DNA of 64,000 nt. It comes from a virus. The notes beneath the pieces are model-generated. The model worked only from the letters and a program-made list of their open reading frames with translations. It ran no database searches and was not told where the DNA came from. The position numbers and the translations under genes were made by a program. Below are positions 1-64,000 of this stretch, one piece after another (position 1 is the first letter of the stretch; the number at the start of each line of letters is the position of its first letter). Location: IMG/VR virus record IMGVR_UViG_3300024255_000002; one strand, given 5' to 3'.

Positions 1-718
1 AGACGACAAGAATGCCTTGCCTTCTTCAGATTTGCCATGGGCATCTGTAATGTTACCGATTACTTCTTCAGGTATATCTGGCATAGGTCAATCACCTCTC
101 GGCCTTGTTGAAGGGTCGTGGGTAATAGGTTTCTTTAAAGATGGACAGAGTTCGCAAGAGCCAATCATACTTGGTTCATTGCCAGGCCGACCAGCAGAGA
201 TGCCAAACACGGCCAAAGGTTTCTATGATCCTCACGGCCAATATCCAAGATACATAGATCGACCAGATGTAAATGATCTTGCAACAGCCATATCAGAGCC
301 GGCCTCGTTAACCACTAGAATACAGGCCAGAGAGACAAACATTCAAGGCGTACTCAACACAACATGGAATATGCCAGAAATCACGGCCGCACCAGTATAT
401 CCAAGTAATCATGTATATGAAACAGAGTCAGGCCATGTATTAGAATTTGACGACACGGCCAATGCAACACGAATACATCTAAGACATAACACAGGCACCT
501 CAATAGAACTGACAAACGATGGCAACTCTGTGGCCATTACAAAAGGTTCGGCCTTTATACAGATAGACGCAGATAACAAGATATACATAAAAGGCAATAA
601 GGCCGTAACAGTAGATGGCAATAGTGAGATAAAAGTCAAAGGCGACTATAAGTTAGATGTAGATGGCTCAGTAAAGATATGGGGAGAGACAATAGATTTC
701 AATGGGCCTAGAGAGTAA
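1..718 (+). CDS. gp5: Baseplate hub/spike protein gp5, 5' truncated by the window
   Basis: LPWA...GSWVIGFFKDG...QEPIILG OB-fold end, YPSNHVYETESGH-EFDDT motif, beta-helix repeats; the frame is open to the window start; no lysozyme domain visible. Confidence 0.9.
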   Translation, partial: DDKNALPSSDLPWASVMLPITSSGISGIGQSPLGLVEGSWVIGFFKDGQSSQEPIILGSLPGRPAEMPNTAKGFYDPHGQYPRYIDRPDVNDLATAISEPASLTTRIQARETNIQGVLNTTWNMPEITAAPVYPSNHVYETESGHVLEFDDTANATRIHLRHNTGTSIELTNDGNSVAITKGSAFIQIDADNKIYIKGNKAVTVDGNSEIKVKGDYKLDVDGSVKIWGETIDFNGPRE

Positions 719-842
719 GGGCCATGTTAATCTTAGTATCTTTGTCTAATCTATAAAAGTAATATAAAGAGAGAGATATATCCATCTATTTTGATATGGG
801 AATTTTTCTCGGATATATTTTTATGTGTCAGAGTCGAGGCCT

Positions 843-868
843 CATTAGAGCATACATTAGAGCATACA
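843..868. repeat. Tandem repeat CATTAGAGCATA x2
   Basis: Copies at 843-854 and 855-866. Confidence 0.85.
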
Positions 869-894
869 ATATAGAAAGGTACCTAATATGATAT

Positions 895-918
895 CGACAA
901 GGTCGGTGACGAAGTCAC
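895..918. other. Two adjacent mini-hairpins
   Basis: CGAC-AAG-GTCG directly followed by GTGAC-GAA-GTCAC, then a T-rich tract. Confidence 0.6.
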
Positions 919-1102
919 TCTCTATTGTGTTATTGTTTGTTTTTCTTACTTCTTGTACTATTACAGACTTTTCCTTTAATAGTTCTAATGTTTCGTTTAG
1001 TTGGAGTATTAGTTATTAGTTTTTCAAAGTAAATTGTTAATAGACTATTAGGTTGATAAGACTGGTATTCTGATCTTTTTTTATACACAATTTTAGTTTT
1101 AT

Positions 1103-1141
1103 TTATACTGGTATAGATTATACTGGAATAGATTATACTGG
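1103..1141. repeat. 15-bp tandem repeat TTATACTGG(T/A)ATAGA x2.6
   Basis: Copies start at 1103, 1118 and 1133. Confidence 0.85.
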
Positions 1142-1373
1142 TCCTGAAGGTTAAGGATATTATACATAGTCTATGTTGAGACGCAAAGGAATAGCTATAG
1201 GTAGCATATGAACATTTGGAAGATATTACAACTAACAATGGCAATTGCAATAATTGTTATACTACTAGGCCTGTCAGTGATATGGCATCACTTAGGGGAA
1301 CTGTGGTTATTATATGGTGAAATAGCGCAACAACTTCTAACCATCTTTTTAAACAACTTAGGGCCTGGTTTGG

Positions 1374-1401
1374 AGGCCTAGTTAATAAGGCCTAGTTAAT
1401 A
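1374..1401. repeat. 14-bp tandem repeat AGGCCTAGTTAATA x2
   Basis: Exact copies at 1374-1387 and 1388-1401. Confidence 0.9.
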
Positions 1402-1460
1402 AAACTAAAAATTTTCGCCTTATTCTTTGATGGTTCGAAAGTGTGAAAACTTGCGGAATC

Positions 1461-1610
1461 TTATTGAGCATTAATTTCTTGTAATACTCTTTCTAATTCT
1501 TTGTTTCTTGTTCTTAGTTGAACCTGGACATCACATGCCGTCTTATAAGTGAAATGTATATAAGTCACTAAGACGGCAGTTACAACAGTTAATGATATCC
1601 ACTTAAGCAT
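1461..1610 (-). CDS. Small membrane-anchored coiled-coil protein (49 aa, not in the ORF track)
   Basis: Manual translation MLKWISLTVVTAVLVTYIHFTYKTACDVQVQLRTRNKELERVLQEINAQ; start overlaps the stop of the upstream ORF. Confidence 0.65.
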   Translation of the reverse strand: MLKWISLTVVTAVLVTYIHFTYKTACDVQVQLRTRNKELERVLQEINAQ

Positions 1611-1893
1611 TAGTGTTAATTCTCATTAGATCAAATGGCACTCTCCATTTTGATTTTCCATCGTTGTGATTATTACTTACTTCAACAGTTGCCTTATTGT
1701 TTCTTGTTCTTAAAACAACACCAACTCTTTGTTGACCATTAGGTCTTCCAAAGACAACTTTACTGCCTGGAATGAACTTTGAATTTTCAACATTTTGTAT
1801 GCAAGCCTTGATCATATAAAGATGTTCAGAATTAGAAGGGTCTCTAATAAATTCTAATATCTTTGGTAAGTCTTTAAATTTTAATTTAGTCAT
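1603..1893 (-). CDS. Hypothetical early protein with a possible SH3/KOW-like C-terminal barrel
   Basis: AAAGGGAGA RBS; FIPGSKVVF...GVVLRT...ATVEV...KWRVPF beta-strand pattern. Confidence 0.75.
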   Translation of the reverse strand: MTKLKFKDLPKILEFIRDPSNSEHLYMIKACIQNVENSKFIPGSKVVFGRPNGQQRVGVVLRTRNNKATVEVSNNHNDGKSKWRVPFDLMRINTNA

Positions 1894-1914
1894 AATGTAT
1901 TTCTCCCTTTATTG

Positions 1915-2073
1915 TTATTGTTTGTTTTGTAAAGTTAACGTTAATAAACCAGATGATATTCCAATAATCATCACAGTAAATCCAATTAAGTAACTATCTT
2001 TTTCAATAAAACCAGCAGCACTGATCATTGACATTATAAAAAGTATAGCAAAAAATGTTGTTAAGTATTTCAT
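1915..2073 (-). CDS. Small two-TM membrane protein (52 aa, not in the ORF track)
   Basis: TAAGGAGA RBS; MKYLTTFFAILFIMSMISAAGFIEKDSYLIGFTVMIIGISSGLLTLTLQNKQ. Confidence 0.75.
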   Translation of the reverse strand: MKYLTTFFAILFIMSMISAAGFIEKDSYLIGFTVMIIGISSGLLTLTLQNKQ

Positions 2074-2082
2074 AGTTTCTCC

Positions 2083-2289
2083 TTATTTAACTTTCATTAC
2101 ACCAGTTTGTTTATAAACTCTGTAATCATGTATTATTTTATTAATAGCATTTTTCATGTTTATATCAATCATTCTTAAAAGAACATCATCAACTTCAATA
2201 ACTTCTTTTATTGTTGATTGCATTTTTTTAATTTTATTGTAAGCAACGTTTCTTACAATTGAAAGATTTAAGTTTGTTGTTTTGTTCAT
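2083..2289 (-). CDS. Hypothetical early protein (68 aa, start MNKTT)
   Basis: AAGGAGA RBS before the ATG at 2289. Confidence 0.75.
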   Translation of the reverse strand: MNKTTNLNLSIVRNVAYNKIKKMQSTIKEVIEVDDVLLRMIDINMKNAINKIIHDYRVYKQTGVMKVK

Positions 2290-2308
2290 AGTGTATTTCT
2301 CCTTTAGG

Positions 2309-2473
2309 TTAGGCAACTTTGTTATTTTTGTTTAAAGAATTTGACATCATTTGCCAAGACATTCTAGTTTGAATACATTTAGACTTATTTCTTATAACAT
2401 GTCTCATTTTACTTTTTTGAGCAGGTAAAAATTGTACTTGCACGTTTTTTGTATTTGTTATTTTCATTTTCAT
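2309..2473 (-). CDS. Hypothetical small basic early protein
   Basis: First ORF downstream of the sigma70-type promoter; start uncertain. Confidence 0.55.
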   Translation of the reverse strand: MKMKITNTKNVQVQFLPAQKSKMRHVIRNKSKCIQTRMSWQMMSNSLNKNNKVA

Positions 2474-2517
2474 AGTGTTTTCTTTTTTGTTAGTGTTGTT
2501 TTTCATAATATGCATAT

Positions 2518-2546
2518 AGTATATAGGAGAAAAGGCGGAATTTCAA
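2518..2546 (-). promoter_or_regulatory. Sigma70-type early promoter
   Basis: TTGAAA-N17-TATACT on the minus strand, preceded by phased A/T tracts (AAAATGG x3, about 2549-2586). Confidence 0.75.
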
Positions 2547-2662
2547 GCAAAAAATGGTATAAAATGGTAAAAAAATGGAAAAAAAGTGTTGACTTTACTT
2601 ATCTTTTTAGGGTGTGCGGATTTGCACAGCAGAACAAAATGAGAACACTCGTTTTTTTTAGT

Positions 2663-2670
2663 CATAAATA
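2663..2670 (+). promoter_or_regulatory. Late promoter variant CATAAATA
   Basis: One mismatch from the T4 gp55 consensus, upstream of the 2709 ORF. Confidence 0.5.
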
Positions 2671-2708
2671 TAAAAAAAACAACGAATCTTACAAGGAGTG
2701 AACAAATC

Positions 2709-2915
2709 ATGGCAAAAATGCGTGAATTTTTATTTTGGAACGAAAAAGGACAAGAAGAAAAAAAAGAAAATACAAGTTTTAAGAAGGCAGTTAAGTCTGT
2801 CCAAGAAAATTTTAAGAATCAATTGATTGGATTTGAATATATTAGTAAAAAAGGCAAAAAAATTGTGTCTTCAATTCAATTACCACTTGGTAGAAAGAAG
2901 AAAATAGGTAGATAA
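2709..2915 (+). CDS. Small basic hypothetical protein
   Basis: AAGGAG RBS; Lys-rich. Confidence 0.75.
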   Translation: MAKMREFLFWNEKGQEEKKENTSFKKAVKSVQENFKNQLIGFEYISKKGKKIVSSIQLPLGRKKKIGR

Positions 2916-3064
2916 TGGCAAAATTAGCAAAATCTTATGTTGCACATGTAAGCAAACCAAAAAAAACATCACAATCAAAGAGAAAAGGTAGTGTAAAAAC
3001 ATCTTCAATGAATAAACACAAAAAAAGACAGTTTAAATCTTATAGTTCGCAAGGAAGAGCATAA
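2915..3064 (+). CDS. Very basic 49-aa protein (not in the ORF track)
   Basis: MAKLAKSYVAHVSKPKKTSQSKRKGSVKTSSMNKHKKRQFKSYSSQGRA; TAATG coupling to the previous ORF. Confidence 0.7.
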   Translation: MAKLAKSYVAHVSKPKKTSQSKRKGSVKTSSMNKHKKRQFKSYSSQGRA

Positions 3065-3068
3065 TAAT

Positions 3069-3332
3069 ATGCCAGGAGTTGCTCGAAAAGGTGTTGATGC
3101 GGCTGGAGGTGTTGCAATTGGTGGAAGTTCAGATGTTTTTGTCAATGGATCGGGAATTGTCAGAGTAGGTGACACTGTTGCAGGACATGGATTACCGCCA
3201 CATTCACCTCCACCACCTATGGTTGGAAAATCATCAACAGTAAGAGCAAATGGTAAGTTTATTTGTCGTCAAGGAGACTCAGCGAGTTGTGGACACAGTA
3301 TTTCTGGTTCAAATAACGTTTTTTCAAATTAA
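3069..3332 (+). CDS. PAAR-repeat spike tip protein (gp5.4-like)
   Basis: GVARKG / IVRVGD / ICRQGD repeats, SCGH metal ligands, GSxxVF ends. Confidence 0.92.
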   Translation: MPGVARKGVDAAGGVAIGGSSDVFVNGSGIVRVGDTVAGHGLPPHSPPPPMVGKSSTVRANGKFICRQGDSASCGHSISGSNNVFSN

Positions 3333-3336
3333 CACA

Positions 3337-3344
3337 TATAAATA
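3337..3344 (+). promoter_or_regulatory. T4-type late promoter
   Basis: TATAAATA 5 nt before the gp25 ATG. Confidence 0.8.
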
Positions 3345-3349
3345 TTGTT

Positions 3350-3775
3350 ATGGCAAACTATGACGCAACATCAACTAATAACTCAAAACGTTCAAATAAA
3401 ATTTATAGTGATTTAAATTTGGATTTTGATCGTAATCCTGCAACAAAAGACGTTGTAAGATTAACAGACGTTGAGGCAGTCAAAAGATCGCTTCGTAACT
3501 TAGTGCTTACTAATCGATTTGAAAGACCTTTTCATCCTGAAATAGGATGTGATCTAAGGGCTTTGTTATTTGAAAACATGACGCCGGTTATTGAGACACT
3601 TATTACAGATAGAATTAAAAGAGTTTTAGATGTTTACGAACCAAGAGCAAATATAGTTGAAGTTACAACAAACGGAGACTTAGATAAAAATGAATACAGA
3701 GTTAGAATTGTTTTTTACGTTGTTGGTTCTCCTGACTTAGTTACTATAACAGAATTTTTACAAAGGTTAAGATAA
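3350..3775 (+). CDS. gp25: Baseplate wedge subunit gp25
   Basis: YSDLNLDF, AVKRSLRNLVLT-ERPFHPEIG, YEPR. Confidence 0.95.
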   Translation: MANYDATSTNNSKRSNKIYSDLNLDFDRNPATKDVVRLTDVEAVKRSLRNLVLTNRFERPFHPEIGCDLRALLFENMTPVIETLITDRIKRVLDVYEPRANIVEVTTNGDLDKNEYRVRIVFYVVGSPDLVTITEFLQRLR

Positions 3776-3776
3776 A

Positions 3777-5642
3777 ATGGCATCACACAAATTAAATATT
3801 TCAGAGTTAGACTTTGATAACATCAAAGAAAATCTAAAAAGATTTCTTTCAAATCAAAATCAATTTAAAGATTATGACTTTGAAGGTTCTGGTATGGCAG
3901 TGTTGCTAGATTTATTAGCATACAACACACACTATCTATCATATCACACAAACGTTGCTGTCAATGAAATGTTTATTGACTCTGCTGATTTAAGAAATAG
4001 TATTGTTTCATTAGCAAAGGCATTAGGATACACACCTAGTTCGGCAACGGCATCTTATGCCGACATTAATGTAAGAGTGAATGATGGAACAGGTGGTTCA
4101 ATTACTATGCCTGTTGCAACAAAATTTACAACAACAGTTGACGGAACAAGTTATTCATTTGTAACTTCCGCTAATCATACAATTGCACCAATAGATGGTG
4201 TTTACGAATTTAAAAATATAAAAATTTATGAAGGAACTTATGTAACGTTTAACTATACAGAAAATTCTTCAGATGTAGATCAAAGATTTATTATACCATC
4301 GGCAAATGCTGATACAACTACACTAACTGTTGAAGTTCAAAATAGTGCAACTGACACAGTTATACAAACTTACAATAGAGCAACATCAATAACTGAATTA
4401 GATGGTGACTCAAAAGTTTATTTCTTACAAGAAGCTGAAGATGGTAAGTTTGAAGTTTATTTTGGTGATGGTATTATCGGAAAAAAATTAGACGATGGTA
4501 ATATTGTTAGATTAAAATATGTTGTAACTAACAAAGATGCTGCTAACGGTGCTTCAACATTTACTTTGGCAAGTAACATACAAGGATTTAATGAATTTAC
4601 ATTAACTGTAAACTCAAATGCTGCTAACGGTGCCGATGCTGAAACGGATGCAAGTGTTAAATTTCATGCACCTAAATTTTATGCGTCACAAGATAGAGCA
4701 GTTACAGTTGAAGATTATAAAGTTAAAGTTAATCAACTATATCCAAATGCACATTCAATTAGTGCTTGGGGTGGTGAAGACAATGCAACACCATATTATG
4801 GAAAAGTTTTTATATCTATCAAACCAAAATCAGGTTCTAACTTAACATTAACAACAAAAAGAGATATTGTTAATACATTAAAAAAATATTCAGTTGCTTC
4901 AGTAAGACCAGAAATAATTGATCCTGAAATTACTAAAATTATTTTAACTTCAACTATTAAATATGACGACAGATCAACAACAAAATCTGCCGATGATATT
5001 AAAACAGATGTAATTTCTAATTTAGAAAGTTTTAACGATAACACATTACAAATGTTTGATAGTATGTTTAGGTATTCAAAATTATCTGAAACTATTGATG
5101 ACACAGACAACTCAATACTTTCAAATATTACAAAAGTGAAAATAAGAAAATCATTTACACCATCTTTAGATACATCAATTAACTACAACGTTTCATTTTC
5201 AAATTCATTTTATAATCCACATATAGGTCATGCTAGTGGCATGGGAGGAGTTTTACTTTCTTCAGGATTTAGAGTTTCAAATAGCAATGAAATTATGTAC
5301 TTAGATGATGATGGTAATGGTAATCTAAGAAGATTTTACAATTCAACATCAACAACTGGATTAAAAGTTTATGTTGACAATAATGCTGGAACAATTAATT
5401 ACCAAACAGGTGAAATTAAAATAAATGCTTTAGTTATAACTAGTGTTGAGAATATACGAGGTTCTGCTTCAACTTCAATTGAGCTAACTGTTCAACCACA
5501 ATCTAACGACATTGTTCCTTTAAGAAATCAAATAATAGAATTAGATGTTGCAAATAGTTCGATCAATGTCGAAGTTGATACGTTTGTTGGTGGTTCAGCA
5601 AATGCAGGAGTGGGATATTCAACAACATCAAGTTATAGTTAA
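3777..5642 (+). CDS. gp6: Baseplate wedge subunit gp6
   Basis: LDFDNIK, DYDFEGSG, LLAYNTHY, FGDG, QDRAVTVEDY, WGGEDN. Confidence 0.95.
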   Translation: MASHKLNISELDFDNIKENLKRFLSNQNQFKDYDFEGSGMAVLLDLLAYNTHYLSYHTNVAVNEMFIDSADLRNSIVSLAKALGYTPSSATASYADINVRVNDGTGGSITMPVATKFTTTVDGTSYSFVTSANHTIAPIDGVYEFKNIKIYEGTYVTFNYTENSSDVDQRFIIPSANADTTTLTVEVQNSATDTVIQTYNRATSITELDGDSKVYFLQEAEDGKFEVYFGDGIIGKKLDDGNIVRLKYVVTNKDAANGASTFTLASNIQGFNEFTLTVNSNAANGADAETDASVKFHAPKFYASQDRAVTVEDYKVKVNQLYPNAHSISAWGGEDNATPYYGKVFISIKPKSGSNLTLTTKRDIVNTLKKYSVASVRPEIIDPEITKIILTSTIKYDDRSTTKSADDIKTDVISNLESFNDNTLQMFDSMFRYSKLSETIDDTDNSILSNITKVKIRKSFTPSLDTSINYNVSFSNSFYNPHIGHASGMGGVLLSSGFRVSNSNEIMYLDDDGNGNLRRFYNSTSTTGLKVYVDNNAGTINYQTGEIKINALVITSVENIRGSASTSIELTVQPQSNDIVPLRNQIIELDVANSSINVEVDTFVGGSANAGVGYSTTSSYS

Positions 5643-5644
5643 AA

Positions 5645-8230
5645 ATGGCAGACTTAAAAGATAAAATCTCAACCTTTATAGAAACTCAATCACCTGATTT
5701 TGTGCTTGAGGATCATCCGTATTTTTTAGAGTTTGTAAAACTTTATTATCAATTCTTAGAAGCTGCTGAATTATCACTTATAAAAATTAACGACCCTAAT
5801 ATTATTCAATTAGAAAATCCTGTTGTAACTAGTTTCATGCAATTAAATGGAACTAATCGTACAAAGGATGACGGAGAAGATAATCTATTAATGGAAAACT
5901 CTCCTGTTGGAGATTTTATTAATGGTGAAGTTATCAAAGGAAGAATATCTGGTGCTCAAGCAACTGTAATAGTTGAAGACACAGATGCTGGTTCTCGTTT
6001 GTTTATAACATCACAAAACAAATTTAAAATAGGTGAAGAAATTTACGGACTAACTTCAGGCGCCGAAGCAACAATATCAAAGTACAGACCAAATCCAGTT
6101 CAAAGTATTCATCAACTTTGTGAGTATTCTGATCCCGATGGAACATTAGATCAATTTTTAATAAACTTTAGAAATGCATTTTTAAATTCTATACCTGAAA
6201 AACTTGCTGATGGTTTAGATAAGAAAACTTTAGTTAAAAATATAAAATCATTCTATGAAGCAAAAGGAACTAAAAGAGCAAGTGAGCTAATCTTTCAATT
6301 ACTTTTTAACATACCTGCTGAAATCAGATATCCAAGAGATAATATTTTAAGAGCATCTGATGGTAAGTGGGAAACTAAAAAAGTGATGAGAGCATTAGAA
6401 GTAGGATTTTCTGATGCTGGTAAATTAGTTGGTCAAACTATTACACAATTTAAAACTAATCTAGTAGGTAAGGCAACGGCAATTGTTGAAAGTGTTGTAA
6501 AATATCCTATTGGTGGAAAGATTGTTGTTGAGTTAGTTTTAGGATATGATTCAATTGTAGGTGACTTTGTTCCTGGTGCAAGAATTATAGGATCAAGTAA
6601 CACAGACGAAGATGATTTAATTGTTTTAAATTCATCTGGTATTATTACTGAAAAAGTTATTACATCAAATGGTGCTTTGTATAATGAAAATGATTTAATA
6701 CAAACAACAGGCGGTGGTACAGGTGCATTATATTCAGTTGGACCTGTAGGATTAGGTTCACTTGAAGATTTAATTGTAGATGAAGGTGGAACAGGATACG
6801 AAATAGGTGATCTTGTTAATTTTAGTATTGGAAATGCCGAAGCAAAAGTATCAGTAGTTAATGGTGGATTTACACAAGAGGAATCTTCTTCATCAACTGA
6901 TGATCATATTGTATTAGAAGATGAAACAACAAAAAGTGATCCATACACAGGAAATAAAATTGTACAAGAGACAAGTACAGGTGTAGGTGATATAACAGAT
7001 TTAAGATTTTTAAATAACGGAAATGGATTTAGTTCCATTCCTACAATAACAGTTACATCATCAAGTGGTAATGGTGCTAAGATATTAACTTATGGTAGTC
7101 AAATAGGAAGAGTACTGACATTTAAAGAATTAGAGTTAGGATTTAATTACGAAAATTCGCCAACTCCTGCAACAATGACAATGCCATCTTATCTTGTATT
7201 AACAAATGTTGTTGGTGCATTTTCATCATTGCAAACAGTAACAGCATTAGGATCAGATGGTTCAACAGTTGTTTCAGGTACAGTTGTATCTTATGATGTT
7301 AACACACAAATTTTAAAAGTAAAAGAAACAGATGGACTATTTGGAACAAATGTTACATTAACAGGACCTGGTGGTTCTGCTACAATTGTTAGACATAGTC
7401 AGGCAACAGTTACAGCAACAGTTGATGTAGTAAGTGAAACATCTGGCAGATTTTTAAATACTGATGGTTGGGTTTCTGAATCAACTATGGTATTACAAGA
7501 CAGTTTATTATACCAAGATTATTCTTATATCATTAAAGTTGGTAGATCAATCAATGATTGGAGAGACGCATACGAGAAGGCTGCTCACCCAGCAGGTTTC
7601 TATTATATTGGAGAAGTAGATATACAATCCAGATTAAGTGGAAGAATTAGACCTATAGTTGGAACAACACCTGGTTTTGATTCACTAATCAAGTTAATCT
7701 TTGGAACATTGTTAGGAAGAAGATTAGGAACAACAACAGATGGCACTTCATTAAGAACTGATCCAAAATTAGGTGTTCCGTTTGATTTAGATCCGTCAAC
7801 ACATGATCACTTCCCAACTAAAACAAGAGACGTAACTGTATTTGCACCACCTATAAGTTACGATATTGTAAGTAGAGTTAAGAGAACAATATTTAATTCA
7901 GACGGAACAGGAATATTAGTTAAACAAGGTTTTGGTTTAGGACCAAGATATAAGACACTTAACAAATATGCTAATACGGCATTTGGTGGGGCAACGAATT
8001 CAAGTGTATTACAAAGTGTTAATACATTTAAACCAATAGGGGAACTGAAAGTTCAACATACTAGATCATCTTTAAATGGTGGTGAGGCTGTGTTTATTAT
8101 GACTTCAACAAGTGGTGGCCAACAACTTAAAACTAAGTTTACATTACCAGCAAATATAACAACATCGCCTAAGTTTGATACTACAACAACTAGATGGTCA
8201 TCAACTAAGAAGAAGATGGATAGAGTATAG
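5645..8230 (+). CDS. gp7: Baseplate wedge initiator gp7-like
   Basis: Follows gp6; FLEFVKLYYQFLE, KGTKRA, ASDGKW, LQDSLLYQDYSY, HPAGF. Confidence 0.75.
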   Translation: MADLKDKISTFIETQSPDFVLEDHPYFLEFVKLYYQFLEAAELSLIKINDPNIIQLENPVVTSFMQLNGTNRTKDDGEDNLLMENSPVGDFINGEVIKGRISGAQATVIVEDTDAGSRLFITSQNKFKIGEEIYGLTSGAEATISKYRPNPVQSIHQLCEYSDPDGTLDQFLINFRNAFLNSIPEKLADGLDKKTLVKNIKSFYEAKGTKRASELIFQLLFNIPAEIRYPRDNILRASDGKWETKKVMRALEVGFSDAGKLVGQTITQFKTNLVGKATAIVESVVKYPIGGKIVVELVLGYDSIVGDFVPGARIIGSSNTDEDDLIVLNSSGIITEKVITSNGALYNENDLIQTTGGGTGALYSVGPVGLGSLEDLIVDEGGTGYEIGDLVNFSIGNAEAKVSVVNGGFTQEESSSSTDDHIVLEDETTKSDPYTGNKIVQETSTGVGDITDLRFLNNGNGFSSIPTITVTSSSGNGAKILTYGSQIGRVLTFKELELGFNYENSPTPATMTMPSYLVLTNVVGAFSSLQTVTALGSDGSTVVSGTVVSYDVNTQILKVKETDGLFGTNVTLTGPGGSATIVRHSQATVTATVDVVSETSGRFLNTDGWVSESTMVLQDSLLYQDYSYIIKVGRSINDWRDAYEKAAHPAGFYYIGEVDIQSRLSGRIRPIVGTTPGFDSLIKLIFGTLLGRRLGTTTDGTSLRTDPKLGVPFDLDPSTHDHFPTKTRDVTVFAPPISYDIVSRVKRTIFNSDGTGILVKQGFGLGPRYKTLNKYANTAFGGATNSSVLQSVNTFKPIGELKVQHTRSSLNGGEAVFIMTSTSGGQQLKTKFTLPANITTSPKFDTTTTRWSSTKKKMDRV

Positions 8231-8240
8231 AATTTTCGAT

Positions 8241-8248
8241 TATAAATA
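8241..8248 (+). promoter_or_regulatory. T4-type late promoter
   Basis: TATAAATA in the intergenic gap. Confidence 0.75.
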
Positions 8249-8272
8249 TAACAAAGCAGAGCAAAGAGAGAT

Positions 8273-11200
8273 ATGTCAAAACAATTAATCAATATAGGAA
8301 CATTACCCAACGATAACACTGGTGACCCGATTAGAGACGGTGGTGATAAAATTAACGATAATTTTAATGAAATCTACGGTGCAATCGGTGATGGTTCTAC
8401 TTTATCAATTGACGTTTCAAATCCTGTAAACGGTGAGGCATTAATATATAACTCATCAACAGGCAAGTTTGAATCAAACTCAATTGGTGCCGTTCTTTCA
8501 ACACTTACAATTACAGACGATTCATCATCTTCTATAGGTATTGATTTAACAACTGATCAATTAGATGTTACTGGTGGATTAGGTATTGTTTCATCTGTTA
8601 CAGGTACTCGATTAAAATTAGATATTGATCAATCAATTGTAATTACACAAACAGGAACAGAAACATTATCTAATAAAACACTTGATGGTCTTTCAAATAC
8701 ATTTACAAATATACCAAACTCTGCTTTAGTAAATTCAGAATTAACAATAATGGATAGCACATCAACTACTGATTCAGTAGCACTTGGTGAAACTCTACAT
8801 ATAACAGGAGGCAGTACTATCACAACTTCAGTTGCCAACAATGTTTTAACAATTGACTTGGCACCTGCTTTTAAAGAATTCACAATAAGAGATAGTTCAT
8901 CAACTACTGATACAGTAGCACTTGGTGAAACTTTACATATAACAGGAAGTAACGCTATCACAACTTCAATTGCCAACAATGTTTTAACAATTGATTTGGC
9001 ACCTGCTTTTAAATGTACAACTTTAGGAACAACCGTATTAGAATTAGGATGTACAACAACTTGCTTAGAAGGCCTTACTTGTTTTGATTTAGCGTCTGGC
9101 GCTGAAATGAGATTAAGAGGATATCATCCTCTGGGACAATGCAACGTTGCTATTGGTACAACAGCAGACATACCAAACGCTGCTAACGCAAACTGTAACG
9201 TCTCTATAGGATATAATGCATTATGTGGTATTGTTGACGGAACAAATAACATTGCTATAGGAGTAAATGCTCTTTGTGGAATTTCAGATGGATATTGTAA
9301 TATTGCATTAGGTAAGTCTGTTTTGACAAAAGCAGCTCACGGATGCAATAACGTTGCAATTGGGGCAAACATTATGGGAAGCATGTGTGCTGCTTCTAGT
9401 TGCAATGTGTCTTGCAACATTATGCTTGGAGTTAGTTTATTTGATAGTACAAATCCAAGTACATTTACCAGAAATATTGTATTTGGGCAACAAAGTGGTA
9501 ATTGTGTTACTTCTAATGCTCAGGAAAACGTTATTATTGGACGATGTAATTTTCGTAATGCAGTTAGTAACGTTAGTTATAATGTTGCTATAGGTAGAGG
9601 TGCTAGTGGAAATGCTACAGGAAATGATAATATTAGTATTGGAACATCCGCTGGTGAAAACTCAATAACTGGTTATCAAATTGCTATCGGAAGAAGTGCA
9701 GCTTCAAGGGTACAAACATGCTCTGATTGTTGGCAGTGTACTGGAGCAAATAGTTTAACAACAGGCAATCCACCTGCTGTATGTTCTAGTTATAGTGGTA
9801 TTCCAAATTGGTCAAGTAACAATAAGTATGGATGTAACTTTGAACAAACAGCAAACCTTGCAATTGGTAATTTTGCAATGAACTGTGTTTTGTTTGCCGA
9901 TACCAATGTCGTTATAGGACACAATGCGGCTGGGGCTACATGTAATAATACTTTATGTGGAGTTGACACAGGACTTAAAGATTCAGTTGTTTTAGGTAAT
10001 ACTTCAGCAATGAACAATACGCTTGAGGGATCAATTGTTATTGGTAATAGAGCATTTACTTGTATGTGTGATATGTCAGGTGTTCACAATGGAAATCAAG
10101 TACCAACTTTAGCACATTCATTTAACGATGTAATTATTGGAACTGATGCTCTTCAAAGTATTGATGCCAATACATGCTCTTCTGGATGTAACTCATGTGA
10201 AAACGTAGTTTTGGGGGCATATGCCGCTCAACATGTAAGAGGACTAAGTGGTTCAGTTATTATTGGTGCTTGTGCTTATCAATGTGATTTTACTTCCCCG
10301 TTCCATGATGATGTTACAACTGGTGTTGTAGTAGTTGGTGAGGACGGAATGAACAGTTTTTCTTCAACTGATTATTCACCTTGGATAACTGCTGTTGGCG
10401 CTAGTGCTGGACTTTTTACATCATCTGGAGCAGGTATTACTTTACTCGGAACAAATACTTTTGCAAACAATTCACTTTCAGCTTATGGTATGGTTGTGGT
10501 CGGAGACAATGCTCACACGGGTCCATCACATGGTGATTTTGGTGTTGCAAATAACACAATTGTAGGTTCTCATGCTGCTAATAGTTTACATCAAGGATGT
10601 TCAAGTATTGATAGAACTGGATTTAACACTATCATAGGTTCTCATGCAGCTACTGGATTAACTAATTTCATTGATGGACCATCGGGACCTTATTGGTGCT
10701 CTAGTGTTTATGATTTGCGAGATGGATGTAATAACATTATTATAGGATATGCAGCTGCACCATCAGCACAAATTGTTGATGATGAAATTACAATTGGTAA
10801 CCCAGCAAATACAAAATTTAGATTACCTGGTGTTCAGGCAAGTGCTGTAGATGGCCAAGTCTTAACACATAATGCTTCAACAGGATACTTAGAATTACAA
10901 GACGCAGGTGGTGGAACATTAAACGTAATAGATGATAGTTCAACTGCTGTTGCGATAACATTATCAACTGAACAATTACAGATTGCTGGTGGGGCAGGTA
11001 TTACAACATCTGCTTCTGGTAATACAATTACAATATCAAACTCAGCATCTGGTTCTTTAAGTGTATTAGACGATAGTTCAACATCAATTAGTATAGATTT
11101 AGGAACTGAAAGTTTAACACTTGTTGGTGGAACAGGAATTACAACATCTGCTTCAGGCAACACAGTAACTATTGCTAAAAGTTCTAACTCATACAGTACA

Positions 11201-11398
11201 CAGAAATTTACAGGTGATGAATCAACAAGTGCATTTACATTAAATCAAAGTGGAAGAACTGTTGATGATGTATTTGTAATTGTAAATGGAATAGTTTTAG
11301 TTCCAACAGATGACTATACAATTTCAGGAACAACATTAACTTTCGTTCTTGCCCCATCGGCAAGTTCAGAAATACAAGTAAGGTATTTACCTCTATAA
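8273..11398 (+). CDS. Baseplate-anchored tail fibre with a gp9/gp10-like N-terminus and a Cys-rich YadA-like beta-roll
   Basis: MSKQLINIG..PNDNTGDPIRDGGDKINDNFNEIY; many NxAIG repeats; 33 Cys counted. Confidence 0.85.
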   Translation: MSKQLINIGTLPNDNTGDPIRDGGDKINDNFNEIYGAIGDGSTLSIDVSNPVNGEALIYNSSTGKFESNSIGAVLSTLTITDDSSSSIGIDLTTDQLDVTGGLGIVSSVTGTRLKLDIDQSIVITQTGTETLSNKTLDGLSNTFTNIPNSALVNSELTIMDSTSTTDSVALGETLHITGGSTITTSVANNVLTIDLAPAFKEFTIRDSSSTTDTVALGETLHITGSNAITTSIANNVLTIDLAPAFKCTTLGTTVLELGCTTTCLEGLTCFDLASGAEMRLRGYHPLGQCNVAIGTTADIPNAANANCNVSIGYNALCGIVDGTNNIAIGVNALCGISDGYCNIALGKSVLTKAAHGCNNVAIGANIMGSMCAASSCNVSCNIMLGVSLFDSTNPSTFTRNIVFGQQSGNCVTSNAQENVIIGRCNFRNAVSNVSYNVAIGRGASGNATGNDNISIGTSAGENSITGYQIAIGRSAASRVQTCSDCWQCTGANSLTTGNPPAVCSSYSGIPNWSSNNKYGCNFEQTANLAIGNFAMNCVLFADTNVVIGHNAAGATCNNTLCGVDTGLKDSVVLGNTSAMNNTLEGSIVIGNRAFTCMCDMSGVHNGNQVPTLAHSFNDVIIGTDALQSIDANTCSSGCNSCENVVLGAYAAQHVRGLSGSVIIGACAYQCDFTSPFHDDVTTGVVVVGEDGMNSFSSTDYSPWITAVGASAGLFTSSGAGITLLGTNTFANNSLSAYGMVVVGDNAHTGPSHGDFGVANNTIVGSHAANSLHQGCSSIDRTGFNTIIGSHAATGLTNFIDGPSGPYWCSSVYDLRDGCNNIIIGYAAAPSAQIVDDEITIGNPANTKFRLPGVQASAVDGQVLTHNASTGYLELQDAGGGTLNVIDDSSTAVAITLSTEQLQIAGGAGITTSASGNTITISNSASGSLSVLDDSSTSISIDLGTESLTLVGGTGITTSASGNTVTIAKSSNSYSTQKFTGDESTSAFTLNQSGRTVDDVFVIVNGIVLVPTDDYTISGTTLTFVLAPSASSEIQVRYLPL
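8741..9013 (+). repeat. 138-bp (46-aa) internal tandem duplication in the fibre gene
   Basis: Two near-identical units TTD(S/T)VALGETLHITG...ITTS(V/I)ANNVLTIDLAPAFK. Confidence 0.9.
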
Positions 11399-11408
11399 GG
11401 AATAAAAT

Positions 11409-12584
11409 ATGGGACAAATAACAAGAACATTTCCAAACTTTCTTCTTCCTAATGGAACAGTAGAAATACAAGGACAACAAGAAGATCCAAATCCAACATT
11501 GGCAGGTGACTTAGATGTTTCAACACAGGCAATAATATCTACTAATGATGGTGATATTAATATCACTCCTGATGGAACTGGAAGTATTGTATTAGATGGA
11601 TTATCTTGGCCACAATCAGATGGTTCTGCAAATCAACTTATATCAACTGATGGTGCTGGTAATCTTATTTTTACAGATAATACAATTACAATAAGAGACG
11701 CAAGTTCAACAACAGACACAGTTGCTTTAGGAGAAATCTTAACTATACAAGGAACAAATGGAATTTCAGCAAGTGTTACAAGTAACACAATAACAATTGA
11801 TGGTGCAAATATTAACTCATACACAGACTCAGACGTTGACGCACATATAAACACATCATCTGCTACAATTAATCAATATTTAACTTGGTCAGGAACAGAT
11901 TATGTTTGGGCACCACCTCCATCAACTCCAAATCAATATACAGACTCAGACGTTGATACACATTTAAATCAATCATCTGCTTCTACTAATCAAGTATTAA
12001 GTTGGAGTGGAACAGATTATGCTTGGGTAACACAAACAGCTCCAACAACACTTGGTGCTTTAACAGACGTAAATACTTCAAGTATAGATAATGGTTATTT
12101 AGTTTATTCAGCAATAGCAGGATCACATAATGTACAAGCATTAAATATTGAACATGATACATCACCTTCTTTAGGTGGAGATTTAGATACTAATGATAAA
12201 AACATTACTGGTGGTTTAAAATTATCTGATAGTGGAATTATTGAATCATTTTTAACATCATCTGGTGCGGCTTCAACAATTAATCTATCTGCTTTAGTGT
12301 CTCATAGTTTATTTCTTAGTGGTGCATCTAATAATAAAACTTTAAATGTAACTAATTTATCATTATCGTCTGCACAAGGAACTAATATTACAGCAATATG
12401 GAATCAAGGTTCAACACCTTATATGATAACTGTATTAAATGTTAATGGTACAAGCACTACAATTAATTGGCAAGGTGGTTCAACACCATCTGGCACTGCT
12501 AATGGTGTAGATATAATTTCATTTACAATCTACTACACAGGAAGTTCTTATGTTGTTACAGGACAATCTGTTAGTTTCTCATAG
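11409..12584 (+). CDS. Tail fibre / virion structural protein
   Basis: DPNPTLAGDLD, PQSDGSANQ, duplicated YTDSDVD-H-N...WSGTDY unit, C-terminal WQGG.TPS...DII domain. Confidence 0.75.
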   Translation: MGQITRTFPNFLLPNGTVEIQGQQEDPNPTLAGDLDVSTQAIISTNDGDINITPDGTGSIVLDGLSWPQSDGSANQLISTDGAGNLIFTDNTITIRDASSTTDTVALGEILTIQGTNGISASVTSNTITIDGANINSYTDSDVDAHINTSSATINQYLTWSGTDYVWAPPPSTPNQYTDSDVDTHLNQSSASTNQVLSWSGTDYAWVTQTAPTTLGALTDVNTSSIDNGYLVYSAIAGSHNVQALNIEHDTSPSLGGDLDTNDKNITGGLKLSDSGIIESFLTSSGAASTINLSALVSHSLFLSGASNNKTLNVTNLSLSSAQGTNITAIWNQGSTPYMITVLNVNGTSTTINWQGGSTPSGTANGVDIISFTIYYTGSSYVVTGQSVSFS

Positions 12585-12592
12585 GAGATAAC

Positions 12593-13456
12593 ATGGGTTC
12601 GTCATTTAGTTCAATAGGACATTCAATGGGAAGAAGAGCAACTTCTTCACCTGCCACTCCATGGGCACCATCTGATTTAGGATCTCTTGCTTGGTGGGTT
12701 GACATTGATGATAGTAGTAGTAGATCAACATCAGGAACTACAATAATAGGATTAACAGATAAGGCTGGAAAACACAGTTTTGATATAGGTGGTACTCCAA
12801 CAATTGTAACTAATGGATTAAATAGTAGAGACGTTGCAGATTTTAATGGTAGTAGTGAATATATCCAAAGTGGAAGTTATACAAATAGTCAAGTTAGTAG
12901 TGGTAATCACTGGTCCGTGGGAGTGTTTCAATATCATGGAACAAACTCTAGCCAAGATTCATTTTGGTCAGTAGAAACTAATCAAAGTCCAAAAAGAGAT
13001 TATGCCATAAGTTCAGGTGCGAGTAATAATACTTGGCCTGGAGAATTAGATTTAGATGGACTATCTTCAAATAGAATCAGTTCAGTAATTGGTAATCTTC
13101 AACAATGGAATCTTTTAAGTTTATCATCTTTCAATTGGTATATTGTCGGTGTATTTTTTAATAAATCAGGAAATCAAATCGGTCTTAGAGTAAATGGTCA
13201 AAACGCATTTAATCCAGTAAATGATTATGATAACTCTTTACAGACAAATCAACAAGTAAGATTTATGAGAAATAGATCATCACAAGAATTAGACGGAAGA
13301 ATGGCAGAATCACTTGCTTATGCAAGACAACCAGGAACAAGTGGTACTGATATGAGTTACTTTGAAATTGCTGAAGGATACTTGGCACATAAATGGGGAT
13401 TAACTGGTGGTTTGCCAAGTAATCATCCTTATAAGTCTTCGGCACCTACTGTTTAA
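12593..13456 (+). CDS. LamG/concanavalin-like receptor-binding protein
   Basis: W.PSDL...WVDIDD, EGYLAHKWGL..LP..HPYK C-terminal motif. Confidence 0.65.
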   Translation: MGSSFSSIGHSMGRRATSSPATPWAPSDLGSLAWWVDIDDSSSRSTSGTTIIGLTDKAGKHSFDIGGTPTIVTNGLNSRDVADFNGSSEYIQSGSYTNSQVSSGNHWSVGVFQYHGTNSSQDSFWSVETNQSPKRDYAISSGASNNTWPGELDLDGLSSNRISSVIGNLQQWNLLSLSSFNWYIVGVFFNKSGNQIGLRVNGQNAFNPVNDYDNSLQTNQQVRFMRNRSSQELDGRMAESLAYARQPGTSGTDMSYFEIAEGYLAHKWGLTGGLPSNHPYKSSAPTV

Positions 13457-13460
13457 GGGA

Positions 13461-13470
13461 CGTATATATA
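13461..13470 (+). promoter_or_regulatory. Late-promoter variant CGTATATATA
   Basis: Same 10-mer at 24000 and 30409. Confidence 0.5.
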
Positions 13471-13504
13471 CTATTATTAAATTATTAAAAATTATGGAGT
13501 TATT

Positions 13505-14416
13505 ATGACATTAGACACTTATATAGTTGAAGGTGGAGTTGGTAAATGTTCAACGTTCACATCACTAGTAGATAAATTAACCGAAAAGGCAGGACAACCA
13601 ATACAAGTTTATACACCTTATGTTGGATGTTTTGCAAACAATCCAAATGTTAAATTAGCATTTGAACAAACAGTTCCTTTAAACGATAAAAGAATAATGA
13701 GTAGTGATAATATTTACTATTCAGAACCTTACAAATCAAATTTTCAATTTGGTGATCAACATTTGATTGAAGCATACAGTAAGTTACATGGTGTTGAATT
13801 TGAAAGAAGTATGGTTCCTAAAATGTTTACAGATCATTTAAAAGAATCAGTAGATAAATGGTTACTAGATAATAAAATTAACGATTATATTTTAATTCAG
13901 TTCTCTGGTGGTCAAAGTAGTTGGACAGGTGGCGCCGCTAATACTCCATATAATAATAATAATCCTGGCCGTATCTATCCACAATACTTAGCACAAACAG
14001 TTATTAACACAATCAAACAAGAATATCCCAAATTGACTATTATTGATTGTACATTACCAAATGAACCAAGTTATCAAGGAACTATCAAATGTCCTTTACA
14101 TTGGTCACAGTTACATGAATTACTTAAAAACGCAAAAGCATTTATCGGTATAGATTCATGTTTACAGCATTTTGCTGCTTCAACTAAAACAAGAGGTGTC
14201 ATTGTTTGGGGAAGTACAAGATGGACTCAATTTGGTTATACACATCATAAAAACTTACAATTTCATATGGGGAATAAGTGGAATGACAACAAATACGACC
14301 CTAGTGATCCTCGTAATATCATGGTAGAACCAGGAAAAGTATATGAGTCGTTCAAATCTATTATAGATCACCCTAAAGATAAAGATAAAATAGATGTAAA
14401 ATGTTCTTCGGAATGA
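13505..14416 (+). CDS. GT9-like (ADP-heptose/heptosyltransferase-type, GT-B fold) glycosyltransferase
   Basis: N-terminal GGVGK loop; FIGIDSCLQHFAA...VIVWGST...FGY signature. Confidence 0.85.
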   Translation: MTLDTYIVEGGVGKCSTFTSLVDKLTEKAGQPIQVYTPYVGCFANNPNVKLAFEQTVPLNDKRIMSSDNIYYSEPYKSNFQFGDQHLIEAYSKLHGVEFERSMVPKMFTDHLKESVDKWLLDNKINDYILIQFSGGQSSWTGGAANTPYNNNNPGRIYPQYLAQTVINTIKQEYPKLTIIDCTLPNEPSYQGTIKCPLHWSQLHELLKNAKAFIGIDSCLQHFAASTKTRGVIVWGSTRWTQFGYTHHKNLQFHMGNKWNDNKYDPSDPRNIMVEPGKVYESFKSIIDHPKDKDKIDVKCSSE

Positions 14417-14417
14417 T

Positions 14418-14456
14418 TATAAATATTAGAAACAATATTAATAAGTTATATAAATA
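14418..14456 (+). promoter_or_regulatory. Tandem late promoters
   Basis: TATAAATA at 14418 and 14449. Confidence 0.75.
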
Positions 14457-14472
14457 TTGAAAAGGATAAGAA

Positions 14473-15996
14473 ATGCCAGCAATAGTAACAAACAAATTTA
14501 GACTTAATAATGCCGAAAACTTTAGAGAGTCTTTCACAGAAACAAACCCTAATTACTACTATCTAGGTATCGGTAGAATTAGAGAATATGGTACTTTTAC
14601 AAGACCTGACGGAAGAACAGATTTTGAAGGTACTGAAACTATACCAGAAACTCCTGGTGATAGTGTAATAAACGAATTTAACAACTTTGATGAATTAATC
14701 GCTGCCAAAAGAATAACTGGTAACGATGTAGCATTAGTATGTCCAAGAAGAAATTGGATATCTGGAACAGTTTATGATATGTATAGACACGATTATGAAG
14801 AATATGTTCCTAATAGTTCATCAACAAGAAGAACATCAAATAGTGGTGCAACAACTTTGTTTGACGCATCCTACTATGTACTCACAACAGCAAGAAATGT
14901 TTACAAGTGTTTAGATAATAACAACGGTGCTACTTCAACAGTAGAACCAACTGGAACATCTACTACACCTTTTATAATTATGTCTGACGGATATAGATGG
15001 AAATACATTTACACATTAAGTGCTGCTCAACAAGTTAATTTCTTATCAACTGATTTTATGCCTGTGGCAACTGATTCTACTATTGCGGCTGCAGCCACTG
15101 ACGGAAGACTAGATGTTGTTTCTGTTGCAAATGGTGGAACTGGTTTTACAATTAACGGTGGTGGTTCTTCAGGAACTATTACAGGTGTTCCAATAAGAGG
15201 TGACTATTCTGCAAACGGTGGTTCTGCTGCCGAGTGTGAAGTAACTATACAAAGTGGTATTGTGACTTCAATTAATATCACATCAAATGGATCAGGATAC
15301 ACATATGCTTATATCACAGACGCTGATATTATTGCTGGAACAAATGCTGGTGGGACTGGTTCAGGTGCTGAACTAGATGTAATTATTCCACCTAAAGGTG
15401 GTCACGGTGCAAATGCTCCTGCTGAGTTAGGTGCTTTCTTTGTGATGATGACTACTACTTTAGAAGGAACTGAAAATGCCAATTCATTAGGAACTGGTGA
15501 CTTCACTGCTGCTAACGATTTTAGAAAAATCTCTTTAATTAAAGACCCTAAAGATCCAAACGGAACTGACTTAACTGATATTACAGCTAGAGGAACTTTT
15601 GCTGTTAAACTTTCTGCTTCTCCATCTCCAGGAACATTCTTAGTAGATGAAGAAATAAACCAGGCAACAACAGGTGCAACTGGTAAAGTAGTTGAGTGGG
15701 ATTCTTCAAACAATATTTTATACTTTTCACAGTTTAGACACAACGATGCTGGTGTCTCTACAAGTGGAGATCAAGTGCCATTTAGTGGTTCAGGTGTAAT
15801 TTCTGCTCCTGGTTCAAGTGCAACAGGAACTCCTGATATATCTACACAAACTATAAACGCTGTTTCGTTTATAAGTGGTTATTCAGTACCAGAAATTAAA
15901 CATGACTCTGGTGATGTTTTATATGTTGAGAATAGAGTTAGAATTGCAAGAGCTATTGATCAGACTGAGAATATAAAATTAATTATCGAATTTTAA
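14473..15996 (+). CDS. gp8: Baseplate wedge subunit gp8
   Basis: PRRNW..GTVYDMY, VYKCLDN, DGYRWKYIY, SGDVLYVENR, QTENIKLIIEF. Confidence 0.92.
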   Translation: MPAIVTNKFRLNNAENFRESFTETNPNYYYLGIGRIREYGTFTRPDGRTDFEGTETIPETPGDSVINEFNNFDELIAAKRITGNDVALVCPRRNWISGTVYDMYRHDYEEYVPNSSSTRRTSNSGATTLFDASYYVLTTARNVYKCLDNNNGATSTVEPTGTSTTPFIIMSDGYRWKYIYTLSAAQQVNFLSTDFMPVATDSTIAAAATDGRLDVVSVANGGTGFTINGGGSSGTITGVPIRGDYSANGGSAAECEVTIQSGIVTSINITSNGSGYTYAYITDADIIAGTNAGGTGSGAELDVIIPPKGGHGANAPAELGAFFVMMTTTLEGTENANSLGTGDFTAANDFRKISLIKDPKDPNGTDLTDITARGTFAVKLSASPSPGTFLVDEEINQATTGATGKVVEWDSSNNILYFSQFRHNDAGVSTSGDQVPFSGSGVISAPGSSATGTPDISTQTINAVSFISGYSVPEIKHDSGDVLYVENRVRIARAIDQTENIKLIIEF

Positions 15997-16011
15997 TGTA
16001 AAGGGAAATAA

Positions 16012-19000
16012 ATGCCAAGTCCAACTGATTTTAACATCAGCCCATATTTTGATGATTTTGATGAAACAAAAAACTATCATCGTATTTTGTTTAGACCATC
16101 TTTTGCTGTTCAAGCAAGAGAACTAACACAATCTCAAACAATATTACAAAACCAAGTTGAGAAAATGGGTGACCACTTCTTTAAACAAGGGTCAATGGTT
16201 ATCCCTGGACAACTTTCAATAGATACAAATTATACTGCCGTAAAACTTACATCTAAATCAAATTCAGATTTAAATGCTTACTTAAACCAAAACTTATTAG
16301 GTGATACTTCTAAAGTTGGTGCTACAGTTATTAAAGTAGTTGCTTCAGATGGAACTGATCCAGATACTTTATACATCAAATACACATCAGCAGATTCAGT
16401 AAACAATGTTAAAACTGTTTTTGATGATGGAGAAACAGTAACGGCACAAGGTTCAGGTGATACATTTGTTGTTGATACAACAGCAACTGGTTCTGCCGCT
16501 GGTATTGAGGCAGGAATATATTACATTAACGGATATATGGTTAGAGTTGAGTCTTCATCATTAGTTTTAGACAAATATACAAATCAACCAAGTTATAGAA
16601 TTGGACTACAAGTAACTGAAAGTTTTATTACATCTGGAGATGATACTTCTTTGGATGACAATGCTCAAGGATATTCAAACGCAAATGCTCCTGGTGCTCA
16701 CAGATTAAAAGTTACTTTATCACTTTCAAAAAGAACTTTATCATCAACTGAAGATTCTAACTTTTATGAAATTGCTAGAGTTAAAGATGGTATTATTCTT
16801 TCACAAGTTAGATCAACAGAATATGCTGTATTAGAAGACACACTTGCTAGAAGAACTTTCGATGAATCAGGAGATTATGTTTTAAGTAATCCTGATTTTG
16901 AAGTAAGAGAACATTTAAAAGATACAACAAGTTCGGATACTGATATAGTTAGAGGTATTTACTTATCATCTGAAGGTGGATTAGAATCTAAATTAGCAAT
17001 TGGTATTTCACCATTTAAAGCATATGTTAATGGTTATGAAAATGAAAACATGGCCACAAACTTTGTTAATTTAAATAAAGGAAGAGATTTTACAACTATC
17101 AATAATAACAAAACAACTTTCGATGTAGATAACTTTGTTAATGTTTCAAACATTTATAATACACCTGATTTTGCTGAATTTGGTGCTTCAGTTGAGGCAT
17201 TTAAATCAGTTAATTTACATGATGTTGCTACAGACACAAAAGGTGTTGAAAGAGCAACAAGTGGTGCAATTGTTCCACAAATTGGTAGAGCAAAAAGTAG
17301 AGGATTTGAAACTTCATTAGCATTAGATACAGACGCTAATTTAATATTAGACGATACATCAGTTTACAAACATTATCTATTTGATATAGAAATGTTTACA
17401 CACTTAAACTTATTAGACAATACATCTTTCACAACAGGTGACACTGTTTCTGGATCAACTTCAGGCGCTTCTGGTGTTGTACAAAATTCAAGTGTTGCTC
17501 ACAGTGAAGGTATTACATCTATTAATACTTCAAACAGTGTAGTAACTGCTTCAGGAACTTTAGGATTAAAAGATGGTCAGCAAATAAAATTCTTATCACC
17601 TGTATTTGAGGTTGATAGTGTTGCTGTAACTACAAGTGATGTATTTACAGTAAGAAATGCTGATTACAGTGCTAACACATTTGAGTTATATAAATCAGAT
17701 GGAACAACAATCGCTAACGTTACGGCATTTACAAGTACAGGAAATGCTACTCATGGAGTTTTAGTTCTTGCAAACGTTGAAGGAACATTTGCTTCTGGAG
17801 AAGTTGTAACAAACGACAGTTCGGCATCTGCTACAGTTCAAAATACAGTATTAGGACTTTCTGGTGCTTCAGTAAAAGAATTTAGTTCAGTTAAACAAAT
17901 TGCAATGGATGGAACACCACCATATACATCTGATACATCTTTGTCAACTGCTTATGGTGATAACACAACATTAGTTGGAAACATCTCAATTGCAAACTCT
18001 AGTAAGAACATATTAGGAAAAGGAACTTTCTTTTTAACAGATTTAAAACCTGGTGATCAAATTTCATTTGATACAGACACAGGTAACAACATAACAAAAA
18101 CAGTTGCATATATTGTTTCAGACACATCATTATTCTTAACAAGTAATGTTGGTGGAAGTGATGTTACTACTGCAGGTATTCTTGTAAGACAAAGAACAAA
18201 AATTAATAGTCCTGAAAACAATATTATGGTATTTAAATTACCATACGATAATGTTAAGACATTAAAGACAACTTTAAATAACTTTGTTACAGATACAAAC
18301 TACAAAGTTAGAAGACAAAAAACTGAAGTTATCAACTCATCAAATCAAATTACTATTACATTAGGAAATGGTGAAACGTTTTCAACGTTTAACTCAAAAG
18401 ATTATTCTGCTAGTGTAACAGTTGGTTCAGATATTGGTAAAGTATTTAAACTAGACTCTATGTTTACTTTAAATCTGGCACAAACTGAACTTGTTTTAGA
18501 TTTTGGTGGATATAACGGTCAAACAGTTAAAATAACTTATTCAGTTAATAAACCATTAGTAAACTCAAAAACAAAAACTTTAACAAACGTTTCAAGTTTA
18601 TCTATTACAAACTACACAGACAGTGTTATTAGTTTAGGTAAGGCCGATGTTTATAGAGTTAATTCAATTACAATGGGTGGTGATGACATTACAGATAGAT
18701 TTGTTTTAGATACAGGACAAAGAGATAACTTCTATGATATTGGAAGAATAAAATTAAAAACTGGTGCCATAAAACCTACAGCTAATTTAACAATAGACTT
18801 TGATTATTTTGAACACGGCAGTGGAGATTATTTTGATGTTGATAGTTACAACGCTCAAGTTGAATACGAAAATATACCGTCTTATACATCTGACACTACT
18901 GGTGCAACATATGAATTGAGAGATAGTTTGGACTTTAGACCACGAGTTGAAGACGCCTCTACTATTAACAGTGGTGGGACAGACAGACAATTTGATGGTA

Positions 19001-22000
19001 CTGGCGCTTCAGTGGTCGAAGTTCCTGAATTCAATTCAGTTATTTCATCTGACTTAGAATTTTATTTAAGTAGAATAGATAAAATCTTTATCACTAGAGA
19101 AGGTCAATTTAAAGTAGTTGAAGGCGCATCCGATATTAATCCTTTAGAACCTAATGATCTTCCTGGGCATATGTTATTGGCAACAGTAAACATTCCAGCA
19201 TATACTTTAAATGTAAGTGATGTAACAGTAACACCTGAAGACAATAGAAGATTTACAATGAGAGATATTGGTAAGTTAGAAGGTAGAATACAAAACTTAG
19301 AATATTATACTCAATTGTCATTATTAGAACAAGACGCACAGAATTTACAAATACAAGACACAAACGGCCTAGATAGATTTAAAAATGGTTTTATAGTTGA
19401 TAACTTTACAGGACACAATATTGGTGATGTAGGTAACATTGATTATAAAACTGCTATCGATAGAGCAAGAGGTGAGGCAAGAACATTATTTAATGAAGAC
19501 ACTGTTGAATTAGAAGAAGTTGATAACGATGGATCAGTAATTACTGCCACAGATAGAACAGACGCTAACTATCAACTAACTGGTGATGTTGTAACTTTAC
19601 CTTATACAGAAACAACTTACTTAGAACAACCATATGCAACTGCAACGGAAAATCTTAACCCATTCTTAGTATTCAATTGGATTGGAACTGCTGAATTAGA
19701 TCCACCTGTTGATGAGTGGAGAGAAACCGAAGTTGCACCAGACTTAATTGCTAACGTTAATGGTTCATTTGATAACTTGGCAAGAGATAGAGGATTAAGT
19801 GCAGGAACTACTCGTATCCCATTAAGTACAGAGTGGAACAACTGGCAAGATCAGTGGTCTGGTAATCCTAGAACAACTACATCTGGAAGAACAACTACAA
19901 CTACAACCTCTGTAGTTCAAACTAGAAGTGGAATAAGATCGGAAATTATTCCTCAAACTGTAAGACAAAGTTTAGGAAATAGAGTTATATCTATTGCATT
20001 TGTTCCATTTATAAGAAGTAGAGCAATTAACTTTACTGCTTACGGAATGAGACCAAACGTTAGAGTACATCCTTTCTTTGATAACATAGATGTTTCGGCA
20101 TACACAACTCCGGCGTCAATTATAACAGACGCAAACGGAACTGCTACAGGAACATTTACTATACCTGATCCAAAAGTTTCATCTAATCCAAGATGGAGAA
20201 CAGGTAAGAGAGTATTCAGATTAACAAGTTCGGCATCAAACTCACAAGATAAAACTGCTATTGCTACATCAGCAGAGGCAGACTATGACGCAAAAGGATT
20301 ATTACAAACAGTACAAGAGGCAATAATTTCAACTAGAGAAGCAAGAACAGTAAGAACAAGTGTTAACCAAACAAGATCAACAAGTAGGGTTACATCTGTC
20401 GTAAATCAACCAAATGAACGTGATGGAGGACCTGATCCTTTAGCACAATCATTTGTTGTTAATGACGCTGATGGAATATTTGTTACAAGTGTAGATGCTT
20501 TCTTTGCTACTAAATCAAATGACATTCCTGTTAAGGCAGAAATTAGAAACATGGTGAATGGTTATCCAGGAACAAAACTAATTCCTTTCTCAGAAAAATG
20601 GTTAAATGCAAGTCAAGTTAATACATCAACAGATGGAACAGTTGCAACGACATTTACATTCAATGCACCTGTATATTTGAACGAAGGTGTTGAGTATTGT
20701 ATAATCTTATATTCAGACTCAGCAGACTACACAGCTTACATTGCTAAACTTGGAAGTAAGACACTTGATTCTAATAGAACAGTATCTAAACAACCAACAT
20801 CTGGTGTATTATTTAAATCTGCTAACTACAGTACATGGACACCAGAACAAACTGAAGATTTAAAATTTACATTGAAGAAGGCAGTATTTGATACAACAAC
20901 TACTGGAACACTATCACTTGCTAACAAGGCATTACCTACAAGAACACTAGTAACTAATCCATTAAGAACATTTAATGGTTCAACAGTATTAAGAGTTCAT
21001 CATCCAAATCATGGTATGCTACACACTAGTGATAATGTTATTATTTCAGGTGCGTCTTCATTATCAAATGGTATAACTGAGGCACAGATCAATACAACTT
21101 TTAATTCAATATCAAATATAACTTTAGATAGTTATGATGTTACAACTGCTGGAACGGCAACTGTAACAGGAGATGAAGGATCAACTACTGTAACTGCAAC
21201 ACAAAATAGACCTTATGATGTGTTACAACTACAAATTGGAAATGTTGTTCATCCAGGAACATCTTTAAATACAACTTTAAGATCAACATCAAGTAACTCT
21301 TTGGACTCTGGCAATACATCATTTGCTTACAGTAGAGATTTAGAAAGTGGTGTTAAGTCAGTTGTAATTGGAGATAACATATACTTCACAGAACCAAAAG
21401 TTGTTCTTAGTGAAATAAATGAAAAACAAGAAATAGGATCAAATGCAACTACAAGATATGGTAATCAATCTATGATAGTTAATATTTCTATGACTACTGA
21501 TAATCCAAATCTATCTCCGATAATTGATATGAAACGATTAAATGCATTTACTATTACAAACAGATTATCAAATCCAATTGTATATTCAACTGATACATTT
21601 ACAGGTAATAATTCTGATACAGATTTTACTTTATCAGGAACACCTGAGTCTGCTCATCATGTTAAAGTTACACTTAACGGAACAACTTTGGCACCGTTTG
21701 ATGACTACACAATTTCAGGAAGTACATTAACAATTTCATCAACACCTGCTAATGGTGCTCAGATAGTTGCTAAAGTTACTAATACAATTAATTATGAAGA
21801 TGACACGGCAACATTAGGTGGTTCATCTTCTGGTTCTTATATAACAAGACCTATTACTTTAGAAAATCCATCAACTGCTTTAGAAATAAGAGTTGCAGGA
21901 TCAGTTAGAAGTACATCACAACTAAGATGTTATTATAGAGTAACAGGTGGTATGGAACAAAGAAGAATAGAAGATATTCCATTTACACCATTTAACTTAG

Positions 22001-22194
22001 ATGGAACAACAGACGATTCAGTTAAATCATCCGAGGGACAAGAAGTATTAGATAGAGACTTTAAAGATTATAAATGGAGTGATGAAAATATATCAGACTT
22101 CTCATCATTTCAAATTAAAATTGTATTTAGAGGAACAAACTCTGCTTACGCACCTCGTATAAAAGATTTGAGAGGAATTGCTTTGGCGGTGTAA
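16012..22194 (+). CDS. Large virion structural protein, VrlC/DUF4815-like
   Basis: SPYFDDFD, LFRP..VQARELTQ.Q.ILQ, APGAHR, LARRTFDESG, RFKNGFIVDNF, DPLAQSF, PRIKDLRGIAL. Confidence 0.88.
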   Translation: MPSPTDFNISPYFDDFDETKNYHRILFRPSFAVQARELTQSQTILQNQVEKMGDHFFKQGSMVIPGQLSIDTNYTAVKLTSKSNSDLNAYLNQNLLGDTSKVGATVIKVVASDGTDPDTLYIKYTSADSVNNVKTVFDDGETVTAQGSGDTFVVDTTATGSAAGIEAGIYYINGYMVRVESSSLVLDKYTNQPSYRIGLQVTESFITSGDDTSLDDNAQGYSNANAPGAHRLKVTLSLSKRTLSSTEDSNFYEIARVKDGIILSQVRSTEYAVLEDTLARRTFDESGDYVLSNPDFEVREHLKDTTSSDTDIVRGIYLSSEGGLESKLAIGISPFKAYVNGYENENMATNFVNLNKGRDFTTINNNKTTFDVDNFVNVSNIYNTPDFAEFGASVEAFKSVNLHDVATDTKGVERATSGAIVPQIGRAKSRGFETSLALDTDANLILDDTSVYKHYLFDIEMFTHLNLLDNTSFTTGDTVSGSTSGASGVVQNSSVAHSEGITSINTSNSVVTASGTLGLKDGQQIKFLSPVFEVDSVAVTTSDVFTVRNADYSANTFELYKSDGTTIANVTAFTSTGNATHGVLVLANVEGTFASGEVVTNDSSASATVQNTVLGLSGASVKEFSSVKQIAMDGTPPYTSDTSLSTAYGDNTTLVGNISIANSSKNILGKGTFFLTDLKPGDQISFDTDTGNNITKTVAYIVSDTSLFLTSNVGGSDVTTAGILVRQRTKINSPENNIMVFKLPYDNVKTLKTTLNNFVTDTNYKVRRQKTEVINSSNQITITLGNGETFSTFNSKDYSASVTVGSDIGKVFKLDSMFTLNLAQTELVLDFGGYNGQTVKITYSVNKPLVNSKTKTLTNVSSLSITNYTDSVISLGKADVYRVNSITMGGDDITDRFVLDTGQRDNFYDIGRIKLKTGAIKPTANLTIDFDYFEHGSGDYFDVDSYNAQVEYENIPSYTSDTTGATYELRDSLDFRPRVEDASTINSGGTDRQFDGTGASVVEVPEFNSVISSDLEFYLSRIDKIFITREGQFKVVEGASDINPLEPNDLPGHMLLATVNIPAYTLNVSDVTVTPEDNRRFTMRDIGKLEGRIQNLEYYTQLSLLEQDAQNLQIQDTNGLDRFKNGFIVDNFTGHNIGDVGNIDYKTAIDRARGEARTLFNEDTVELEEVDNDGSVITATDRTDANYQLTGDVVTLPYTETTYLEQPYATATENLNPFLVFNWIGTAELDPPVDEWRETEVAPDLIANVNGSFDNLARDRGLSAGTTRIPLSTEWNNWQDQWSGNPRTTTSGRTTTTTTSVVQTRSGIRSEIIPQTVRQSLGNRVISIAFVPFIRSRAINFTAYGMRPNVRVHPFFDNIDVSAYTTPASIITDANGTATGTFTIPDPKVSSNPRWRTGKRVFRLTSSASNSQDKTAIATSAEADYDAKGLLQTVQEAIISTREARTVRTSVNQTRSTSRVTSVVNQPNERDGGPDPLAQSFVVNDADGIFVTSVDAFFATKSNDIPVKAEIRNMVNGYPGTKLIPFSEKWLNASQVNTSTDGTVATTFTFNAPVYLNEGVEYCIILYSDSADYTAYIAKLGSKTLDSNRTVSKQPTSGVLFKSANYSTWTPEQTEDLKFTLKKAVFDTTTTGTLSLANKALPTRTLVTNPLRTFNGSTVLRVHHPNHGMLHTSDNVIISGASSLSNGITEAQINTTFNSISNITLDSYDVTTAGTATVTGDEGSTTVTATQNRPYDVLQLQIGNVVHPGTSLNTTLRSTSSNSLDSGNTSFAYSRDLESGVKSVVIGDNIYFTEPKVVLSEINEKQEIGSNATTRYGNQSMIVNISMTTDNPNLSPIIDMKRLNAFTITNRLSNPIVYSTDTFTGNNSDTDFTLSGTPESAHHVKVTLNGTTLAPFDDYTISGSTLTISSTPANGAQIVAKVTNTINYEDDTATLGGSSSGSYITRPITLENPSTALEIRVAGSVRSTSQLRCYYRVTGGMEQRRIEDIPFTPFNLDGTTDDSVKSSEGQEVLDRDFKDYKWSDENISDFSSFQIKIVFRGTNSAYAPRIKDLRGIALAV

Positions 22195-22195
22195 T

Positions 22196-22414
22196 ATGAC
22201 TAAAATTAAAGTTGAAGGATATGCAAGTTTAGTTAGAGATACACAAACTGGCGCAATCGTCAACACTGACAAATCAGCATATAATGTTTATATGCAAAGA
22301 GTATTAAAAAGAAAAAAAGAAGGAGATACTCTAAGATCGGCAGTAAAAGAAATAAATACTTTAAAGGCAGAATTAAGAGAGATAAAACAACTAATTATAG
22401 GACTTAAAAAATAA
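22196..22414 (+). CDS. Small conserved coiled-coil protein
   Basis: KVEGY.SLVRD..TGAIVNTD; ATG at 22196 just after the previous stop. Confidence 0.8.
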   Translation: MTKIKVEGYASLVRDTQTGAIVNTDKSAYNVYMQRVLKRKKEGDTLRSAVKEINTLKAELREIKQLIIGLKK

Positions 22415-23088
22415 TGGCAATAGCACATATATACGTTACAGACACTTTAGAGAAGTTTAGAGTTGAGTTTAATAAACTTGGCCTAGATGTTGGTGATCCT
22501 GCGATATTAACAGGATTTACTGCTACTAACGCCATGGGTGCGTTAAATGAATTAAAAGCTACTGTTGATGATGGTTTTACAATTATTGATGAATCAAATA
22601 ATACTCAAACAATTTCTGGTGGAGATACACTTACATTTCAAGGAACAACTAATCAAATAACTGCTGGTGTATTACCAACTGATATTCTTAAAATAGCATT
22701 GACAGATGATGTCGTTATTAATACAAGTCTTTCAGTTTCAAATGTTTCAATTTCAAATGGAACTATTACAACAACCGATAGTACGTCATTAAATATTAGT
22801 ACAGACGTAAACGTTGCTGGTTCTATAACTACAACTAATATTAATTCAACAACAAATACAACAACATTACCACCTAATTTAGTATTTGAAGGTGCTACTG
22901 ACGATGGTATAACAACTACATTATCAGTAATTGATCCAACACAAAATAACACAATAAATCTACCGAATGAAAGTGGAACGATACTTACAAGTTCTTCTAA
23001 TCTTTCAAGTTTATCTAATTCGGTTTCTTTATCCATAATCGACTCAAGTGGGACAACAGTTAAGATAATACACGGAACAAGTACATAG
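22414..23088 (+). CDS. Virion structural / fibre protein
   Basis: TDTLEKFRVEFN N-terminus; FEGATDD..TTL...DPT...I.LP..SGT motif. Confidence 0.7.
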   Translation: MAIAHIYVTDTLEKFRVEFNKLGLDVGDPAILTGFTATNAMGALNELKATVDDGFTIIDESNNTQTISGGDTLTFQGTTNQITAGVLPTDILKIALTDDVVINTSLSVSNVSISNGTITTTDSTSLNISTDVNVAGSITTTNINSTTNTTTLPPNLVFEGATDDGITTTLSVIDPTQNNTINLPNESGTILTSSSNLSSLSNSVSLSIIDSSGTTVKIIHGTST

Positions 23089-23097
23089 GGGGTTGCC

Positions 23098-23997
23098 ATG
23101 GCAGTGAGAAGACCTTTATATATTTTGAGTGGTGATCTCAAAGAGATGAGTGACGCTATGATTGATTCCATCATAGATAAAACAATATATCAATATTCAC
23201 AAAGTCCAAGTGCGGCCCTTTCGGTTGGAACAGGAAATATAACTTCATTAGTTGATACTAGAAAAATTGCTAGTACAGTTTCATCCCATCCGTCATCATT
23301 TCAAACACCTGGTTCTTTAGGTGATGCTTCAGTAACTTATAATAGATTGAGACTAACATCATCAGCATCAACACCAACAGCTGATACAGGTAAAACTTTT
23401 CCTGTTTACAATGACAGTGGAAACATTCGTGCCATGTCTTTACAAGATATGAAAGATACATTTTTACATCCTGCAATTGATTTATTAATTGGATCAAATA
23501 CAAGCAACTCACAAGCAGGAACTTATACTTTACACACTTCAACTAGTTTATCAAATCACACTAGGGTTTCTTCAACAACTGTATATACAGACACACGTTA
23601 TAATGGAACAACAAATGTTTCATCAACAAGAGACAGACCATCAACAGTTACAAATTATTATTTGTTTAGAAGAACATGGAGTGGTTCAGCACCATCTTAT
23701 ACATCTCCAATGTATATTACAGGATCAAATGATATACAAGAATATACTACAACAAATTTTGATAGTTTATTGAGTGATTGGATAAGACACACTGCCGCTT
23801 CATCAACAGACGGATACAAAATTAACTATAACATAAACGGATCAGGATCAACAAGAGCGACTATGACAGATACTAGACTAACAGGAAACACAACAAATAC
23901 TTTATTTGTAAATGCTGATGATTATAGGTCACAAAGATTTCCTGCTGGTTCTTCATCTGCTGTATCAACATATCAGTTTAAAATTAGGAAGTTATAA
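23098..23997 (+). CDS. Ser/Thr-rich virion structural protein
   Basis: Repeated DTR motif units; late operon context. Confidence 0.65.
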   Translation: MAVRRPLYILSGDLKEMSDAMIDSIIDKTIYQYSQSPSAALSVGTGNITSLVDTRKIASTVSSHPSSFQTPGSLGDASVTYNRLRLTSSASTPTADTGKTFPVYNDSGNIRAMSLQDMKDTFLHPAIDLLIGSNTSNSQAGTYTLHTSTSLSNHTRVSSTTVYTDTRYNGTTNVSSTRDRPSTVTNYYLFRRTWSGSAPSYTSPMYITGSNDIQEYTTTNFDSLLSDWIRHTAASSTDGYKINYNINGSGSTRATMTDTRLTGNTTNTLFVNADDYRSQRFPAGSSSAVSTYQFKIRKL

Positions 23998-23999
23998 CT

Positions 24000-24009
24000 C
24001 GTATATATA
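24000..24009 (+). promoter_or_regulatory. Late-promoter variant CGTATATATA
   Basis: 4 nt before the epimerase ATG. Confidence 0.5.
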
Positions 24010-24013
24010 GAGT

Positions 24014-24742
24014 ATGAATATATTATTGACAGGAAGTGATGGATTTATAGGACAAAATCTACACGATCATTTTAAAGAAAATCATAACATAATCTGTTTA
24101 GATAAATCGTCAGGTAATGATTTATTAAATTGCGACTTAAAACATAATGTCGATTTAGTAATTCACTTGGCAGGTTTGTCAGGTGTGAGAGATAGTTTAA
24201 ATAACCCAACAGAATATTGGACAAACAATGTAATTGCTGGGCAAAGATTATTTGACTTTTTTAAAGATACAAGAATATTATATGCCAGTTCTTCAACAGC
24301 ACATGAACCATGGCGTAATCCATATGCAATTAGTAAATATGCTTTAGAGTTAATCGCACCAACAAATAGTGTTGGTATGAGATTTACAACTGTTTATGGG
24401 CCTAATGCTAAAAAGGATATGTTAATTCCTAGAATATTAAGAAACGATGTTCCTTTTATTCATACAAATCATACAAGAGATTTTATTCATGTAAATGATA
24501 TTATAAGTGCTATTGAAACTTTAATGAGTTCAGATTTTACAGGTGCCTTAGATATTGGAACAGGAGAGACCAATAACTTAGTTCAACTTGTAGATTACTT
24601 TGGAATAGAGTGTGAGAGATTGGTGGGAAAAGAAAACGAGAGATTAGATAATAAAGCAGACATAAGTATATTAAAAAATTTAGGATGGAAACCTAAAGTT
24701 GATTTATACAGTTATATAGAGGATCAAAGACATGCTAACTAA
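24014..24742 (+). CDS. NAD-dependent nucleotide-sugar epimerase/dehydratase (extended SDR)
   Basis: TGSDGFIG, HLAG, ASSS, YAISK, RFTTVYGP, RDFIHV. Confidence 0.92.
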   Translation: MNILLTGSDGFIGQNLHDHFKENHNIICLDKSSGNDLLNCDLKHNVDLVIHLAGLSGVRDSLNNPTEYWTNNVIAGQRLFDFFKDTRILYASSSTAHEPWRNPYAISKYALELIAPTNSVGMRFTTVYGPNAKKDMLIPRILRNDVPFIHTNHTRDFIHVNDIISAIETLMSSDFTGALDIGTGETNNLVQLVDYFGIECERLVGKENERLDNKADISILKNLGWKPKVDLYSYIEDQRHAN

Positions 24743-25223
24743 AGAATACTTAAAAGATAATTTTATCACGGCATATTTCTGTGATGAAGATAGAAAGTTT
24801 ATTGAAATACTAGCAACAAGTGAAGATAAAAAAGAAACATACCCAACAGTAATACCTTTTGATGAAAACGAACCACAATATAAAATTTTATTAGAGTTTG
24901 TTACTTTAGATGATTTGCATGAAATAACATATAAGAGAAAACAAGAAGAAAGAAAAGATTATGAGACTGCTGTATTAGAGATAGCAAAAAATGAAGGATT
25001 AGTCTTAGAGAATAATAAAGTTGATACAAAGTTTTTTAATCTGTTAGTAAAAACTGTTTTTGAAGAAAAATCTGAAGACAAAGAGGAATTGTTTACACTG
25101 AAGATTGCTTTGTTTGAGTTAGATAAAATAAAAAACTCTAAGAACACTAAGTTAAAAACTAAGTTAAGAAAATCTCAAACTATCTATGATACATTGTCTG
25201 TGGCATTTGAACTGACAAAATAA
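24732..25223 (+). CDS. Hypothetical protein
   Basis: 163-aa ORF overlapping the epimerase end. Confidence 0.7.
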   Translation: MLTKEYLKDNFITAYFCDEDRKFIEILATSEDKKETYPTVIPFDENEPQYKILLEFVTLDDLHEITYKRKQEERKDYETAVLEIAKNEGLVLENNKVDTKFFNLLVKTVFEEKSEDKEELFTLKIALFELDKIKNSKNTKLKTKLRKSQTIYDTLSVAFELTK

Positions 25224-25768
25224 TCTTTCCACCATCCAGACCACCCCTCATCCATAAGATGTTTGTTTTGATTTAAAAGACATATACTGTGGTCTTTATT
25301 TTTAGTTTCATCTTCTTGTATTGAATAACAGACTTTATCGTAGGTATTATATTTTAATTCTCTATAATAAAATTCATCACTGCCTTTCCAATACTTTGTC
25401 ATATAGTATTCTTCATCACTTTTAAACTTATTCCATATGTGTGATACATCACCAGTCCATGATACAATTGATGAGTTTAAAGGAGTATGATAAGGTTCTC
25501 TCCACCAAGCATGTAATAATGTAAAATCCTTTCTTATTAGATTAGGAACTTTATTGTATATTACCATATCTAAATCAAAGTATAGATTTTCACCGTCTCT
25601 AAATCTATCATACATTTGAAACTTGTTATACCAGTTACCATACAGATCATCTTCAATAACTTCAAAACTATCATACTTTAGGCCAGAATAGTTATCAATC
25701 ATATGTTTAAGATTTTTAACATGCCAGTTGGTATATTTTTTACCAAATCTACAACAAATTATTCTCAT
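25184..25768 (-). CDS. GT-A fold glycosyltransferase
   Basis: GKKY, WYNKFQ, LYFDLD (DxD), LNSSIVSW; ATGA coupling at 25765-25768. Confidence 0.8.
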   Translation of the reverse strand: MRIICCRFGKKYTNWHVKNLKHMIDNYSGLKYDSFEVIEDDLYGNWYNKFQMYDRFRDGENLYFDLDMVIYNKVPNLIRKDFTLLHAWWREPYHTPLNSSIVSWTGDVSHIWNKFKSDEEYYMTKYWKGSDEFYYRELKYNTYDKVCYSIQEDETKNKDHSICLLNQNKHLMDEGWSGWWKDYFVSSNATDNVS

Positions 25769-26511
25769 TTCCAATACCTCTTTATCCAATCTTCTTTAGA
25801 TGTGTGAATGTTACTATCGGGATTTGCAAAATGTATTATCTTTAACTTAGGATTAGGTTTGTCTAATATCATATAATCAGTATCAAACATTTCTGAATAC
25901 TTTACATTATATTGTAAGTTTGTTTTTTCATTATTAGTATATTTACCTATCCACTCTTTAGGCATAAGAGTTATTTTACCTTTGTTATATCTTATAGTAT
26001 TTTCAACGTGATTTTGTTCCCCATAGTATTTGTGATGAACAATGCCTTTGTTGTAGTATCGAAGTTGATAATGCTCTACATTTTTTATAAATTCATTCCA
26101 AATATATTTAAAACTTCCTGATTTAAATTTATACCAACCACCATTAAGAGTTAGTTTGGTATCATTCCACCACTTACCATACGATACTAACTCATTATCA
26201 TCAACAGGATAACCTATCATTTCATCTATATTACCAACTATAACTTGATCTATATCCATAATGATTATTTCATCACCTGGTTTCTGATAAGCAAATAGTG
26301 GTGAGAAAAATGCAAGTTTATGCCAATGTAGTTTAATATCTGAATGTTTTGGTAAAGGTATTACTATATCTGCTTTTACGTTGGGATTGTCACTGTAACA
26401 TATAAACTCAAATGGTATAGTGCTATTTCTTTTTAAACCATTGTATAGCTTTTCAACATAGTCTGGTGTGTATTTTCCTTCAAAATATACTGTACAAATT
26501 TTAATACTCAT
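25765..26511 (-). CDS. GT-A fold glycosyltransferase
   Basis: GKYTPDYVEKLY, WHKLAFF, MDIDQV (DxD), GEQ, IIHF. Confidence 0.82.
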   Translation of the reverse strand: MSIKICTVYFEGKYTPDYVEKLYNGLKRNSTIPFEFICYSDNPNVKADIVIPLPKHSDIKLHWHKLAFFSPLFAYQKPGDEIIIMDIDQVIVGNIDEMIGYPVDDNELVSYGKWWNDTKLTLNGGWYKFKSGSFKYIWNEFIKNVEHYQLRYYNKGIVHHKYYGEQNHVENTIRYNKGKITLMPKEWIGKYTNNEKTNLQYNVKYSEMFDTDYMILDKPNPKLKIIHFANPDSNIHTSKEDWIKRYWK

Positions 26512-27637
26512 TCCACATCTCTCTCCAGTTAAAATTTCTATGTTTTGACAAGTCATCACAATACTGTTTCATTCTAGTATTATTAATATCCACAGGTTCT
26601 AATAATAACTCACTTAATATAAATTCAAGGTCTTTATGATTTTTGTATTTTTGTTTAATAGTTTCTTTTTGTTCTTTATTTAAGTTTCTTATCGAAAGAT
26701 GTTTGGGACCTCTAACTATATTAACAAACGTTGTGTGGACATTAAAGTTTTTCATATAGTAATCATATATTTCATTTAAATCAAATATATTTAATAATGA
26801 AACTGTACAATTTAATTGGTGTATTAAACTATGAGCCTCTTTTATGTTTGCCTCAAATTTTAATCTATCTATTGGATATCTTATCCAATCTAACTTTTTA
26901 CCATAGTGATCGCATGAAACACCCAATTTTATATTTTCAAATTTTTCTACATAATCAAATATAGATTTATCTTTATATCTTAATTCAGTTAAATTTGTGT
27001 CATAAGATAATTTTATATGTTTTGCATGTTCATTAGGTATTAAATCTAAAAATTGCCAATGTTTGGGAAGTTGTAATGGCTCACCACCAGTAATATTCAT
27101 ATAAGAAACTAGATGTATATTATCCAATATATCTTTTGTTATGTCATTCCATTGTTTATGTTTTACTGATTTAAAAGTTTCTCCCCATATACCTTTTTCA
27201 CCATAGATTTGTTTTAATTCATTTCTTCTTGTAGATGAGTTATATGGATGACACATATAGCATCCTAAGTTGCAATACGATCCGTGTATTCTTAATTTTA
27301 GGCCTACGTTTTTCACTTCCATATCAACACCATACTTGTTGAGATATTTGCCATTTCTATAGGAAACTCCTATGTCTTCTTCAAGTTTATAGCAGGTTTT
27401 ACACGCATCAATTTTTTCACCCAATATCGTTTTATTTCTTATTTCTTCCATTTCAGGTGAGTTAAAAAATTCAAAGGGTGTTGTATTTTCAGTTGTATAT
27501 TTTTTCAATCCATTTGTAGGTTTAGCATGACAACACAATTTGTATCTACCAGCATTATCTGCATATATTTCTTTAAAAGGCATAGCACAATATGATTTAT
27601 TTTTTTCGTAAAATTCTTTAATAAAGGACTTTGACAT
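26501..27637 (-). CDS. Radical SAM enzyme with an N-terminal twitch/SPASM-like Cys cluster
   Basis: CNLGCYMC, TGGEP, YDTN; N-terminal CAMPF...LCC...CKTC. Confidence 0.9.
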   Translation of the reverse strand: MSKSFIKEFYEKNKSYCAMPFKEIYADNAGRYKLCCHAKPTNGLKKYTTENTTPFEFFNSPEMEEIRNKTILGEKIDACKTCYKLEEDIGVSYRNGKYLNKYGVDMEVKNVGLKLRIHGSYCNLGCYMCHPYNSSTRRNELKQIYGEKGIWGETFKSVKHKQWNDITKDILDNIHLVSYMNITGGEPLQLPKHWQFLDLIPNEHAKHIKLSYDTNLTELRYKDKSIFDYVEKFENIKLGVSCDHYGKKLDWIRYPIDRLKFEANIKEAHSLIHQLNCTVSLLNIFDLNEIYDYYMKNFNVHTTFVNIVRGPKHLSIRNLNKEQKETIKQKYKNHKDLEFILSELLLEPVDINNTRMKQYCDDLSKHRNFNWREMWNEY

Positions 27638-27638
27638 T

Positions 27639-28715
27639 TTAAGATCCACAGTGCTTTGAACATTGGGGTACAGGACTATCACTATTCCAACTGTCAGGCA
27701 ACTTCTTTCTAAACCAGTCATTTTTTATAATATCTAATAAGTTGTTATGAAAAACATTGTGACTTTTTTTATATTGATTATAATGTTTAATTAAAGGATG
27801 AGTTACTAAATTATTCTCTTTGTTTGTTATTGAATTAAAAAAATGAGAATTTGCAAAATAACAACACGGCAAAACTTGTCCATCAGGATTTACTAACACT
27901 CTATTGTCAATTTCCCATTTGCAATTAATTTTTTTAAGTTCTTTGGGTGATTTTGATTGTCTTTTTATTGTTGCGACTTGGAAACTTTCATAACTTTCCC
28001 TTCTTATTTTTAATTTTTTATTTTCAATAATTACAGTATTGTCAGGTATATTCTCTTTTACTTCTTCAAGTTTCTGTTCTTTTCCTTTACTATCTACAAA
28101 TGTAAAAGGATTTCTCCTCGTCCATCTATCTGTATAAATGTGTAGATGGTGTTTTGATCCATTTTCATAACAAAGTTTTTCTATATCTTTTAAATAAGGT
28201 TTATTGTGTTTAAACATAAGTGTTTGTGTTCTTATATTAGCCTTTGTATTAGATATGATTTGCATATTATTAAGTATTTTATCTAAGAAAGTTTTTTGTC
28301 TATACAACTCATGCATTTTTTGATCTATACCCTCAACTGCAAAAGTAACAGTTAATCTTTTACCACCAATAACACCAAGTTCCCACCAAAAATCACTATC
28401 TCTTAAAGACCCATTTGTGTGAATAGAGATATATATTTTTTTATTTGTTTCTCTAATATATTTAATAATCTCTAAAAAATCTTTATTGATAATAGGGTCT
28501 CCCCATGTACCACATATTGTTATTTTTGCAACAACTTCAATTACATTTTTAGGATATGCCTTTTTAAATTGTTCTAAAGACCAATCTATTGTTGGCAACC
28601 ATTCAGCAGTTTTACACTTATTGTCGGGATTTGTTCTATGGCACATTGGGCAACCAGCATTACAGTTAGTTGTTATATCAACAAATACATCTAAATTATA
28701 CGAACTAAGTTGCAT
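27639..28715 (-). CDS. Radical SAM enzyme with a C-terminal SPASM/twitch domain
   Basis: CNAGCPMC, GTWGDP, HTNGS; C...VNPDGQVLPCC...CSKHC. Confidence 0.9.
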   Translation of the reverse strand: MQLSSYNLDVFVDITTNCNAGCPMCHRTNPDNKCKTAEWLPTIDWSLEQFKKAYPKNVIEVVAKITICGTWGDPIINKDFLEIIKYIRETNKKIYISIHTNGSLRDSDFWWELGVIGGKRLTVTFAVEGIDQKMHELYRQKTFLDKILNNMQIISNTKANIRTQTLMFKHNKPYLKDIEKLCYENGSKHHLHIYTDRWTRRNPFTFVDSKGKEQKLEEVKENIPDNTVIIENKKLKIRRESYESFQVATIKRQSKSPKELKKINCKWEIDNRVLVNPDGQVLPCCYFANSHFFNSITNKENNLVTHPLIKHYNQYKKSHNVFHNNLLDIIKNDWFRKKLPDSWNSDSPVPQCSKHCGS

Positions 28716-29547
28716 TGAAATAACCTTCAAATTTTTTGTTTATAACATGTAATATTTTAGAGTTAGATATATTGTCATTTTCCATTATCATGTCGTGCCA
28801 AGTTTTAGGTAAGTTGTTCCACTCTATATTATTTTTTTCTAAAAGATATGTAAAAAATGTTTCATTGTTAGGTTCATATAGAGAACTTATAGTATTTCCA
28901 AAATATTCTTCATTCTTTGCTTTGTTTAAAAGATCAATTAAGTTATTTAAATTTTTCATTAACTGTATTTTTTTTAATTGTTTACTACTTGCACATATTA
29001 TTCCTGTATTGATAACTTCATAAGTCACATCATAATTATCGTTTGCAAAAAGCATAGACTGTTTTGCCAGTGCTTTAATATACATACTATACTTATCAAA
29101 ATGAGTATTGATTATATAATCATAAGTTTTTCTTTTTTTATTTTTTCCAATTAAGGCATCTTTGGGCCATGTATTTTTAACTGTTGAATTTACTGAACGA
29201 ACATTTATCTTACTCATATCAAATTCTTCAAAAAAAGATTGATTGGTGTTTGGTATAACATCAAAGTCTAAGTATAGAATATTATCATATTTCTCAAAAA
29301 GATTTTCATATAAGAAATGTTTATAAAAGTTTAATGTATCAAACTCATATAGATTATACTCACTTTTAAATTTATCATAAACTTCATCCTGCCCAAACAT
29401 AATAAATTCAGCATTACATTTTTTTGCATATTCTTTTTTAACATTTAATAAATCACTATAATAAGATTTCAGTTTATTCTTAGTGTTTGTGTGCTTTGAG
29501 TTGTTAGGTTCAATATCAATATAAAAACTATAAATCACATTTTTCAT
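28705..29547 (-). CDS. GT-A fold glycosyltransferase
   Basis: NFYK, LYLDFDV, INTGII, NETFF, HVINK; paralog of 29528..30406. Confidence 0.8.
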   Translation of the reverse strand: MKNVIYSFYIDIEPNNSKHTNTKNKLKSYYSDLLNVKKEYAKKCNAEFIMFGQDEVYDKFKSEYNLYEFDTLNFYKHFLYENLFEKYDNILYLDFDVIPNTNQSFFEEFDMSKINVRSVNSTVKNTWPKDALIGKNKKRKTYDYIINTHFDKYSMYIKALAKQSMLFANDNYDVTYEVINTGIICASSKQLKKIQLMKNLNNLIDLLNKAKNEEYFGNTISSLYEPNNETFFTYLLEKNNIEWNNLPKTWHDMIMENDNISNSKILHVINKKFEGYFNAT

Positions 29548-30406
29548 AAAACCTCCATACAAAATCAAAACGTTTGTTTATAACATGAACTAATTTTGTG
29601 TCTTTAGGAATATAATATTCTATATCATAGAAGTTGTGCCATTTATCATCTAACCATTGCACCTTCACATCATTTGTTTTTATCTTGTAACTAAACAAAG
29701 TTTCATTATCATAACCAAAAATATCGACAATGTTTTTTGGAAATAGATCGTATTCATTATTGTTTTTTAAATCACCCATTAACTTTAAATCATTTTTAAA
29801 ATCACTAAAATATCCTAGTTGATTAAGATGTTCTTTATTGATTCCAATTATGCCTGTGTTAATAACATCATTGACCGGACTATGATCTGTTTCGATTAGC
29901 ATGGCCTGAGCATTAAAGTATTTTGCTGTTGGACTTCTTACACTGTGATTTTTTATTTGATGTATTTTTCTATTTTTTTTGTTTACTGAATTATTATTAT
30001 TTAAAACACATATTCCTTTTGTTAAGTCCCAAACATCAAAAAAAGACTCTTTCGTAACTGGCACAACATCAAAATCTAAGTATAATATCTCATCATACTT
30101 TTTAGATAACTCATATAGTAGATGAATCTTGTAAAAATTTATTATATTGTAAGTTGTTATTTCTGGATAGTTTTCTTTAAAGAATTTGTGATATTCTTTA
30201 TATTGATCATCATTTTCATACATCTTAAAATCAACATTAATATTTTTAGAGTATTGTTTTTTTACCTCTAAAAGTTTATGATAATGTTTTTTAAATAATT
30301 CTTTTGTTCTATTTGTTTTAGAAATATTATCCCATAGATAGGGTTTTTGATAATCTAACTCCTCATCTGGTATATCAATATATAAACTATAAATCACTTT
30401 TTTCAT
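29528..30406 (-). CDS. GT-A fold glycosyltransferase
   Basis: NFYK, LYLDFDV, INTGII, DNETLF, HVINK. Confidence 0.82.
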   Translation of the reverse strand: MKKVIYSLYIDIPDEELDYQKPYLWDNISKTNRTKELFKKHYHKLLEVKKQYSKNINVDFKMYENDDQYKEYHKFFKENYPEITTYNIINFYKIHLLYELSKKYDEILYLDFDVVPVTKESFFDVWDLTKGICVLNNNNSVNKKNRKIHQIKNHSVRSPTAKYFNAQAMLIETDHSPVNDVINTGIIGINKEHLNQLGYFSDFKNDLKLMGDLKNNNEYDLFPKNIVDIFGYDNETLFSYKIKTNDVKVQWLDDKWHNFYDIEYYIPKDTKLVHVINKRFDFVWRFYEKCDL

Positions 30407-30408
30407 AA

Positions 30409-30418
30409 CGTATATATA
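30409..30418. promoter_or_regulatory. Palindromic TATATATA element between divergent start codons
   Basis: Occupies the 18-bp gap between the ATGs at 30406(-) and 30425(+). Confidence 0.55.
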
Positions 30419-30424
30419 TTTAGT

Positions 30425-30997
30425 ATGGTAGATTATAAGCGTATTATAGAAGCAATAGATAAGTTTACAACAGATGAATTGATTAAATCAATGATCAATA
30501 GTGTCAATGACAATCAAGTTGATAGTAAGACTTGGATGGTTGATAAATTAAAACCACATTTAGAAATGATTGAAAATCCTAGTATCTGTGTAGCCGCAGG
30601 ATGGTTTGGATTGTCTGCCCATTTACTTTCAAAATATACAGATAAAAAAGTTGTATCGTTTGATATGGATCCGTTTTGCGAACCAATAGGCCGTAAGATG
30701 TTTTCTGGTGTAAAGTTTGAAACGGCAGATATGAGAGACTATGATATATCTAAGTTTGATATAATCGTTTGTACATCCTGTGAGCATGTATCAGATGAAG
30801 TATTAAACGATTTTCTTAAAAGAAAAAAGACTGCCTCTTTAGTTGTATTACAAAGTAATAACTATTATAATATAACAGGCCATATAAATTGTAAAAAGTC
30901 AATTGACGAGTTTATTGACTCTATAAATATTAATGTTATAGAAAAACACGAAAAACCATTTGAGACATTTTCTCGTTATATGGTTATAGGAACATAA
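30425..30997 (+). CDS. Class I SAM-dependent methyltransferase
   Basis: AAGWFG motif I, SFDMD, DIIVCTSCEH, LQSNNY. Confidence 0.85.
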   Translation: MVDYKRIIEAIDKFTTDELIKSMINSVNDNQVDSKTWMVDKLKPHLEMIENPSICVAAGWFGLSAHLLSKYTDKKVVSFDMDPFCEPIGRKMFSGVKFETADMRDYDISKFDIIVCTSCEHVSDEVLNDFLKRKKTASLVVLQSNNYYNITGHINCKKSIDEFIDSININVIEKHEKPFETFSRYMVIGT

Positions 30998-31005
30998 ATA
31001 TTGAT

Positions 31006-31299
31006 ATGAGTTACATAAGATACATAAAACAAACAAGACCTAATACCGATACTGCTTTCTTTAGCCCTACTGATGAAGTCGTTGCTAAAATGGATGAGTA
31101 TCAATCAGCAGGTAAAATTGAAAGTTATAATTTAGAAACTATTAGTGCAAATCAATTAGACAAAGAAATTAAAATAACATTTGATAATGAAACTAGTTTT
31201 AACGAATTTATAAGTGAAGATTTAATTATAGGTAGTAAATTAGCAAGAACAAATCATTGTTCAGATAATTCTATATCTTACTGGTTAGAGGACGAATAA
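31006..31299 (+). CDS. Hypothetical small acidic protein
   Basis: CATAAATA 5 nt upstream of the ATG. Confidence 0.7.
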   Translation: MSYIRYIKQTRPNTDTAFFSPTDEVVAKMDEYQSAGKIESYNLETISANQLDKEIKITFDNETSFNEFISEDLIIGSKLARTNHCSDNSISYWLEDE

Positions 31300-31305
31300 A
31301 ATAGT

Positions 31306-31935
31306 ATGACTGCTTTTGTTATGCTATTAATTGGTTTTATCTGGTATCAGATTATCGCAATGTTTGGTTTATCAATAGGTCTACATAGACACTTTGCACA
31401 CAATCAATTTAAAACATCTAAACTATTTGAATCAATATCTTTGTTTCTAGCAATGTTGGCATTTTCTAGGTCGCCATTAAGTTGGATAGGTGCTCACAGA
31501 ATACATCACAGATTTTCTGATACAGAAAAAGACCCTCACTCTCCTACACACAAGGGGTTTTGGAATGTTCTTTTTAATAACTGGCAAGTTAAAAAAATAG
31601 ATAGACCATTTGTAAGAGATTTATATAAGAATCCTAGAATTATGTTCTTTCATAAACATTGGTTAAAATTACATATTACAACATCAATCATAACTTTACT
31701 AATAAGTTTTAAAGTATTTTTTATATTTGTTCTTTCGCCACTAGTTTTAGGTTTTATTAGTTATGGTATCTTTAATACTTTCGGACATAAAGATAATAAA
31801 GCAGTTACTAATTATTTTATAAATTTATTATCTGCTGGTGAGGGTCATCATAATGTACACCACGCAAATCCAAAGCAAATTAAATTAAGTGATTACGATA
31901 TTTCAGGATGGATAATTGAAAGATGTTTAAAATAA
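31306..31935 (+). CDS. Membrane fatty-acid desaturase (delta-9-like)
   Basis: His boxes HRHFAH, HRIHH, GEGHHNVHH; DPHSP; TM segments. Confidence 0.92.
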   Translation: MTAFVMLLIGFIWYQIIAMFGLSIGLHRHFAHNQFKTSKLFESISLFLAMLAFSRSPLSWIGAHRIHHRFSDTEKDPHSPTHKGFWNVLFNNWQVKKIDRPFVRDLYKNPRIMFFHKHWLKLHITTSIITLLISFKVFFIFVLSPLVLGFISYGIFNTFGHKDNKAVTNYFINLLSAGEGHHNVHHANPKQIKLSDYDISGWIIERCLK

Positions 31936-32408
31936 TTGAAGACAAACCACCTCAATGGTTGTTAGATAATATTGCTAGTAGTACAGATAAATTAAAATCA
32001 AACTATACATTAGAACGACTAAAGTTAGAACAAATGATTTGTTTTTGTCTGTTATTTGAAGACGATAAAATAGTAGGGTTTAGTGGTTTACAAAAATTTG
32101 AAGGCAATACAGCTAGAGTAAATAGTAGATGTTATATAACGCCTGAATACAGACAATACAAAGTAAGAAGTGAAAGAATAAGATATCCTTGGAAATATCT
32201 TGCACCGTATCAAATTAAAGTTGCAGAAAAATTAGGTTATACAAAATTGTTTTGGTCTACTGAATTATATAAACGACCAGAAAAGACTATGAATTTAACT
32301 ATTGAATATGCCACACAATATATACCAGAGGGATGGCAATATAAAAGATTAGGTCATAAAGATATTAACGGAGTTAAACAAGAAGTATGCGAGATATTGA
32401 AATCATAG
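31923..32408 (+). CDS. GNAT-like acyltransferase
   Basis: DKIVGFSGL, RCYITPEYR, AEKLGYTKLFWST. Confidence 0.65.
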   Translation: MFKIIEDKPPQWLLDNIASSTDKLKSNYTLERLKLEQMICFCLLFEDDKIVGFSGLQKFEGNTARVNSRCYITPEYRQYKVRSERIRYPWKYLAPYQIKVAEKLGYTKLFWSTELYKRPEKTMNLTIEYATQYIPEGWQYKRLGHKDINGVKQEVCEILKS

Positions 32409-33010
32409 ATGATATAAAAAGTTTAGATGACGCTAAACAATATATGACAAAGTATGGCATAGTCAAAGATATGATTGACTTACCTGAAATTACATCTAAA
32501 GAAACTGAAGACATACCTAATCAACTATGGCACCAAGATGGTTTACAAACTGAAAATCAACCTAACTATCAGGCATTATATTGTAAGATGGCGTCAAGTG
32601 ATTGCCCTAGCACACAATATATTTCAACTAGAATATCAGATGATCTAGGTAAAAAATATGAGGGTCTAAAATGTAAATTTAATTTTAAAAAACCTATTGA
32701 TGAAGGTAGATTTTATAAGTTTGATAGTAAGTTAGATCAAAGATTATATTTAAGAAGAATTTATAAAGGTGAAAAAGACCTTATAGGTAAAGATGAACAA
32801 GGTTATTTTACAAGATGGAATGAAATGGCAGTATTAGATGGAGACGTATATAAAGAATTAGAAGATGCTGTAATGTCAAATAAAATTGAAGAAGTAGAAT
32901 GGAAAACAAACAGATTGGTTATTGCAAATAATTTTACATTATTACATAGAAGAACACCCTATAAAAATGCAACAGGAGAAAGAATTATATGTCGAGCTTA
33001 TGTCCAGTAA
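32387..33010 (+). CDS. TauD/TfdA-family Fe(II)/2OG dioxygenase
   Basis: WHQDG, W....LVIANN..LHRR, ERIICR. Confidence 0.8.
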   Translation: MRDIEIIDDIKSLDDAKQYMTKYGIVKDMIDLPEITSKETEDIPNQLWHQDGLQTENQPNYQALYCKMASSDCPSTQYISTRISDDLGKKYEGLKCKFNFKKPIDEGRFYKFDSKLDQRLYLRRIYKGEKDLIGKDEQGYFTRWNEMAVLDGDVYKELEDAVMSNKIEEVEWKTNRLVIANNFTLLHRRTPYKNATGERIICRAYVQ

Positions 33011-33507
33011 CTTTTCTTAATTTAGAACATCTTATTGATAGAGATGGATTAAGAGAAGATATGGAGTGTCAAACGTTTATTCCTTTTTCATCTTCATATG
33101 CAAATCAAGGATTTTTTAAACACGCCCCATTTTGGGAACAAGCAAGATTAGATAAGTTACCTAAACACGAAGTTCCATTTGTAAGTAAAGTAAATCAGTT
33201 GATTAAAGCAAGTCCAAGATTTTATAAACAGCACGCTAACCATAACGTGCCAGCACACAAAGATATTGATACTCTATGTTGTGTTAATATTTTAATCACA
33301 AAAGATAATGCGCCTGTTCATTTTGAAGATTGGGGAGATTACACATATCATTGTGCTTTATTAAATGTTACCCATAGACATAGAGTTGATCCTTGGCCAA
33401 AAGAAAGACATTTATTAAAGTTAAGTATATTTGATAGAACCTATGAGCAGGTAAGAGAAGAATTAAAAGATTATATTTTACCTCATCAAGGATTTGTTCA
33501 ACAATGA
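32989..33507 (+). CDS. Putative Fe(II)/2OG-type (double-stranded beta-helix) oxygenase
   Basis: PAHKD, distal H-R-V, R..LK. Confidence 0.55.
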   Translation: MSSLCPVTFLNLEHLIDRDGLREDMECQTFIPFSSSYANQGFFKHAPFWEQARLDKLPKHEVPFVSKVNQLIKASPRFYKQHANHNVPAHKDIDTLCCVNILITKDNAPVHFEDWGDYTYHCALLNVTHRHRVDPWPKERHLLKLSIFDRTYEQVREELKDYILPHQGFVQQ

Positions 33508-34076
33508 TAGCTCATTTAAATTATCAAGTAGATAAAGAACACTACAAAAAAATATTTTTTGATAGATACGATACTGGTGGATGGCACAAAGAAGGAGATG
33601 TTGTTTTAGATTATTGGTGGAAAGTTTTTAATATAGATAATGAAGTAATGCCAATAACTAAAGATTTAGGCATTGAAGATTTAGTAACTAAGCCTAGATT
33701 TTCATATCAGTTTCCAAACTCAACATTGCCCAGCCATATAGATCAGGATCGAATAATTGGTATTAATATTAATTTAATGCCAACATCACCAATTATTATT
33801 ATTAATAATAAATCTTATGAATATGAAAATTGTTTAGTGGATGTTGGTTCTAAAATACATTCTGTAGTTGCCGATGATAATCCTAGACTTGTTTTAAAAT
33901 ATGCTATAAGAAGCACATGGTCAGAAATCTATAATAGATTAAATACAAGAGGTCTTATAGACCATAAAAAAACAAAAAAAAATAACACAAATTATAGTAG
34001 TTACATATCTAATATTTTATTAAAAGATATTAAATATGTTAGAAATCAAGGCTCAATAGTAAAAAATAAAGTATAA
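33504..34076 (+). CDS. Putative Fe(II)/2OG-type oxygenase, paralog-like of the previous gene
   Basis: PRF...LPSHID, IHSV, PRLVLK. Confidence 0.55.
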   Translation: MIAHLNYQVDKEHYKKIFFDRYDTGGWHKEGDVVLDYWWKVFNIDNEVMPITKDLGIEDLVTKPRFSYQFPNSTLPSHIDQDRIIGININLMPTSPIIIINNKSYEYENCLVDVGSKIHSVVADDNPRLVLKYAIRSTWSEIYNRLNTRGLIDHKKTKKNNTNYSSYISNILLKDIKYVRNQGSIVKNKV

Positions 34077-34079
34077 ATA
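34072..34079 (+). promoter_or_regulatory. T4-type late promoter
   Basis: TATAAATA 5 nt before the ATG at 34085. Confidence 0.8.
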
Positions 34080-34084
34080 ATAGT

Positions 34085-34423
34085 ATGGCAGCTACAGCAA
34101 ACTTAGTAATAGATCAAGGATCAACCTTTGTAACAGATATAGCAATTAAAGGTGCTGATGGAAATTCAGCAAATTTAACAAACTATACTACATGTGCCAA
34201 AATGGCAAAAGGTTATGCTTCGACAAGAACTAGAGTGGAAATGACCACCTCAGTTGTTAACCCAACAGGTGGTATTATTCGTATATCATTAACTGCTGAT
34301 CAAACGGCGGCTTTAGAAGCGCCTGCAAGATATGTTTTTGATATAGAGGCAACATCACCAGATAGTACAGTTTCCAGAGTTGTAGAAGGCATAATACTGG
34401 TCAGACCAAACGTTTGTATTTGA
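34085..34423 (+). CDS. Small virion protein (BppU N-terminal-like Ig fold)
   Basis: NLVIDQGSTF, ISLTADQT..L...RYVFDI, RVVEG.I.VRP. Confidence 0.75.
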   Translation: MAATANLVIDQGSTFVTDIAIKGADGNSANLTNYTTCAKMAKGYASTRTRVEMTTSVVNPTGGIIRISLTADQTAALEAPARYVFDIEATSPDSTVSRVVEGIILVRPNVCI

Positions 34424-34424
34424 T

Positions 34425-34432
34425 TATAAATA
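34425..34432 (+). promoter_or_regulatory. T4-type late promoter
   Basis: TATAAATA. Confidence 0.7.
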
Positions 34433-34465
34433 CAACATATATTAATATATAATAAGGAGTAAATT

Positions 34466-34756
34466 ATGAGTAGTGAAACAAACAAAGTTGAACAACCAAA
34501 AGAACCAAGTATCTTTATCAATGGTAAAGAGTACAAACAAAGTGAATTATCACAAGCCTGCCTTGCTTACATCACCGTAAGACAAGATTTAGTGGGTAAC
34601 AGAAATAAACATCTATTAGAAATCGAAAAAATTGATGTTTTAACTAAACACTTTGACAGTAAAATAGAGAAAGAGTTAGAAACTCTTAACAAAACAGAAA
34701 CTACTACTGAAACTGCCGTGGAAGAAACACCTAAAGCAGACAACGTAGCATCTTAA
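34466..34756 (+). CDS. Small coiled-coil protein (possible fibre chaperone)
   Basis: AAGGAG RBS; INGKEY..SELS motif followed by heptads. Confidence 0.7.
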   Translation: MSSETNKVEQPKEPSIFINGKEYKQSELSQACLAYITVRQDLVGNRNKHLLEIEKIDVLTKHFDSKIEKELETLNKTETTTETAVEETPKADNVAS

Positions 34757-34806
34757 AAATAATCTATTTTTTCTTAAAAAATCAGTAAATTAGATCCTCT
34801 CAATCA

Positions 34807-34823
34807 TATAAATATTATAAATA
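34807..34823 (+). promoter_or_regulatory. Tandem late promoters
   Basis: TATAAATA at 34807 and 34816. Confidence 0.75.
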
Positions 34824-34852
34824 TAAGTATCTTATATAAGAGAGAGGATTTA

Positions 34853-35074
34853 ATGTCAGTAAACAAGTTATTTGTAACTTCCGGACTAGTAACAGTCACA
34901 ACACCTTCAATAGGTACCACATCAACTTCAGTTTCCGCTTTAGGCGATGTCGATTTATCTGAATTGGGGGATGGCGCTGTTTTACAATGGAACAATAATA
35001 CTAAAAAATGGACAAGTAGAACTGAAATAAAAACTGATACCGGCGAATTAATCCTCAACGCAGGTTTTTATTAA
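34853..35074 (+). CDS. Small virion protein
   Basis: LGDVD....DGAVLQWN...KW, C-terminal NAGFY. Confidence 0.7.
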   Translation: MSVNKLFVTSGLVTVTTPSIGTTSTSVSALGDVDLSELGDGAVLQWNNNTKKWTSRTEIKTDTGELILNAGFY

Positions 35075-35107
35075 CAACAAAATTAATTATTTTTAGGAGA
35101 GATAGAC

Positions 35108-37120
35108 ATGTCAACAATAATTAAAATAAAACGATCAGGCTCTACGGGTTCACCTACAGCATTAGGTGCTGGGGAACTTGCCTATTCATGGAGTACAAAT
35201 AAACTCTATGTAGGTTATGGGACTGAAACAGGTGGTGCAGCTGCCAATATCGGAGAAATAGGTGGTACTTATTATACTGACTTTTTTCCAACTACGGCTG
35301 GAACTGTCGAAGCAAGTAAACTACTTTTAGTAGATTCAAACAAAAAATTAAACGAGTTATTAGTAGATAATTTAACTATAGACGGAAATACAATTACATC
35401 AACAACTGGTGACATTGTATTATCTTCAAATGGTGATATTGATGCTAATAGTAATGTAATCAAAAACGTAACTGATCCTTCAAATGATCAGGATGCTGCT
35501 ACAAAAAAATATGTAGATGATAATCTAGCAGATTTAGGTGGCGCTATGACTATCGCTGATGATAGTTCAAGTACAATTGAAATTCTATTCAATACTGAAG
35601 ACTTGACTATGGCAGGTGGAACTGGTATTAATTCTTCAGTAAGTGGTAACACAGTAACTTACTCAATTGATAACACAGTTGTTACATTAGACGACACTCA
35701 AACATTAACAAACAAAACATTAACAAGTCCTGTTATTGGAACAATTTCTAATACTGGAACGTTAACGTTACCTACTTCAACTGATACACTAGTTGGTAAA
35801 GCAACAACTGATACGTTCACAAACAAATCAATTGACTTGTCAACTAACACTGTAACAGGTACAACTGCTGAATTCAATACTGCATTGTCTGATGGTTCAT
35901 TCTCAACTTTAGATGGAACTGAAACATTAACAAACAAAACTATTGATTTAACAGACAATACATTATCTGGAACAACTGCTGAATTTAATGCAGCTTTATC
36001 TGATAATGATTTTGCTACATTGGCAGGAACAGAAACATTAACAAATAAAACTTTAACAGAAGCTAAAATTGCTGATGCTGGTTTTATTGCTGATGCTAAT
36101 GGTAACGAACAAATTATCTTTACAACAACTACAGGTGCTGTAAACTCATTAAAAGTAACAAACTCTGCTACTGGAACAGGTGTAGAAATTGCTTCTGTTG
36201 GTGATGATACAAACATTGATTTAGTATTAAATGCTAAAGGAACTGGTTCAGTTGATGTAAACGATAAGAAAATTATTAACCTTGCATTACCAACGCAAGA
36301 CCAAGACGCAGCTAGTAAAGCATACGTTGACAGTGTTGCAAATGGTTTAGATGTTAAAGATTCAGTTAGAGTTGCTACAACTTCAGCTGGTACTTTAGCT
36401 TCAAACTTTTCAAATGGTGATACTATTGATGGTATTACACTTGCAACAGGTGATAGAATCTTAATTAAAGATCAATCAACTGGTTCTGAAAATGGTATCT
36501 ATGTAGTTAACGCTTCAGGTGCTCCAACAAGAGCTGAAGATTTTGACTCAGATGCTGGTGTTAGTTCAGGTGCATTTACATTTGTTGAAGAAGGAACAGT
36601 AAACGCTGATAGTGGTTATGTATTATCAACTGATGGTGCAATCACAATTGATACAACTGCATTAGTATTTACACAGTTCTCTGGTGCTGGTTCAGTAACA
36701 GCTGGTGCTGCTTTAACAAAAACTGGAAATACTTTAGATGTTGCTGTTGATAACTCAACAATCGAAGTTACTTCGGATGCGTTAAATGTAAAAGATGCTG
36801 GTATTGGTGCTAGTCAATTAGCTACTAATGCTGTTACAACTGATAAAATTTTAGACAGTAACGTAACTAACGCAAAACTGGCTAACAGTTCAATTAGTTT
36901 TGAAGACGAAACAGCAACTGCTGGTTCAGTTTCACTTGGTGGAACTTTAGAGTTCTTAGCTGGTGAAGGTATCTCAACAACTGCTAGTGGTTCTACACTA
37001 ACAATTGCTGGTGAATTAGCAACAAACTCAAACATTGGTGTTGCTTCATTCAGTTCAGATAACTTTACTGTATCAAGTGGTGACGTAACAGTTACAGCAA
37101 TTGATGGTGGATCTTACTAA
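35108..37120 (+). CDS. Long tail fibre protein
   Basis: IKIKRS...P..L..GELA N-terminus, TLTNKT repeats, DAATKKYVD, QSTGSENGIY, C-terminal IDGGSY; no Cys. Confidence 0.85.
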   Translation: MSTIIKIKRSGSTGSPTALGAGELAYSWSTNKLYVGYGTETGGAAANIGEIGGTYYTDFFPTTAGTVEASKLLLVDSNKKLNELLVDNLTIDGNTITSTTGDIVLSSNGDIDANSNVIKNVTDPSNDQDAATKKYVDDNLADLGGAMTIADDSSSTIEILFNTEDLTMAGGTGINSSVSGNTVTYSIDNTVVTLDDTQTLTNKTLTSPVIGTISNTGTLTLPTSTDTLVGKATTDTFTNKSIDLSTNTVTGTTAEFNTALSDGSFSTLDGTETLTNKTIDLTDNTLSGTTAEFNAALSDNDFATLAGTETLTNKTLTEAKIADAGFIADANGNEQIIFTTTTGAVNSLKVTNSATGTGVEIASVGDDTNIDLVLNAKGTGSVDVNDKKIINLALPTQDQDAASKAYVDSVANGLDVKDSVRVATTSAGTLASNFSNGDTIDGITLATGDRILIKDQSTGSENGIYVVNASGAPTRAEDFDSDAGVSSGAFTFVEEGTVNADSGYVLSTDGAITIDTTALVFTQFSGAGSVTAGAALTKTGNTLDVAVDNSTIEVTSDALNVKDAGIGASQLATNAVTTDKILDSNVTNAKLANSSISFEDETATAGSVSLGGTLEFLAGEGISTTASGSTLTIAGELATNSNIGVASFSSDNFTVSSGDVTVTAIDGGSY

Positions 37121-37167
37121 TAATTAATTTTATTAATAAGAACCTGTCATTATAATATAAGGAATGT

Positions 37168-39879
37168 ATGGCTACTATAATAAAACCTAAACGAAGTGAA
37201 ACGTCAAGTTCAGCCCCTACGACTGCTAATCTTGCGGTCGGCGAAATAGCAATTAATACCGCCGACCAAAAGATATATACAAGAGATAGTGGTAACAACA
37301 TAGTAACTTTGGCACAACCAGGTTTATTAAACGTTGTGGAGGATACAACTCCACAACTAGGTGGCTCTTTAGATGTAAATGGTAATTTAATTACATCAAG
37401 TGCTGATATTCAACTAGACGCTGAAACTCAAATCAAATTAGACGCTAATTCTGCAGGAAATATATGGTTACAAGATAACGGAACAACATACGGTAAATTA
37501 TATAACTTCAATGGAATGAAGATTGAAAGTTCCATTTCTGATAATGATTTTCAAATATCAGTTAATGACGGTGGTAGTTTCATTAATGCACTTACTATTG
37601 ACGCTTCAGAGGAAGGTGATGCTACATTTAACTCTAACATATTTTTAGGTGATGATAAAAAAGTAAACTTCGGTGCTGATAGTGATTTACAGATTTACCA
37701 TGATGGCACTAACAGTTATATTGATGACGCAGGAACAGGTACAATATTTTATAGATCAGGAACACAAACATTTCAAAATGCTGCTGGTTCAAAAACAATG
37801 GCAGTGTTCAATGCGGCCACTTCCGTTGATTTAAGTTACGACAACAACATAAAATTTCAAACAACAACTGATGGTACACTTACATGTGGATCATCTACAA
37901 TAACTGACGGAACAGTTTCTTGGCCTTTTGCTTCAAAATCTGATAACTTACATATAGGAACAGACGCAAGTTGTTCACTTACAACTGGTACTAACAACAT
38001 TGCCGTAGGTTGTCAATCATTAAAATTAAACGAGGATGGTGCAAATAACATTGCCATCGGACAAAATTCTTTGTGTTGTGCTACAACACCTTCATGTAAC
38101 ATAGTAATAGGTAAAAATTCTTTATGTGCTTCAGATGAATGTACATTTGTTGGTTGTTGGAATGGTTCTTCATATCCAACAATAACACGATCAACAGAAA
38201 AAAATATAGTTATAGGTAATAATCTTATTACAAATGAGACTATGGCCCACAATAACACGATTATAGGGCACGACATTGCTACTGCTTCTGCTTCATATAT
38301 CTGTACTTGGGGATGTACTTGTACTTGTAACGGACTGTCAGCAATTCCTTATGATGAAAAAACAGCAAATAATAATACATTAATTGGTAATTGTATAGCT
38401 CCTTATTCTAGTAGAGTAGATAAAAATGTTATAATTGGATCATGTATTAATACCGACACTCAAGCACTTGCTAGTGTAAGTAATTCACAAATTTTTGGTT
38501 ACAATGTATTAAATTGTTCTGCAACATCGGGTGTCTGTTGTAACAGTTATGGTGGTAAGATAGAAAATTCTTTTATTTCTGGTACTTGCTTGTTTGATGG
38601 CCATGAAGTACAAACGCTTCTGCAAAACGTTATTATTGGTAGTGAAATCGGTTCTTCATCTTGTTTTCATCAACTTGGACCAAAAGATCCAAATAGTGAA
38701 TACGATTGTTGTGTACAATATCGGGACAGTATAATACTTGGTGCCTGTGCCTCACAGTGGGCATGGTGGAACCAATGTAGTGTTACCATTGGTAGTTCTG
38801 CTGGACTGGCACACAGCGTGAGTGATTATAACACTTATGTTGGAGCTGATTCTGGTGCTGGCTCGCCTAATTCACTATATACAAAAGAAAGAAACCTTAA
38901 AGGTTATTATAACACCGCTATTGGTACAGGTGCAATGGGCAATATGGGAGGAGACTGTGATACGAATGGTGATGACTTAATTATTTGTAGCAACACTGCC
39001 GTTGGTTCTGGTACTTTAAGTTATGTTGCTGGATGTGGAAATGTTGCAATTGGTAGATCCTCGTCTATGCTTTTGCGTAACGGAGATGATAATACAACTA
39101 TTGGATTCTGCTCTGGAATTCTTTTAGGATGTAGTGGTACAGCTGCATGTGATAACGTTCTTATTGGAAAAAGTGCTGGAAGTTTACTCGTTTCAGGATC
39201 GTGTAATATTGTTATCGGAGCTGACGTTGAAGCTTCATCCAATTCAGTTTCAAATGAAACTACTATTGGTGGTGCATGTTTAAGATTTCCAGGACTTCAA
39301 TCATCTGCTACAGACGGCCAAGTTTTAACATATTGTTCAACAAATGACAATATAGTATTTAAAGATGCTGGTGGTATGTCATGGGCAATATGCACATCAA
39401 ACTTTACAGCAGTTGCTGGTGAAGGATACTTTATAGATACATCTAGTTCTACCATAACATCAACTTTACCTGCGTCAGCAACTTTAGGTGATCAAATTCA
39501 CTTTAAAGATTACAACGATACGTTTGATACAAATAATTTAACAGTAGGTAGAAACTCACACAATATTGAAGGTTCTGCAACTGATTTACCAGTCAGCACT
39601 GAAGGTGCTGGATTTACTTTAGTATATGTAGATAATACTAGAGGATGGGTACATAAACACAAAATTGATGAACAATCATTTTTTAATGATTCAACTATAA
39701 CTATAACACCTGGTTCTGAAGGTAACTTTGATTTAAGTTTTGATCCGGATCAAACTACACAGGAAACACCATTTGAATCTGGAGGTGTTGACGCTTTTGG
39801 CGTTGCTGTATCTAGCTATCAATATAGTTTGATGGATCCAGTAAATGAATTAATAAACGTAGATTTAGGAGAGTTTTAA
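37168..39879 (+). CDS. Tail fibre with a Cys-rich YadA-like beta-roll
   Basis: IKPKRS..P....L.VGEIAIN N-terminus; DLQIYHDG; NxxIG repeats; 34 Cys counted. Confidence 0.85.
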   Translation: MATIIKPKRSETSSSAPTTANLAVGEIAINTADQKIYTRDSGNNIVTLAQPGLLNVVEDTTPQLGGSLDVNGNLITSSADIQLDAETQIKLDANSAGNIWLQDNGTTYGKLYNFNGMKIESSISDNDFQISVNDGGSFINALTIDASEEGDATFNSNIFLGDDKKVNFGADSDLQIYHDGTNSYIDDAGTGTIFYRSGTQTFQNAAGSKTMAVFNAATSVDLSYDNNIKFQTTTDGTLTCGSSTITDGTVSWPFASKSDNLHIGTDASCSLTTGTNNIAVGCQSLKLNEDGANNIAIGQNSLCCATTPSCNIVIGKNSLCASDECTFVGCWNGSSYPTITRSTEKNIVIGNNLITNETMAHNNTIIGHDIATASASYICTWGCTCTCNGLSAIPYDEKTANNNTLIGNCIAPYSSRVDKNVIIGSCINTDTQALASVSNSQIFGYNVLNCSATSGVCCNSYGGKIENSFISGTCLFDGHEVQTLLQNVIIGSEIGSSSCFHQLGPKDPNSEYDCCVQYRDSIILGACASQWAWWNQCSVTIGSSAGLAHSVSDYNTYVGADSGAGSPNSLYTKERNLKGYYNTAIGTGAMGNMGGDCDTNGDDLIICSNTAVGSGTLSYVAGCGNVAIGRSSSMLLRNGDDNTTIGFCSGILLGCSGTAACDNVLIGKSAGSLLVSGSCNIVIGADVEASSNSVSNETTIGGACLRFPGLQSSATDGQVLTYCSTNDNIVFKDAGGMSWAICTSNFTAVAGEGYFIDTSSSTITSTLPASATLGDQIHFKDYNDTFDTNNLTVGRNSHNIEGSATDLPVSTEGAGFTLVYVDNTRGWVHKHKIDEQSFFNDSTITITPGSEGNFDLSFDPDQTTQETPFESGGVDAFGVAVSSYQYSLMDPVNELINVDLGEF

Positions 39880-39900
39880 TCAACTATCTTAATAAAAATA

Positions 39901-39930
39901 TATAAATATAAAGATAGTGGTATATAAATA
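39901..39930 (+). promoter_or_regulatory. Tandem late promoters
   Basis: TATAAATA at 39901 and 39923. Confidence 0.75.
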
Positions 39931-39947
39931 AGTATAGGAGATATTAA

Positions 39948-40613
39948 ATGCCAACAATTTTAAAATTTAGAAGAGGAACAACTACACAGAATAACGCCTA
40001 TACAGGTGCTGCTGGTGAGTTGTCAATAGATACTTCTTTAAACCAAATTAGAGTACATGATGGATCAACTGCAGGTGGTACCACAGTGGGTGCCGGTGGG
40101 GAAGTTATAGATGATACAACACCGCAATTAGGTGGTAATTTAGATGTAAATGGCAATTCAATTGTATCTGCATCTAATGGAAATATAGCTATTACACCAA
40201 ATGGATCAGGAAACATTGTCCTTGACGGATTAACTTTTCCAAATGCTGATGGATCAGCAGATCAAGTTTTAAAAACAGATGGATCAGGTACTTTATCTTT
40301 TACAGATGTATCTGGTGGTACTTCATGGCAAGCAGTTAAAACATCAGCTTTCACAGCAGTTGCTGGAGAAGGATATTTTATAGACACAACTAGTGCAGCT
40401 ATCACAATGACATTACCAGCTTCTCCATCACAAGGTGATGAAGTTTCGTTTATTGATTATGCTGGAACAGCAGATACAAATGCAATTACTATTGCAAGAA
40501 ATGGATCAAATATATCTGGTTCAGCGTCAGATTTAACAGTTTCAGTTGAAAGAGCTGCAAATAGTTTAGTTTATGTTGATTCAACGCAAGGATGGTTATT
40601 AACAAGTAAATAG
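39948..40613 (+). CDS. Fibre adaptor protein with an Mtd/hyaluronidase-type N-terminus
   Basis: FRRGTT......GAAGEL.IDT....RVHDGSTAGG; C-terminal AGEGYFIDT..LPASP..GD...LVYVD..QGW. Confidence 0.8.
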   Translation: MPTILKFRRGTTTQNNAYTGAAGELSIDTSLNQIRVHDGSTAGGTTVGAGGEVIDDTTPQLGGNLDVNGNSIVSASNGNIAITPNGSGNIVLDGLTFPNADGSADQVLKTDGSGTLSFTDVSGGTSWQAVKTSAFTAVAGEGYFIDTTSAAITMTLPASPSQGDEVSFIDYAGTADTNAITIARNGSNISGSASDLTVSVERAANSLVYVDSTQGWLLTSK

Positions 40614-40638
40614 AATTTAAATAAGAGGGAATAATAAA

Positions 40639-40956
40639 ATGGCAAAAACATATCAATATTGTGTAGCAGAAAATTGGGGAAAAGGGTTTATAACACACGA
40701 AGACTCTAGAGCTTTTTCAATTGCAGGATTTCCAGGTAATGTTTGGAGAGTGCCAGCATTCACACCAAAAGCAAATCTTTGGATTAATAAAGTGTTAGGA
40801 ACTCCTAAAACAAAAGACGAAGCACAAACAATTGTAAGTGCAGAAATTTCAACTCAACAAACAGAGTGGGACAATGATAATGTAGAAGGTGAAACTGCTG
40901 AACAAAAAAAAGGTAGACTTGGAGAAAGACCTGCTGATATAACATTAGTAGAATAA
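40639..40956 (+). CDS. Hypothetical protein preceding the Kelch-like genes
   Basis: RBS GAGGG; NWGKGFITH. Confidence 0.75.
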   Translation: MAKTYQYCVAENWGKGFITHEDSRAFSIAGFPGNVWRVPAFTPKANLWINKVLGTPKTKDEAQTIVSAEISTQQTEWDNDNVEGETAEQKKGRLGERPADITLVE

Positions 40957-40990
40957 ATCCAATTCTAAAAAACTAGATTAGGAAAAAAAT

Positions 40991-41911
40991 ATGTCAGAAT
41001 ATAAAGAAATACACGGACAAAACATACAAGTAGTATCATCTGATCCATCTAATCCTCAAAATGGGCAAGTTTGGTATAACACAACATCTAGTACACTTAA
41101 AGTATCAAGTATTCAAACTGGTGGCGCTTGGTCATCAGGCGGTAATTTAAGTCATAATGTAATGTATGGTGGTGGCGCCGGAACTCAAACAGCAGGTTTG
41201 GCTTTTGGAGGACAAAGTTATACAGCAAATAGAACTGAAGAATATGACGGTTCATCATGGACAATTGGTGGAAATTTAGGATCAGCCCTTTATGATATGG
41301 GTGATGCTGGAACTCAAACAGCAGCTTTAGCATTTATGGGAGCAACTGAAGAATATGACGGTTCATCATGGACAGCAGGTGGAAATATGTCTCACTATGA
41401 TCGTGGTTTTAGTGGTACGGGAACTCAAACAGCAGCATTAGCTGTAGGTTCTGATCAAACTAGTACTGAAGAATATAACGGTACATCATGGACTGCTGGT
41501 GGAACTTATCCAGAAATTGCTTCTTTTGTGGGTATGGCTGGTCTTCAAACTGCAGGTATAGTGACAGGAGGAGCTGCTTATGCACCTTCACAAACGTCAA
41601 CTAATCATTATGATGGTACATCATGGACTGCTGGTGGAACTATGTCCACAGGTAGATATTTACACGCAATGGCAGGAGCAGGAACACAAACAGCAAGTTT
41701 AGTGTTTGGTGGGGAACCTTCAATTGCTAATACTGAACATTATGATGGTTCATCATGGACTGCTGGTGGAAACATGTCAACAGGTAGAGGTTATTTAGCT
41801 GGAGCAGGAACATTATCTGCAGGTTTAGCTATTGCTGGGTCCTTTTATTTGAATAGTACCGAAGAATATGCAGGTCCAGGTTCTGTTGTTGAAACTATAA
41901 CATCAAGTTAA
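40991..41911 (+). CDS. Kelch-like beta-propeller virion protein
   Basis: Repeats GTQTAxLxxGG...TEEYDGSSWT. Confidence 0.85.
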   Translation: MSEYKEIHGQNIQVVSSDPSNPQNGQVWYNTTSSTLKVSSIQTGGAWSSGGNLSHNVMYGGGAGTQTAGLAFGGQSYTANRTEEYDGSSWTIGGNLGSALYDMGDAGTQTAALAFMGATEEYDGSSWTAGGNMSHYDRGFSGTGTQTAALAVGSDQTSTEEYNGTSWTAGGTYPEIASFVGMAGLQTAGIVTGGAAYAPSQTSTNHYDGTSWTAGGTMSTGRYLHAMAGAGTQTASLVFGGEPSIANTEHYDGSSWTAGGNMSTGRGYLAGAGTLSAGLAIAGSFYLNSTEEYAGPGSVVETITSS

Positions 41912-41912
41912 T
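41877..41912 (+). repeat. 36-bp direct repeat, copy 1 (copy 2 at 42850-42885)
   Basis: CAGGTTCTGTTGTTGAAACTATAACATCAAGTTAAT identical at both gene 3' ends. Confidence 0.9.
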
Positions 41913-42884
41913 ATGTCAGAATATACAGAAATAAAAGGAACAAATATAGAAGTAGTAACATCCGATCCTAGTAATCCACTGGATGGACAAATTTGGTTTA
42001 ATTCTACTTCAAATAAAATTAAACTTAGTAAACTTACTGCAACAGGATCGTGGGCAACTGGTGCGGCTTTAGGAACAACTAGAAATAGGTCTGCTGGTGC
42101 TGGAACTCAAACAGCAGCATTATGCATGGGTGGAGATACAGGACCGCCTACTAAATCTGCATTAACAGAACATTATGATGGATCTTCATGGACTGCTGGT
42201 GGAAATTTATCAACAGGAAGAAATCAAACTAGAGGATGTGGAGTTCAGACAGCTGCTCTACTTGTTGCTGGTTGGAGTCCTCCCTCTACAAACGCTGTAG
42301 AGGAATATAATGGTTCATCATGGACTGCTGGAGGTGATTATCCAGGATCCTATAGAAACGTAGGTATGACTGGAACTCAAACAGCAGCATTAGGTTTTGG
42401 TGGTAGAGGATGGGTTAATACTACATTTGAATATAACGGTACATCATGGGCTGCCGGAGGTAATTATCCAGCACCAGCAGATAGACTTGGAAGTGCAGGA
42501 ACTCAAACAGCTGGATTAGGTTGGGGTGGATGGAGTCCATCATTACCTGGGAGATATGATACTAGTAATCACTATGATGGTTCTTCATGGACGTCAGGTG
42601 GTGCTTTAGTAGCTGGTTTTCACGCTATGGGTTCCGCAGGAACGCAAACATCTGCTTTATCAGCAGGAGGTTCCCATGCTGACAGTAACAATAGTAATAC
42701 TTATGTATATGATGGTTCTACTTGGACATCTGACACAAGTTTGCCGAAGGACTTTACTGATGGACAAGGTGCTCAAAATTCATCTTCAGCTGCAGCTTTA
42801 GTTTTTGGTGGAATCAGTCCTGGGGGTCTCACTGCTGAATTTACTGGTGCAGGTTCTGTTGTTGAAACTATAACATCAAGTTAA
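41913..42884 (+). CDS. Kelch-like beta-propeller virion protein (paralog)
   Basis: Same repeats, with Pro-rich loops. Confidence 0.85.
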   Translation: MSEYTEIKGTNIEVVTSDPSNPLDGQIWFNSTSNKIKLSKLTATGSWATGAALGTTRNRSAGAGTQTAALCMGGDTGPPTKSALTEHYDGSSWTAGGNLSTGRNQTRGCGVQTAALLVAGWSPPSTNAVEEYNGSSWTAGGDYPGSYRNVGMTGTQTAALGFGGRGWVNTTFEYNGTSWAAGGNYPAPADRLGSAGTQTAGLGWGGWSPSLPGRYDTSNHYDGSSWTSGGALVAGFHAMGSAGTQTSALSAGGSHADSNNSNTYVYDGSTWTSDTSLPKDFTDGQGAQNSSSAAALVFGGISPGGLTAEFTGAGSVVETITSS

Positions 42885-42892
42885 TTATTTTA

Positions 42893-42900
42893 TATAAATA
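42893..42900 (+). promoter_or_regulatory. T4-type late promoter
   Basis: TATAAATA. Confidence 0.7.
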
Positions 42901-42942
42901 ATACTATATCATGGCATATAATATGCTTTATAACATAAGGAA

Positions 42943-43701
42943 ATGAAAATGAGTAATGAAAATAAAAAGCGAGATATAGTTGCCGCCTCAGAAGCAAACG
43001 TTAATCACTTATCAAATATATTAGACACAAACGATTTTAAATCTATTATGGATTTAAAAGACGAGTTAAAAGATACTTGGCATAAAAAACAAGTTTTTAG
43101 AACAGAAACAGAAATGAGAATGTCTGTTTTACAAGACGCAAAATATCCAACCAAAGCCGCAAAGTATTGGCAATGTGTAAGAGAACAAAATGTGTTCTTT
43201 GAAAATTTAATGTCTCTTTCATTTGAATATAGAAAAAATGAAGTTGAAATTAAAAAACTTAAAAAGAAAATTACACAAGAAACTGATTTATTAGAAAAAG
43301 AATTATTAGAGATTGAGTTAGAAGAAAAACTATACGGTAGAGCAAATACAGAATTAGTTGCTAAAGATCGTATGAGAGAAATAAATCAATGGTCTCAATT
43401 AAAAAAAGAATATGACGATGGTTCTTTTGACACAAAAAATGTAAATACACATCAAGCTGAATCATATAAAATGATGTTGACTAACAAAGTTAAAACGTTA
43501 ACTCCAGGATCGTCTCAACCTGAGGTATTTAATGCTGTCGGACAATTACAAACATTAGAACGACTTGAAAAAGAAGGTGTACTGTTGCCTTATAGCAATG
43601 AAGGTAAATCTAAATTAGGATACAATCCAAATCCTCAAAAAAGTGAAGATTTACATCTGTCTCTGTCTAGTAATATATCGACAAAATCTACTGATAAATA
43701 A
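42943..43701 (+). CDS. Hypothetical coiled-coil protein
   Basis: KQVFRTETEM, KYWQCVREQ, heptad region. Confidence 0.75.
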   Translation: MKMSNENKKRDIVAASEANVNHLSNILDTNDFKSIMDLKDELKDTWHKKQVFRTETEMRMSVLQDAKYPTKAAKYWQCVREQNVFFENLMSLSFEYRKNEVEIKKLKKKITQETDLLEKELLEIELEEKLYGRANTELVAKDRMREINQWSQLKKEYDDGSFDTKNVNTHQAESYKMMLTNKVKTLTPGSSQPEVFNAVGQLQTLERLEKEGVLLPYSNEGKSKLGYNPNPQKSEDLHLSLSSNISTKSTDK

Positions 43702-43726
43702 TTAAATAAATTTATTATTTAATATT

Positions 43727-44521
43727 ATGAAGATATATGATTTTAATAAGGAGCTTTTTTTTCTGGTAGGATTGCCACGTTCAGGCAATACATTCTTTAG
43801 TTCGTTGATGAATCAAAATCCAGATATAGGAGTTACTGCAAACTCTATTTGTTTAGAAATATATAAAGATGTTTTTTTATTAAAAGAAACAGATATATTT
43901 TGTAACTATCCAGATCATAAATCTTTAGATAATGTTTTACGAAACATTTATAAAAATTATTACGAACATTGGCCTCAAAAGTACATTATTGAAAGAGGAC
44001 CTGCATTTACAACTGGCAATCAAATGGTGATTGAAAAATATCTAAATCAACCTGTTAAATGTATTATATTATGGAGAGATTTAATGGATGTAATTGCTTC
44101 ATATATCAAATGGTTTGAAAATGAACCAACTGCATTTATTAATAGGGTTGGTTTAAAAACAGTAGAAGAAAAAATAATGCATTTAATGAGTAAAGATGGT
44201 ATGGTTGCAAAATCATTAGATTGCATACAAAATGCATTGACACCAAAAAATAGATCAAAATTTCATATAGTAAAATATAATGATTTAGTAAGTAATCCTG
44301 AAAAAGAGATTACAAAAGTTTATTCATTTTTAAATATACCATCTTTCAATCATAACTATAATCATATAGAACAATATAGTTTAAATGGTATGAGTTACAA
44401 TGATAATATTCTTGGAAACAATTTACATACAATAAAATCTCAAATTAAATTAGAAGAAAACCCTTATAAAAAAATGATACCTGATAGTATTATAAAAAAA
44501 TATGGTCATATAAAATTATGA
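43727..44521 (+). CDS. Sulfotransferase (P-loop, PAPS-dependent)
   Basis: GLPRSGNT 5'-PSB loop, R......S 3'-PB, YNDLV.NPE. Confidence 0.85.
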   Translation: MKIYDFNKELFFLVGLPRSGNTFFSSLMNQNPDIGVTANSICLEIYKDVFLLKETDIFCNYPDHKSLDNVLRNIYKNYYEHWPQKYIIERGPAFTTGNQMVIEKYLNQPVKCIILWRDLMDVIASYIKWFENEPTAFINRVGLKTVEEKIMHLMSKDGMVAKSLDCIQNALTPKNRSKFHIVKYNDLVSNPEKEITKVYSFLNIPSFNHNYNHIEQYSLNGMSYNDNILGNNLHTIKSQIKLEENPYKKMIPDSIIKKYGHIKL

Positions 44522-45171
44522 AATTTGAAGTAAAACATTTTGGACAAACTTTAATAAAATATCAAGTACCTTACGATATTTTTTTAACAATAAATCGTAT
44601 ATATGAAGCTCGATATGATAAACTTATACCCGCTAATAAAGGATTAGCAGGAAAAATACAAAATGAGCACTCTCTTTATTATAATGGAGAAAGTATCAAA
44701 ATAGCAGAAAGACATAATTTTTTACCACAAGATATATTAAAGTGGTTTAATTCTATATTTAAACATTATTTAATATATAATAAAATAAGTAATTTTAAAC
44801 ATAGAACAAATTCCATATGGATAAATGAAATGAAACAAAACGAATATAATCCTTTACATACACATAATGGTAGTTTATTTACAGGATTGTCAAGTGTGAT
44901 GATACTAAAATTGCCTAATACTTACGGAAAAGAATATTCAGCAGAACAAAATCCTACAAACGGTAGATTACAAATAATTTCATCTGAAAATGGTCAATTT
45001 GGCAGATCAAATTATCAACCACCTATGAATCTTGGAGATTTTTATGTATTTCCTTATGATATGAAACATTGTGTATATCCTTTTAATGGTACAAATGAAA
45101 CAAGAAGAACATTAGCAGCTAACTGTGATGTAGATTATAATCCTGTAATAAATAGAGGAATAAATGAATAG
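44518..45171 (+). CDS. Fe(II)/2OG oxygenase
   Basis: WIN...EYNPLHTH, FPY..KHCVYPF, RRTLAAN. Confidence 0.8.
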   Translation: MKFEVKHFGQTLIKYQVPYDIFLTINRIYEARYDKLIPANKGLAGKIQNEHSLYYNGESIKIAERHNFLPQDILKWFNSIFKHYLIYNKISNFKHRTNSIWINEMKQNEYNPLHTHNGSLFTGLSSVMILKLPNTYGKEYSAEQNPTNGRLQIISSENGQFGRSNYQPPMNLGDFYVFPYDMKHCVYPFNGTNETRRTLAANCDVDYNPVINRGINE

Positions 45172-45769
45172 AAATCCTAGACTAATAACTGAACCAAGAT
45201 GGAAGTCTCATGTTGTAGAAACAAAAACTCCCATTTTTACTCCTGAACAATGTCAAACTATTATAGACATGGGTCGAACTTTACCTAGAATCTCAGCAAA
45301 AGTAGGTGCAAATGAAGGAAAGTTGGGTGATGGTAAAGAAGATAATAAAATCAGAATAAGTCATATATCTTGGATACCTTTTGAAAAATTAAAACCTATG
45401 TATGATGTACTAGAGCAAATGATTCAAAAAGTCAATGGAAACCATTTTGGGTTTGAAGGTATGCAACTAACAGAACTTGCTCAATACACAGAATATTCTG
45501 AAGGTCAATTTTATGATTGGCACATGGACAGTTCTATAGAAATGTCAAAAGAACCAACAGTAAGAAAAATATCTATGACGTGTTTATTGTCACCAGAAAA
45601 TGAATTTGAAGGTGGTGATTTAGAATTAGTTGCGCCTGGTAAAAAAGCAAAATTGACTCAAGGAAATGCTATGTTTTTTGCTTCATTTATAAATCACAGA
45701 GTTACACCTGTTACAAGAGGTAATAGAAAATCTTTAGTAGTTTGGTTTGGGGGACCACCTTTAAAATAA
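45164..45769 (+). CDS. Fe(II)/2OG oxygenase, prolyl-4-hydroxylase/PKHD-like
   Basis: FYDWHMD, RKIS, FEGGDL, HRVTPVTRGNRKSLVVW. Confidence 0.9.
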   Translation: MNRNPRLITEPRWKSHVVETKTPIFTPEQCQTIIDMGRTLPRISAKVGANEGKLGDGKEDNKIRISHISWIPFEKLKPMYDVLEQMIQKVNGNHFGFEGMQLTELAQYTEYSEGQFYDWHMDSSIEMSKEPTVRKISMTCLLSPENEFEGGDLELVAPGKKAKLTQGNAMFFASFINHRVTPVTRGNRKSLVVWFGGPPLK

Positions 45770-45770
45770 T

Positions 45771-46358
45771 ATGTTAATTAAAGAACAAGTTTTCCCTACA
45801 ACTATATATGGCAAAGATTTGCATTTAGACAATGAGATTTTAGCAAGTCATATTATTGAATGGTCTAAAAATGACAAAGGACTCAATAAAACAAATGTTA
45901 ATGGTTGGCATTCTACAACAGATATGCATAAAAAACCAGAATATAAATTATTGATAGACGAACTTTATAAAATGCAACATGAAATATTTAATGAAGAATT
46001 ATTAGATAGTGAACCATTTTTAGGTAATATGTGGGCAAATATAAACTATGAAGGTGGATTTAATATGCCTCATGTTCATGCTAACAGTTTGTTTAGTGGT
46101 GTATATTATGTAAAATCTAATCCCAATTCAGGTAGACTAATTTGTGACGATCCTAGACCAGGAATACAACACGTTTTGCCGATTAGAAAACAAAGTAATT
46201 TGCCGAAGCATTTATGTCGATCTATTGAAATAGAACCAATACCTGGAAGACTTATAATGTTTCCTGCTTGGTTATGGCATCATGTATCTGCTAATTTATC
46301 TAAAGATATTAGAATAAGTATAAGTTTTAATTTTCTACAAAAAGGATTAATGATATGA
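45771..46358 (+). CDS. Fe(II)/2OG oxygenase (TIGR02466-like)
   Basis: WANIN, PHVH, SGVYY, FPAWLWHHV, RISISFN. Confidence 0.88.
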   Translation: MLIKEQVFPTTIYGKDLHLDNEILASHIIEWSKNDKGLNKTNVNGWHSTTDMHKKPEYKLLIDELYKMQHEIFNEELLDSEPFLGNMWANINYEGGFNMPHVHANSLFSGVYYVKSNPNSGRLICDDPRPGIQHVLPIRKQSNLPKHLCRSIEIEPIPGRLIMFPAWLWHHVSANLSKDIRISISFNFLQKGLMI

Positions 46359-46948
46359 AACAAGAATTTAAACAAAAAAAATATCAAGTAATTAAAAACG
46401 CAATTTCATATGATTTAGCAAACTTTATATTTAATTATCAATTATTAAGACGAGATGCTGTTGATTATATGTATAAAAATAATATTACAGCAGATAATGG
46501 TCATTATGGAACTTGGAGTGATCAACAAGTTCCAAACGTATATTCAGAATATGGCGATCATGTAATGGAAACTTTACTTATGAAAGTTTTACCTATAATG
46601 AAAGAAGAAACAGGATTAGATTTAGTACCAACATATTCTTATACAAGAGTTTATGAAAAAGGTTCTATTTTAAAAAAACATAAAGATAGACCTAGTTGTG
46701 AAATATCAACAACATTACATCTAGGTGGTGATCCGTGGTCAATCTTTATAGATAATACTGAAATAACTCTAGGTATAGGTGATATGTTAGTTTATAGTGG
46801 TTGTGATTTAGAACATTGGAGAGAGAAATTTGAAGGAAACATTTGTGGACAAGTGTTTCTACATTATAATCATGTAAACGGACCATTTGCTGATAAGAAC
46901 ATATTTGATGGAAGACCTGTGTTAGGATTGCCCAAAGTTTTCTTATAA
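46355..46948 (+). CDS. Fe(II)/2OG oxygenase
   Basis: PTYSY.R.Y, HKDRPSCEIS, GD...Y.GC..EHWR, QVFLHY. Confidence 0.85.
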   Translation: MKQEFKQKKYQVIKNAISYDLANFIFNYQLLRRDAVDYMYKNNITADNGHYGTWSDQQVPNVYSEYGDHVMETLLMKVLPIMKEETGLDLVPTYSYTRVYEKGSILKKHKDRPSCEISTTLHLGGDPWSIFIDNTEITLGIGDMLVYSGCDLEHWREKFEGNICGQVFLHYNHVNGPFADKNIFDGRPVLGLPKVFL

Positions 46949-46951
46949 ATA
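46944..46951 (+). promoter_or_regulatory. T4-type late promoter
   Basis: TATAAATA. Confidence 0.7.
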
Positions 46952-46974
46952 GTATATAAAAAAGGAGAATAGAA

Positions 46975-47199
46975 ATGGCAACTATAGATAAATTAAACAA
47001 AGTTATTTCAACAACAACTAAAGTTTCTGAATCAAGTAAATCTGATTCTGTTAAGAAACAGAGATTTTTAAGAAAAAAGGAAAGACTTAATAGAATTAAA
47101 TCAAATGATACTAAGTTTTCTTCTTTAAGTGCTGAAGAACAAACACGTTTAAATACACACATTACTACATTAGATACTAAAATAGCAGAATTATCGTAA
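46975..47199 (+). CDS. Small basic hypothetical protein
   Basis: AAGGAG RBS and an upstream late promoter. Confidence 0.75.
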   Translation: MATIDKLNKVISTTTKVSESSKSDSVKKQRFLRKKERLNRIKSNDTKFSSLSAEEQTRLNTHITTLDTKIAELS

Positions 47200-47216
47200 G
47201 TATAAATTATTATATT

Positions 47217-47849
47217 ATGATTATAAGTCACTCAAAGAAGTTTATATTTTTAAGATGCCGTAAGACTGCCAGTGCTTCGGTTCAGCAATACTTTGCTGAT
47301 CATATTGATCCTGAAATAGATTTTGCTGGTCAAATGACAAGTTTAAATTTTCCAGGTATCAACGATAATAGAATAGCAAAAAATCCACATGTTGCATTAA
47401 CAACAGCATTAAGAAAAAGCAAAGAATATAATCTAATGCAAGATAAGTTAAAAGATTATTTTGTATTTTGTTTTGAAAGAAATCCATATAGAAAATGTAT
47501 ATCGCATTATTTGTATCATCATCAATATACTGAAATAGAACAACACAAATGGTTCAAAGACATGTCATTTCAAAGATATGTTTTTCATCCATCTAAACCC
47601 ACTGATAGACACATGTACACACTAGGTGCAAAAATATTAGCAAATCATGTTGCAAAATTTGAAAATATGGACCAAGAGATGGAGTTTATCTGTAAGAAAA
47701 TAGGTATACCATACACAGGATTGCCCCATTTACATAAGGGAAAATCAGATATTGTATTAGATGATTGGTATACACAAAAAGAAATGAAAGAAAGAATACA
47801 AAAGTTGTTTAAATGGGAACTTCAAACATTTAACTACAAATACGAATAA
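47217..47849 (+). CDS. Sulfotransferase family 2-like protein
   Basis: IISH..KFIF....KTASAS, RNPY...ISHY, KFEN. Confidence 0.85.
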   Translation: MIISHSKKFIFLRCRKTASASVQQYFADHIDPEIDFAGQMTSLNFPGINDNRIAKNPHVALTTALRKSKEYNLMQDKLKDYFVFCFERNPYRKCISHYLYHHQYTEIEQHKWFKDMSFQRYVFHPSKPTDRHMYTLGAKILANHVAKFENMDQEMEFICKKIGIPYTGLPHLHKGKSDIVLDDWYTQKEMKERIQKLFKWELQTFNYKYE

Positions 47850-47865
47850 TATAGATATTTTGTCA

Positions 47866-47873
47866 TATAAATA
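47866..47873 (+). promoter_or_regulatory. T4-type late promoter
   Basis: TATAAATA. Confidence 0.75.
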
Positions 47874-47891
47874 GTATAAAAAGGACATTTT

Positions 47892-48707
47892 ATGGCAGAA
47901 CCAGCAAGTAGAGAACAACTAAAACAGTATGCTTTAAGAACACTAGGTAAGCCTGTTATTGAGATAAATGTTGACGATGACCAACTAGAAGATAGATTGG
48001 ATGAGGCATTACAATATTTTGCTCAGTATCATTACGATGGTGTTGAAAGAGTATATCTTAAATATCAAGTAACACAAGCAGACAAAGACAGAATTTTATC
48101 ACCAAATGGTGACTCGACTATTACTGCAACTAAAGGATCAGTAACTTCAACATATAAACAGGCAAACAACTATATTATAGTTCCTGAAACAGTATTAGCT
48201 GTAACTAGATTATTCCCTCTATCAAGTAGAGGAAATCAAAATATGTTCGATGTTAGATATCAATTAAGATTAAATGACTTATATGATTTTTCTTCAACAT
48301 CTATTATTCATTACGATATGGTAATGAAACATTTAGATATGTTAGATCATATGTTAGTGGGTGAAAAACCAATTGACTTTAATATGCACAACAATAGATT
48401 GTACATTGCAATGGATTGGAAAACCGATATTCAAGTAGGCGAATATCTTGTTATCGAGTGTTATAGAAGATTAGACCCCTCTGAAAATACAGATGTGTTT
48501 AACGATATGTATTTAAAGAGATATGTAACATCTTTATTTAAAAGACAATGGGGAACTAACTTGTCTAAATTTGGTGGAGTTCAAATGATAGGTGGTGTTA
48601 CACTTAACGGATTAGAAATCTATCAACAGGCAAACCAAGAGATACAAACACTTGAAGATCAAATAAGAGGCACATTCGAATCACCTGTAACATACATGGT
48701 GGGATAG
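47892..48707 (+). CDS. gp13: Neck protein gp13
   Basis: LGKPVIEINVDDDQ, KRQWGTNLSKF, GGVTLNG. Confidence 0.95.
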   Translation: MAEPASREQLKQYALRTLGKPVIEINVDDDQLEDRLDEALQYFAQYHYDGVERVYLKYQVTQADKDRILSPNGDSTITATKGSVTSTYKQANNYIIVPETVLAVTRLFPLSSRGNQNMFDVRYQLRLNDLYDFSSTSIIHYDMVMKHLDMLDHMLVGEKPIDFNMHNNRLYIAMDWKTDIQVGEYLVIECYRRLDPSENTDVFNDMYLKRYVTSLFKRQWGTNLSKFGGVQMIGGVTLNGLEIYQQANQEIQTLEDQIRGTFESPVTYMVG

Positions 48708-48717
48708 GAGAAGATAA

Positions 48718-49518
48718 GTGAGCGTCAATCATTATTTCCAACATGGTATGGGAATCGGATCAGAATCCGAACAAAACTTACACGAAGATATAATCGTAGA
48801 GTCTTTAAAGATATTTGGCCACGATGTATATTATCTGCCTAGAAAACTAGTTAACCATGATTTAGTTTTAGGAGAAGACGTTTTAAGTCGTTTTGATCAT
48901 TCATACTTAGTTGAAATGTATATGGAAACAACTGAAGGTTTCCAAGGCGAACAGGAATTAATTAGTAAGTTTGGATTAGAAATAAGAGAAGATACAACGT
49001 TTGTTGTTGCAAAAAGAAGATGGCAATGGCAAGTTGATAATCCCGCAACACAGATAACTGAAGGAAGACCTAACGAAGGTGATTTAATATTCTTTCCTTT
49101 AATGAATTCATTTTTTGAAATACAGTTTGTTGAAGATCAACAACCGTTTTTTCAATTAGGAAATCTACCTATCTATAAATTAAGATGTACTAGATTTGAA
49201 TATTCTGGTGAAAGAATACGAACTGGTAATGCCGCTATGGATCAGGCAGAAACAAAATACTCACTAGATATTTTACAATGGAAAACTTTATTAGAAGACA
49301 ATTCAGGTGCATTAGTTTTAGAAACATCATCTGCTAGTGAAAGTCATCACATTATTAGTGATGAGTATCAGTATGAAGAACAAACAAGACAATATGCTGA
49401 CAATGAAACATTTGAGGCAGACGCTGGTTTTGGAACTGAAACTACAACAGATGATATAATAGACTTTAGCGAACTTAACCCATTTGGGGATCCTAAGGAT
49501 CCAGAAGGATTTTTATAA
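48718..49518 (+). CDS. gp14: Neck protein gp14
   Basis: EQNL, YYLPR, SKFGL, RPNEGDLI, PFFQLG, FSELNPFG; GTG start. Confidence 0.95.
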   Translation: MSVNHYFQHGMGIGSESEQNLHEDIIVESLKIFGHDVYYLPRKLVNHDLVLGEDVLSRFDHSYLVEMYMETTEGFQGEQELISKFGLEIREDTTFVVAKRRWQWQVDNPATQITEGRPNEGDLIFFPLMNSFFEIQFVEDQQPFFQLGNLPIYKLRCTRFEYSGERIRTGNAAMDQAETKYSLDILQWKTLLEDNSGALVLETSSASESHHIISDEYQYEEQTRQYADNETFEADAGFGTETTTDDIIDFSELNPFGDPKDPEGFL

Positions 49519-50321
49519 TGTTTAATAGTCCATATTTCTACCATGAAACACTAAGAAACACTGTTGTTGCTTTTGGAACAATATTTAATAATATTCATAT
49601 TCATAGAACAGATAGTGACAACAAGGTTATTCAAAAAATAAAAGTGCCATTATCATATGCACCTAAAGAAAAGTTTTTAACAAGATTAGAACAACAACCT
49701 AATTTAGAAGATAGAGAGTTTGCTGTAACATTGCCTAGAATGGGATTTGAGATTACAGGTATTAACTATGACTCAGCTAGAAAGTTAAATAAATTATCTT
49801 CAATAAGAACACCAGGTTCAACAAATTCTACAGTAAATGTTGTTTATAATCCTGTACCATATAATATAAGTTTTAATCTTTATGCCTTTACAGCAACTGC
49901 TGAAGGTGGTTTACAAATTGTTGAACAGATTATGCCGTACTTTGCACCTGATTATACTATTACAGTTAATCTAATTAGAAGTATGAATATTAAAAGAGAT
50001 GTACCTATTGTATTAAACAATGTAACTTATGATGATACCTACGATGGTTCATACACACAAAGAAGAGCAATCAACTGGACAATGTCATTTACTGCTAAGA
50101 CATATCTATTTGGTCCTGTAAATGAAGGTGGTAAAGTTATCAAAAAAACTATTGTCGATTTATATACAGACACAGATACATCAAGCACTAGAGAGGAAAG
50201 AATTATTACTGTTCCTAATCCTACATCGGCAAATGCTGATGATGATTTTGGATTTACAACAACTATACAAAACTTTAGTGACAGTAAGAATTTTGATCCT
50301 GGCGACGGCACAGATAAATAA
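49518..50321 (+). CDS. gp15: Tail terminator / sheath stabiliser gp15
   Basis: FGTIFNNI, VPLSYAPKEKF, LPRMGFE, QIVEQIMPYF. Confidence 0.95.
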   Translation: MFNSPYFYHETLRNTVVAFGTIFNNIHIHRTDSDNKVIQKIKVPLSYAPKEKFLTRLEQQPNLEDREFAVTLPRMGFEITGINYDSARKLNKLSSIRTPGSTNSTVNVVYNPVPYNISFNLYAFTATAEGGLQIVEQIMPYFAPDYTITVNLIRSMNIKRDVPIVLNNVTYDDTYDGSYTQRRAINWTMSFTAKTYLFGPVNEGGKVIKKTIVDLYTDTDTSSTREERIITVPNPTSANADDDFGFTTTIQNFSDSKNFDPGDGTDK

Positions 50322-50335
50322 ATTAAGGAAATATT

Positions 50336-50812
50336 ATGAGTATAGATGAAAAAATAAATGAAGCACTTGGTATCTCTAACGATAAACCAGTTACAAAGGC
50401 TGTAGTTAAACAAGAATACACTCCGCCAGTTCCTAGAGTTGAAGATAAGGAAAAAGATGATGTTGATAATGACTACAAATATAGTAGAGAAAACTATTAC
50501 AATCTTATAGAACGAGGCCAAGACGCAATACAAGGCATACTTGATATTGCAAATCAAAGTCAACATCCTAGAGCATATGAAGTTGCAGGAAATTTAATTA
50601 AACAAGTTGCAGATACAGTTGATAAGTTACAAGACTTACAAGGCAAACTAAAGAGTCTTAAAGAAGTTCCAAAGAACACAAATAATACAAATATTAAACA
50701 GGCACTTTTTGTAGGTTCTAGTTCGGAACTTCATAAGTTATTAAAGAATAAAAATAAAAATGTAACTGCTGATGAAGATAAAGATTTTACGGAAATAAAA
50801 GATGGCAACTAA
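50336..50812 (+). CDS. gp16: Terminase small subunit gp16
   Basis: DYKYSR, HPRAYEV, ALFVGSSSEL. Confidence 0.93.
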   Translation: MSIDEKINEALGISNDKPVTKAVVKQEYTPPVPRVEDKEKDDVDNDYKYSRENYYNLIERGQDAIQGILDIANQSQHPRAYEVAGNLIKQVADTVDKLQDLQGKLKSLKEVPKNTNNTNIKQALFVGSSSELHKLLKNKNKNVTADEDKDFTEIKDGN

Positions 50813-52445
50813 TCAAAATCAATATTTAGGAAACCCAAATTTACATAAGGCAAATACTCCTATAGAGTACTCTGAACATGAAGTTAGAGAACTTGCAAAG
50901 TGTATGGAAGATCCTATATATTTTATTTCTAACTATATTCGTATTGTAAGTATTGATGAAGGTTTAGTTCCTTTTGAATTATACAAGTTCCAAGAAAGAA
51001 TGGTCGATACATTTCATAATAATAGATTTACAATATGTAAGTTACCTAGGCAGTCTGGTAAATCAACAACTATCATTGCATACTTATTACATCAAGTTAT
51101 CTTTAATGATAACTTTAATGTTGCCATACTTGCCAACAAAAGTTCAACTGCTAGAGACTTATTAGGAAGATTACAACTTGCATATGAAAACTTACCTAAG
51201 TTTCTTCAGCAAGGTGTATTAAACTGGAACAAAGGTTCTTTAGAATTAGAAAATAATTCAAAGATTATGGCCGCCTCAACTTCTTCAAGTGCAATTCGAG
51301 GTGGATCATTTAATATAATCTTCCTTGATGAGTTTGCGTTTATACCTGCCAATATAGCAGATCAGTTTTTTAGTTCAGTTTATCCTACAATATCATCTGG
51401 TAAAAAATCTAAAATGATGATTGTATCTACTCCTCATGGAATGAATATGTTTTATAAACTATGGAATGATGCTGTAAATAAAAACAATGATTATGTTCCT
51501 ATCGATGTTCATTGGTCAGAGGTTCCTGGTAGAGATGAAAAATGGAAAGAACAAACAATTAGAAATACAAGTGAGGCACAGTTTTCACAAGAGTTTGATT
51601 GTGAGTTTGTTGGATCAATTGATACATTATTAAATCCGTCTAAGTTAAGAACACTATCTCACAGTACACCGATTATATCAAGTGGTGGATTAGATATGTA
51701 TGAAAGACCACAAAAAGGTAAAGACTATGTTATAACTGTTGACGTTGCAAGAGGAACTATGAAAGACTATTCAGCGTTTGTAGTTATGGATGTTTCAAAA
51801 ATGCCATATAGAATGGTTGCAAAATTTAGAGACAACGAAATTAAACCTATTTTATTTCCTCACACAATTGAAAAAGTTGCAAGACAATATAACAAAGCAT
51901 ATGTTTGTGTTGAAGTGAACGATATAGGACATCAAGTGGCAGACGCATTACAATTTGAATTAGAGTATGACAACTTAATGATGTGTATGATGAAAGGCCG
52001 TGCAGGTCAAATACTAGGTGGTGGATTTTCTAAAAAAGGTTCTCAAATGGGTGTTAAGATGACAAAACAAGTAAAGAGAGTTGGATGCACAAACTTAAAA
52101 TCTTTGATTGAAGCAGACAAGTTACTTGTTAATGATTTTAACATTATTGAAGAACTTTCAACATTTATTAGAAAGGGTCATAGTTTTCAGGCTGAAGAAG
52201 GTAACACAGATGATTTAGTTATGTGTTTAGTTATATTTGCATGGATATCAAATCAAAGATATTTTAAAGAACTTACAAACCAAGACGTTAGAGCAAGAAT
52301 GTACGAAGAACAGGCAAACGCAATAGAACAAGATATGGCACCATTTGGATTTATGAATGACGGAATTAATGATATGGAATCAATAGTCGATGATCAAGGA
52401 GAAGTTTGGACTCCTGTTACTATACGAAAAGGTGATCTTCTCTAA
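50802..52445 (+). CDS. gp17: Terminase large subunit gp17
   Basis: PRQSGKST Walker A, FLDEFAF Walker B, STPHG, DDLVM. Confidence 0.97.
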   Translation: MATNQNQYLGNPNLHKANTPIEYSEHEVRELAKCMEDPIYFISNYIRIVSIDEGLVPFELYKFQERMVDTFHNNRFTICKLPRQSGKSTTIIAYLLHQVIFNDNFNVAILANKSSTARDLLGRLQLAYENLPKFLQQGVLNWNKGSLELENNSKIMAASTSSSAIRGGSFNIIFLDEFAFIPANIADQFFSSVYPTISSGKKSKMMIVSTPHGMNMFYKLWNDAVNKNNDYVPIDVHWSEVPGRDEKWKEQTIRNTSEAQFSQEFDCEFVGSIDTLLNPSKLRTLSHSTPIISSGGLDMYERPQKGKDYVITVDVARGTMKDYSAFVVMDVSKMPYRMVAKFRDNEIKPILFPHTIEKVARQYNKAYVCVEVNDIGHQVADALQFELEYDNLMMCMMKGRAGQILGGGFSKKGSQMGVKMTKQVKRVGCTNLKSLIEADKLLVNDFNIIEELSTFIRKGHSFQAEEGNTDDLVMCLVIFAWISNQRYFKELTNQDVRARMYEEQANAIEQDMAPFGFMNDGINDMESIVDDQGEVWTPVTIRKGDLL

Positions 52446-52456
52446 AATCTCATTTA

Positions 52457-52464
52457 CATAAATA
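52457..52464 (+). promoter_or_regulatory. Late promoter variant CATAAATA
   Basis: Upstream of gp18. Confidence 0.55.
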
Positions 52465-52511
52465 GAAGTGAGAATTAATGATACTTTATTAGCTAATAAG
52501 GAGAACAACAT

Positions 52512-54419
52512 ATGGCATTTCAAGTTTCACCAGGTGTTCTTGTAAAAGAAAAAGATTTGACAAATGTTATACCGGCAGTAGCAACATCTATTGGTGCTTA
52601 CGCAGGTGATTTCACAAAGGGTCCCGTTGATGAAATCGTTACTATTACTTCAGAGAAGCAACTAGTAGCAACATTTGGAAAACCTAACTCGGATAACTTT
52701 GAGCACTTTTTTAGTGCTGCTAGTTTCCTAAGTTACTCAAATAATCTTAGAATTGTACGAGCAACAAATACTGGTCTATTAAACGCAACTGCTGAGACAG
52801 GTGGTTTACTAGTAAAAAACACAGATGATTACCAAACAAACTTCCAAGATGGTCAAGGTTCAGTAGGACTTTGGGCTGCAAGAACTGGTGGTGCATGGGG
52901 TAATGGTCTAAAAATTTCAATGTGTCCAAGTGCTTCAGTATATGAAGAACTTGCTAAAACAACAGTAGCAAGTTCAGACTTAGCTGTTGCTGACACTACA
53001 ATAACATTAGCAGACGCTACAGGATTTAATGTAGGCGATATAGTTAATTTTGGTGAAGACGGTGGTTACGAATACAGAGTAACTTCTATTTCAACAAATG
53101 ATATTACTATCGTTAGACATCCATCAGGCGTTGGTGGACTACACACAGTAGTTGCTAACGGCGCTTCAGTAAGAAGAAGATGGAGATACTATGACCTAGT
53201 AAGTGCTGCTCCAGGAACATCAGCGTATGCTTCAGAGAGAAATGGATCAAATGATGAAATTCACATCGTAGTTATAGACGAAGATGGGGATATTTCAGGT
53301 GCATTAGGTTCAGTATTAGAAGTGTATGATGCTGTTTCAGTTGCTTCAGACGCAAAAACTCCACAAGGAGATACTAACTATTATAGAGATGTAATATTCG
53401 CTAGATCAGAATATATCTATTGGATGGATCATCACGCTAGTGGTACTAATTGGGGTTCTGCTGTTTTAAATACAACTTTCACAAGTGTAACAACATTATC
53501 AGATATTAGTTTGACTAACGGTGCTGATGGCACAACTGCTACTATCGGACAAATGAAAACTGCTTATGAGAAGTTCCAAGATACAGAATCAGTTGATGTA
53601 AATTTAATCATCGCTGGTCCTTGTTCATCTGCTCATATTGATAACTTAATCACAGTTGCTGAAGAAAGAAAAGACGCTATGGTTTTTGCTTCTCCAGAAA
53701 GAAGTGATGTTGTCAATGTTACTAACACTAACACAGCAACTTCAAATATTGTTTCATTCTTTAACAATATCAGATCATCATCTTATGTAGTTTTCGATAG
53801 TGGTTACAAATACACTTACGACAAATACAATGATGTATTCAGATATGTTCCATTAAACGGAGACATCGCTGGATTATGTGCTAGAACTGATCTAGTGGCA
53901 GATTCATGGTTCTCTCCTGCTGGATTAAACAGAGGAAATATTAGAGGCGCTGTAAAACTTGCTTTCAATCCTAATAAAATTGAAAGAGATCAGTTATACA
54001 GAGCAAGAATAAATCCCGTTGTTTCATTCCCAGGACAAGGAACAGTATTGTTTGGAGACAAAACAGGACTATCAAAAGCTAGTGCATTTGACAGAATCAA
54101 TGTAAGAAGATTGTTTATCGTATTAGAGAAGGCAATCTCAACTGCTTCTAAATTTCAATTATTTGAGTTTAACGATGAGTTTACTAGAGCACAATTTAGA
54201 AACATCGCTGAACCATTCCTAAGAGACGTACAAGGTCGAAGAGGAATTACAGACTTCTTGGTTGTTTGTGACGAAACAAATAACACAGGAGATGTAATTG
54301 ATAGAAATGAGTTTAGAGCAGACATTTATGTCAAACCAGCTAGATCAATCAACTTTATAACACTAACTTTCGTTGCGACTAGAACAGGCGTTGCTTTCGA
54401 AGAAGTGGTAGGAGCTTAG
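52512..54419 (+). CDS. gp18: Tail sheath protein gp18
   Basis: SPGV..KE.DLT, WFSPAG.NRG, FDRINVRRLF, FEFNDEFTR. Confidence 0.97.
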   Translation: MAFQVSPGVLVKEKDLTNVIPAVATSIGAYAGDFTKGPVDEIVTITSEKQLVATFGKPNSDNFEHFFSAASFLSYSNNLRIVRATNTGLLNATAETGGLLVKNTDDYQTNFQDGQGSVGLWAARTGGAWGNGLKISMCPSASVYEELAKTTVASSDLAVADTTITLADATGFNVGDIVNFGEDGGYEYRVTSISTNDITIVRHPSGVGGLHTVVANGASVRRRWRYYDLVSAAPGTSAYASERNGSNDEIHIVVIDEDGDISGALGSVLEVYDAVSVASDAKTPQGDTNYYRDVIFARSEYIYWMDHHASGTNWGSAVLNTTFTSVTTLSDISLTNGADGTTATIGQMKTAYEKFQDTESVDVNLIIAGPCSSAHIDNLITVAEERKDAMVFASPERSDVVNVTNTNTATSNIVSFFNNIRSSSYVVFDSGYKYTYDKYNDVFRYVPLNGDIAGLCARTDLVADSWFSPAGLNRGNIRGAVKLAFNPNKIERDQLYRARINPVVSFPGQGTVLFGDKTGLSKASAFDRINVRRLFIVLEKAISTASKFQLFEFNDEFTRAQFRNIAEPFLRDVQGRRGITDFLVVCDETNNTGDVIDRNEFRADIYVKPARSINFITLTFVATRTGVAFEEVVGA

Positions 54420-54429
54420 GAGGATAATT

Positions 54430-54957
54430 ATGCCAAGTATTAATGATTTTAAAGCTAGATTAAAAGGTGGCGGAGCTCGTCCTAATCAGTTTAGAGTTAC
54501 TCTACCATTTCCTGGATTTGCAGCTATCGGTGCTGAGACAGAGACTATGTCTTATCTTTGTACTTCAACTAGTTTGCCAGGGATGACTATTGGAGAAATT
54601 GCTGTTCCATTTAGAGGAAGAGAGTTATATGTTGCAGGTGAAAGAACATTTGCTACATGGACTACTACAATTCTAAACGATAGTGATTTCTTAGTAAGAA
54701 ACGCTTACGAAAGATGGATGAATGGTATCAACAACATGTCAGATAACGAAGGATTAACAAATCCATCTGACTACCAAGTTGACGCTTTCATTGATCAATT
54801 AGATAGAAGTGGAAATGTTATTAAGTCATACACGTTTAGAGGTATGTTCCCAACATCAATAGATGATATTGGATTGGGATATGATCAAAACAATGCTATC
54901 GAGGAGTTCACAGCAACTCATAGATATCAATATTTTGAAACAAATACTACAACTTAA
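54430..54957 (+). CDS. gp19: Tail tube protein gp19
   Basis: GGARPNQF, LPG, FRGR...AGERTF..W, QLDR. Confidence 0.96.
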   Translation: MPSINDFKARLKGGGARPNQFRVTLPFPGFAAIGAETETMSYLCTSTSLPGMTIGEIAVPFRGRELYVAGERTFATWTTTILNDSDFLVRNAYERWMNGINNMSDNEGLTNPSDYQVDAFIDQLDRSGNVIKSYTFRGMFPTSIDDIGLGYDQNNAIEEFTATHRYQYFETNTTT

Positions 54958-54977
54958 TACAGATTAAGTGATTATGG

Positions 54978-54994
54978 GGGCGCTTTTAGCGCCC
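54978..54994 (+). terminator. GC-rich hairpin after gp19
   Basis: GGGCGCT-TTT-AGCGCCC; weak U tract. Confidence 0.5.
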
Positions 54995-54995
54995 T

Positions 54996-55003
54996 TATAA
55001 ATA
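54996..55003 (+). promoter_or_regulatory. T4-type late promoter
   Basis: TATAAATA. Confidence 0.75.
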
Positions 55004-55035
55004 AAAGTATATATAATGTTAAAAAGGAGTATTAA

Positions 55036-56550
55036 ATGGCTGAATTATTTGGATTCAAAATAGAACGATTAGGTAGTAAAGAAACTGATCCAAGACAAAA
55101 TATAGTACCACCTCAAGCAGACGATGGCACACAAGTTGTTCCTGCTGGTGGTTTTTTTGCGTCTTATGGCGGATTTGAACAAGGTACAAGAAACGAATTA
55201 GATTTAATAAGAAGATACAGAGAAGTTGCTCTACATCCTGAATGTGATAGTGCTGTTGAGGATATAGTATCAGAGTCAATTGTATCTAATGAGAATCAAC
55301 AATCAGTTCAACTTGATTTATCAAAAGTTGAATATACAGACGCAATCAAAAAGAAAATAAGAGAATCGTTTAAAGATGTTTTAAATCTTTTAAACTTTGA
55401 TATTAAAGGGCATGACATCTTTAGAAGATGGTATGTTGATGGAAGAGTTTACTTTCATAAAATTATAGACAAAGATTCTCCAAGATTGGGTATAACAGAA
55501 TTAAGATATATTGATCCTAGAAAGATCAAAAAGATAAGAGAAGTAAGAAAACAAAGAACAGATGGCGTTCCAAGTTCATTTGCATTTGAAAATAAGTTCC
55601 AAGAGTATTATATCTTTAACGAAAAAGGAATACATCCAACTTCAACAACTAACACAGGTGGGTTGAGAATTGCCACAGATGCCATTTCATATTGTCCATC
55701 TGGATTAGTAGATCAATCACAAAATCAAGTTTTATCTTACTTGCATAAAGCAATTAAACCAGTTAATCAATTAAGAATGATTGAAGACGCTGTTGTTATT
55801 TACAGAATTGCAAGAGCACCTGAAAGAAGAATATTTTATATTGATGTAGGTAACTTACCTAAAATCAAGGCCGAACAATATCTAAGAGATGTTATGGCAA
55901 GATATAGAAATAAAATGGTTTATGATGCTTCTACTGGAGAAATCAGAGATGATAGAAATCAGATGAGTATGTTAGAAGATTTTTGGTTACCTCGTAGAGA
56001 AGGTGGTAGAGGAACTGAAATTACTACATTACCTGGTGGTCAAAACTTAGGACAAATAGAAGATATAGAATATTTCCAAAAGAAATTATATAGATCATTA
56101 AATGTTCCAATTAGTAGATTAGAAAGTGGATCAGGATTTAATTTAGGAAGAGCTGCTGAAATTAGTAGAGATGAAGTTAAGTTTACTAAATTCATTGGCA
56201 GACTAAGAAAAAAATTCTGTATGTTATTCCATGATTTATTAAAAACACAATTAATTCTAAAAGGTGTTATTGCACCTGAGGAATGGGATGTGTTACAAGG
56301 TAACATTACATACAATTTCTTACAAGATGGATATTTTGCTGAACTAAAAAATTCAGAAATGTTAGCTGCTAGATTAAATCTAGTTAGAGACGTAGAACAA
56401 TATGTTGGTAAATATTTCTCACATGAGTATATTAGAACTAAGATATTAAAACAAAACGAACTAGAACAAGCAGAAATAGATCAACAAATTAAATCTGAGG
56501 CACCAGAACAACCACAACAAGAAGTGCCACAGGATAATAAAGGAGAATAA
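55036..56550 (+). CDS. gp20: Portal protein gp20
   Basis: FRRWYVDGR, YRIARAPERRIFYIDVGNLPK, EDFWLPRREGGRGTEI. Confidence 0.97.
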   Translation: MAELFGFKIERLGSKETDPRQNIVPPQADDGTQVVPAGGFFASYGGFEQGTRNELDLIRRYREVALHPECDSAVEDIVSESIVSNENQQSVQLDLSKVEYTDAIKKKIRESFKDVLNLLNFDIKGHDIFRRWYVDGRVYFHKIIDKDSPRLGITELRYIDPRKIKKIREVRKQRTDGVPSSFAFENKFQEYYIFNEKGIHPTSTTNTGGLRIATDAISYCPSGLVDQSQNQVLSYLHKAIKPVNQLRMIEDAVVIYRIARAPERRIFYIDVGNLPKIKAEQYLRDVMARYRNKMVYDASTGEIRDDRNQMSMLEDFWLPRREGGRGTEITTLPGGQNLGQIEDIEYFQKKLYRSLNVPISRLESGSGFNLGRAAEISRDEVKFTKFIGRLRKKFCMLFHDLLKTQLILKGVIAPEEWDVLQGNITYNFLQDGYFAELKNSEMLAARLNLVRDVEQYVGKYFSHEYIRTKILKQNELEQAEIDQQIKSEAPEQPQQEVPQDNKGE

Positions 56551-56552
56551 TT

Positions 56553-56777
56553 ATGAGTAAAGATGATATTAAAAAATTTGTAAATTCAGTCGTAGATAAC
56601 GATAACATACAAGCACAAAAAGACTTTGCAGCTGCTGTATCAGATAAGATCGGATCAGCAATCGATGCCCAAAAACAAGAAGTCGGTAGATCAATGTTTA
56701 CAGGACAACAAGGTGTTGGCGCTCCAGAAGCAAATGTTTTTAGTGGAGGTAATATAGAAGGATCAACAGATGGTTAA
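56553..56777 (+). CDS. Prohead core protein (gp67-like)
   Basis: Small helical ORF directly after the portal gene. Confidence 0.55.
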   Translation: MSKDDIKKFVNSVVDNDNIQAQKDFAAAVSDKIGSAIDAQKQEVGRSMFTGQQGVGAPEANVFSGGNIEGSTDG

Positions 56778-57027
56778 GACGTTCAGTAAATTTAAAGATG
56801 ATATTATAACTGAAACAAATGACTATAAGAGAACTAGGCAATATAACAAATTGAATCCTAGATTAAAACAAGCAGTAGATATGGTGTTTAAAGCCGCTGA
56901 TAAAGGTGGTGACGTTATTTCAAACTTTGAAAAAAATGTTAATACTGCTTCTAAGAAATTCAATGTTAAAGTAGATGACTTGATGGATTATTTTGATAAA
57001 GAAACACTAACCATTTTAAGGAGATAG
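56770..57027 (+). CDS. Small prohead/internal head protein (gp68-like position)
   Basis: KTFSKF N-terminus and IITE possible gp21 cleavage site. Confidence 0.5.
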   Translation: MVKTFSKFKDDIITETNDYKRTRQYNKLNPRLKQAVDMVFKAADKGGDVISNFEKNVNTASKKFNVKVDDLMDYFDKETLTILRR

Positions 57028-57028
57028 T

Positions 57029-58204
57029 ATGGCGTTCACAAGAGTTCCTGGATCGGGAGTACCTCCTGCTGTAGCTTATTATAATGATAGCGATAGTTTT
57101 ACTATTGCAGGTTCAAATTTAAATCCTCCTACTACTCAATCTGTTTTTAATGCTTTACTTTTTAATCCCGATGGAACAAAAATGTACACATTAGGATATA
57201 CTCATGGATATGGAGGAGATAAAGACCTCTTTCAATACACATTGTCAACTCCTTTTGATGTATCAACTGCTTCAGCTTCAGTTAATGATTATATTGAAGT
57301 TGGAGAATGGTCCAAAGATAACGTGGATGTGAGATTTAATAACGATGGAACAAAGCTTTTTGTTCTTTATGAAGCTAGTACTCAAAATCATCGAAGTAGA
57401 GTGTATCAATACACTTTAAGTGTTCCTTACGATATTACCAGCACTGTAACAGCAGGTTCCTCTTTAATAATAGGGGATCAGTATGATGAATTTTCAGCAA
57501 TTCTATTTAATCCTGATGGTACAAAGATGTTTGCTAGTAGGTATGGGTATATATACAAATATACTTTAAATACTCCTTTTGTTCCTACAACTGTTACAAA
57601 TACAGACAAAAGTTTTTTTCTACCCACTACAATCACTGGTATGCAATTTAATAATGATGGTACAAAGTTATTTACAGTTTATCAAGCAAGAACAATTGGT
57701 ACTAAAGCAACAATAACAGAGTGGGCATTGTCAACTGCTTATGATCCTACAACTGCAATACAACCTGCAACTGCTACCTTTATAACTGATGAAACTACAA
57801 ATGCTAATGGTGAAGTTCCTCTTCAATTTATGACTTTTAACAATAATGGAACAAAATTCTTTAGTTTTAACGGTACTAATGGAGATATTAATGGTGGATT
57901 AGCAAAAATTAAAGAATGGAATCTAGCTTCAGCTTTTAGTATGTCAAGTTCTTCTTCAGGATCATCAGGATCAGCTTCTGGTCCTTGGGAATACGATGAT
58001 ACTGCTACAGAATCAGATACTTATCCTGGATCAACTAGAGGTGCAAATATAACTATTTCTGGTGGTGTAAAAACGTATATAAAACCAGTGTCAGGAACAG
58101 CAGAACAAGTTTATATTAGTACAAGAAAACTTGGTGAAACTAAAAATCGTGGCGAATTATCTAAAACTTTTTATGATGCTCAAAACGCTAAAGGAAGACC
58201 ATAA
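57029..58204 (+). CDS. Beta-propeller-containing head-region protein
   Basis: Five FNxDGTK-type repeats with Y.L..P(F/Y)D, then a Ser/Gly linker and a distinct C-terminal domain. Confidence 0.75.
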   Translation: MAFTRVPGSGVPPAVAYYNDSDSFTIAGSNLNPPTTQSVFNALLFNPDGTKMYTLGYTHGYGGDKDLFQYTLSTPFDVSTASASVNDYIEVGEWSKDNVDVRFNNDGTKLFVLYEASTQNHRSRVYQYTLSVPYDITSTVTAGSSLIIGDQYDEFSAILFNPDGTKMFASRYGYIYKYTLNTPFVPTTVTNTDKSFFLPTTITGMQFNNDGTKLFTVYQARTIGTKATITEWALSTAYDPTTAIQPATATFITDETTNANGEVPLQFMTFNNNGTKFFSFNGTNGDINGGLAKIKEWNLASAFSMSSSSSGSSGSASGPWEYDDTATESDTYPGSTRGANITISGGVKTYIKPVSGTAEQVYISTRKLGETKNRGELSKTFYDAQNAKGRP

Positions 58205-58238
58205 AACACACTTTTTTGCATTTTAAAGATAAAAAATG

Positions 58239-58246
58239 TATAAATA
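58239..58246 (+). promoter_or_regulatory. T4-type late promoter
   Basis: TATAAATA. Confidence 0.75.
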
Positions 58247-58274
58247 GTATTAAGAGAAAAGAGAGATAGGATAC

Positions 58275-58925
58275 ATGAAACTTATTACTGAAGAAATAGA
58301 AAACGCCGAGTACATTATTGAAGAATCAGGTAACGGCAAAAAAAATTACTCTATAAAGGGTGTCTTCATGCAAGCGGACATCAAAAATAAAAACGGTAGA
58401 GTTTATCCTAGAGAGACTCTTCAAAAAGAAATCGCTCGATATACAAGAGAGTTTATCGACAAAAGTAGAGCATTTGGCGAACTAGGTCATCCTGACGGTC
58501 CCACTGTCAACCTAGAAAGAGTATCGCACATGATCAAATCTTTAACTCCAGAAGGAAATAACTTTATAGGAGAGGCGAAAGTCTTAGATACCCCATATGG
58601 AAAAATTGTGAAGTCTTTAATTGATGAGGGTGCAAAACTAGGAGTTTCATCTCGTGGAATGGGAACATTAAAATCATCTAATGGAATGAATGTTGTCAAT
58701 GACGATTTTTATCTTGCTACAGCAGCTGATATAGTTGCAGACCCCAGCGCTCCAGACGCTTTCGTAGAAGGCATTATGGAAGGAAAAGAATGGGTATGGA
58801 ATAATGGAATATTGAGAGAGCAAGAAATGAAAGAATTAAAATTACAGGCAGATAAGAAAATACTAAGAGAAGAACGAGCAAATAAAAATGCTCAAATCTT
58901 TGAGAATTTTCTTAAAAAACTGTAA
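58275..58925 (+). CDS. gp21: Prohead protease gp21
   Basis: NGRVYP, GELGHP, GVSSRGMG, DIVADPSAPDA. Confidence 0.97.
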   Translation: MKLITEEIENAEYIIEESGNGKKNYSIKGVFMQADIKNKNGRVYPRETLQKEIARYTREFIDKSRAFGELGHPDGPTVNLERVSHMIKSLTPEGNNFIGEAKVLDTPYGKIVKSLIDEGAKLGVSSRGMGTLKSSNGMNVVNDDFYLATAADIVADPSAPDAFVEGIMEGKEWVWNNGILREQEMKELKLQADKKILREERANKNAQIFENFLKKL

Positions 58926-58928
58926 TTT

Positions 58929-58936
58929 TATAAATA
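58929..58936 (+). promoter_or_regulatory. T4-type late promoter followed by a 5' UTR hairpin
   Basis: TATAAATA, then GACTCATTC...GAGTGAGTC (about 58943-58965). Confidence 0.7.
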
Positions 58937-59009
58937 ATAACTGACTCATTCAATTAGAGTGAGTCTATTATTGCAATAATATAAAGTTAAAATAGAGGAG
59001 ATAAAACCA

Positions 59010-60524
59010 ATGGAAAACGGTAAAAATGAGATCAATGCTCAAGCTGATCTACCTAGAAAACATGCCGCTCCAGCTGAAGCACCTAAATCATTAGCTGCAA
59101 CTGTTCAACAAGTAATGACAAAAGCAATTACTTCACCAACAGATGCTAAACCAGATTTTGCACAAGGCGTTAAACCTGTATCAGGTGACGCACAACAAAA
59201 AAGTGCAGGTGCTGCTGATGCTATGAAGTCACTTCAAGCACAAGCGGATGCTGAAATCAAAAAAGAAACTTCTTACGAGTCTGAAGACAAAGAGAAAAAA
59301 CACGAAGGCAAAGAAGAAGTTAAAGAAACAGAAGCTGAAACTAAAGACAAAGAAGACGTTAAAAAAGAAGAAAAAGAGGAGAAAAAAGAAGAATTATCTC
59401 CTGCTCAGAAAAAACTTCCTGACGCTTTACAAAAGGCAATCGCTAAAAAAGACGAATCTGCTGACGAGAAAAAAGATGTAAAAGAAGAAGAAGAAAAAGA
59501 GAAAAAAGAAGAAGACGAAAAGAAAAAAGAAGTTTCGGAATCTGAAGAAGATAAAGAAAAAAAAGAAGAAGACGAAAAGAAAAAAGATGAAATCAAAGAA
59601 GAAGATGAGAAAAAAGTAATTCAGGCTGCTAAAGAATATATGAAAGACTCAAGTTGTTCATATAAAGAAGCTGCTGAGAAATACGGTTGCTCTGAATCTG
59701 AAGTTAAAAAACAAGTAGAGTCTATGGAAAAAGAAATGGACGAAGCAGATGAAAAAGAAGTTAAAAAAGAAACTGCACAGGACAAAGTAAAAGACATGGA
59801 TATGAAAGAAGATGTAGCTGCTCTAACTGATGGTGAAAACCTATCGGAAGAGTTCAAACAAAAAGCTGCAACTATTTTCGAATCTGCTGTTAAAGCAAAA
59901 CTTGTAGATGAAATCGAAAAATTAGAAGCAGACTACGATAAAAAAGTCGAAAAGAAAAAAGACGAAGTCAAAGAAGAAATCGTTGACAAAGTAGATGCTT
60001 ATCTAAATTACGTTGTTGAATCTTGGATGAAAGACAACGAACTGGCTATCGAAAAAGGTCTTAGAAATGAAATTACTGAGGAATTTATCGGTGGACTTAA
60101 AAACCTATTTGAAACTCATTACATCAACGTACCGCAAGAGAAGTATGATGTATTAGAGAATCAATCTGCTGAAATTAATTCATTAAAAGATAAACTTAAT
60201 GAATCAATTGAAAAGAACGTTGAGTTAAATCAGAAAATAAATGAATTTGCTAGAGAAGACATCATTAATGATGTTGCTTCTGACTTGGCAGAAACTGAAT
60301 CTGAAAAACTTAAAGGTTTAGCAGAAAGTATTGAGTATAAAGACGCTGGTAGTTTTAGAAAAAGTGTTGAGACATTAAAAAACTCATACTACCCTAAAGC
60401 AAAAGCGAAAGATACTGAATCTAATGTCGTAGCAGAAAACAATCAGACTGTTGATTTATCTGAATCAATGGCTGCCTACACTGCTGCTATTAGTAAACAA
60501 AGAAAGAATCCTTACGATAAGTAA
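59010..60524 (+). CDS. gp22: Prohead core scaffold gp22 with a long Lys/Glu-rich insertion
   Basis: LSEEFKQKAATIFESAV, VDAYLNYVVESW, ELAIEKGL; sits between gp21 and gp23. Confidence 0.93.
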   Translation: MENGKNEINAQADLPRKHAAPAEAPKSLAATVQQVMTKAITSPTDAKPDFAQGVKPVSGDAQQKSAGAADAMKSLQAQADAEIKKETSYESEDKEKKHEGKEEVKETEAETKDKEDVKKEEKEEKKEELSPAQKKLPDALQKAIAKKDESADEKKDVKEEEEKEKKEEDEKKKEVSESEEDKEKKEEDEKKKDEIKEEDEKKVIQAAKEYMKDSSCSYKEAAEKYGCSESEVKKQVESMEKEMDEADEKEVKKETAQDKVKDMDMKEDVAALTDGENLSEEFKQKAATIFESAVKAKLVDEIEKLEADYDKKVEKKKDEVKEEIVDKVDAYLNYVVESWMKDNELAIEKGLRNEITEEFIGGLKNLFETHYINVPQEKYDVLENQSAEINSLKDKLNESIEKNVELNQKINEFAREDIINDVASDLAETESEKLKGLAESIEYKDAGSFRKSVETLKNSYYPKAKAKDTESNVVAENNQTVDLSESMAAYTAAISKQRKNPYDK

Positions 60525-60527
60525 GGG

Positions 60528-60545
60528 TTTAGTTAATTAACTAAA
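60528..60545. repeat. Perfect 18-bp palindrome TTTAGTTAATTAACTAAA
   Basis: Abuts the gp23 RBS. Confidence 0.8.
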
Positions 60546-60561
60546 AAGGAGAGATAGAAAA

Positions 60562-61911
60562 ATGTTTTTATCTGAATCAATACAACAGAAGTGGCAGCCC
60601 GTTTTGGACCATCCTGATCTTCCAGAAGTGAAGAACAGTTACAAAAGAGCCGTAACTTCAGTTATTTTAGAAAACCAAGAAAAGTCGTTAAAAGAAGACG
60701 CTGCTTTCTTATCAGAGTCAGCACCTACTAACGCTACTGGTTCTTCTATTCAAAATTGGAATCCTATCTTAATTAGTCTAGTAAGAAGAGCAATGCCTAA
60801 CCTTATCGCTTACGATATCGCTGGTGTTCAACCTATGTCAGGACCAACTGGTTTGATATTTGCTATGAGAAGCAGATACAACAGCCAATCTGGCGGTGAA
60901 GCTCTTTTTGACGAAGCTGATTCTGATTTTTCTGGCAGAAACAAAGCCGGTTCATCAGTAGATGGATTTTCATCAACAGACCACAGTGGAACTAATCCAT
61001 CTGTACTTAACGACTCATCACCAGGAACTTACACACAAGGTACTGGTATGACTACAGCTGCTGCTGAAGCTCTAGGAGATGCCGCTGGTAACTCTTTTGC
61101 TGAAATGGCATTCTCAATTGAGAAATCAACTGTAACTGCTAAAAGCAGAGCGTTAAAAGCAGAATACACAATGGAACTTGCTCAAGACTTAAAAGCAATC
61201 CATGGTTTAGACGCTGAAACAGAATTATCAAACATCTTATCTGCTGAAATCTTAGCTGAAATCAACAGAGAAGTAGTAAGATCAGTTTATATTACTGCTG
61301 AAAAAGGTGCTTCTGATAACAATGGTAACGCTGTAAACACTACTTCGGAAGGTATCTTTGATTTAGATACTGACTCAAACGGTAGATGGTCAGTTGAGAG
61401 ATTCAAAGGTCTTATGTTCCAATTGGAAAGAGACGCTAATGCAATCGCTCAAAGAACAAGAAGAGGAAAAGGTAATATAATCATTTGCTCATCTGATGTT
61501 GCTTCTGCACTTCAAATGGCTGGTGTTTTAGATTACACTCCTGCTCTTAACAACAACTTAAACGTTGATGATACTGGAAACACTTTCGCTGGTGTATTAA
61601 ATGGTAAATATAAAGTTTACATTGATCCATACAGTGCAAACCAATCTGGTAAACAATTCTACGTTGTGGGTTACAAAGGAACTTCACCATACGATGCTGG
61701 TATGTTCTATTGCCCATATGTACCACTTCAGATGGTAAGAGCTGTTGGCCAAGACACTTTCCAACCAAAAATTGGTTTCAAAACTAGATACGGTTTAGTT
61801 GCGAACCCATTTGCTGGTGCAGCTGCTGACGGTAATATTACTGTTGACGGTATTGGAAATGCTAACGCTAACAGATACTACAGACGTGTTCAAGTTGCGA
61901 ACATTATGTAA
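60562..61911 (+). CDS. gp23: Major capsid protein gp23
   Basis: KW.PVL, LVRRAMPNLIAYDIAGVQPM.GPTGLIFAMR, ELAQDLKAIHGLDAE, FQPKIGFKTRYG. Confidence 0.98.
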   Translation: MFLSESIQQKWQPVLDHPDLPEVKNSYKRAVTSVILENQEKSLKEDAAFLSESAPTNATGSSIQNWNPILISLVRRAMPNLIAYDIAGVQPMSGPTGLIFAMRSRYNSQSGGEALFDEADSDFSGRNKAGSSVDGFSSTDHSGTNPSVLNDSSPGTYTQGTGMTTAAAEALGDAAGNSFAEMAFSIEKSTVTAKSRALKAEYTMELAQDLKAIHGLDAETELSNILSAEILAEINREVVRSVYITAEKGASDNNGNAVNTTSEGIFDLDTDSNGRWSVERFKGLMFQLERDANAIAQRTRRGKGNIIICSSDVASALQMAGVLDYTPALNNNLNVDDTGNTFAGVLNGKYKVYIDPYSANQSGKQFYVVGYKGTSPYDAGMFYCPYVPLQMVRAVGQDTFQPKIGFKTRYGLVANPFAGAAADGNITVDGIGNANANRYYRRVQVANIM

Positions 61912-61935
61912 TATTTGTTAAATACAAATTTAAAA

Positions 61936-61965
61936 GAGGGCGATGTAAAAGTCGCCCTTTTTTTT
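61936..61965 (+). terminator. Rho-independent terminator after gp23
   Basis: AGGGCGAT-GTAAAA-GTCGCCCT followed by a T run. Confidence 0.85.
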
Positions 61966-61970
61966 GGCCT

Positions 61971-61978
61971 TATAAATA
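61971..61978 (+). promoter_or_regulatory. T4-type late promoter
   Basis: TATAAATA 5 nt before the ATG at 61984. Confidence 0.75.
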
Positions 61979-61983
61979 AAAGT

Positions 61984-62217
61984 ATGAAAACACCATTTAA
62001 AGAACTTTTAGGCATACTCGTAGTAGGTGCCTTTCTTACGTTAGTTGCACATGGATTAAAATACTTAAATCCAGAACCTAATATATTAGAAGAATTAGAA
62101 GAAAAAATAGAAAAAGTACAACAAAAAGAAATCATATTAACTGAATCTGAAAAAGAACTTGAAAAGAAATCTGCTGAAAAAGAGTGGCAAGAAGTAGATA
62201 AAGAAACAGATAAATAG
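61984..62217 (+). CDS. Small protein with an N-terminal TM helix and an acidic coiled coil
   Basis: LLGILVVGAFLTLVA followed by E/K heptads; the ORF-track start at 61915 would run through the terminator. Confidence 0.7.
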   Translation: MKTPFKELLGILVVGAFLTLVAHGLKYLNPEPNILEELEEKIEKVQQKEIILTESEKELEKKSAEKEWQEVDKETDK

Positions 62218-62221
62218 TAGT

Positions 62222-62818
62222 ATGACAAAACTAAACGCATTTGCTAGACAGCCATCGACTTACGACTTTGCAAGTCCTATACAATTTAAGTTTTCAATTG
62301 TTAAAATGCCATTGCTTAACTTTTTTTGTACATCGGTAAACTTGCCAGGTATATCAATAACACCACCTGAACAATCAACATCTTTAAAGGATATTCCCAT
62401 TCCTGGTGATAAGGTTGTTTTTGCTGAACTAAATTTGACTTTTATGGTCGATGAAAAATATGAAAACTATAGACAACTGCAAGACTGGATAACTGGTAAA
62501 GGTTTTCCTAAAGAACACGCACAGTTCAGAAATTATGCAAAAAGTAATGCTGATTTATTTCCTACTAGTGCTGATGCTGGATATAGTACTGAGGTTGGTA
62601 AAGTTTCAAAACCTGTACAAGATATAGGATTTTTATATTCTGATGCTGAATTAACTTTTACTACTAGTAAAAACAATCCCACTGTAAGGGCAAAATTTAC
62701 AGATTTATTTCCTACATCTTTGAGTGGATTAAACTACACAACCCAGGCAACTGATGTGGACTATTTGTCGTGTGATGCTACATTTCAATACGGCATATAC
62801 GAATTAGAAACATTATAA
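62222..62818 (+). CDS. gp3: Tail tube terminator gp3-like
   Basis: FFC..VNLPGI, PGDK, F.VDE..ENY, FPTSLSGL. Confidence 0.88.
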   Translation: MTKLNAFARQPSTYDFASPIQFKFSIVKMPLLNFFCTSVNLPGISITPPEQSTSLKDIPIPGDKVVFAELNLTFMVDEKYENYRQLQDWITGKGFPKEHAQFRNYAKSNADLFPTSADAGYSTEVGKVSKPVQDIGFLYSDAELTFTTSKNNPTVRAKFTDLFPTSLSGLNYTTQATDVDYLSCDATFQYGIYELETL

Positions 62819-62821
62819 ATA
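62814..62821 (+). promoter_or_regulatory. T4-type late promoter
   Basis: TATAAATA overlapping the gp3 stop. Confidence 0.6.
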
Positions 62822-62843
62822 TTTTATATTATAGGAGTATATT

Positions 62844-63272
62844 ATGACATTTGACGAGCTTCAGCTAATGGCTGAAAAAGATTTAAAAATAAACGATATT
62901 GAATTAGACATTGAGTCGCTTAAAACACCAGCACTCCATAACAAATATTCAAAATTTCACAATCAATACATTAATCTATTAAAAAAGGCCGAACAAGAGT
63001 TGGCAAGAGAGACAAGAGATAAGTGGGAATATTATACAGGCAAATCGGATCCGTCTGTGTATCAATTAAAACCTTTTAATCTAAAAGTACTAAAACAAGA
63101 TGTTGATAAGTATCTTAAATCAGACGAAGAAATAAATAAGTTAGAAGCAAAAGTAACTTATATTCAAAGTGTGGTTGATTACTTAGATAAGACAATTCGT
63201 ATTATTACAAATAGAACATTTCAAATTAAAAACGCAATCGACTGGAAAAAGTTTACATCTGGTGTTATCTAA
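62844..63272 (+). CDS. uvsY: Recombination mediator UvsY
   Basis: LHNKY, WEYYTGK, RTFQIKNAIDW.KF. Confidence 0.93.
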   Translation: MTFDELQLMAEKDLKINDIELDIESLKTPALHNKYSKFHNQYINLLKKAEQELARETRDKWEYYTGKSDPSVYQLKPFNLKVLKQDVDKYLKSDEEINKLEAKVTYIQSVVDYLDKTIRIITNRTFQIKNAIDWKKFTSGVI

Positions 63273-64000
63273 TGTCAGAAATATTAGTTGATAAAATAGA
63301 TGATGTTTATTTGAGAGTAGATGCTGATGCTGATATTCGTAGAGAACTTTCACAGTATTTCTCGTTTGATGTTCCAGGTGCAAAATTCTCTCCACAGTTT
63401 AGAAATAGAGTTTGGGATGGTAAGATTAGACTCTATTCATATGCCACAGGACGTCTCTATGTTGGGTTGTTTCCATATCTTAAACACTGGTGTTCAGAAA
63501 AAGGTATAAAAATAACTGAACTTAACGAGATTCTTACACATAGGTCTCTCTCAGCCGCCTCTATACAAGAGTTGATCGAGGAGTATGGCATATCTATTAA
63601 ACCAAGAGATTATCAACTAGAGGCGTTTAAATTTGCATTAGAGAATGAAAGAGGTCTTATACTCTCTCCTACGGCATCGGGTAAGTCTTTAATTGCATAT
63701 ATGCTTACGAGGCATTATTTGAATTCAATAAACGACAAAGTCTTAATCATAGTACCCACTACATCACTTGTTGAACAACTATACAAAGACTTTAAAGATT
63801 ATGGTTATGATGTAGAAAATAATATTAGTAGAAAATATCACGGTTATGATATTGAAGATGATAAGAGAGTTGTCATATCAACTTGGCAATCTCTATACAA
63901 ATTACCTAAAAGTTTCTTTAATGGATTTGGTGCTGTAATAGGTGATGAAGCACACTTGTTCAAGGCAGTTTCATTAACAAAGATAATGACTAAATTAACT
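63272..64000 (+). CDS. uvsW: UvsW SF2 helicase, truncated at the window end (absent from the ORF track)
   Basis: Manual translation MSEILVDKIDDVYLRV...FDVPGAKF...WDGKIRL...PRDYQ...SPTASGKS...STWQS...GDEAH. Confidence 0.93.
   Translation, partial: MSEILVDKIDDVYLRVDADADIRRELSQYFSFDVPGAKFSPQFRNRVWDGKIRLYSYATGRLYVGLFPYLKHWCSEKGIKITELNEILTHRSLSAASIQELIEEYGISIKPRDYQLEAFKFALENERGLILSPTASGKSLIAYMLTRHYLNSINDKVLIIVPTTSLVEQLYKDFKDYGYDVENNISRKYHGYDIEDDKRVVISTWQSLYKLPKSFFNGFGAVIGDEAHLFKAVSLTKIMTKLT

Follow-up and report, generated by a model that had tools for sequence, protein, structure and literature searches.

The locus described here raises the question of why a single 4-bp palindrome, GGCC, should be packed into a phage baseplate gene and into the non-coding DNA behind it, and what might read it there. 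The window, i.e. the whole stretch of DNA that was analyzed (64,000 nucleotides of IMG/VR virus record IMGVR_UViG_3300024255_000002), is the structural half of a T4-like myophage genome with a GC content of 32.5%, and it carries gp5, PAAR, gp25, gp6, tail fibre genes, gp13-gp23 homologues, UvsY and UvsW. The sole cultured near relative is Pelagibacter phage Mosig, and the window's genome type contains the curli genes CsgF/CsgG, which have been described for pelagimyophages (PMC7029224). Based on this kinship and on the pelagimyophage-type curli genes, the host is most likely a SAR11 bacterium. The gp5 gene is the terminal gene of a late operon that is headed by TATAAATA and has the order gp48, gp53, tail protein, 125-codon ORF, gp5. 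Pfam analysis of a full-length relative identified Gp5_OB and Gp5 trimerisation domains in gp5 and no lysozyme domain. The window begins inside gp5, and three features define the array in it:

2..718, + strand: ORF, the C-terminal 238 codons of gp5 (baseplate hub/spike), with 13 GGCC at synonymous positions
101..1392, no strand: in-window part of the GGCC array, 19 sites, about 1 per 70 bp
719..1460, no strand: spacer of ~740 bp between the convergent late (gp5) and early units, with 6 GGCC

The first-pass annotation of this DNA had reported 19 GGCC sites between 101 and 1392 and had estimated about 30 for the remaining 62.6 kb. We found all 19 sites where they had been placed, and an exact count gave 33 for the rest of the window, so that the density was 13.6 per kb in the array versus 0.53 per kb elsewhere. 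Outside the array, GGCC occurred in this genome at expectation (O/E 0.9). Dinucleotide-preserving shuffles of positions 1-1400 (n=5000) had a mean of 2.4 GGCC and a maximum of 10, as compared to the 19 observed. When gp5 was recoded with the codon usage of the genome (20000 trials), the mean was 0.51 and the maximum 5, while permuting the synonymous codons of gp5 itself gave a mean of 5.4 (P = 5e-5); the 13 sites observed are thus ~2.4-fold over the level set by gp5's own codon usage. The enrichment therefore did not disappear under local codon or dinucleotide nulls. It had also been claimed that the protein does not force the gp5 sites, and indeed all 13 hinge on third positions (4, 8 and 1 in phases 0, 2 and 1, respectively); 13 of the 21 GGCC that the 238 codons synonymously allow were used. 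The array runs on into non-coding DNA as proposed, since positions 719-1400 hold 6 GGCC versus 0.4 expected. Nor were other GC tetramers equally enriched: relative to the rest of the window GGCC was ~16-fold enriched (smoothed ratio) while the other all-G/C tetramers reached at most 4.6-fold, and each occurrence of CGGC/GCCG in the array region (1-1400) overlapped a GGCC. The local GC content was 0.40-0.46 at the array versus 0.325 for the window, and the GC3 of gp5 in this phage group was 0.27-0.41 versus 0.10-0.27 in neighbouring genes. Because the raised gp5 GC3 extends to group members that do not have the array, part of the signal is not motif-specific. We detected no longer motif flanking the GGCC sites of the array and neither helical phasing nor periodicity in their spacing, and there were no GANTC, DnaA-box or CtrA-box clusters at the gp5 locus.

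The complete array was visible in L083, a metagenome contig that crosses the locus with 84% DNA identity to the window. This contig has 27 GGCC between its positions 9580 and 10900 (1.3 kb) and 12 in its other 11 kb, and its array spans the 125-codon ORF, gp5 and the spacer behind gp5. The 125-codon ORF overlaps the start of gp5, and because the array begins within this ORF, the window misses its first ~420 bp. The suspicion that the cluster extends upstream of the window was thus correct, with L083 adding 7 GGCC in the ~420 bp before position 1. Looking in IMG/VR for exact copies of the bases with which the window opens gave no match. In the clade described below, the whole array comprises ~25-27 GGCC sites within 1.3-1.8 kb; its centre, in the 5' half of gp5, and the spacer repeats are ~1 kb apart. 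Within the first 101 kb of the window's genome type, GGCC is clustered at gp5 and nowhere else, and the complete Mosig genome has its GGCC maximum, a weak one (6 sites per 1.5 kb), at the gp5 region. No Pfam or PHROG family was found for the 125-codon ORF or for the small early ORFs. An antisense ORF inside gp5 was considered as the cause of the array and rejected because the 138-codon ORF of L083 is broken in the 92%-identical window allele.

We collected 162 loci by protein-based scans of IMG/VR and metagenome contigs. Every member of one gp5 clade displayed a sharp peak on gp5 with 10-20 GGCC per kb. This clade has a support of 99 on the gp5 tree and contains 29 rows, 25 with strong and 4 with weak arrays, the array of Mosig being among the weak ones. 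Relatives lacking the cluster had been named as an observation that would speak against a function; we saw the opposite, as the whole gp5 clade has the array. It persists in the pelagimyophage-like clade down to ~42% gp5 protein identity, and synonymous sites are saturated across the array clade. The gp5 genes of the clade use 56-76% of the synonymously possible GGCC; for genes other than gp5 in the same genome the share is 0-3%, and for gp5 of the outgroups it is 0-15%. Codon-shuffled nulls on related gp5 genes, which the first-pass annotation had suggested, ranked GGCC as the top tetramer in every clade member tested (z = 4.3-7.4). Pooled over ten loci, GGCC was 9.9-fold enriched and its one-mismatch neighbours 1.2-3.6-fold. 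In the sister clade, three loci had CCGG in place of GGCC; L047 contained 13 CCGG in 863 bp and none in its other 5.8 kb, with 38% of the possible sites used. Both GGCC and CCGG are palindromes made of G/C only, and the palindromic nature of both motifs suggests that a symmetric protein recognizes them in double-stranded DNA.

A codon alignment indicated that a few GGCC lie at conserved Gly-Arg, Gly-His and Pro-Gly-Arg-Pro positions and that most are lineage-specific. Between close pairs, third positions in GGCC were identical in 97 of 99 cases versus 950 of 1138 elsewhere (P = 7e-6). Between distant pairs, the turnover of GGCC sites was close to that of other synonymous positions, but their density was retained. 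Taken together, the conservation in close pairs and the turnover in distant pairs indicate that density is what is kept. The earlier idea of a second code overlaid on gp5 is therefore supported, since the signal is motif-specific, its density is conserved over a deep clade and its third positions are extra-conserved. We conclude that the array is real, specific and conserved, and that selection on a signal at the DNA level, recognized by a symmetric protein, explains it best. The array resembles the GATC clusters of E. coli oriC (Dam/SeqA) and P1 pac in that a 4-bp palindromic methylase-type motif is crowded into a short cis-acting region at a frequency far above chance, and at gp5 this short palindrome is over-represented beyond composition and coding needs. 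The GATC elements of P1 pac lie inside a coding gene. The motif differs, however, GATC in oriC and P1 pac and GGCC (CCGG in the sister lineage) here, and the gp5 array is about ten times longer.

The position of the array relative to the neighbouring transcription units suggested what kind of signal this may be. The spacer and the genes behind it contain the following features:

905..919, + strand: hairpin GGTGACGAAGTCACT and then a T-rich run, resembling a terminator at the end of the late gp5 operon
1103..1147, no strand: tandem 15-nt repeats TTATACTGG(T/A)ATAGA, two full copies and a partial third, no GGCC
1208..1381, + strand: small 57-codon ORF, hydrophobic in its N-terminal half, with 2 GGCC and its DNA conserved in L083
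1374..1401, no strand: tandem duplication of AGGCCTAGTTAATA (x2), one GGCC per copy
1461..2515, - strand: counter-oriented operon of five small ORFs (49-96 codons), no family matches
2518..2546, - strand: promoter-like site TTGAAA-17-TATACT of the sigma-70 type, 10/12 matches, heading the counter-oriented operon
3069..3775, + strand: PAAR (gp5.4-like) and gp25 genes, with gp6 next

Three kinds of short tandem repeat were present in the spacer. Several spacer GGCC sit in short tandem duplications with units of 11-14 nt, and the copy number of these GGCC-bearing units differs between the window and L083; the latter has a single copy of AGGCCTAGTTAATA at that place and has other GGCC-bearing units duplicated instead. 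The repeats at 1103..1147 are iteron-like, and the stretch at ~880-1010 around the hairpin is nearly identical in L083. Predicted transcription of the counter-oriented operon is directed towards gp5, and no terminator-like site was predicted between the operon and gp5.

This arrangement resembles that of oriE in phage T4. The T4 GenBank record places oriE at 79355, within gene 5 (77959-79686), describes the oriE primer RNA as the complement of the gene 5 transcript and lists repEA and repEB as antisense within gene 5. T4 oriE contains 12-nt iterons, requires an early promoter and is located where the transcribed strand switches (PMC3016281). The array too sits in or at gene 5, at a switch of the transcribed strand, and the order 53 - 5 - antisense early genes - 5.4/PAAR - 6 is common to both phages; here gp53 upstream of gp5 is known from relatives and PAAR/gp25 from the window. 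In T4 an early promoter leads into gene 5, and its counterpart here would be the predicted promoter-like site; short tandem repeats lie nearby in the spacer of the window. On the other hand, the 12-nt iterons of T4 oriE are evenly spaced while the GGCC sites are aperiodic and accompanied by short spacer tandem repeats, and the T4 early genes lie inside gene 5 while those of this phage lie behind gp5. A tblastn search of this phage found no RepEA/RepEB homologues (E > 0.7), and T4 gene 5 contains no tetramer cluster, indicating that the resemblance is positional and architectural and not one of family membership.

The position of T4 oriE, together with the predicted early promoter and operon pointing into gp5, lends indirect support to an origin at gp5. 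Because of the array's place and transcriptional setting, our leading reading is that the GGCC sites form an array under selection at the DNA level and are part of an oriE-like origin or recombination hot spot; we put this forward tentatively, as a reading that is quite possible but short of probable. According to it, a clade of pelagimyophage-like T4 relatives would maintain the array over gp5, the preceding small ORF and the following spacer, and the array would be the element acting in cis at a gene-5 origin of replication or recombination hot spot, the counterpart of T4 oriE. Leftward early transcription from the counter-oriented operon would run antisense into gp5. The dense palindromes may be where a symmetric protein of the restriction-modification type docks or modifies the DNA, and the phage's own N4-cytosine-type methylases would be the most plausible candidates for that protein. 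Origin activity, GGCC methylation and any gating by methylation state, the last being a possibility, are what we infer for the array. The marine T4-like phages of SAR11 are difficult to culture, and hardly any of their origins or other cis-acting DNA signals have been mapped; the array offers a sharp and conserved landmark, defined by its sequence, at the position of oriE in T4, as well as a concrete target for methylome, origin-mapping and recombination studies. Recoding can thus fill a gene almost to saturation with a 4-bp palindrome, and sister lineages can differ in which palindrome they carry; together these imply a trans-acting reader.

We also found that gp5 is mosaic between 97%-identical backbones, as expected for a recombination hot spot. 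From position 2459 on, a 149-kb contig (L163/L174) matches the window at 97% identity, and over 720-2500 at 88%; its gp5, however, is a different allele, 382 codons long and just as rich in GGCC. Several gp5 protein clusters were already noted in pelagimyophages (PMC7029224).

The first-pass annotation had proposed a search of the genome for a GGCC methyltransferase, and the outcome was divided: a C5-methylase of the expected kind was not found, while two candidate N4-cytosine methylases were. No C5-cytosine methylase (PF00145) was present among precomputed Pfam matches in ~139 kb of a 146-kb contig or in the ThyX-to-gp48 stretch read on sister contigs, and no Vsr-like gene was seen in the stretches read. 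Two paralogous TSPPY-motif proteins of 421 and 359 residues look, from their sequences, like candidate N4-cytosine DNA methylases. Both have a SAM motif (VLDTSCGWG in the 421-residue protein) and FTSPPYF; N4-cytosine methylases typically have SPPY as motif IV. Both gave weak matches to PF01555, phrog_67 and PADLOC MTase_II. The 421-residue protein shares 29% identity with proteins of Vibrio phages that carry the annotation N-4 cytosine methylase, and in the Atlas it lies closest to viral clusters labelled 'cytosine-N(4)-specific'. It has no detectable homologue in Mosig, although Mosig has a weak array. An MT-A70 adenine methylase adjoins gp43, and a 479-residue HNH nuclease, whose nearest Atlas clusters carry GmrSD_N, is encoded between gp32 and gp4. 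SAR11 bacteria almost never have restriction-modification systems (PMC7029224).

The combination of a GmrSD-like HNH nuclease and candidate cytosine methylases in this genome is reminiscent of Type IV systems such as McrBC/GmrSD. Modification-dependent nucleases of this kind find a good substrate only in a dense patch of modified sites. It is conceivable, at a small chance, that the lineage-specific palindrome patch (GGCC/CCGG) co-evolves with the phage N4-cytosine methylases and is cut by the phage's own GmrSD-like nuclease when methylated. If so, gene 5 would receive a programmed break or nick from which recombination-dependent replication would start and which would promote gp5 allele exchange, and the origin would be self-inflicted and epigenetically timed. 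The known enzymes of the McrBC/GmrSD type attack foreign DNA, however, while their use on the phage's own array is pure conjecture, and we know of no phage that turns such a nuclease on its own array.

As an alternative to an oriE-like origin or hot spot, the array could be a functionless by-product of motif-biased repair or gene conversion on heteroduplex at a gp5 recombination hot spot, either Dcm/Vsr-like or in the form of a GC bias. In line with this, gp5 is mosaic and hyperdivergent (also according to PMC7029224), its GC3 is raised even outside GGCC and in array-free lineages, GGCC is above expectation along the whole locus in some lineages (L092, L089), and individual sites turn over between distant relatives. 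The likeness to the Dcm/Vsr system of E. coli lies in a short palindrome that exceeds expectation without coding need. The Dcm/Vsr effect is, however, genome-wide and transition-driven, whereas the gp5 array is local, with GGCC at expectation elsewhere in the genome, and its gains are mostly non-transition. VSP-type repair is characterized by depleted precursors and T-to-C gains, neither of which was found at the array: the transition precursors GGTC/GACC and GGCT/AGCC were not clearly depleted, transitions accounted for only 13 of 33 one-step differences at gained or lost GGCC sites, and the commonest alternative at these sites was GGCA/TGCC, a transversion. Spacer sites were gained through tandem duplication, and the genes that a Dcm/Vsr-like process would involve, a Vsr-like gene and a C5-methylase, were not seen in the regions covered. 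We regard a by-product as unlikely.

It is improbable, too, that the array is a locally hypermodified or self-marked patch in which modified GGCC cytosines act as a decoy, shield or regulatory mark and not as an origin, for example by blocking antisense transcription or a host factor. The candidate m4C methylases of the phage would fit such a role, as would a marine SMRT survey in which GGCC was among the methylated motifs unique to viral genomes (PMC9516812); the supplementary files of that survey contain no detail on GGCC. A TET-associated glycosyltransferase (PF20691, E = 4.7e-15) is encoded in the backbone of a sister genome but the window's own genome type lacks it. A TET/JBP enzyme was not found, and a weak Tet_JBP match at 45164-45769 of the window resolved to a PKHD-type hydroxylase. 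The frequent assembly breaks in gp5 could be attributed to modified DNA, but they are common in array-free lineages as well (40/107 vs 13/22). Since gp5 breaks occur also without the array, they speak for allele diversity and not for a terminus, and we discarded them as evidence of either a terminus or modification.

An RNA or translation signal would require that rare G/C-ending codons slow translation of the trimeric spike, or that GGCC stems structure the gp5 mRNA or its antisense. The raised GC3 of gp5 does reflect codons that are rare in this genome, and convergent sense and antisense transcription is predicted. The array also covers the upstream ORF and 700 bp of non-coding DNA, however, and GGCC exceeds the level set by gp5's own codon usage. 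Both motifs are palindromes, which a single-strand signal does not need, and no Rfam family matched in window 1-3400. We consider this explanation quite improbable.

The packaging start (pac) or fixed genome end that had been offered in the first-pass annotation, with P1 as the model, in which methylation sites within a gene govern cutting, appears unlikely, and we assign it only a very slim chance. Both the window's record and an independent contig of 146 kb that matches it at 99.86% identity begin inside gp5, the contig 51 bp before position 1 of the window, and 5 of 8 contigs with identical gp53 end inside gp5 (at nt 214-772). Against this, the contig ends are scattered over gp5 nt 65-772 (~700 bp), array-free lineages also break at gp5, and two contigs, of 149 kb and 19 kb, read straight through gp5. 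The T4-type gp16/gp17 terminase genes are at 50.3-52.4 kb, 50 kb from the array. Known pac sites lie in or adjoin the small terminase gene, and the array displayed neither this location nor the fixed first cut of headful packaging. In practice, metagenome assemblies of these phages repeatedly break at gp5.

A recent transfer of gp5 from a donor richer in GC would account for the raised local GC content, but it is refuted by the tetramer spectrum, in which no other GC tetramer is comparably enriched, by the maintenance of the array across a clade with saturated synonymous sites and by its extension into non-coding DNA, and its chance is negligible.

Other tetramers also departed from expectation. 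Outside the array CGCG was absent (0 vs 9.7 expected) and CCGG and CATG were depleted. At gp5, CATG was enriched in L040, L044 and L127; because the codon-permutation null, applied to the close relatives L023 and L036, did not rank CATG with the top tetramers, we keep this enrichment as a weak lead.

The genome type to which the window belongs was found to encode two candidate N4-cytosine DNA methylases, each with an FTSPPYF motif:

L187:5318-6583, candidate N4-cytosine DNA methylase 1, ~85 kb from the window start
L169:17525-18604, candidate N4-cytosine DNA methylase 2, ~71 kb from the window start

The two candidates are paralogues. One of them adjoins gp43 and an MT-A70 methylase, while the other is the last gene of a triad that consists of a hydroxylase, a 144-residue ORF for which no Pfam match was found, and the methylase itself. 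Neither candidate was found in cultured pelagiphages or cyanophages. Two further genes were noted:

L184:2793-3590 (sister genome backbone), TET-associated glycosyltransferase between ThyX and gp32 (PF20691, E = 4.7e-15)
L195:13105-14544, protein of 479 residues encoded between gp32 and gp4, HNH domain at the C-terminus, closest Atlas clusters carrying GmrSD_N

The glycosyltransferase was seen in one genome type but not in that of the window, a hint that some members may hypermodify their DNA. The HNH protein is a candidate modification-dependent nuclease of a lytic phage.

We compared observed with expected tetranucleotide counts in the window without its GGCC array (62.6 kb). CGCG did not occur at all (9.7 sites expected), and was also absent from genome positions 53-101 kb (L169-L187). 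The observed-to-expected ratios of CCGG and CATG were 0.49 and 0.59, respectively. The depletion of these two tetramers contrasts with the reported near-absence of restriction-modification systems from SAR11 hosts (PMC7029224). Among related lineages, CATG was nearly missing in L088-L098, and GATC was wholly missing in L113, L127 and L136.

The gp5 locus itself was found to vary. In a comparison of window 1-720 with L163:5988-7136, from genomes otherwise 97% identical, the gp5 alleles (277 and 382 codons) could be aligned over the first third only, and contigs repeatedly break at gp5 in many marine T4-like lineages. Behind gp5, ~130 nt of the spacer (window 880-1010) are almost unchanged in the 84%-identical relative and are more conserved than the gp5 coding sequence. 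This stretch contains the hairpin GGTGACGAAGTCACT; a terminator or a small RNA is a possible identity for it.

Clusters of other motifs were also observed. At gp5 of a third lineage (L040:4776-5981, L044 and L127) there were 13-14 CATG sites against ~2.4 expected; when the codon-permutation null was applied to L023 and L036, both closely related to that lineage, CATG did not rank among the leading tetramers. In the cultured Pelagibacter phage Mosig, a 25-bp stretch (L183:7600-7640) holds four GANTC sites (CcrM-type), 1.1 kb behind gp5 in a counter-oriented unit. In the window, 11 GANTC sites occur in the 1 kb at 60000-61000, spanning most of the major capsid gene.

Follow-up and report, generated by a model that had tools for sequence, protein, structure and literature searches.

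What does a glycosyltransferase do beside a virion fibre studded with cysteine? The question is raised by one locus in a window of 64,000 nucleotides, the full stretch of IMG/VR record IMGVR_UViG_3300024255_000002 analysed here, which derives from a T4-like Pelagibacter (SAR11) myophage. Features are collected in Table 1. The fibre gene, P0001, is flanked by the baseplate wedge genes gp6, gp7-like and gp8. Its N-terminal region, besides the Pfam match, resembles T4 gp9 (1pdp, residues 7-98) and the N-terminus of gp10; from this domain together with its position between gp7 and gp8, P0001 is predicted to attach as the gp9/gp10 fibre connectors of the T4 baseplate do. Orthologues are 63-94% identical over the whole protein and 51-90% over the Cys-rich core, and gene order is the same.

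Table 1. Features of the fibre block and of other genes in the window that bear on fibre modification.
Feature	Coordinates	Strand	Basis or remark
T4-type late promoter box TATAAATA	8241..8248	+	exact copy ahead of P0001 gene
P0001, baseplate fibre, 1041 aa	8273..11398	+	between gp7-like gene and gp8
P0001 N-terminal baseplate-attachment domain, gp9/gp10-like, aa 1-94	8273..8554	+	Pfam PF07880, E 6e-11
P0001 Cys-rich beta-helical core, aa 248-819, 33 Cys	9014..10729	+	~17-residue NxAIG-type coils plus Cys-cluster insertions
P0003, distal fibre segment, 391 aa, 0 Cys	11409..12584	+	fused to fibre in one orthologue
P0004, 287 aa, 0 Cys, no assigned role	12593..13456	+	between fibre and GT in all myophage orthologues
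CGTATATATA 10-mer, role unassigned	13461..13470	+	35 nt upstream of GT start; exact copies also at 24000 and 30409
P0002, predicted phage-specific GT9-fold (GT-B) glycosyltransferase, 303 aa	13505..14416	+	profile and fold match
Possible glycan-supply island	24014..30406	.	bounded by CGTATATATA at 24000 and 30409; presumed link to fibre; also contains ORFs without assigned role
NAD-dependent sugar epimerase/dehydratase	24014-24742	+	glycan island; only sub-threshold similarity to heptose 6-epimerase
Second glycosyltransferase	25765-26559	-	glycan island
Two radical SAM enzymes, one with SPASM domain	26501-27721, 27639-28730	-	glycan island
P0245, second Cys-rich beta-helical fibre, 903 aa, 34 Cys	37168..39879	+	paralogue-like; 27% identity to P0001 core, E 2e-18
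Sulfotransferase, possible accessory	43727..44521	+	PF00685/PF13469; family also neighbours distant-branch GT genes of other phages
Second sulfotransferase, possible accessory	47217..47849	+	PF03567

The initial annotation had drawn attention to 33 Cys confined to the middle of the fibre, and the count is exact: all lie at residues 248-819, with zero in residues 1-247 and zero in 820-1041. So many Cys in 1041 residues are far in excess of expectation (binomial P = 3e-10); the core is 5.8% Cys, against a background of 0.85% for all other ORFs of the window pooled. Neighbouring fibres are Cys-poor, again as described, with 0 in the 391-residue protein at 11409, 0 in the 670-residue protein at 35108 and 2 in the 2060-residue protein. 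P0245, a further Cys-rich fibre in the window, had been overlooked. An AlphaFold2 (AF2) model of P0001 shows coils of about 17 residues, each with three short strands, and places the Cys at turns, as had been proposed: following the "AL" strand and on either side of the NxAIG motif, preceding its N or succeeding its G. The earlier description of the fibre as YadA-like holds for the motif only. P0001 and the heads of YadA-type trimeric autotransporters have an NxAIG-like core motif and a beta-solenoid in common, but the YadA roll (NSVAIG) is left-handed with a period of 14 residues, while that of P0001 is 17-18 residues with three strands per coil; no Pfam YadA/Hep_Hag profile (PF05658) matches P0001 at an E value of up to 0.1, and no PDB structure resembles it significantly in fold. 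Residues 279-592 match the fibre of the Pelagibacter podophage HTVC111P at 31% identity.

P0002, at the end of the block, had been called a GT9-like protein, and both profile and fold agree. The PF01075 match reaches 28.4 bits where 22 are required, but covers only residues 198-257. The AF2 model (pLDDT 76) is a GT-B fold of two Rossmann domains, the first Rossmann strand starting at residue 4. Its best Foldseek matches are 3tov (E 1.6e-7, TM 0.55-0.59), TibC (4rap/4rb4), WaaC (2gt1) and WaaF (1psw). Residues 201-248 align to WaaC 245-293, and the GT9 donor motif D(S/T)GxxHxxAA is kept, IDSCLQHFAAS in P0002 corresponding to DTGLSHLTAAL in WaaC, with D217 equivalent to D261; the G of the motif is replaced by C or S in the P0002 family. 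The Cys conserved in the close P0002 clade are, C219 excepted, not retained in a distant branch of the family.

All GT9 enzymes characterised to date, to our knowledge, make O-glycosidic bonds, and the S-glycosyltransferases that we know of, those of the SunS/ThuS type, belong to GT2. P0002 has no GT2 profile match. It resembles WaaC, WaaF and 3tov in fold and in the donor motif of the C-terminal part, but their N-terminal acceptor domain shows no sequence similarity, P0002 is without the "GD" catalytic loop, and the P0002 family, unlike WaaC and WaaF, is virus-only and fibre-linked. The pairing of gene and neighbour is closer to that of TibC/AAH with TibA/AIDA-I, where likewise a GT-B/GT9-fold enzyme is encoded beside a repetitive beta-helical surface adhesin; P0002-type enzymes adjoin beta-helical fibres, their candidate substrates, in nearly all loci. 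For both systems, action in the cytoplasm on the turns of folded coils would be expected. The partner of TibC/AAH, however, is an autotransporter adhesin with Ser as the acceptor, whereas that of P0002 is a virion fibre with Cys proposed. Nor is P0002 an equivalog of the bacterial autotransporter heptosyltransferases (BAHT, NCBIfam TIGR04414), scoring 17.6 bits where 200 are required. TibC, at 406 residues, carries the N-terminal beta-barrel of about 97 residues and the four-Cys iron finger inserted in the C-lobe that mark BAHT (PMC4358343); the AF2 model of P0002, at 303 residues, is without either.

Two further precedents bear on the proposal. In the glycocins, SunS and ThuS attach sugar to a Cys thiol of the secreted sublancin and thurandacin. 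Both enzymes belong to GT2, have a GT-A fold and modify small peptides, while P0002 is GT-B and its proposed target is a large fibre with tens of Cys; any likeness would be functional only. Mycobacteriophages encode glycosyltransferases beside structural genes and glycosylate their own virion proteins with them. There the targets are the C-termini of capsid and tail-tube proteins, the links are O-links and the enzymes are of other families; here the target would be a SAR11-phage fibre, possibly with S-links and sulfation.

A P0002-type enzyme is carried by just two of 50,697 phage records, those of the Pelagibacter podophages HTVC111P and HTVC112P. Their homologues, at 61% identity, directly follow the fibre genes, and the GT start overlaps the fibre stop codon. 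These two phages, 15 IMG/VR loci and every contig with a myophage orthologue place the gene immediately behind an NxAIG-type fibre or two genes further on. It occurs in at least four genomic contexts, podophage and myophage. The Atlas clusters of P0002 are approximately 100% viral. A distant branch (26-28% identity, HMM E 1e-16 to 1e-21) adjoins fibres with 17-55 Cys. It usually has a sulfotransferase adjacent; one locus (L057) has GT2-like genes, and another (L114) additionally has an APS kinase. Mosig, the closest cultured relative, has neither the Cys-rich core nor the enzyme, and Kolga, CRP-7 and Venkman, also without it, have homologous fibres of 0%, 0.12% and 0.68% Cys.

The initial annotation had asked whether Cys-rich fibres co-occur with this GT9 clade, and they do. 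In a sample of fibre loci, relatives of P0145, chosen regardless of the enzyme, fibres of at least 0.5% Cys were found in 6/6 GT-positive and 3/25 GT-negative groups (Fisher P = 1e-4, Mann-Whitney P = 3e-4; the groups are not wholly independent in phylogenetic terms). GT-positive fibres in this sample have 0.54-3.96% Cys, while 22 of the 25 GT-negative groups have 0.42% or less. With all data, counts are 16/16 GT-positive against 9/33 GT-negative (P = 8e-7, with the same phylogenetic dependence among groups). The association includes the distant branch. No GT-linked fibre falls below 0.5% Cys, the low end lying at 0.5-0.9% (L063, L019, L014, L018), and most homologous fibres without the enzyme have 0-0.4%. 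Moderately or strongly Cys-rich fibres without the enzyme in the available DNA do occur (L034, L035, L041, L115), and at L036 a Cys-rich fibre has a GT1/GT4-type glycosyltransferase in place of the P0002 type. Since the enzyme family co-occurs with Cys-bearing fibres in many phages, the fibres are probably decorated by the phage itself, and P0002 is the likely enzyme for P0001.

Fibre and enzyme also appear to be expressed together. The region 8273-14416 looks like one late unit because the next exact copies of TATAAATA after 8241 come only at 14418 and 14449. A promoter of its own, previously ascribed to the GT gene, is not borne out: no exact TATAAATA precedes the gene, only CGTATATATA, and inside the block no promoter or terminator signal rises above chance. 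P0003, which separates fibre from enzyme together with P0004, is itself a fibre part; residues 1089-1403 of the orthologue P0136 (1403 aa) align with its residues 72-391 at 68% identity.

The explanation that we prefer as a whole, though at rather less than even confidence, is that a late GT9-fold enzyme glycosylates corner residues of the fibre, with Cys thiols as acceptors. A baseplate fibre of a Pelagibacter myophage would have acquired a beta-helical shaft of ~17-residue coils and, with it, a small GT9-fold glycosyltransferase specific to viruses; the cassette recurs in HTVC111P, HTVC112P and many uncultured phages. Made late, in one transcription unit with the fibre, the enzyme would move sugar from a nucleotide sugar onto the exposed corners of folded coils, much as TibC/AAH heptosylate turns of TibA/AIDA-I. 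At these corners Cys alternate with Ser and other small polar residues, and Cys thiols as acceptors would yield S-linked sugars, hard for glycosidases to remove, which the second glycosyltransferase and the sulfotransferases of the phage may extend or sulfate. We infer the substrate to be the fibre, the acceptor to be Cys, and likewise the identity of the sugar; ADP-heptose is the usual donor of the GT9 family. Attachment to Cys, taken by itself, is a tentative proposal with somewhat under an even chance of being right, and the initial interpretation of the Cys as sugar acceptors is partly supported. Masking or retargeting of receptor binding, also suggested there, is conjecture, because the Cys-rich part is the shaft and not the tip.

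The enzyme may instead decorate other residues of the fibre, and we regard this as somewhat unlikely: it would act on Ser, Thr or Asn by TibC-like O-linkage, for example at NTTG turns, and the Cys would be structural, sugar coat and Cys being co-selected parts of an "armoured" fibre. Such Cys would form disulfide staples once lysis had released the virions into oxic seawater, or bind metal in CxxCxxC-type insertions. GT9 precedent is for O-links only (PMC4358343). NTTG turns, whose Thr or Asn could be the acceptor, are enriched in GT-linked fibres of the podophage type (71-78% vs 32-46%) and of the NNFFG type; P0001 itself, however, has no NTTG turns, yet the enzyme is kept. A structural role is favoured by about half of the sites being fixed, 16/33 being invariant and 19 present in at least 12/13 sequences. 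The preferred explanation draws on Cys ranking second in conservation among the residue classes of the core (mean identity 0.84 vs 0.72 overall), at corners of the 17-residue coils that are variable, with polar residues there in homologues poor in Cys. Clusters occur in insertions, CxxCxxC at 483-489 and CxxxCxxC at 635-642, both in low-confidence regions of the model. Five column pairs co-vary exactly, three of them no more than 19 residues apart, but not above a phylogeny-matched null (P = 0.15), and an excess of same-corner Cys on adjacent coils is weak and not robust (P 0.03-0.06). Within-coil pairing is absent, Cys flanking an NTTG turn occurring independently of one another (odds ratio 1.4, P = 0.47), and Cys counts are odd in 10/13 orthologues. 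The Cys show no clear disulfide-type pairing signal and no even-number bias, and structural Cys give no direct reason for the enzyme never accompanying Cys-poor fibres.

It is improbable that the enzyme has its target elsewhere, in a host envelope glycan or in P0003 or P0004, and is co-inherited with the fibre cassette. LPS heptosyltransferases are the best sub-threshold family matches of P0002, the window has a separate glycan island, and at loci L024-L027 the neighbours of the gene are 2OG oxygenases and a collagen-like protein in place of an NxAIG fibre. Against this, the gene stays beside the fibre in podophages, in several myophage contexts and in the 26-28% identity branch; the podophage and L009/L010 cassettes are without P0003 and P0004; and the gene is carried even by 31-kb lytic podophage genomes, where it overlaps the fibre gene.

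We give very little weight to the possibility that the protein is no transferase, and serves Cys-rich fibres as an assembly factor, chaperone or thiol-handling protein. The catalytic N-terminal Asp (D13 in WaaC, D110 in TibC) has no clear counterpart in P0002, whose N-domain is not alignable by sequence; strand 1 is followed by a loop of sequence GGVGK(C), and no Asp is conserved across close and distant branches. Family-wide, the invariant residues include GGxGK and IDS(C/S)xxH, the loop 236-272 is conserved but poorly modelled, and at the matching position Mosig encodes a "tail assembly chaperone". The GT-B fold and donor-binding motif are nevertheless retained, and the sulfotransferases, GT2-like genes and APS kinase near the distant branch fit glycan chemistry. 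That the Cys are instead substrates of the two radical SAM proteins at 26501-28730, one of them of the SPASM type, which would form thioether cross-links, is scarcely credible, as their family scores are far below peptide-maturase cut-offs (a generic "twitch" radical SAM family excepted), their homologues are rare in phages, their genes lie within an apparent sugar-tailoring island, and HTVC111P and HTVC112P have Cys-bearing fibres and the enzyme with no radical SAM gene among the features listed around the fibre genes.

The preferred reading, S-glycosylation of corner Cys by P0002, may extend well beyond this phage. With a shade more reserve than for P0001, we suggest that in SAR11 podophages and myophages, and in many other aquatic phages, corner Cys of fibres are S-glycosylated, in some lineages also sulfated, by a virus-only branch of GT9. 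Both HTVC111P and HTVC112P are cultured phages, which makes the hypothesis open to direct test. We know of no virus on which a bond from sugar to sulfur has been shown; if the proposal is true, such fibres would be the first viral glycoproteins with S-linked sugar, and their enzymes the first S-glycosyltransferases of GT-B fold. A bond to Cys would define a new enzyme class for S-glycosylation and would account for Cys-studded fibres as a class, which otherwise lacks an explanation. Phages of SAR11 rank with the most abundant viruses on Earth, and the HTVC111P-type group, which carries the cassette, is globally abundant (10.1101/2019.12.14.876532). A phage enzyme that coats the host-recognition fibre would affect host range, and the coating would also affect the fibre's resistance to proteases and glycosidases and the decay of virions in seawater.

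The window derives from a T4-like myophage whose nearest cultured relative is the Pelagibacter phage Mosig. The Cys-rich fibre P0001 and the candidate glycosyltransferase P0002 (hereafter the enzyme) open and close a run of four genes lying between those for a gp7-like wedge protein and gp8. The exact T4-type late box, TATAAATA, occurs on either side of this run with no copy in between, so the four genes look like a single late transcription unit. The sole candidate promoter directly ahead of the enzyme is CGTATATATA, a putative element found as the same exact 10-mer at two further positions.

Features of the window and of compared phage and metagenome loci (L-numbers)
Feature	Position	Remarks
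gp6	3777-5642	
gp7-like wedge protein	5645-8230	
Late box TATAAATA	8241; 14418/14449	exact copies
Apparent late unit	8273-14416	four genes
Fibre P0001	8273-11398	1041 aa
P0003	11409-12584	391 aa
P0004	12593-13456	287 aa
Element CGTATATATA	13461; 24000; 30409	exact copies
Enzyme P0002	13505-14416	303 aa
gp8	14473-15996	
2060-aa protein	after gp8	
Low-GC island	24014-30406	26-28% GC; mostly minus strand; bounded by CGTATATATA
Fibre P0245	37168-39879	903 aa
Mtd_N protein	39948-40613	221 aa
Modification-enzyme block	43727-47849	ahead of gp13-gp20
Ferrochelatase-like protein (phrog_2954)	46355-46948	
Fused fibre, L038	5951-10162	1403 aa
Fibres and modifying enzymes, L114	14002-17250	myophage contig
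Oxygenase context, L027	5163-10586	also L024-L026
Acyltransferase gene, L001 (HTVC111P)	246-653	
Acyltransferase gene, L002 (HTVC112P)	18-404	

The succession of fibre and enzyme is kept in several genomic contexts. Every myophage orthologue shows the order fibre, P0003, P0004, enzyme, with fibres 63-94% identical over the whole protein and 51-90% over the Cys-rich core; Mosig has neither the Cys-rich core nor the enzyme. Among 50,697 phage records the enzyme appears only in the Pelagibacter podophages HTVC111P and HTVC112P (61-62% identity), where its start overlaps the stop of a tail-fibre gene. The product of that gene is built of the same type of coil, with 31% identity to the P0001 core. 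The paper describing HTVC111P labels the enzyme gene merely "GTF" (10.1101/2019.12.14.876532), and our literature search found no paper in which a GT9-like phage enzyme glycosylates a fibre. In both podophages, which are grown on Pelagibacter HTCC7211, a gene for an HlyC/RTX-type toxin-activating lysine acyltransferase directly precedes that for a large tail protein, so these phages may acylate a tail protein as well. Across IMG/VR, all loci whose upstream DNA reaches far enough have a fibre with NxAIG coils ahead of the enzyme, save four related myophage contigs (L024-L027). There the enzyme lies among three 2OG-Fe(II) oxygenases ahead of a collagen-repeat protein, which is again a context of fibrous proteins and protein-modifying enzymes. 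One of the three oxygenases is of the prolyl-hydroxylase type, and the enzyme homologue also precedes Cys-rich proteins of about 320 aa, an arrangement reminiscent of collagen hydroxylation and glycosylation.

P0002 had been called GT9-like from its sequence, and it does score above the Pfam GT9 threshold, over the C-terminal donor-binding region. Its structural model (pLDDT 76) is nearest to the GT9 structure 3tov, TibC, WaaC and WaaF, and its IDSCLQHFAAS aligns to the WaaC motif DTGLSHLTAAL; the typical catalytic Asp of the N-terminus cannot be recognised. Membership in the TibC/AAH family is ruled out by a score of 17.6 bits where the cut-off is 200, and P0002 lacks both the N-terminal barrel and the iron finger of those enzymes. 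A PDB sequence search with the glycosyltransferase profile found nothing. P0002 belongs to a family of more than 870 metagenomic members whose Atlas clusters are viral almost without exception. A distant branch, at 26-28% identity, has the GGxGK, EPY, IDS(C/S)xxH and FGY motifs in common with it. This branch is usually next to a sulfotransferase and adjoins fibres that have as many as 55 Cys and consist of NNFFG...NTTG coils.

Residues 1-94 of P0001 match the N-terminal domain of T4 gp9 and gp10 (Pfam PF07880; PDB 1pdp, 5hx2), so P0001 is predicted to be anchored in the baseplate. Fusion of the fibre and the 391-aa protein into one polypeptide in the L038 orthologue indicates that P0003 makes up the distal portion of that fibre. 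The Cys counts of the initial annotation were all right: P0001 has 33, all within residues 248-819, P0003 and a 670-aa fibre have none, and the 2060-aa protein has 2. Cys makes up 5.8% of the fibre core versus a mean of 0.85% over the rest of the window; finding 33 Cys among all 1041 residues has a binomial P of 3e-10. The suggestion that Cys adducts retarget the fibre is speculative, since the Cys-rich part is the shaft and the tip probably P0003. In the AlphaFold2 model, pLDDT is 65-89 over residues 290-480 and 530-800 and poor elsewhere in the full-length model; the well-modelled parts show coils of about 17 residues with three short strands each. A fold search with this model returned only generic solenoids, none significant, and a PDB sequence search with the podophage fibre found nothing. 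When every coil is anchored on its NxAIG motif, Cys is confined to three variable corners, directly after "AL", directly before N and directly after G, and core positions hold none, in P0001 and in every Cys-bearing relative.

A second fibre of this kind, P0245, was overlooked in the initial annotation; it carries 34 Cys and shares 27% identity with the P0001 core. Among cultured phages it is best matched by a Cys-free tail fibre of the Pelagibacter siphophage Kolga (27% identity over 88% of its length). Directly after P0245 lies a protein with an Mtd_N (major tropism determinant N-terminal) domain.

Homologous fibres mostly have near-zero Cys, and the Cys-rich ones are a minority. Cys richness was at first taken to be independent of the enzyme, given several Cys-rich fibres with no enzyme in the surrounding 6 kb or so, and Cys contents of 0.6-3.8% in the enzyme-linked ones. 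Three observations overturned this: the window's own second Cys-rich fibre sits 23 kb from the enzyme; the L114 contig, once extended, shows a distant enzyme 6 kb downstream of three fibres with 1.2-3.2% Cys; and two IMG/VR contigs carry an enzyme-negative and an enzyme-positive locus together. We used an enzyme-blind sample, 45 loci retrieved by fibre query, in which the proposed co-occurrence of Cys-rich fibres with the enzyme was found: all six enzyme-positive groups have 0.54-3.96% Cys, and 22 of 25 negative groups have at most 0.42%. The association (Fisher P = 1e-4, Mann-Whitney P = 3e-4; all data, 16/16 vs 9/33, P = 8e-7) counts the distant branch among the positives and is computed over groups that are not fully independent, most contigs being fragments. 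Among cultured phages lacking the enzyme, homologous fibres have 0% (Kolga), 0.12% (CRP-7) and 0.68% Cys (Venkman). Exceptions are four loci with Cys-rich fibres and no detected enzyme (L034, L035, L041, L115), one with a GT1/GT4-type enzyme instead (L036), and one with 0.3% Cys and a generic GT9-like gene nearby (L067).

Within the core, alignments of the orthologues show selection acting on Cys, with a mean identity of 0.84 vs 0.72 for all residues, only Gly being higher. Individual sites turn over, with 34 variable columns, yet each orthologue keeps 31-43 Cys. In Cys-poor relatives the sites are variable small polar residues; Cys-free homologues show no preference for Ser or Thr opposite the window's Cys, with N, S, T, A, G and D roughly following composition. 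Obligatory disulfides leave no signature in these data: five pairs of columns co-vary exactly, no more than a null matched for phylogeny allows (P = 0.15); permutation tests of Cys placement, for like and unlike corners within a coil and between neighbouring coils, yielded nothing robust (at most a marginal pairing between neighbouring coils); Cys on the two sides of an NTTG turn occur independently; and 10 of 13 orthologues have an odd count. CxxCxxC (483-489) and CxxxCxxC (635-642) may be structural or metal sites.

Further modifying enzymes are encoded elsewhere in the structural region. The low-GC island carries a sugar epimerase/dehydratase, a second glycosyltransferase (phrog_1962), a "twitch" radical SAM enzyme, a radical SAM/SPASM protein and uncharacterised ORFs; cultured phages have hardly any homologues of it. 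Mosig and other cultured relatives lack the radical SAM genes, for which no link to the fibre was found. The modification-enzyme block holds two sulfotransferases, three 2OG-Fe(II) oxygenases and the ferrochelatase-like protein. At L114, three Cys-bearing fibres precede a sulfotransferase, an APS kinase, a nucleotidyltransferase-like protein, the distant GT9-like enzyme and an Asp/Arg hydroxylase, to all appearances a complete set for sulfation and glycosylation next to the fibres.

Decoration of the fibre is the best-supported function of the enzyme, and a probable one. Within it, Cys as the acceptor is plausible, though less likely than not overall, and an O- or N-linked sugar with the Cys structural is only slightly less likely. 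Against Cys as the acceptor, no GT9 enzyme is known to make an S-linkage, NTTG is enriched in most enzyme-linked fibres and the exceptions to the Cys-enzyme association run both ways. As the window's fibre has no NTTG turns, Cys is the only feature common to all enzyme-linked fibres. This, together with the missing pairing signals, favours Cys as the acceptor, tentatively, in a fibre that the phage's own enzyme would decorate.
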